Virus record (IMG/VR): IMGVR_UViG_3300006120_000018
Source: an uncultured virus (IMG/VR IMGVR_UViG_3300006120_000018)
Lineage: Duplodnaviria; Heunggongvirae; Uroviricota; Caudoviricetes
DNA length: 20,000 nt
Direction: 5' to 3' (one strand)
Shown here: positions 1 to 20,000 of the stretch, piece after piece
Layout: each line of letters opens with the position of its first letter
Position numbering within the stretch: position 1 is the stretch's first letter
Position numbers and translations under genes: made by a program
The notes under the pieces: model-generated
Seen by the model: only the letters and a program-made list of their open reading frames with translations
The model's database searches: none
What the model was told of the DNA's origin: nothing

Positions 1-1054
1 CTATAGCAGGGGATTCTTCTGTGTTTGGTGTTTCTATCGTTGTTTTTACAGCGGCTGATACTGTGTCTTTAGATATAAAATTATTGATACCCTTTAAAAA
101 ATTCACATAATCTTTTTTTATTATGTCGTTTGCTGCTGACGTTCCGATACTATTTAAAATTGTATTAGGAGAAAGTTTTAGATTTTCTTCTAATGCAACA
201 TCTATACCAAAAATTTTAATTTGGCTTTTATACCAATTTATTATACTACTAGAACAATTTAATAAACTATTGTCTTTTAATGTTGTTTTGGATTTTCCCG
301 TTATATAATCTGTGGGATAAAATAATATGTTATCTACCATATTAAAATCTGTAAATTTTGCAGTAGTTATTTTATATAGAATGCCTTCCTTTGCTTTGGT
401 TATTCCTATTATTGCATCATATATCGACATTGATTCGTATTGTGACATACCCAAAGCTTCTAATGAAGCATTTGTGTTTTTAAGTTCGGGGCATATATAC
501 TCTGAAGGTTTGTATTGATTGAATAGTTTATTTTGAAATTGTTCAAATTTATTTAAAACGAATGTTTTGTGGTTTTGTTGTGTCCCATCAATAATACTTT
601 TTATTGATGTGTTATCAGTATATAAATTTCCTAAATATCCTTCTTCTGCTTTTTTTTGTGAAAATTTCCATAAAACATATCCCAAATCTATAATAGGAAA
701 CAAATCTTCTATTGTTGCCTTTTGCGACTTAGGAAGATATGTTTTTGTACCTCCAGCATATGCTCTAGCATATCCAAATGCATCTAAAATCGTAATATCA
801 TCTGCCAAATCTTTGTTGTTTTTACTGACGATTTCTTTTACGAAATCTTTAAATCCTTTAGATTCAAAAGGTTTCGGTGGTGTAGATTCGGGGGTATCAG
901 AAGGTGGGTTTGGTGGTGGTTGGGTTGGTTTGGTGTTATTTGCCGCAGGTTGGATATTATTCGCAGGAGATTGTGGGGCATTTGGAGCCATCATAGTAGC
1001 TTCATTAACCAATAACACACTCTCCACAAATTTACTAAAATTGAACATATACAT
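1..1054 (-). CDS. Hypothetical protein, partial (runs off the left edge, about 350 aa visible); N-terminal leader ending VNEA, then a Pro-rich linker
   Basis: Missing from the ORF track because it has no stop in the window. Manual translation from ATG 1054/1048 gives M(YM)FNFSKFVESVLLVNEATMMAPNAPQSPANNIQPAANNTKPTQPPPNPPSDTPESTPPKPF...; no in-frame stop found in the stretches checked toward position 1. TAAATA lies immediately upstream. Confidence 0.8.
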   Translation of the reverse strand, partial: MYMFNFSKFVESVLLVNEATMMAPNAPQSPANNIQPAANNTKPTQPPPNPPSDTPESTPPKPFESKGFKDFVKEIVSKNNKDLADDITILDAFGYARAYAGGTKTYLPKSQKATIEDLFPIIDLGYVLWKFSQKKAEEGYLGNLYTDNTSIKSIIDGTQQNHKTFVLNKFEQFQNKLFNQYKPSEYICPELKNTNASLEALGMSQYESMSIYDAIIGITKAKEGILYKITTAKFTDFNMVDNILFYPTDYITGKSKTTLKDNSLLNCSSSIINWYKSQIKIFGIDVALEENLKLSPNTILNSIGTSAANDIIKKDYVNFLKGINNFISKDTVSAAVKTTIETPNTEESPAI

Positions 1055-1150
1055 TATTTATCTATATTTTGAAAATTTGTATGGATTTTATATACAAGGA
1101 ATATTTCGTCCAAACATACCAAAAAAATAAAATTTTGGTTAAGTAAGTAT

Positions 1151-2026
1151 ATGAATGATATTTTCTATGTTTATGCTATACTCGATCCACGAAAATCGGG
1201 AAACTATAAATATGGAAATTTTGTATTTTCGTTTGAACCATTTTATATAGGAAAGGGGAAGGGTGATAGATGTCGTAAGCATTTCACAAAAAAAGTTCTA
1301 GCAGAATCCAATTTGCCCGTTCATAATAAAATAAAGAAAATAATGAGAGAAAATTTCATGCCTGTTGTGATAAAGTTGAAAACTGAATTGTCTGAAACTG
1401 CTGCATTAGAATTGGAACGGTTGCTTATTAGTATTATGGGGAAGAGACATTATAATACTGGTATATTAGAAAATTTAATTGATGGAGGAACCGGATTTTC
1501 TGGCTATCATTATAAATTTACCGAGGAACATAAACAAAAAATTAGTAATGCGTTAAAAGGTAAGAAGAAAAGCGAAGAACATATATTAAATATTAGTAAA
1601 TCCCATAAAGGGATTCCCAATAATTGGAAGGGGAGAAAACATACAAAAGAAAGTAGATTGAATATGTCAAAAGCTAGAAAGGGAAAATCTTGGAATGCGA
1701 TTCACGGAGAAGAAAATTCGAATATCCGAAAAACCAAATCTTCTGAGAGAAGTAAGGGGAAAAATAATCCATTTTTTGGAAAAAAACATACAGATGAAGT
1801 AAAAAAATTTATATCCGAACAAAACAAAAAACTTATAGGAGAACATGCAAGAAATGCAAAAACATGGATATTCCATTCTCCTGATGGAGATAAATATATA
1901 ATTAAAGGATCATTTGGAAGATTTTGTAATGAACATGGGTTATCCATAAGTTCTATGAAAAAAGTGGCAAAAGGTAAACAAAAAACATATAAAAATTGGA
2001 GATGTTATGAAGAGAATAAAACCTAA
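1151..2026 (+). CDS. Free-standing GIY-YIG-family (LEM3-like) homing endonuclease with NUMOD3 repeats and a C-terminal HTH-like domain
   Basis: FYVYAILDPR...PFYIGKGKGDR...ALELERLLI...LENL nuclease motifs; about 4 NUMOD3-type repeats (TEEHKQKIS, SEEHILNIS, HTKESRLNMS, HTDEVKKFIS); C-terminal FCNEHGLSISSMKKVAKGK..YKNW. Confidence 0.85.
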   Translation: MNDIFYVYAILDPRKSGNYKYGNFVFSFEPFYIGKGKGDRCRKHFTKKVLAESNLPVHNKIKKIMRENFMPVVIKLKTELSETAALELERLLISIMGKRHYNTGILENLIDGGTGFSGYHYKFTEEHKQKISNALKGKKKSEEHILNISKSHKGIPNNWKGRKHTKESRLNMSKARKGKSWNAIHGEENSNIRKTKSSERSKGKNNPFFGKKHTDEVKKFISEQNKKLIGEHARNAKTWIFHSPDGDKYIIKGSFGRFCNEHGLSISSMKKVAKGKQKTYKNWRCYEENKT

Positions 2027-2468
2027 ATATAAACAAGGAGTGTTCATTTGTAGGAATCCACAGAAATATGTAGGAACACATCCCATATTTTTTCGCAGTG
2101 GCCTGGAAATGAAATTTATGCGTTGGTTAGACAGGAATCCTAATGTGATTTCTTGGAGTAGTGAATCTGTAATCATTCCGTATGTTGATCCATTATCTTT
2201 ACACACTAAAAAGATTAGGAGATATTTTGTAGATAATACAGTAGTTATAAAGGATGCTACTGGAACACCTATGAAATATTTGATAGAGATTAAACCTGAA
2301 AGCCAAACAAAACCACCAATTTCTAAACGTCATACAAAATCCCTCATAAATCAACAATTAACGTATGCCAAAAATCAAGCAAAATGGAAAGCTGCAACGG
2401 AATGGTGTGCAAAGAAAGGTGATATTAAATTTATGATAATCACAGAAAAAGATTTGAATAACCTTTAA
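2007..2468 (+). CDS. gp4: T4 gp4-like head completion protein (TnsA-like PD-(D/E)XK nuclease fold)
   Basis: N-P-x-KY-x-G, RS-x-x-E-x-x-F-x-x-WLD-x-NP, W-x-SE-x-x-x-IPY, RRYF-x-D, IEIKP-x-x-QT-x-PP, KWKAA and F-x-I-x-TE motifs all match T4 gp4; about 150 aa. Confidence 0.9.
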   Translation: MKRIKPKYKQGVFICRNPQKYVGTHPIFFRSGLEMKFMRWLDRNPNVISWSSESVIIPYVDPLSLHTKKIRRYFVDNTVVIKDATGTPMKYLIEIKPESQTKPPISKRHTKSLINQQLTYAKNQAKWKAATEWCAKKGDIKFMIITEKDLNNL

Positions 2469-3226
2469 TTATTTTCTTCTATTTCGTTATATAAATCCAT
2501 CAGTTTAACTTTGAATCTTTTCCATAATCTATTATCTTTATGGAGAATGTTTAATAGTGGTTTAAATTCGTTCATATAAGAAGGCAATTCAAGTTCATTG
2601 TATTTATCGTATGTTGAATATGGAGCGTTTATGAATATTCTTAATTTAGTCAAAAATCTTTCTTTATCATTTTTCCATGCAGATTCGCTTTTAAAGATTT
2701 CTAAGTTTCTACGTTTTAGTGATTTATATACTTCTTTTATTTTATACATCATTCCTGTTAATTGTGCTTCTAATTCTAGTGGTTCTTTGTAGTAATGTTC
2801 AGGATTTTTAAGATCAGTAATGGATTTGCCTTTCTCTAATTCCGACACTGCGTTTTTGTATTTCTCTGATTGTTTTTTATATCTCTGGATTGCATGTACA
2901 GTTTCATGAGATAATATTTCAAATAATGCATCAGCTTTGAGTGTTATTATAAAATCATAGTTTAGTTCTATTTGTTTTGTGTTTGGGTTGTATATTCCAC
3001 CAATTTTTTTATTTATTTTTTTAGATATTACAATAGGAATAGATATTTTAGTGTCGTTTTCTAAATTTGTGGTTGTTATATTTCCTATTCTTTGGTTGTG
3101 TTTTACATCTCTTTTTTTTGGGTTATTAACAAAATTATCGACAATATTGTGTATCTGGTTAATCGTATCATTATCCAGTTTGAAAAATTTAGCCTCTTTA
3201 AGAATACGGAATTCTGTAAACGTCAT
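2465..3226 (-). CDS. Zincin-like (HExxH) metallopeptidase-domain protein with capsid-targeting-like leader
   Basis: GGIY...IEL...SHETVHAIQ and downstream YY..PLELEA; N-terminus MTFTEFRILKEA; TAAATA at 3232-3237. Confidence 0.7.
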   Translation of the reverse strand: MTFTEFRILKEAKFFKLDNDTINQIHNIVDNFVNNPKKRDVKHNQRIGNITTTNLENDTKISIPIVISKKINKKIGGIYNPNTKQIELNYDFIITLKADALFEILSHETVHAIQRYKKQSEKYKNAVSELEKGKSITDLKNPEHYYKEPLELEAQLTGMMYKIKEVYKSLKRRNLEIFKSESAWKNDKERFLTKLRIFINAPYSTYDKYNELELPSYMNEFKPLLNILHKDNRLWKRFKVKLMDLYNEIEENN

Positions 3227-3230
3227 AGTA

Positions 3231-3455
3231 TTATTTAAGTGGTTTCTCGAATAATTGGAAATCTACCTTATTGTCTGTTATTTTTCCTATTACCAGAACA
3301 TCATTCCCTGTAGTTTGGTTATATATTAATGCGTATCTATCAACCATTTCTCTTACATATAAACTATTATCTTTGAAAATATATCCTTCATTAGATATTA
3401 TTTCTTCTAGCTTTTTTAGTTTTTCGTTTATATCTTTGAACTTATCTTCGTTCAT
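3231..3455 (-). CDS. Hypothetical protein (74 aa)
   Basis: Fills the gap in a tightly packed minus-strand run; TAAATA at 3461-3466; no transmembrane segment. Confidence 0.65.
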   Translation of the reverse strand: MNEDKFKDINEKLKKLEEIISNEGYIFKDNSLYVREMVDRYALIYNQTTGNDVLVIGKITDNKVDFQLFEKPLK

Positions 3456-3463
3456 TAAAATAT

Positions 3464-4150
3464 TTATGATGGTTGTAGAGAATATCCATCAAAAGGAACT
3501 CCTAAGAATACTTCAAATTTTAACATTTTTTCATCCATCCCCCCCGTTTTAGGGCTGCTTCCTATTCCTAATAACGATGCCATTGCCATACTTGCTTCTC
3601 CCAAATGATTCGCAGGACCAACATCACCAACTAACCCTTCTGCTATTTTTCCATTTTTTAAATTAGTAACTTTAACTTTCGATCCTAACACAATAGGTTT
3701 TACCATTTTAAATATTGGACTAGGTAATACAACAAATGGAACCTTCTCTGAATCTAAATATCTACGAGGATCATCAGTAGCAAATTCTTTATGTATGTAT
3801 GAAGTAGTGGATATATAATACCCTGGATATGGATCATTTTTCCCTTGTATTACTGGAACGCCATTTTTTGTTACTATTCCCCACCAGTTATTAGTATTTC
3901 CAGCATTTGATATATAGTCCAAGGTAGGCAATCCTGAACTCTCTGGTGCATAACAACGAGGACATCCATCAGCATCTATAGTTAATCCAGCAGTAAAACT
4001 TAATATGTTGTTTGCTTCATCTAATATCACTGGTTCTCCATCAATTGTTAGTAAAGTCTTGTTTATGGGAGTATTTAAATTAGAAACAGGAGATTCTATA
4101 TTTTGCTTATCCACAAATGATTGAATTATTTTTTGTACACATTCCCACAT
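3464..4150 (-). CDS. Glycoside hydrolase family 75 (chitosanase-like, double-psi beta-barrel-like) protein; candidate endolysin
   Basis: IDADG, LDSEKVPFVVLP and LGSKVKVTNLKNGK...VGDVGP..HLGEAS motifs of GH75, with putative catalytic D176/E185; TATAAGTA upstream. Confidence 0.8.
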   Translation of the reverse strand: MWECVQKIIQSFVDKQNIESPVSNLNTPINKTLLTIDGEPVILDEANNILSFTAGLTIDADGCPRCYAPESSGLPTLDYISNAGNTNNWWGIVTKNGVPVIQGKNDPYPGYYISTTSYIHKEFATDDPRRYLDSEKVPFVVLPSPIFKMVKPIVLGSKVKVTNLKNGKIAEGLVGDVGPANHLGEASMAMASLLGIGSSPKTGGMDEKMLKFEVFLGVPFDGYSLQPS

Positions 4151-4160
4151 ATATGAATAC

Positions 4161-4706
4161 TTATATAAAAATTCTTAATATTTTAAATCCCACAAACATA
4201 GCAAGTAATCCAATAATTATATTTTTCTTAAATATCTCACTATTTTGTTCTTTAATCGTTGCATCTTTTGCTGCTAAATCCAATATCATTTGGTTTGTGG
4301 CTTCTGCTTGTTTCTTTAACTGTGCATTTACATTTTCTACTTGTTCTTGTAAATTCTTCTTATCTGTTACTAATTGTTCAGATATATTTTTAATTTTTAT
4401 TAATGCGTTATATTCATCTGATCCAACGACTAATACCTTTTGGTTATTGTATCTAGCAGGAACAACCAATTTTCTTTCATTGTTTACTATAATAGATTGG
4501 ATTTTTATTCGATCTATTATACTTGGTGGGGTTACAATCTCGCATATTTGATTTAAATACGGATCAACTAAATCCATTCTACCCATCATAAAGGAATCTT
4601 TCGTAGCATAAACAGAAACGCTTAATGCTTTAGATTGTTTTTCAGTATAATAATGTCCTGTGCAAGACATTAATAAAAACGAAAAACCTATTAATAACAA
4701 TTTCAT
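4161..4706 (-). CDS. Lipoprotein with C-terminal transmembrane helix; candidate unimolecular spanin
   Basis: MKLLLIGFSFLLMS-C lipobox (Cys15, +2 residue Thr), coiled-coil-like region, C-terminal hydrophobic IIIGLLAMFVGF; AGGAG SD at 4713-4717; adjacent to the glycoside hydrolase. Confidence 0.65.
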   Translation of the reverse strand: MKLLLIGFSFLLMSCTGHYYTEKQSKALSVSVYATKDSFMMGRMDLVDPYLNQICEIVTPPSIIDRIKIQSIIVNNERKLVVPARYNNQKVLVVGSDEYNALIKIKNISEQLVTDKKNLQEQVENVNAQLKKQAEATNQMILDLAAKDATIKEQNSEIFKKNIIIGLLAMFVGFKILRIFI

Positions 4707-4728
4707 TTTAATCTCCTATATATTCCAT

Positions 4729-4974
4729 TTATTTTTTTCTTTTAATGTTCTTCCAAAATGCTGCACCTGCCACTTTTTTAGCAGTTTCTTTTGATCCATA
4801 TTCCTTTTCTGCCTTCTTTTCAACTTTCTTAAATGCTTTACCAGCCTTTCCCATATCTTTTCCTTCCTTTGCTTTTTTAACAGCAGAAGATTTTTGTTTT
4901 TTTGTTAATCCTGCGGATGGTTTTTTCTTTGCTTCGGAAATGATCGAGGTATACAATTCGTTAAATTTGTTCAT
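4729..4974 (-). CDS. Small Lys/Ala-rich basic protein with leader ending ISEA; putative internal head or DNA-binding protein
   Basis: MNKFNELYTSIISEA followed by a very basic body (GKDMGKAGKAFKKVEKKAEKEYGSKE..KKVAGAAFWK); TAAATA at 4982-4987. Confidence 0.7.
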   Translation of the reverse strand: MNKFNELYTSIISEAKKKPSAGLTKKQKSSAVKKAKEGKDMGKAGKAFKKVEKKAEKEYGSKETAKKVAGAAFWKNIKRKK

Positions 4975-4996
4975 ATATTATTATTTAATGTTTTTG

Positions 4997-5024
4997 TTGA
5001 TTATTTGTATAGTTGTGATAAGAT
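4997..5024 (+). promoter_or_regulatory. Sigma70-like early/middle promoter TTGATT-N16-TAAGAT with extended TG
   Basis: -35 at 4997-5002, -10 at 5019-5024, 6 nt before ATG 5031; same geometry as three other promoters in the window. Confidence 0.55.
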
Positions 5025-5030
5025 ATATCC

Positions 5031-5537
5031 ATGAATATTAAAAAGCTTCTGGAAGAGTTGGTGCATTATTATGGGTATTCCAGACAAGTCGGACATACAA
5101 CTGCTATGTGCAAAGGGGCGGAAAATACAGAAAACGGAATAGTAATAACGCATAATCAAAATATGAAGAGATATTTGGAAGATTATATTACAAATCCTGA
5201 TATAAAATATGTTACATTGAATGATATAGAAAGATGTGGTGGGTTGCGTGGATTCGCTAAACCAATAATGTTCGATAATGCCGCACTATTTGAAGTGTTA
5301 AATTCCGCACTTAACACCATTAAAAATTTAGAAGACACAATATCAGATTATAAATCCACTGTATTTACAACAAAAACACCACTAGGATTAACTCCAAGAT
5401 ATATTAAAGATTCTGAAAGATTGAAAGAAATAAGTGCCGCGATTTTCCGTTATACTGAAGTTGGAAAGAAGATTCCTGATGAGTGGATTGAAGAAATGGT
5501 AGAATTAAATGAAAGAATTTCATTGACATCCGAATAA
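5031..5537 (+). CDS. Hypothetical protein with degenerate P-loop-like motif and a small C-terminal phage domain
   Basis: SRQVGHTT resembles an RQxGKT Walker A with K->H; IMFDN resembles a Walker B; C-terminal PLGLTPR...RLKEI..AI.RY....IP.EWIEE. Confidence 0.7.
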   Translation: MNIKKLLEELVHYYGYSRQVGHTTAMCKGAENTENGIVITHNQNMKRYLEDYITNPDIKYVTLNDIERCGGLRGFAKPIMFDNAALFEVLNSALNTIKNLEDTISDYKSTVFTTKTPLGLTPRYIKDSERLKEISAAIFRYTEVGKKIPDEWIEEMVELNERISLTSE

Positions 5538-5550
5538 AAGGTGTTAATAT
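5523..5550 (+). promoter_or_regulatory. Sigma70-like promoter TTGACA-N16-TAATAT with extended TG
   Basis: Perfect -35 TTGACA at 5523-5528, -10 at 5545-5550, 9 nt before ATG 5560. Confidence 0.7.
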
Positions 5551-5559
5551 GTAGGAATT

Positions 5560-6528
5560 ATGGGCGGATCAGCATTAAAAAATACTTACACACGTAGATA
5601 CTCTGCGGAAGAATTTCATACATTAAAATCAGAAATACACACTCTGATAGATAGTGTGTTTGCTCGGTCATATATCTTCGAGTCATGGAAAAACAAGGAA
5701 AGTTTTGGTGACCTGGATTGTTTAGTTCAATTACATCCAAATTTCAACATTAAAGAATTTATCATCAATACCTTTCATCCAAATGAGATATTCCATAATG
5801 GTAATTGTTATTCCTTTGATTATAAAGAATTTCAAATAGATTTTATTATATGTAGTGAAAAATATTGGGAAACGTCTATTGTATATCTAAAATATGGAGA
5901 TTTGGGGAACTTTATGGGGAGAATCTCTAAAGCAATATTTGGATTAAAATATGGTCATGATGGATTATCCTTTTCTTTAATAGCAGAAACTTCTAATCAG
6001 GTATATGAAACTATTAATATAAGCACAAATTCCCAAGATATTTTCAAATTTTTAGGTTTTGATTGGGATGTGTTTTGTAAGGGATTTGATATGATGGAAG
6101 ATATTTTTGAATATGTTAAAACATCAAAATATTTCAATGCTAAACTATTTGATTTTGAAGAGTTAAATCATATTAATAGAACAAGGAACCGAAAAAGAGA
6201 TGGTTATTGCAAATTTTTGGAATATATCAAAGATTTACCAAAAGTAGAAATTGCTAGGCCGAAAATTATAGATACGTTAAATTATATACAAGAAGGATTT
6301 GAAATATCTTTATATGAATATTACTATAAAACTCTAAAAAACATAAAGAATAAACAAATTGCAAGAAAACGTGTTGTTCAAATTGTAAGAGATGCAGGAT
6401 ATGAACAAAAAGCATTAGGAGAAGTTATGTCAAAATTAAATACATGGATAAATGAAAACACAATTCAAATATGTAATGAAGATGTTAACAAATTAATTCA
6501 AACAATTCACCAAAAAATACAAATATGA
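5560..6528 (+). CDS. Pol-beta/PolX-superfamily nucleotidyltransferase
   Basis: KESFGDLDCLV (D51, D53) and FQIDFI (D94) catalytic triad; GLKYGHDGL and QDIFKFLG resemble PolX thumb motifs. Confidence 0.7.
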   Translation: MGGSALKNTYTRRYSAEEFHTLKSEIHTLIDSVFARSYIFESWKNKESFGDLDCLVQLHPNFNIKEFIINTFHPNEIFHNGNCYSFDYKEFQIDFIICSEKYWETSIVYLKYGDLGNFMGRISKAIFGLKYGHDGLSFSLIAETSNQVYETINISTNSQDIFKFLGFDWDVFCKGFDMMEDIFEYVKTSKYFNAKLFDFEELNHINRTRNRKRDGYCKFLEYIKDLPKVEIARPKIIDTLNYIQEGFEISLYEYYYKTLKNIKNKQIARKRVVQIVRDAGYEQKALGEVMSKLNTWINENTIQICNEDVNKLIQTIHQKIQI

Positions 6529-6776
6529 CAGAAGAAAACCGATTTGATAATTTAATTAAGAATATTGTATATAGAAATGTTACAGTAGTTATAATAAATG
6601 ATCCAGATAATTGTATGTTATATGGGTTTCCAGTATTAGATGTTATTACCGCAATTGAAGAATATAACGGAGCAAAAGTTATGAGCCGACACCCGAACTT
6701 TTTTAGAGTTCACTACGCAAAAAATTATGAAAACAACAAACAAAAAAGAAAAGATTACCACCAAAACCACAAATAA
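6525..6776 (+). CDS. Hypothetical protein (83 aa)
   Basis: ATGA overlap with the upstream gene; 3' end overlaps the vWA gene. Confidence 0.55.
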   Translation: MTEENRFDNLIKNIVYRNVTVVIINDPDNCMLYGFPVLDVITAIEEYNGAKVMSRHPNFFRVHYAKNYENNKQKRKDYHQNHK

Positions 6777-7443
6777 AAAGAAAACACCAAAGAAGATAAT
6801 TTATGATTTCTTTGTTCTTGATAGGAGTGGTTCGATGCAAAGAATTAAAGACTCTACAATCACTGGCGTTAATGAATACCTGAATACTGCTAGAAATGAT
6901 GCAAAGAAAACTAAAATTAAAACGTATTTTTCTTTATTAACTTTCGATAATGAATTTGATGTGGTATATGATTATGTTGATATTTTAAAGGTTGAAAATT
7001 TAACAGACAAAGATTTCATCCCTAGAAATAATACGGCTTTGCGAGATGCGACAGGTAGAGCAATAACATCTTTGCAAAACAAGTTGAAAGGCAAAGAAAA
7101 CGATGAAAATATTGATGTAACAATTACAATTTTCACGGATGGATATGAAAACGCATCAACAGAATATACACATGAAACTATTGCCGAACTTATTAAAAAG
7201 GTTCAAGATGAATATAAATGGACAGTTGTATATATTGGCGCAGGAAACAAACAAAAAGTATTATCTATAGCAAAAGGAATGAACATTAATATTACTAATA
7301 CTTCTTCGTATACTGCAAATTCTGAGGATATGAAGAATATGATGCATACCAATAGCATTTCTAGAAGCACGAAAACTATGAACTTTGCAGCAGATATCAA
7401 ATCAACTGTTGGATATTTCGTTGATCCTACTACAAAAGTTTAA
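6727..7443 (+). CDS. von Willebrand factor A (vWA) domain protein
   Basis: MIDAS motif FVLDRSGSM, TALRDA, IFTDGYENAS, W.VVYIGA. Confidence 0.9.
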   Translation: MKTTNKKEKITTKTTNKKKTPKKIIYDFFVLDRSGSMQRIKDSTITGVNEYLNTARNDAKKTKIKTYFSLLTFDNEFDVVYDYVDILKVENLTDKDFIPRNNTALRDATGRAITSLQNKLKGKENDENIDVTITIFTDGYENASTEYTHETIAELIKKVQDEYKWTVVYIGAGNKQKVLSIAKGMNINITNTSSYTANSEDMKNMMHTNSISRSTKTMNFAADIKSTVGYFVDPTTKV

Positions 7444-7459
7444 AATTAAATCATAACAA

Positions 7460-7500
7460 AAAATAAAGCCGTTAGAACCAAAATCTAACGGCTTTATTTT
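7460..7500. terminator. Intrinsic, potentially bidirectional terminator
   Basis: Perfect 17-bp inverted repeat aaaataaagccgttaga / tctaacggctttatttt with a 7-nt loop, just downstream of the vWA stop. Confidence 0.85.
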
Positions 7501-7523
7501 ATTCAATTTCCATAAATATTAAT

Positions 7524-7730
7524 ATGGAATTCTCTACTACAAATTCGAAATATTATAGTGAGATATATGATTATCTATTAGAAAAGGTAGAAACATCTTC
7601 CAGTAACAATTACGAATATTTGCTAGGACAAGTTCAATTTGCGTATGCTTTAGCTATAATTGAAGATAAAACTAGAAAGAAATTATGTAGAATTTTAGAA
7701 AAACGAAAGAACATCCAATTAAATAGTTAA
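7524..7730 (+). CDS. Hypothetical protein (68 aa)
   Basis: TAAATA at 7513-7518 just upstream; abuts the next gene. Confidence 0.65.
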   Translation: MEFSTTNSKYYSEIYDYLLEKVETSSSNNYEYLLGQVQFAYALAIIEDKTRKKLCRILEKRKNIQLNS

Positions 7731-7731
7731 T

Positions 7732-7959
7732 ATGCCACTCAAAAAAGGAAAATCTAAAAAGACTATCAGCAAAAATATTGGTGAATTAGTGAAAACATAT
7801 AAAGAAACTGGTAAGATTGGAAATACCAAACCTAAATCCAAAAAGAAAGCGGCACAGATAGCAGCAGCAATTGCATACAGCAAAGCAAAAAACGAAGGTA
7901 TGATTTTTTCAGATATGGTATTAAATATACTATCTGAAAATGATAAATTAAATAATTAA
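7732..7959 (+). CDS. Small basic phage protein (MPLKKG..KTIS.NI.E...AAAIAYS type)
   Basis: Recognisable widespread phage small-protein motif; TAAATA at 7720-7725; C-terminal EGMIFSDMVLNILSE tail. Confidence 0.75.
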   Translation: MPLKKGKSKKTISKNIGELVKTYKETGKIGNTKPKSKKKAAQIAAAIAYSKAKNEGMIFSDMVLNILSENDKLNN

Positions 7960-7963
7960 ATGT

Positions 7964-8440
7964 TTATCTAATCCATTTAGATAAATCCTCTGCTTTATCT
8001 AACGGAATATTCTCAAGCTGCTTTGTAACTTGAGATTCTATATCATCATGCCATAAAACGCAAGTAGCTTCTTCAATAGAAAATAAATCTTTTGAACTAC
8101 TAGGATTTGGATTCACCAATGCATTTAATTGTTTTTCTTGGCATTGCAATCTTTTTTTGTTTTTGTTCCATATCTCCACAGTATCAGGAGTATATAAATA
8201 GGCAATTTTAAACATTCTTATGAAATTTTTAAATCTTGTTATTGGAGTAGATTTTGTTTTAGGATGATAAAACCTAGGACCAACCATTATAATCCCAAAA
8301 TCAAATGGATTATAATTTAGTGAAATGTCTTTATTGCCTAATGTGAAATTTATAGCATTTTTTATACGATCTATGACAGTATATTTATAAGCTTTATCGG
8401 GGTTTGTTACTGCGGTGAAGTCTATTTCTTTATTATACAT
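7964..8440 (-). CDS. Hypothetical protein, paralogue of 8433-8786
   Basis: Shares K-x-x-K[YF][TS][VI]IDR[IV]K-x-A, D-x-FSI and L-x-N[IL]PL[DE] motifs with its neighbour. Confidence 0.7.
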   Translation of the reverse strand: MYNKEIDFTAVTNPDKAYKYTVIDRIKNAINFTLGNKDISLNYNPFDFGIIMVGPRFYHPKTKSTPITRFKNFIRMFKIAYLYTPDTVEIWNKNKKRLQCQEKQLNALVNPNPSSSKDLFSIEEATCVLWHDDIESQVTKQLENIPLDKAEDLSKWIR

Positions 8441-8786
8441 GATATTTATCTCCTACGATTCTGATATTTTCTAATGGAAGGTTTTTTAATTTTTCTTCTA
8501 TATTTTTAATAGAAAATACATCATTACCTACCTTATATGATGTATCTACTGATGTATCTGTAATAATACCACGTTTAACTTTGTCGGTAATATCATTAGT
8601 TGTGATGATACTCAATTTTTCTAAATATTCACAATATCTGTTATGTGTGTGTATATTATCAGGAACTTTATTATATCCATAAATCATTCCTTTTATTCCA
8701 TATTGCATTGCTTGTTTTACTCGATCAATTATACTAAATTTGTGTTTCTTCATATTTTTATTTATATCTTTTATGTTATTTTTCAA
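8433..8786 (-). CDS. Hypothetical protein, paralogue of 7964-8440 (start uncertain)
   Basis: TTG start in the ORF track; an internal ATG (MKKHKF) is an alternative start; 8-bp overlap with the downstream gene. Confidence 0.65.
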   Translation of the reverse strand: MKNNIKDINKNMKKHKFSIIDRVKQAMQYGIKGMIYGYNKVPDNIHTHNRYCEYLEKLSIITTNDITDKVKRGIITDTSVDTSYKVGNDVFSIKNIEEKLKNLPLENIRIVGDKYHV

Positions 8787-8822
8787 CTAGATCGTGAAAA
8801 ATTCCCTTCCATCCACATTTAC

Positions 8823-8871
8823 AATATTGAGGTAAGAAAGCCCACTGATCTTCAGTCAGTGGGTAGTTCAC
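8823..8871 (+). mobile_element. 49-bp non-autonomous IS200/IS605-family relic (single-hairpin LE/RE hybrid, PATE-like)
   Basis: TTAC (8819-8822) | 14 nt | AAAG | CCCACTGA-tcttcag-TCAGTGGG hairpin | TAGTTCAC. A GC-richer island in AT-rich DNA, with IS608-type left-end layout 5' and a typical ..TCAC right end 3'. Confidence 0.7.
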
Positions 8872-9539
8872 CATAATGTATAATCCGTTATGTTTTTTGT
8901 GTCTCCCGTTACCTTATTTAGAATTTCGGTTGACATTCCTATTCCATTAAGTTCAAATTGAAACTTAAAATTTATATCACCAAAAGTTTTATTGTATTTC
9001 TCACATTGTTCTTTTTTAAATTTTAAAAAGGCGTTCACTTCGGTATCCGATAATTTAAAATTGTATGGGTGAAGAATCGGAAGTTCCTTTGTATTTAATG
9101 TTATACCCTTTTTGTCCGTGCTTCCAAATCCTTTTTCGCCACGATTTGTTAGTTCCAATTCTTCAACTTCTTCAAATTCTGCATCATAGTGTTTCTCAAA
9201 TATTATTTGTGCAATTTTATCTCCTTTTTTAACTCCTAATGTTTTATTATTATCAGTGTTTAATAATATTGCACCTATATCTCCAGTATAATCTGAATCG
9301 ATAACCCCTGCAAGCACCGAAATTCCAACTTTATATGCTAATCCACTTCTTCCTGCTATCCGTCCATAATATCCTTTTGGGAGTTTTAATGATATATTGG
9401 TTTTGAATAGATGTCTTTCCCCTGTATCTAGTATATAATCCTCTGTAGAGTAAAGATCATATCCTGCTGCATGATCCGTACCTTTAGTTGGAATGATTGC
9501 AAGGTCGCTTAATTTTTTGACTTGTATTTTAAGATTCAT
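8868..9539 (-). CDS. dut: Trimeric dUTPase fused to an extra C-terminal domain of about 80 aa
   Basis: All five motifs present: AGYDL, GRSG, GVIDSDYTG, IAQ, RGEKGFGST; extension ending ...GIG...NITDYTLW. Confidence 0.95.
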   Translation of the reverse strand: MNLKIQVKKLSDLAIIPTKGTDHAAGYDLYSTEDYILDTGERHLFKTNISLKLPKGYYGRIAGRSGLAYKVGISVLAGVIDSDYTGDIGAILLNTDNNKTLGVKKGDKIAQIIFEKHYDAEFEEVEELELTNRGEKGFGSTDKKGITLNTKELPILHPYNFKLSDTEVNAFLKFKKEQCEKYNKTFGDINFKFQFELNGIGMSTEILNKVTGDTKNITDYTLW

Positions 9540-9545
9540 TGTTAT

Positions 9546-9573
9546 ATTTTAACATAAAATCTTGAAATATCAA
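9546..9573 (-). promoter_or_regulatory. Sigma70-like promoter TTGATA-N16-TAAAAT with extended TG
   Basis: -10 ends 6 nt before the dut ATG (9539). Confidence 0.6.
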
Positions 9574-9574
9574 A

Positions 9575-10843
9575 TTATGATAAGAATTTTCTATAAAGGT
9601 TATCAAATTTACTGATAGATTCTGGTATTTCGGATTTTGTTTCTCTAGTTGCAAATTCGTTAATATGATCAATAATAATGGATGCAGTATCTTTAATTGC
9701 AGATTCGTGTTGTGTGATATGTTCAGGATCGATTTTCCATAATGCCATATATTTGTGTGTATGTTCCGCTGGTAAATCAAATTCCCTTAATACTACATTA
9801 GCAACTCCTTCTGCTTGTAATTCTTTAACTAGTGAGGATAATGATGCTCTATCTTCTTTACTATGCATTAATTCATGAGCAATTTCATGTATCATTGTAG
9901 ATATATTTTCTTGTAATAATGCAATACTTCCTCCCATGCTTACTCCTCTAGCTCCTGGGTGACCAACATTACCAATTTCTACTTTAATGTTTTTGGATTT
10001 TGCTAAATCTAATAATGCATCAAATATGACTTTGGTTTTTTCATTGGTATTTTCATCGCTATACCATTTTGGAGTTTCTGGTATTTCCTTTGCTTTTCCC
10101 TCGATTGGTTCCGTTTGTGAAATGTCAAATACTGGAACTAATTTAAATTTAGCATAGTTTCTTAGATCATTGCTAGTTTGAGGTTGTGGATCAGTATCTT
10201 CTAATTCTTCTTTATCTTTTTTCTTGCTGATTGGGATGTAGATGTATATTCCTTTTTCTCCAGCTTTGAGTCTTCTTCCAAATTCTGTTTCCCACTGTTT
10301 TCTGCCTTTGATATGAGTTGCATCAGGCTTTTGCATGAAAATTAAAATTGTATTATATAAAGAATATTTTCGGAACTTCTTTTTGAAATCCATAAAGTCT
10401 TTAACCTCTTTACTTTGTGCAGCTTCAGATACTTTAGATTTTAATTCATTAATAAAGTTTGATATTCTTTCGCTAAATCCTACATCGCCATATTCTTCAA
10501 TTTCTTCTGCTTTTGTAATAATATAATCCAATTTATTAATATCATTGAGTGCTTTTTGGAATATTGGAATTTGTTTTTCAAAATCTTCTAAATTATATTT
10601 TTCTGTGGATACCCATTTTCTGGTATTTGTTCTATCAAAATAAAATAGCCCTGATCCTTTTATTAACTCTCTTTTAATAAAGGTTTCGTTATTTCCTTTT
10701 GCGACATCAGGATTATCACTAGTTACTACAAATGAATATTCATCATTAGGCAAACTTCTTTTCTTAAGAATTAAATTTTCTCCAAATAAAGATGTTTCTT
10801 CTTCGTCTAATATTCTACTTAATACATCATCAAATTTACTCAT
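9575..10843 (-). CDS. ArdC-like N-terminal ssDNA-binding domain plus zincin metallopeptidase (antirestriction/polyvalent-type protein)
   Basis: F.KYSLYNTILI.MQ.PDAT.IKGRKQW...GR.LKAGEKGI.I..P...F..VPVFDISQTE (ArdC-N); HEIAHELMH...ELQAE (zincin); extra N-terminal region of about 140 aa. Confidence 0.85.
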   Translation of the reverse strand: MSKFDDVLSRILDEEETSLFGENLILKKRSLPNDEYSFVVTSDNPDVAKGNNETFIKRELIKGSGLFYFDRTNTRKWVSTEKYNLEDFEKQIPIFQKALNDINKLDYIITKAEEIEEYGDVGFSERISNFINELKSKVSEAAQSKEVKDFMDFKKKFRKYSLYNTILIFMQKPDATHIKGRKQWETEFGRRLKAGEKGIYIYIPISKKKDKEELEDTDPQPQTSNDLRNYAKFKLVPVFDISQTEPIEGKAKEIPETPKWYSDENTNEKTKVIFDALLDLAKSKNIKVEIGNVGHPGARGVSMGGSIALLQENISTMIHEIAHELMHSKEDRASLSSLVKELQAEGVANVVLREFDLPAEHTHKYMALWKIDPEHITQHESAIKDTASIIIDHINEFATRETKSEIPESISKFDNLYRKFLS

Positions 10844-11246
10844 AATGTGGTGCGTCTTGTATTTGTGATCCTTTTTCGTTTTCTAAATATATAATCAATA
10901 CACCATCCGTTTCATCAATATAATGATCAAACATTGCTTGGGCGACATGTTCAGCATTTTTATGATCATGAACTTCAACACTTTCTAATGGGGTAAATTG
11001 AGTGTAATACCATCCACCTTCTTCATGCCCACCAAATTCTCTAGTTTTGTCGTATGCAGTTACAAATAATGGAAAATTTATATTATCGCTATCTTCATCA
11101 ACTACGTAATCAAGATGTGCCGTGTTTTCAAAATCTTGTTGTTTTTTATTTGGGTATCCTTGTCCGTGAGGCATACCAGTATCTTCTTTTATAGTAAGAA
11201 TTTTTTCGTATGCTTCTTGTAGTAAATCAATATCAGTTTTTTTCAT
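10836..11246 (-). CDS. Hypothetical acidic phage protein with FGGxEEGGWYY motif
   Basis: YDKTREFGGHEEGGWYY and C-terminal PHYE; leader MKKTDIDLLQEAYEKILTIKED; 8-bp overlap with the ArdC-like gene. Confidence 0.75.
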   Translation of the reverse strand: MKKTDIDLLQEAYEKILTIKEDTGMPHGQGYPNKKQQDFENTAHLDYVVDEDSDNINFPLFVTAYDKTREFGGHEEGGWYYTQFTPLESVEVHDHKNAEHVAQAMFDHYIDETDGVLIIYLENEKGSQIQDAPHYE

Positions 11247-11252
11247 AATAAA

Positions 11253-12014
11253 TTAATTGTTTAGTGGTTCTTTGTTTTCAGAGTGAAATTCTATGACATC
11301 ACCATTTAATTTTACACCACCTATTTTGTGGGTGCTAAGATCGTATGAAGTTAATCCACCACGAAGTTGTTCTTTTAGTTTGTGTTGGATTATTCTTTTT
11401 GCTCTAGCTATGTGTGCCTTATCTCCTCCTCTTGGCGAACCATCTTTATTAACAGATAATGCATAAGGATCGGATTTTGGTTTTTCTTCTCCAGGAGCAA
11501 CAATTTCTGCTTTTCCTGTAACTTGTCCCATGATATTAATACAATCTTTTTCAGTATTATATCTCATTCCTTTACCGATATTTACATATACACTAGGTTT
11601 ATCTTCATCAGGATTGAATGGTTTTGTAAGCCCACTTAACATTTCAGCTTTTGCGAGTTCTTCCCATTTATCTTCGGGTGTATATGCTTCGATAACTGCT
11701 TTGTTATGATCTTTTATGTTTCCGTAATTAATACCTAAATTTACTTTATATATTTTAGTTGGTCCGTTTGGTTCTGCGCCCTTTCTAATTTGGTCAGTAG
11801 TCATTGTTCCATTAGTTTTGTATATAAATGAAGCAAATCTAGCACCTTTCGATAAAAACTCTTTTAATTTATCATATAACTGTTCGTTTTCCGGTTTTTC
11901 TTCGGTTGGGAATACGGGTTCATTATTTGTTGGACTGTGTGTTACTTCAGGAGCATTGGAAGTTATAGGTTCTAAATCTTCCATAACTAATTTAAATAAA
12001 TCATCAAATTTCAT
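11253..12014 (-). CDS. Hypothetical protein (about 253 aa); start revised to ATG 12014
   Basis: MKFDDLFKLVMED leader; TAAATA-TAAGTA lies directly upstream of 12014, inside the ORF-track extension to 12044. Confidence 0.8.
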   Translation of the reverse strand: MKFDDLFKLVMEDLEPITSNAPEVTHSPTNNEPVFPTEEKPENEQLYDKLKEFLSKGARFASFIYKTNGTMTTDQIRKGAEPNGPTKIYKVNLGINYGNIKDHNKAVIEAYTPEDKWEELAKAEMLSGLTKPFNPDEDKPSVYVNIGKGMRYNTEKDCINIMGQVTGKAEIVAPGEEKPKSDPYALSVNKDGSPRGGDKAHIARAKRIIQHKLKEQLRGGLTSYDLSTHKIGGVKLNGDVIEFHSENKEPLNN

Positions 12015-12045
12015 AATATACTTATATTTATCTGTATATGACAAA

Positions 12046-14991
12046 TTAAATCATTAAAACCCCATCCAAACTAACATCCAATTCGTTACGAGTTGTGAAT
12101 TTTTTAAATGATGTTATCTTAGCTTCTTTTAAATCTTCTTTTGGTATAGTAGTTCCCAAGGTTTTTTTAATAGAAGCTTCCATAGATTTATCGATTTCTG
12201 CTAATTCTCTTTGTGCTTGAAGTATTTTTTGTAGTTCAGGAGAATCTTCGCCTTTTTGGTTTTGGAATATTTCTCTATATGTCTGTATTATTTTAGCTAA
12301 TTCTTTCTTCTTTTCTACTTTATCATACAATTCAGAATCCAATCCGGTATTGAGAATGTATATCACTTCAATGTCTTGATTTGTATTAATACGGAAAATA
12401 CGACCTTCGCTTTGTTCTACTGCTTCAGGTGTCCAATCATAATCATTTACTATCATTGTTTTGAACGTATTTGGGAAGGATATACCAGTACCACCCATCT
12501 TCATACTCATCACAAGTGCTTTAACATTAGGATTTAACGCAGATTCTTTCACCTTATTTCTATCTTTCTTTGATGTAGAACTTAAGAATGTTAATACTTT
12601 CCAAGAAGGGTTGATTTTTTCAAGGGTGTTTCTTAATTTTTCGGTAATTTCTTCTCCAGCTTTTATGAAATTTGTGAATATTAGAACTTTACTTGCTGCA
12701 TAATCATTTTCTGGTTTGTCTTTATTTTCAAATATTTTAGCGACAGCAGTTTCCACCGTTTCGTCTGCTTTAAACTTCGCCACAATTTCACGATATGCTA
12801 TTAATTGTGAAATTGCTAAATCGCTATCTTTATATGATTTTAATTTTTCTTTATATTCTTTATTAAACTCTGTCTGTTTATTTGCTATGACACTTTTAAT
12901 ATCCTTATTGATTTCCATATTAGGCATATCTTCTCCCTTTTGCTGCCTCATGTCTTTTTTAGTGTGCCTGATATATACTCCTGATAAATTTAGCCATTTG
13001 TTTAATCTTTCTGCTGCTAATATACGATCATCAAATGTTCCTTCTACATATGCTCCACCATAACCTTCAGGAACCATACCCGCAAATTCTTTCTTGAATG
13101 TTCCTTCTTTAATTCTACCAAGAGGATGCCCCAACATTGCTAATTGATTCCTTACATCCAATGGTGTATTTGATGATACTGTTGCTGTTGCTCCCCACTT
13201 TATAGGTATTGTCGCTGCAACCTTTTCGATATTTTGTGAACGCTTAGATTTGCTGTGTTTAATCTTGTGTAATTCGTCCAAAATTAAAACACCAAATTTT
13301 TCGTTTTCCAATATCTTAACATTAGTTTCTAAACTCTTTCCTGATGAAAAATTGTCGTAATAAATAACTGTCCATTTCTTAGGATTTGTGGGATCAATAG
13401 AAATTTCTTTGCGTTCATCTTCTCCCATAATACTAACAATTTCATCCACAAATTGTTTCTGGACGTTTTTTAATGTTACTATTAAGGTTTTTTGGTTTTT
13501 CTCTTTCATTAATAATTCCGCAGCATAAATTAATTGCACGGTTTTACCACCACCAGTTTCAGAACCAAGAATTGCATATTTTCTATCATATAAGAAACGA
13601 ACGCCTTCACGTTGCAAGCTGTACAATTCGAAAATACTATTTGGAAATTCCTTCTCTATTGCTTCGTCGATTGCTTGTTGTGTTTTTAACTTAATTTGTC
13701 TAGGTATAATTGCACTTTCATCACGTTTCTTTAATACAATCTTCCTTAAATTGTCAACATCATAGCCGTTTGCTTTTAATATCTGTCCAAATTTTATATA
13801 TTGGTCATAATCTCCCGCAATCTGATAATCGTATGTTTGTGCTCTCCATATATAATCAGGGAACATAAATTTTACCGTTTGTTTAACAAATGTTTTATCT
13901 TCTGGTGATAATGTTCTCCAACCGACTTTTACAATCATTGAATTTCCGCCAATATCCTCAAATTGTAATGAATTGTTTAATGTATCATTTCCTGATGTTA
14001 CTTCTGTTGCAGGTTGTTTTGCGAAATATTCATCTAATTCTGTTGTATCTAATGGTGATAACGCAGGTTTTATTTTTTCGTAATCTTCCTTGTTTGTGCT
14101 TAATACATATTCTGAAATTCCATCTGTTCCGTATCCAGCATAATTCAATATTTTGGGAGTAAATCCCTTATCTTTTAATGAGAAAAATAAACTTTTTGAT
14201 ACTTGAGAATTTTTTCCAAGTTTGATACGTAGTTTTTTACCATATACGGTATCTTCTTCCTTAACTATTTCTATCTTTGAATTTGTTGTAGGTTGACTTT
14301 CGTTTCCTTCATCGCCAATTTTCACCACTTCTATATTGGGAAACACTGTCTCTAGTATTTTTGGTATTAAAACGGGATCAACAAAATATGTATCGATATT
14401 TCCTTTATCTTGTGAGAATTTTTTGAATCTTGGATATCCAAAATTTCCATATGAATCTTGTTCTTTTTGTGCGCCTTCTTCTTCAAATTGTGCATCTATA
14501 ACCTTATTGATCTTCATTTTAGTTGAACGATCAAGGTCTTTTGGAAATGCCACAGATATTTTACCATAAGATTTTTTAGTATAATCTATTATGATTTTAT
14601 CTCCTACACCTTCTGGTTTATCATTTAAAACTGGAGAATCTTCTCTTTGTTTTGCCCTAATTGTTTCATCAACTTTAGATTTTAGTTGGAAATATTCAGG
14701 AAATTGGGTGTTTCTGTATGCTCCCAATACGTTTATCATTCGTATTGCAAGCGGAATGGGAATTTCTGGAGTATCTAATTCTCCGTTTCTGATAACATTT
14801 GTAGCCCAAGTATAATCACCACCATTAAATCCCCAATCATTCTTTTCAACAGGAGCACCACGCCCATGCATATCCATTATTGCTGCTTTTAATTCTTCAA
14901 TAGCTTCTCCACCAACCATTCCTTGATCTTCTTGGATTCTATAAATGGAGTTATAAGCATCTAATAATAAGGTTTTTTCTAGTAATGACAT
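12046..14991 (-). CDS. SWI2/SNF2-family SF2 helicase/ATPase with long N-terminal extension
   Basis: LYSLQREGVRFL (Q motif), ETGGGKT (Walker A), LILDELH (Walker B), GATAT, GGTGI, DYDWTP...QSEGRIFRI (motif VI). Confidence 0.92.
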   Translation of the reverse strand: MSLLEKTLLLDAYNSIYRIQEDQGMVGGEAIEELKAAIMDMHGRGAPVEKNDWGFNGGDYTWATNVIRNGELDTPEIPIPLAIRMINVLGAYRNTQFPEYFQLKSKVDETIRAKQREDSPVLNDKPEGVGDKIIIDYTKKSYGKISVAFPKDLDRSTKMKINKVIDAQFEEEGAQKEQDSYGNFGYPRFKKFSQDKGNIDTYFVDPVLIPKILETVFPNIEVVKIGDEGNESQPTTNSKIEIVKEEDTVYGKKLRIKLGKNSQVSKSLFFSLKDKGFTPKILNYAGYGTDGISEYVLSTNKEDYEKIKPALSPLDTTELDEYFAKQPATEVTSGNDTLNNSLQFEDIGGNSMIVKVGWRTLSPEDKTFVKQTVKFMFPDYIWRAQTYDYQIAGDYDQYIKFGQILKANGYDVDNLRKIVLKKRDESAIIPRQIKLKTQQAIDEAIEKEFPNSIFELYSLQREGVRFLYDRKYAILGSETGGGKTVQLIYAAELLMKEKNQKTLIVTLKNVQKQFVDEIVSIMGEDERKEISIDPTNPKKWTVIYYDNFSSGKSLETNVKILENEKFGVLILDELHKIKHSKSKRSQNIEKVAATIPIKWGATATVSSNTPLDVRNQLAMLGHPLGRIKEGTFKKEFAGMVPEGYGGAYVEGTFDDRILAAERLNKWLNLSGVYIRHTKKDMRQQKGEDMPNMEINKDIKSVIANKQTEFNKEYKEKLKSYKDSDLAISQLIAYREIVAKFKADETVETAVAKIFENKDKPENDYAASKVLIFTNFIKAGEEITEKLRNTLEKINPSWKVLTFLSSTSKKDRNKVKESALNPNVKALVMSMKMGGTGISFPNTFKTMIVNDYDWTPEAVEQSEGRIFRINTNQDIEVIYILNTGLDSELYDKVEKKKELAKIIQTYREIFQNQKGEDSPELQKILQAQRELAEIDKSMEASIKKTLGTTIPKEDLKEAKITSFKKFTTRNELDVSLDGVLMI

Positions 14992-14995
14992 GATA

Positions 14996-15005
14996 TACTT
15001 ATTTA
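14996..15005 (-). promoter_or_regulatory. Late-promoter-like motif TAAATAAGTA heading the SNF2-ArdC operon (representative of about 13 copies)
   Basis: TAA(A/G)TA within about 15 nt of starts at 1054, 1151, 3226, 3455, 4150, 4974, 7524, 7732, 12014, 14991, 18255, 19167 and 19430; resembles the T4 gp55-dependent TATAAATA. Confidence 0.6.
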
Positions 15006-15015
15006 TGTATATCTT

Positions 15016-15786
15016 CTACTCTTTTATGTAGTTTGGTAAATCGTTCAACTCTTTTGGTAATATTTCACGATTTATCATTTCTTCCATATGAATCAATGCC
15101 ATAATATTAAACATTGCTTGTCCTGCGTGGTCTTCATCCTTTTTACCTTCTAAATATTGATCGATATGTCTTTTAGCAGAATCTATTAAACGAGACATAT
15201 TCATTCCTAATTCCCAATTTCTTGATGAATATTTTAATGCACCCTTTTCTAAGACTATTGCTAATCTTCTAGTTGCAATGGGACTAATTAGATCATATCT
15301 ACCTTTTCCTTCTGAAGTGTCTCTAATTGCACCAGTAGAAAATTCTTGTCTTTTTCCAGAATCTTTTAAGACAAATGGATCATCCTTAGATTTACTATGT
15401 ATTTCTTTTTCTTTAGGTTCGTCTTTTCTTGCTTTTATATCTTCAAATTTTAATTCTTTCATATCTGTATAATCATCATTTAATTCATATACGGGGATAC
15501 TACATTCGATAGCAACTTTAACTTCCAATTTTGCACCCTTAGATTTTTCCCATCCTTTTAATAACACCACACCATCACTATTCATCACTTCAGGTAAATC
15601 TATCTGCATGTAGTGTTTAAACGGCTTCTGTGGGTCTTTATCAGGGTCAAATCCATCTTTTATATCAAACTCTGCTGGACTAAAAACATCATGCCCTTGT
15701 TCTCTGAGTTTCTTTGCAGCTTTATCAAATTCTGGAAAGTTATAAGATTGATACCCTGCCATTGGACCCGCTAAATAGTATTTCAT
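15016..15786 (-). CDS. Fusion of DUF4406 (nucleoside 2-deoxyribosyltransferase-like) and DUF5664 (dATP/dGTP diphosphohydrolase-like) domains
   Basis: N-terminal YLAGPMAGY..YNFPEF...LKGWEKSKGAKLE; C-terminal FSTGAIRD..GKGRYDLI...GALKYS.RNWELG...SAKRH...EDH..A.FN. Confidence 0.85.
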   Translation of the reverse strand: MKYYLAGPMAGYQSYNFPEFDKAAKKLREQGHDVFSPAEFDIKDGFDPDKDPQKPFKHYMQIDLPEVMNSDGVVLLKGWEKSKGAKLEVKVAIECSIPVYELNDDYTDMKELKFEDIKARKDEPKEKEIHSKSKDDPFVLKDSGKRQEFSTGAIRDTSEGKGRYDLISPIATRRLAIVLEKGALKYSSRNWELGMNMSRLIDSAKRHIDQYLEGKKDEDHAGQAMFNIMALIHMEEMINREILPKELNDLPNYIKE

Positions 15787-15793
15787 ATGTGAT

Positions 15794-15821
15794 ATATTAA
15801 CACAAATTAAAATACTTTCAA
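15794..15821 (-). promoter_or_regulatory. Sigma70-like promoter TTGAAA-N16-TAATAT with extended TG
   Basis: -10 ends 7 nt before ATG 15786. Confidence 0.6.
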
Positions 15822-15840
15822 GTTTGTGAATATATTTTTA

Positions 15841-16410
15841 TTATAAATCTGCTTTTGTTATTTTTCCTAATAGTTTTCCGTTACTATGCAAATCAGTTAC
15901 TATATCAGATAATGTTTTATTTTTTAATGTATTATCTTGCAATTTATAAAACTTCATTCTTGCAGTTCCTTTCTGTAATTTATCTAGTGTGATTCTTTGC
16001 ACAGGAAATATTGCTGATAATAATCCCCAAATATCTGATTTAACATGAAACATTGAAATTTCTACTGTTCCATATAATGATCGAAATACCACATTTTTAC
16101 AATATTTCATGGTTTCTTCTATATGAATAGGATTTAATACTTCGTTTATTATACTAAAAGCATATTCTCCTGATGATTTCTTTACTAAAATTACTGAAAT
16201 CGGCTTAACATCTTTCGCTACTCCAAATTCTTCTATTTCATCTTTAATTGGTATTTTAAATCCGACTATATCACTAATCTGATGTGCCTTTGCTACGAAT
16301 CTATACCCATGACTCTCAGTGAATTCTCCAATAGATATAAAATATACGTGAATCATTTCATGTATTAGAACGGCATCCAAAGCTTGTTCAGAACGTTTTA
16401 ATATATTAGA
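15841..16410 (-). pseudogene. 5'-truncated SprT-like zincin metalloprotease gene
   Basis: SNILKRSEQALDAVLIHEMIH...HGYRF SprT motif starts at the IS607 right end; the frame is closed by a TAA inside tnpB, and the expected SprT N-terminus is missing. Confidence 0.7.
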
Positions 16411-16530
16411 GTTAGATAAAATATAGAATTTTATCCTTTTTGTATGGAATGAGGGACTTTAAGCTCCTCACCTTCAAATGTAAAAACTCCATTCGGTTTC
16501 CAAAAGAAACCTTTTTTGAGATTCAACCTT
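16411..16530 (-). ncRNA. Putative TnpB omega/reRNA scaffold overlapping the tnpB 3' end
   Basis: Clustered hairpins: GGTTTC/GAAACC (16495-16511), TGAGG..CCTCA, and terminal GATAAAAT/ATTTTATC (16415-16435) followed by TAAC. This is where the guide RNA scaffold usually lies. 5' limit is a guess. Confidence 0.45.
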
Positions 16531-17678
16531 CTACTACGAAATTCCACTCCCAAATCAGGAAACTTGCTTCTATGTAATACATTATAAGCACCATTCTGAT
16601 CTGCATCAGTAGTATACCCACAATTTTTACATTTAAATATTTTCCCTTTTCGATTGGTCTTTCGTACCAAATAGCATTTTGGACACTGTTGAGAGTTATA
16701 AGTGGAATCCACGAGAGAAAATAAAACCTTTATTTCCTCACATTTCCTCTTCACCTTATCCCTAATAATAGTGTTAGTCCAATGGCTCATCTTTCTACTA
16801 ACATGCTTCTTATAACCTATATTAACTATCTCTTCTAGCTTTAGTTCTTTAATGTTATTAAAATTCAATTGATTTATAGTCCAACCTATAAAATTCCTTC
16901 TTTGTCTTACTGTTCTATTAAATCCCTTTGATCCTTTCTTTCTTCTAGATAACGTCTCTAATATGGATTCTAAACTATGATTGTGTATATCCACTTTCTT
17001 TGTTACTTGTCCATCCGAAAGATTTAGAACATCTAATCTACCTTGATCTGCTCCAACTACTTCAGTTCCTTTATTTTCTTCTCCTTCTACATCATATCTG
17101 AATGTTATATTTTTATCTGATAAAGAAATACCACATAGTAATCTACCTTTCTTTAACCATTTGATATCCAGTCTTTGTTTCTTTACTGGTATTGGGATTT
17201 TATCAATTCCAATAGATTTTAAAGCGACAAACATATCAAAGAAGTTACCATTTTGGAAGTCTATATTTTTAGAACTTAGTTCTGGATTTATTCTAGAGAA
17301 TTCTGGTTTTACTAGTATTACTTCTTTTAGTTTCTTTAGAATATGTTTATATGGTTCATTTTCTTCTTTGAGTTTATTAAGAACGTATAATAGTTTCTTT
17401 CTTTGTTCTACTGCTCCTCTTAACATGCCTGATATTTGAGTTACGATAGAAGATAGCGTTCTGGCTGAAAGCCAAGTATCTAATATAAAGTCATTATAAT
17501 CCAGATATTTTGGTAAGTCGAGGTTATCTGTGATTGGATTAAATTCTTTATAACCATTATTCCATATATTATCACCTATGATAGAAGCTACGCTTCTATA
17601 TTCAGATAAGAAAGAGTCGTAAGATTTTCTTTTATCTGAATTAAGGTATTTTAAGGAATGTTTGGTAGAACGGATCAT
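16431..17678 (-). CDS. tnpB: TnpB RNA-guided endonuclease (IS607-associated)
   Basis: RuvC-I VVGADQG, RuvC-II LKLEEI, Zn finger CPKC..CKNC, RuvC-III DADQNGAYN. Confidence 0.92.
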   Translation of the reverse strand: MIRSTKHSLKYLNSDKRKSYDSFLSEYRSVASIIGDNIWNNGYKEFNPITDNLDLPKYLDYNDFILDTWLSARTLSSIVTQISGMLRGAVEQRKKLLYVLNKLKEENEPYKHILKKLKEVILVKPEFSRINPELSSKNIDFQNGNFFDMFVALKSIGIDKIPIPVKKQRLDIKWLKKGRLLCGISLSDKNITFRYDVEGEENKGTEVVGADQGRLDVLNLSDGQVTKKVDIHNHSLESILETLSRRKKGSKGFNRTVRQRRNFIGWTINQLNFNNIKELKLEEIVNIGYKKHVSRKMSHWTNTIIRDKVKRKCEEIKVLFSLVDSTYNSQQCPKCYLVRKTNRKGKIFKCKNCGYTTDADQNGAYNVLHRSKFPDLGVEFRSRRLNLKKGFFWKPNGVFTFEGEELKVPHSIQKG

Positions 17679-17679
17679 T

Positions 17680-18255
17680 TTAATCTATAGTATTTAACTG
17701 TTCTTTTAACTTTATTGCTTTTGATTGTCCTCTTCTAGCTCCGTAGAGTCTACAACAGAAGCTAGTTATGATAGCAATAAAATCTTTTAGTATATCTTCA
17801 TCGTTCGATGAATTGTTGTTTATAACAACAACTTCACAATCAACATGATTTAATAATTTAGAAATGTAATTAAAACCAAATCTGGTTAATCTATCTTTAT
17901 GTAAAACAATCAATTTTGTAGGAGGAGATTCTAGTATTTTATTTAGAAACTTTCTATTATCATTCATTCCAGAAGCTATTTCTTTATATGTTTTAGATAT
18001 ATTCCAACCTTTTGCTATGCAAAATTGTTCACATAATTGAATTTGAGATTCTAAATCCTGTTTTTTGTTTGGGGAACTCACTCTTCCATAAATCACCACA
18101 GATTCTTCTTTTTTTATTTTATTTTCTTTTGGAAAAACAAAAATACTTCCAGTTTCTGTTATTTCAAACGGAACAGGCATTTTATTTTTCTTAACCCACT
18201 GCCATGCAGTTCTGTATGTAATCCCTTGTTTTTTTGCCCATTCTGATAGTTTCAT
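17680..18255 (-). CDS. tnpA: IS607 TnpA serine recombinase/transposase
   Basis: N-terminal MerR-like HTH (KLSEWAKKQGITYRTAWQW), YGRVSS..KQDL..Q, ASG, KDRLTRFGF, FCCRLYG.R. Confidence 0.95.
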   Translation of the reverse strand: MKLSEWAKKQGITYRTAWQWVKKNKMPVPFEITETGSIFVFPKENKIKKEESVVIYGRVSSPNKKQDLESQIQLCEQFCIAKGWNISKTYKEIASGMNDNRKFLNKILESPPTKLIVLHKDRLTRFGFNYISKLLNHVDCEVVVINNNSSNDEDILKDFIAIITSFCCRLYGARRGQSKAIKLKEQLNTID

Positions 18256-18318
18256 TATAATATTACTTATCTAATAATGTAATATTTTTCTTGATTTATC
18301 TTAAAAATGATATATAAT

Positions 18319-19167
18319 TTATATAATGATTAAAGACATCTTCATTCTACTTTCTACAGATGCTTTTTTCCCGAAATTTGGAGGTTTCTTTCCTATTTTT
18401 GCTAAAGACATTTTTTGTTTCGATTCATCAGTATGTGTTTTTCCAATATGCCATTCTCTAATCTTTCTTTTTGCTTCTTCAGTATGTAATCTTCCTTTAC
18501 TAGATTCAGATATTTTTCTTCTTGTATCTTCGCTTATTGGTGTATAATTTTCTTTTCTACTTTTTGATATTTTTCTTCTCGTTTCTTGTGACATGTTTTT
18601 AGCAATATCCGACAATTTCTTTTTTGTTTCTTCCGAACATTTATATTGTTTTTTAATTATAGATAATTTTTCGCAAGTTTCTTTAGATCGTATTTTTCCT
18701 GTATTTGCTACTGATAGTTTCTTTCTAGTTTCTTCGCTACATGGTGGTCTACGTTTGTTTGCTTCGGATATTTTCTTTTTGGTTTCATCTGTATGTTTTT
18801 TTCCTGTATTTGTAATAGAAAGTTTCTTTTTCGTTTCTTCTGACATTATATTAACTCCAGTATCCGTTATTTGAACTACATTATACCCAATCGCTCTATC
18901 ACAACAATTAGTATGTTCTATCCACCAAGATTCTCTGATTTTAATTTGAGTTCTATCTTCCACTGTTTCTATAAGTTCGTATATAAACGCCGCTTCTCCA
19001 TATAAATTCCATGCATTTTGTAGATGTGGATTATCATGTCTAAAATTTCTCAATTTTGATCTATGTGATATAAATCTTCCATAAACATTAAACGAGCTTC
19101 CAATATATATTTTCTTTGAAATTATATTAGTTATTTTATATATTCCACAAACATCATCTTTTCTCAT
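18319..19167 (-). CDS. GIY-YIG homing endonuclease with about 10 NUMOD3 repeats, C-terminus probably truncated by IS607
   Basis: GIYKITN...YIGSS..V..R...H...L....H.N..LQ.AWN.YG..F..E.IE...RE motifs; tandem (S/T)EET(K/R)KK(I/L)S repeats; last repeat breaks at KMSL|III-stop. Confidence 0.88.
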   Translation of the reverse strand: MRKDDVCGIYKITNIISKKIYIGSSFNVYGRFISHRSKLRNFRHDNPHLQNAWNLYGEAAFIYELIETVEDRTQIKIRESWWIEHTNCCDRAIGYNVVQITDTGVNIMSEETKKKLSITNTGKKHTDETKKKISEANKRRPPCSEETRKKLSVANTGKIRSKETCEKLSIIKKQYKCSEETKKKLSDIAKNMSQETRRKISKSRKENYTPISEDTRRKISESSKGRLHTEEAKRKIREWHIGKTHTDESKQKMSLAKIGKKPPNFGKKASVESRMKMSLIII

Positions 19168-19175
19168 ACTATTAT

Positions 19176-19430
19176 TTATCTCGAATCTGCAAATTTCGGA
19201 GACTTATAGCGTAATTTATTATAATGTGAAGTTCTACATGATCCTGAACAAAACTTAATATTATGTTTGCTTCTATGTGCTTTGTATGGTATAATTCCTC
19301 CGCATTCTTTGCATAGTTTTGGGGATTCTTCGTATGCGATTTGTTTTGGGGATTTTTTATGGATTTTTAGATGTCCCGCGTAAGCTCTTTGAAGTTCGAA
19401 TGATTTTTGACAAATTTTGCAAGTGTACAT
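19176..19430 (-). CDS. Small C2H2 zinc-finger plus Cys4 zinc-ribbon protein
   Basis: YTCKICQKSF..QRAYAGHLKIH (C2H2) and CKECG...FCSGSC; TAAATA at 19446-19451. Confidence 0.7.
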   Translation of the reverse strand: MYTCKICQKSFELQRAYAGHLKIHKKSPKQIAYEESPKLCKECGGIIPYKAHRSKHNIKFCSGSCRTSHYNKLRYKSPKFADSR

Positions 19431-19472
19431 AAATTTAGTTTGACATATTTAAGGAATCTGTTAATATAAGTG

Positions 19473-20000
19473 TTACCATAAATATAGAAGAATCTTTGAT
19501 TTTCTAGATATATGACTTAAAGACTTTTTATCTTGTTTCCAAGATTTAAAAGGAAATCTATAACACAGTTTAGATTTCTTTAATTTGGTATATAATTTCT
19601 TCCATGAATCAATCTTAGTATTTGATTCTACCATTTTCTTCCAACGAGTAGGTAGCACATTAAGATCGAATTCAGGATAAACTATATCCATTTTCTTACC
19701 ATCTTTAAATGGTAAAAATTGTTTTGTTACAAAAGTATTATAGAACAAGTAAGCTCTACGAGATAACTCTATAGAAGCCGCTATCATATCAGGTTCATTT
19801 TCATTCATCATTTGACCTATGAAAGAAGAATAAGCTGGTTCTATTTCTTGAGTTTTAATATCATGAATATTGCACCATTTAATTAGATTATTAAAGAAGA
19901 GAGTTCTATTCCAGTTATTATTAATCATTCTGTTATAGAGTTTACCTTTTTTATTATCTTTTGGTTTGATATTTAGTTTTTCGAATGCTACTAATTCACA
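19473..20000 (-). CDS. tnpB: TnpB/Cas12-like RuvC protein, C-terminal part (5' end outside the window), lacking the zinc finger
   Basis: Frame open to 20000: CELVAFEKLNI (RuvC-II)...NNWNR...IEPAYSSFIG...PDMIAASIELSRR (RuvC-III-like); no CxxC motifs between RuvC-II and RuvC-III. Confidence 0.7.
   Translation of the reverse strand, partial: CELVAFEKLNIKPKDNKKGKLYNRMINNNWNRTLFFNNLIKWCNIHDIKTQEIEPAYSSFIGQMMNENEPDMIAASIELSRRAYLFYNTFVTKQFLPFKDGKKMDIVYPEFDLNVLPTRWKKMVESNTKIDSWKKLYTKLKKSKLCYRFPFKSWKQDKKSLSHISRKSKILLYLW

What the first reader, a model, noticed from the sequence alone, without database searches (positions are those of the whole stretch)
3464..4717. Candidate novel lysis cassette: u-spanin-like lipoprotein next to a GH75 chitosanase/DPBB-type hydrolase
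Seen: 4161-4706 has an N-terminal lipobox plus a C-terminal TM helix, which is the topology of unimolecular spanins such as T1 gp11, though here with a coiled-coil-like body. Directly downstream is a GH75-like enzyme (IDADG; GD176VGP...GE185AS) with its own TATAAGTA motif and no obvious signal peptide. Its GSKVKVTNLKNGK...GDVGP segment also resembles the RlpA-type double-psi beta-barrel lytic transglycosylase motif. To my knowledge GH75 is not a standard endolysin class. Inference: it is an endolysin, possibly acting on de-N-acetylated peptidoglycan, and the host is diderm.
Basis: partly seen in the sequence, partly recalled or inferred. Interest (0 to 1): 0.7.

Follow-up and report, generated by a model that had tools for sequence, protein, structure and literature searches.

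The report
Likely GH75 endolysin with unimolecular spanin
A T4-like phage carries a membrane-bridging lipoprotein gene next to an enzyme from a family published as a soil-virus "chitosanase" metabolic gene, and the genomic evidence suggests that this enzyme is really the phage's cell-wall-cutting lysis enzyme.

Summary

**The enzyme.** Window 3464-4150(-) encodes a 228-aa homolog of V-Csn, the crystallised soil-viral GH75 endo-chitosanase (PDB 7TVL; phmmer E 5e-33; model Z 25.7). It keeps the D-D-D-E active site (D59, D61, D176, E185).

**The lipoprotein.** Window 4161-4706(-) encodes a 181-aa protein with a lipobox (LLMSC, Cys15 invariant in 8 of 8 homologs) and a C-terminal transmembrane helix. 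This is the unimolecular-spanin topology.

**Published reading.** V-Csn-type genes are published as auxiliary metabolic genes.

**Evidence here for lysis:**
- In 34 phage clusters, lipobox ORFs lie upstream of the GH75 gene in 13 of 34, against 1 of 99 control windows.
- Curated holin families abut the gene in three clusters.
- 26 of 28 GH75-bearing viral records (15 of 17 that are at least 90% complete) have no hit to 12 endolysin families.
- 19 of 108 longer relatives fuse the domain to PG_binding_1, LysM, CHAP, GH25, Amidase_2 or similar modules. No chitin-binding module appeared.
- The stand-alone phage forms lack signal peptides.

**Limits.** Peptidoglycan cleavage is untested, no holin was found, and 39% of the genome is unseen.

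**Verdict.** Probable GH75 endolysin plus a helical u-spanin, confidence 0.6.

The parts
3464..4150 (-). 228-aa V-Csn-like GH75 enzyme (double-psi beta-barrel plus a second domain). No signal peptide. Candidate holin-dependent endolysin.
   Evidence: ORF. phmmer to PDB 7TVL E 5.1e-33. Profile E 2.4e-53. AF2 pLDDT 93. Foldseek TM 0.77. VIA Z 25.7. Pfam PF07335 only 22.2 bits, below the cut-off of 27.
3968..3976 (-). Codons for D59-A60-D61 of the IDADG motif. They correspond to V-Csn D34 and D36 (D36 is the proposed catalytic base).
   Evidence: The two Asp columns are nearly invariant (90% or more) among the 25 homologs. Aligned to V-Csn. Roles taken from PMC9485262 sections read.
3596..3625 (-). 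Codons D176 to E185 (GDVGPANHLGE). D176 corresponds to V-Csn D148 and E185 to V-Csn E157 (proton donor).
   Evidence: D176, G178, P179, G184 and E185 are invariant in 25 homologs. Codons read. The V-Csn D148N and E157Q mutants lose activity (PMC9485262).
4161..4706 (-). 181-aa lipoprotein with a C-terminal transmembrane helix. Candidate unimolecular spanin with a long helical stalk.
   Evidence: ORF. Lipobox and terminal hydrophobic segment. 7 homolog clusters, with Cys15 invariant and the C-terminal hydrophobic stretch kept. AF2 gives a helix over 96-180 with pLDDT 83-90 across residues 111-170; the rest is low.
4662..4706 (-). Signal peptide and lipobox (MKLLLIGFSFLLMS-C15).
   Evidence: Read directly from the sequence. 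Cys15 is invariant in 8 of 8 sequences.
4164..4235 (-). C-terminal membrane anchor (residues about 158-181, IIIGLLAMFVGFKILRIFI).
   Evidence: Kyte-Doolittle scan. The hydrophobic character is conserved in the homologs.
4151..4160 (-). 10-nt spacer between the two genes. It suggests co-transcription in a five-gene minus-strand block (4974 to 2465) with gaps of 22, 10, 8 and 4 nt.

Best explanation
The two genes are the peptidoglycan-layer and outer-membrane-layer lysis genes of a T4-like myovirus of a diderm host.

**The enzyme.** The 228-aa protein is a V-Csn-type GH75 glycosidase. It is made without a signal peptide and accumulates in the cytoplasm. After the inner membrane is permeabilised by a holin (not identified here), it reaches the wall. 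There it cuts beta-1,4 bonds of the peptidoglycan glycan strand, using E185 as proton donor and D61 as base, with D59 and D176 holding the substrate.

**The lipoprotein.** The 181-aa protein is lipidated at Cys15 and sorted to the outer membrane, while its C-terminal helix stays in the inner membrane. It therefore spans the periplasm through the wall meshwork. Once the wall is cut it is free to collapse and fuse or disrupt the two membranes, as unimolecular spanins are thought to do. Here that would happen through a roughly 65-residue helical stalk rather than beta strands.

**Shown here:** homology, active-site conservation, fold, topology, gene adjacency and its conservation, and the family-wide association with lysis genes and wall-binding domains.

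**Inferred:** peptidoglycan as the substrate, the bond cleaved, dependence on a holin, and spanin activity.
For: **1. Identity.** E 5.1e-33 to V-Csn. Fold Z 25.7 with 197 residues aligned. The D-D-D-E tetrad is conserved.

**2. Neighbourhood.** 61 viral loci fell into 39 clusters, and 34 representatives had at least 1.5 kb of upstream sequence.
- A lipobox ORF lies on the same strand within 1.5 kb upstream in 13 of 34, against 1 of 99 distant same-strand control windows (Fisher p 3e-8).
- A small transmembrane ORF lies there in 27 of 34 against 13 of 99.
- Both occur in 11 of 34 against 0 of 99.

**3. Curated families among the neighbours.**
- Phage_holin_6_1 above cut-off in L007 (33.7 bits) and L008 (31.9 bits).
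- Phage_holin_10 in L058 (48.9 bits), directly abutting the GH75 gene.
- Amidase_3 (56 bits) directly downstream in L059.
- PHROG holin hits in L007, L008 and L060.

**4. No other endolysin.** 12 Pfam endolysin families were searched over 28 GH75-bearing viral records, 17 of them at least 90% complete. The families were GH24, Amidase_2, GH19, SLT, GH108, M15_4, M15_3, Amidase_3, GH25, Hydrolase_2, NLPC_P60 and M23.
- Hits occurred only in G020 (GH108, a 171-aa ORF) and G018 (Amidase_2 inside a 1576-aa ORF, plus a 16-bit M15_4 hit).
- So 26 of 28 records, and 15 of 17 complete ones, have none.
- In the window's own phage, 131.5 kb was scanned. The only other wall enzyme is a VanY domain inside the gp5-like baseplate hub.

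**5. Domain fusions.** Of 108 relatives longer than 235 aa, drawn from the best 149 of 2687 representatives, 19 carry a wall-binding or wall-cleaving partner above the Pfam cut-off: PG_binding_1 in 12 (two of these also with CHAP), GH25 in 2, and Amidase_2, YkuD_2, NLPC_P60, LysM and SLH in 1 each. No chitin-binding module was seen.

**6. Export signals.** 0 of 25 close homologs and 1 of 41 short representatives have an N-terminal hydrophobic segment. At least 42 of 80 copies in bacterial genomes do.

**7. Lipoprotein.** The lipobox Cys is invariant and the C-terminal anchor is kept in 8 of 8 sequences. It is the only ORF in 131.5 kb with both signals, and no two-component spanin pair was found. 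Unrelated lipobox / helical Ala-Gln-rich / C-terminal-TM proteins of 170-245 aa sit beside GH75 genes in at least 6 other phage clusters: L002/L005, L012, L025, L028, L057 and L059.

**8. Synteny.** GH75 follows the lipoprotein in L076, L077, L079 and L080, with 51-72% identity for the lipoprotein and 43-57% for the enzyme.

**9. Host range.** 78 of the best 80 bacterial-genome relatives come from diderm phyla, 44 of them Bacteroidota.

**10. Literature.** A 2025 survey lists Streptococcus phage endolysins that carry a Glyco_hydro_75 domain (PMC12294143; passage seen).
Against: - The one characterised member, V-Csn, hydrolyses AZCL-chitosan and binds a GlcN trisaccharide (PMC9485262). Nobody has tested peptidoglycan.
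- No holin was found in the window, and no holin family was found in 131.5 kb.
- The nearest held record is only 61% complete, so a canonical endolysin could lie in the unseen part.
- Relatives L081 and L082 keep the lipoprotein but have no GH75 gene at this site, so the pairing is not obligatory.
- G020 carries a normal GH108 endolysin as well as GH75.
- The antisense control for small transmembrane ORFs was high (22 of 34). That measure is weak, and my gene calling was a crude longest-ORF scheme.
- Only 3 of 83 neighbour ORFs hit lysis PHROGs. 3 of the 85 ORFs in the Pfam scan (mostly the same neighbours) hit holin Pfams above cut-off.
- The GH19 search had silent controls.
- The lipoprotein differs from the u-spanins surveyed in 2018. 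Its C-terminal half is helical rather than beta-rich, and it has a periplasmic Cys55, although that Cys is not conserved. Its N-terminal domain model is unreliable (pLDDT below 50).
- It has no hit to any spanin family.
Confidence: 0.6

Rival explanations
1. This is the published reading: the GH75 gene is an auxiliary metabolic gene. Its product is a chitosanase, released at lysis or acting for the host, that breaks down chitosan or deacetylated chitin from fungal or arthropod debris as a carbon and nitrogen source. The lipoprotein next door is unrelated.
For: V-Csn (33% identity, same fold) releases dye from AZCL-chitosan, loses activity in the D148N and E157Q mutants, and binds chitotriose in the crystal (PMC9485262). 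Fungal and bacterial GH75 enzymes are chitosanases (same paper). Many cellular relatives are secreted, including T9SS cargo in Bacteroidota, which fits extracellular polymer degradation.
Against: - The phage forms have no export signal.
- They are embedded among holin-like and spanin-like genes.
- The genomes that carry them mostly lack any other endolysin.
- The fusion partners are wall-binding and wall-cleaving domains, and none is a chitin-binding module.
- Side activity on chitin or chitosan is known for several lysozyme families (recalled, not tested here).
- The paper never tested peptidoglycan, and the words lysis, lysin and peptidoglycan do not occur in its text.
Confidence: 0.17
2. 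The GH75 enzyme is a wall or envelope glycanase used for something other than end-of-cycle lysis. Examples are local wall remodelling at entry, degradation of a GlcN-rich exopolysaccharide or capsule, or interference with superinfecting phages. The real endolysin would be an unrecognised protein elsewhere.
For: T4-like phages scatter their lysis genes and carry extra wall enzymes; here that is a VanY domain in the baseplate hub. A double-psi barrel domain occurs in a cyanophage baseplate protein (8kea, Z 7.3). 39% of the genome is unseen.
Against: The gene is small, stands alone, lies outside the structural module, and shares an operon-like block with a spanin-like gene. In other phages it abuts holins. 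No candidate for a different endolysin was found in 15 of 17 complete genomes.
Confidence: 0.1
3. The 181-aa lipoprotein is not a spanin. It could be a superinfection-exclusion or receptor-masking lipoprotein, or a membrane-anchored regulator such as an antiholin or an inhibitor of incoming wall enzymes, that merely neighbours the enzyme.
For: Phage lipoproteins with exclusion roles are known (recalled: T5 Llp, Cor). Relatives L081 and L082 keep the lipoprotein without GH75. Its helical stalk and periplasmic Cys differ from the surveyed u-spanins. It has no spanin family hit. A second lipoprotein exists in the genome at G001 6315-6824.
Against: - A lipid anchor together with a C-terminal transmembrane helix is the topology that defines u-spanins (PMC6139136).
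- It is the only such ORF in 131.5 kb, and no two-component spanin was found.
- The same architecture recurs beside GH75 genes in at least 6 unrelated phage clusters.
- A spanin works with any endolysin, so the absence of GH75 in L081 does not argue against it.
Confidence: 0.3

Closest known systems
V-Csn, soil-viral GH75 endo-chitosanase (PDB 7TVL-7TVP; Wu et al. 2022, PMC9485262)
   Same: Homologous over about 195 residues (E 5.1e-33, 33% identity). Same two-domain fold with a double-psi beta-barrel (Z 25.7). Same D-D-D-E tetrad. Same stand-alone size without a signal peptide. Also phage-encoded.
   Different: The window's protein has a 30-residue N-terminal extension with an amphipathic helix, shared only with P0002, P0003 and P0005. 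It sits in a T4-like myovirus next to a spanin-like gene. V-Csn was interpreted as a metabolic helper gene, whereas the evidence here points to a lysis role for the family.
[quoted passage not shown]
   Same: Catalytic Asp/Glu pair and the conserved acidic tetrad. Inverting mechanism inferred.
   Different: They are secreted enzymes with signal peptides (recalled). The Pfam model scores the window's protein below its cut-off (22.2 against 27 bits), and only 11 of 25 close homologs match at E 0.01 or better.
T1 gp11, prototype unimolecular spanin (Kongari et al. 2018, PMC6139136)
   Same: N-terminal lipoprotein signal with lipobox plus a C-terminal transmembrane domain. The gene lies beside the wall-degrading enzyme.
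   Different: There is no sequence similarity (no hit). It is 181 aa, compared with 131 aa for gp11 as I recall it. The periplasmic part ends in a long helix rather than mainly beta strands, and it has one non-conserved periplasmic Cys, whereas none of the 58 surveyed u-spanins has one.
Lambda Rz/Rz1 and T4 PseT.3/PseT.2 two-component spanins
   Same: A helical, coiled-coil-like periplasmic stalk attached to an inner-membrane helix, and an outer-membrane lipid anchor.
   Different: Here both anchors are on one polypeptide, in the reverse order to a simple Rz-Rz1 fusion: lipid anchor at the N-terminus and the TMD at the C-terminus. No separate o-spanin or i-spanin pair was found.
[quoted passage not shown]
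   Same: A GH75-type domain inside proteins that are accepted as endolysins.
   Different: They are multidomain enzymes of monoderm-host phages. I did not fetch or align them. The window's enzyme is a single-domain protein of a phage with a probable diderm host.
RlpA and MltA double-psi beta-barrel lytic transglycosylases
   Same: The same barrel core. PA4485, which I recall as RlpA-like, gives Z 8.0 with 91 residues aligned.
   Different: No Pfam DPBB_1 or 3D-domain hit. MltA gives only Z 4.1-4.2. The active site is the GH75 tetrad.

Membership tests
GH75 / V-Csn family | Significant sequence homology to a characterised GH75 enzyme | tested here: met
   phmmer E 5.1e-33 to 7TVL over residues 21-217. 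Family profile E 2.4e-53.
GH75 / V-Csn family | Four conserved acidic residues D-D-D-E (V-Csn D34, D36, D148, E157) | tested here: met
   D59, D61, D176 and E185 align to them. D176 and E185 are invariant and D59 and D61 at least 90% conserved in 25 homologs. The definition comes from PMC9485262.
GH75 / V-Csn family | Two-domain fold with a double-psi beta-barrel | tested here: met
   AF2 pLDDT 93. Foldseek TM 0.75-0.77 to 7TVL-7TVP. VIA Z 25.7, with the next hit at 9.2.
GH75 / V-Csn family | Score above the Pfam PF07335 gathering cut-off (a supporting criterion, not a defining one, because the model is built on fungal enzymes) | tested here: not met
   22.2 bits against a cut-off of 27. Direct homology to V-Csn, which its authors place in GH75, overrides this.
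GH75 / V-Csn family | Endo-chitosanase activity | not testable with these tools
   Needs an enzyme assay.
Phage endolysin (functional class) | Degrades host peptidoglycan at the end of infection | not testable with these tools
The indirect support is fusion of the domain to PG_binding_1, LysM, CHAP, GH25, Amidase_2, NLPC_P60, YkuD_2 or SLH in 19 of 108 long relatives.
Phage endolysin (functional class) | Gene lies with holin and/or spanin genes | tested here: met
   In this phage it lies 10 nt downstream of a spanin-topology gene, with no holin nearby. Across the family, lipobox ORFs are upstream in 13 of 34 clusters against 1 of 99 controls, and holin Pfams score above cut-off in L007, L008 and L058.
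Phage endolysin (functional class) | No other endolysin in the genome | tested here: inconclusive
   For this phage, none was found in 131.5 kb, but the record is 61% complete. Among relatives, 15 of 17 records that are at least 90% complete have no hit to 12 endolysin families. The GH19 control was silent.
Phage endolysin (functional class) | Cytoplasmic accumulation (no secretion signal) or a SAR anchor | tested here: met
   There is no N-terminal hydrophobic segment in the window's protein or in any of the 25 homologs.
Unimolecular spanin (definition of Kongari 2018) | N-terminal lipoprotein signal with a lipobox cysteine | tested here: met
   MKLLLIGFSFLLMSC. Cys15 is invariant in 8 of 8 sequences. 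The test was a rule-based script, not a trained predictor.
Unimolecular spanin (definition of Kongari 2018) | C-terminal transmembrane domain | tested here: met
   Kyte-Doolittle mean of 2.39 over residues 163-181. The stretch is conserved in the homologs. The model continues the helix into it.
Unimolecular spanin (definition of Kongari 2018) | Located in or beside the lysis cassette | tested here: inconclusive
   It is adjacent to the GH75 gene. This counts only if that gene is the endolysin.
Unimolecular spanin (definition of Kongari 2018) | Typical (not defining) features: a beta-rich periplasmic domain and no periplasmic cysteine | tested here: not met
   Long helix over 96-180. Cys55 is present in 6 of 8 sequences. 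The survey's description was read.
Unimolecular spanin (definition of Kongari 2018) | Complements a lambda Rz/Rz1 defect | not testable with these tools
   Needs a genetic experiment.
RlpA / MltA lytic transglycosylases | Match to the DPBB_1 or 3D-domain sequence families | tested here: not met
   Pfam gave no such family at E up to 0.1. Structural similarity is limited to the barrel core (Z 8.0 and 4.2).

The most novel reading that the evidence does not exclude
The whole V-Csn-type GH75 family of phages, published and repeatedly cited as the best-validated soil-virus auxiliary metabolic gene, is in fact a widespread, unrecognised catalytic class of endolysin. The profile search found 2687 cluster representatives for the wider family, phage and cellular forms together, and no member matches PHROGs or the GenBank phages. 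It is often partnered by an equally unrecognised class of unimolecular spanins built as lipid anchor, helical stalk and C-terminal membrane helix.
Probability: 0.5. Interest if true: 0.78.

Novelty: new variant of a known kind. Interest (0 to 1): 0.62.

Why it matters
**If the reading holds:**
- A structurally solved enzyme used as the flagship proof that soil viruses carry working carbon-cycling genes would be a lysis enzyme instead. This changes how viral CAZyme counts are read in ecosystem models.
- Phage biology would gain a new endolysin catalytic fold (GH75, a double-psi beta-barrel). It is absent from cultured-phage catalogues: 0 of 25 members hit PHROGs, and there was no tblastn match in 50,697 GenBank phage records.
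- A helical type of unimolecular spanin would widen the known ways of breaching the outer membrane.
- New endolysin folds active on diderm walls are also of practical interest as enzybiotics.

**A simple test is within reach.** V-Csn protein and its mutants already exist and only need to be put on peptidoglycan.

Tried and rejected
- **T4-type late promoter.** TATAAGTA lies 7 nt before the ATG and overlaps the upstream stop codon. The exact TATAAATA word is not enriched (4 found against 6.3 expected). I dropped it.
- **Cultured-phage relatives.** Megablast of 3000-5200 and tblastn of the enzyme against 50,697 phage records both gave no match.
- **Family libraries.** PHROGs gave no hit for the enzyme or for any of 25 family members. 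NCBIfam gave nothing for the five genes of the block beyond a weak SprT hit.
- **Own assembly.** It is not held, so I used the nearest record, G001 (99.98% identical over window 1-16738).
- **Lipoprotein relatives.** None appeared among the GH75 loci by tblastn or in viral contigs. Relatives were found only in metagenome contigs.
- **Whole-record search of L074, L080, L081 and L082.** The records are not held. I therefore could not ask which endolysin the GH75-less relative L081 uses.
- **Weak Peptidase_M15_4 hit (16 bits) in G018.** By my coordinate conversion it falls in the 157-aa ORF upstream of V-Csn-type genes. Pfam scans of four such ORFs did not reproduce it, so I do not count it.
- **phrog_2252 ('endolysin; inhibits RNA polymerase') on window 15016-15786.** It overlaps a dATP/dGTP diphosphohydrolase domain. 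It is not a lysin.
- **Lipoprotein structure.** Mean pLDDT is 59 and the N-terminal half is unreliable, so I did no fold search on it. The ESM Atlas gave only unnamed viral and Bacteroidota clusters of about 190 aa (scores 0.93-0.94).
- **Genome-contig scan.** The first attempt, with the 25-sequence alignment, was rejected for lack of a conserved stretch. I repeated it with an 11-sequence alignment.
- **Holin.** I found none. A 111-aa ORF with two transmembrane segments (G001 109055-109390, conserved in L081) is only a candidate.
- **Earlier scan notes.** Look-ups by sequence and by place returned nothing.
Full report
**Observation**

They lie inside a tightly packed five-gene minus-strand block running from 4974 to 2465.

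The 181-aa product begins MKLLLIGFSFLLMSC and ends in a strongly hydrophobic stretch. The 228-aa product carries IDADG and GDVGP...GEAS and has no N-terminal hydrophobic segment.

Both are real genes. The enzyme has 24 further homolog clusters in the word-indexed protein search and 2687 cluster representatives in the profile search. The lipoprotein has 7 homolog clusters.

The TATAAGTA motif exists at 4158-4165(-). It overlaps the upstream stop codon and ends 7 nt before the ATG. The canonical TATAAATA word is not enriched in this AT-rich window (4 found against 6.3 expected), so I give it no weight.

**What the enzyme is**

Pfam reports only a sub-threshold GH75 match (22.2 bits against a cut-off of 27). 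A search of solved structures settles the question. The protein is homologous to V-Csn, the 'viral chitosanase' of PDB 7TVL-7TVP (phmmer E 5.1e-33; family profile E 2.4e-53).

An AlphaFold model built on 25 sequences has pLDDT 93. It superposes on V-Csn with TM 0.75-0.77 and Z 25.7. The next hits are generic double-psi beta-barrels: kiwellin 9.2, a papain inhibitor 8.3, loosenin 8.1, PA4485 (which I recall as RlpA-like) 8.0, expansins about 7, and MltA 4.2.

V-Csn residues D34, D36, D148 and E157 correspond to D59, D61, D176 and E185 here. These columns are invariant or nearly invariant in the family. In V-Csn, the D148N and E157Q mutants lose activity. E157 is proposed as the proton donor and D36 as the base of an inverting mechanism (PMC9485262; sections read).

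The RlpA/MltA resemblance is only the shared barrel.

**The phage**

The window's assembly is not held. A 128-kb viral record, G001, is 99.98% identical over window positions 1-16738.

PHROG and Pfam scans of 145 ORFs over 131.5 kb were run: 141, 84 of them re-scanned with Pfam, and 4 boundary ORFs. They show a T4-like myovirus with portal, prohead protease, major head protein, sheath, tube, baseplate wedge, UvsX, replicative helicase, DNA polymerase, gp32-type SSB, clamp loader, SbcCD, ribonucleotide reductase, PhoH, many homing endonucleases and IS-type transposases.

The major head protein is only about 34% identical to those of cyanophages.

No lysis-category family was found apart from a spurious phrog_2252 hit on a dNTP diphosphohydrolase domain. 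The only other wall enzyme is a VanY peptidase domain inside the gp5-like baseplate hub. CheckV rates the record 61% complete, so this absence is not conclusive.

**Endolysin or metabolic gene**

Wu et al. (2022) retrieved 142 such genes from viral contigs and showed that one of two soluble proteins hydrolyses AZCL-chitosan. They solved its structure and concluded that soil viruses carry functional auxiliary metabolic genes. The words lysis, lysin and peptidoglycan do not occur in that text. The authors filtered candidates only against lysozyme HMMs.

I tested the lysis alternative in five ways.

1. *Neighbourhood.* 61 viral loci encoding relatives fell into 39 clusters at 80% identity, and 34 representatives had at least 1.5 kb of upstream sequence.
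   - A lipobox ORF lies on the same strand within 1.5 kb upstream in 13 of 34. The figure is 1 of 99 for distant same-strand windows and 2 of 34 for the antisense strand.
   - A small transmembrane ORF lies there in 27 of 34, against 13 of 99 in distant windows. The antisense control was high here (22 of 34), so this measure is weak.
   - Both features occur together in 11 of 34 against 0 of 99 (Fisher p 3e-8, 2e-12 and 8e-8).
2. *Curated families.* Of 83 such neighbour ORFs, 3 hit holin PHROGs.
   - A Pfam scan of 85 ORFs, mostly these neighbours plus a few extra ORFs, gave Phage_holin_6_1 above cut-off in L007 and L008.
   - The same scan gave Phage_holin_10 above cut-off in L058, where the holin abuts the GH75 gene.
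   - Amidase_3 lies directly downstream in L059.
   - Most neighbours match nothing, as expected for uncultivated phages.
3. *Missing alternatives.* I searched 12 endolysin Pfam families over 28 GH75-bearing viral records, which represent 24 clusters. Seventeen records are at least 90% complete.
   - The only hits were a GH108 ORF of 171 aa in G020, an Amidase_2 domain inside a 1576-aa ORF in G018, and a 16-bit M15_4 hit in G018.
   - So 26 of 28 records, and 15 of 17 complete ones, have none.
   - The GH19 control genomes were silent, so that one search is uninformative.
4. *Domain partners.* Of the best 149 representatives, 108 are longer than 235 aa, and 19 of these carry wall-binding or wall-cleaving domains above the Pfam cut-off.
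   - These are PG_binding_1 in 12 (two also with CHAP), GH25 in 2, and one each of Amidase_2, YkuD_2, NLPC_P60, LysM and SLH.
   - Another 10 are T9SS cargo.
   - No chitin-binding module appears.
   - PG_binding_1 followed by a catalytic domain is, from memory, the classic layout of modular endolysins of diderm-host phages.
5. *Export.* None of the 25 close homologs, and 1 of 41 short representatives, has an N-terminal hydrophobic segment. At least 42 of 80 copies in bacterial genomes do. This is the contrast expected between holin-dependent phage lysins and secreted cellular enzymes.

In addition, a 2025 survey lists Streptococcus phage endolysins with a Glyco_hydro_75 domain (PMC12294143; passage seen, proteins not checked here).

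*Against the lysis reading:*
- Chitosanase is the only activity ever shown for the family.
- G020 has a normal endolysin as well as GH75.
- No holin was found in this phage.
- Part of its genome is unseen.

**The lipoprotein**

Its 7 homolog clusters keep the lipobox cysteine (invariant Cys15) and the hydrophobic C-terminus.

The AlphaFold model is poor overall (pLDDT 59). It does give a confident continuous helix from about residue 96 into the membrane anchor, with pLDDT 83-90 over residues 111-170.

A lipid anchor plus a C-terminal TMD is the defining topology of unimolecular spanins (Kongari 2018; passages read). Those authors describe beta-rich periplasmic domains and no periplasmic cysteine in all 58 examples. 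This protein is helical in its C-terminal half and has a non-conserved Cys55, and it matches no spanin family.

It is the only ORF in 131.5 kb that combines both signals, and I found no i-spanin/o-spanin pair.

The same architecture recurs beside GH75 genes in at least six other phage clusters without detectable sequence similarity to it: L002/L005, L012, L025, L028, L057 and L059. It consists of a lipobox, a 100-170-residue Ala/Gln/Lys-rich region that looks helical, and one or two C-terminal TMDs. Other clusters have short, classic o-spanin-like lipoproteins instead (L010/L011, L013, L050, L062).

**Synteny**

Nine metagenome loci encode lipoprotein relatives.
- Two are the same phage as the window.
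- In L076 and L077 (lipoprotein 72% identical) and in L080 (51%), the GH75 gene follows within about 50 nt.
- In L079 a 168-aa soluble ORF is inserted between the two genes.
- L078 ends too early to tell.
- In L081 and L082 (50%) the lipoprotein is followed directly by the homolog of the next gene, with no GH75.

The pair is therefore usually kept together but not always. This is compatible with a spanin that works with whatever endolysin the phage has. I could not search the rest of the L081 record.

**Host**

The best 80 of 252 relatives in bacterial genomes come from:

| Phylum | Count |
|---|---|
| Bacteroidota | 44 |
| Myxococcota | 15 |
| Verrucomicrobiota | 9 |
| Cyanobacteria | 6 |
| Planctomycetota | 2 |
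| Actinomycetota, Chloroflexota, Acidobacteriota, Alphaproteobacteria | 1 each |

This is my count from the record titles. Seventy-eight of the 80 are from diderm phyla.

A diderm host also fits the T4-like virion and the lipoprotein. Bacteroidota is a lead only; the ESM Atlas look-alikes of the lipoprotein point the same way.

**Novelty**

The protein family is known and structurally solved. What differs is the function.

Full-text searches found no paper that reassigns viral GH75 to lysis:
- GH75 + endolysin: 2 papers.
- Glyco_hydro_75 + phage: 1 paper.
- chitosanase / holin / spanin: only one paper holds all three terms.
- chitosanase + endolysin + auxiliary metabolic: 3 papers.

A 2026 preprint that reclassifies soil-viral CAZymes as lysis-associated still treats GH75 as a validated chitosanase (passages seen). 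A 2025 review repeats the metabolic-gene reading.

Two earlier notes of this scan, on a Streptomyces prophage, reached the same suspicion. They are not independent evidence, but the fusion data partly test their claim.

I rate the finding as a new variant of a known kind: a known enzyme family in an unrecognised role, partnered by an atypical unimolecular spanin.

**Limits**

- The gene calling and the lipobox and TM detection were simple scripts.
- The supplements of Wu et al. were not opened.
- All functional statements about peptidoglycan cleavage and membrane fusion are inference.

Noticed in passing
window 4729-4974 (-): An 81-aa lysine-rich protein with no TM sits directly upstream of the lipoprotein. 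It is conserved at that position in relatives (76-86% identity in L076-L080). In L081 an equally basic 76-aa ORF takes its place. It could be a nucleic-acid binder or a cationic membrane-active lysis accessory. It has no family hit.
   Followed up: partly
window 15016-15786 (-): A fusion of a DUF4406 / nucleoside 2-deoxyribosyltransferase-like domain with a dATP/dGTP diphosphohydrolase N-terminal domain (PF18909, 75 bits). From memory, the latter is the MazZ-type enzyme of phages with 2-aminoadenine genomes. This may point to modified DNA.
   Followed up: no
window 16431-18255 (-) and G001 86545-88208: Two IS200/IS605-like transposase gene pairs lie inside the phage genome (phrog_506, 12300, 6620, 2577). 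The genome also carries many GIY-YIG and HNH homing endonucleases, for example window 1151-2026 and 18319-19167.
   Followed up: no
G001 68400-72424 (L066:8400-12424): The large terminase appears split. A 757-aa ORF and a separate 145-aa ORF both hit terminase PHROGs, and a 425-aa ORF with no family hit lies between them. The DNA polymerase ORF is 1520 aa, with polymerase matches only from residue 690 onward. Both look like insertions (intein, intron or homing element).
   Followed up: no
G001 16970-18892 (L063): The gp5-like baseplate hub carries a VanY D-Ala-D-Ala carboxypeptidase domain (PF02557, 41 bits) where T4 gp5 has a lysozyme domain.
   Followed up: no
window 2465-3226 (-) and 15841-16380 (-): There are two SprT-like metallopeptidase ORFs. 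The first scores 25.1 bits, just under the cut-off of 25.6. The second scores 27.2 bits. The first is the last gene of the block that holds the GH75 gene and is syntenic in relatives.
   Followed up: no
G001 109055-109390 (-); L081 9541-9906 (+): A 111-aa ORF with two transmembrane segments is conserved between the window's phage and the GH75-less relative. It has no family hit. It is a possible holin.
   Followed up: partly
loci L084, L087, L100, L107, L108, L113, L115, L118 and others: Many cellular relatives of the enzyme are in bacterial predators or micropredators (recalled biology): Myxococcota such as Archangium, Enhygromyxa and Plesiocystis, and the planctomycete Ca. Uabimicrobium. Some start with what look like signal peptides or PG_binding_1-like motifs. 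They might be secreted bacteriolytic weapons rather than chitosanases.
   Followed up: no
PDB 8kea_A residues 283-390: A baseplate protein of cyanophage A-1(L) contains a double-psi barrel that aligns to the enzyme model at Z 7.3 over 99 residues. It is possibly a virion-borne wall-active domain of the same fold.
   Followed up: no
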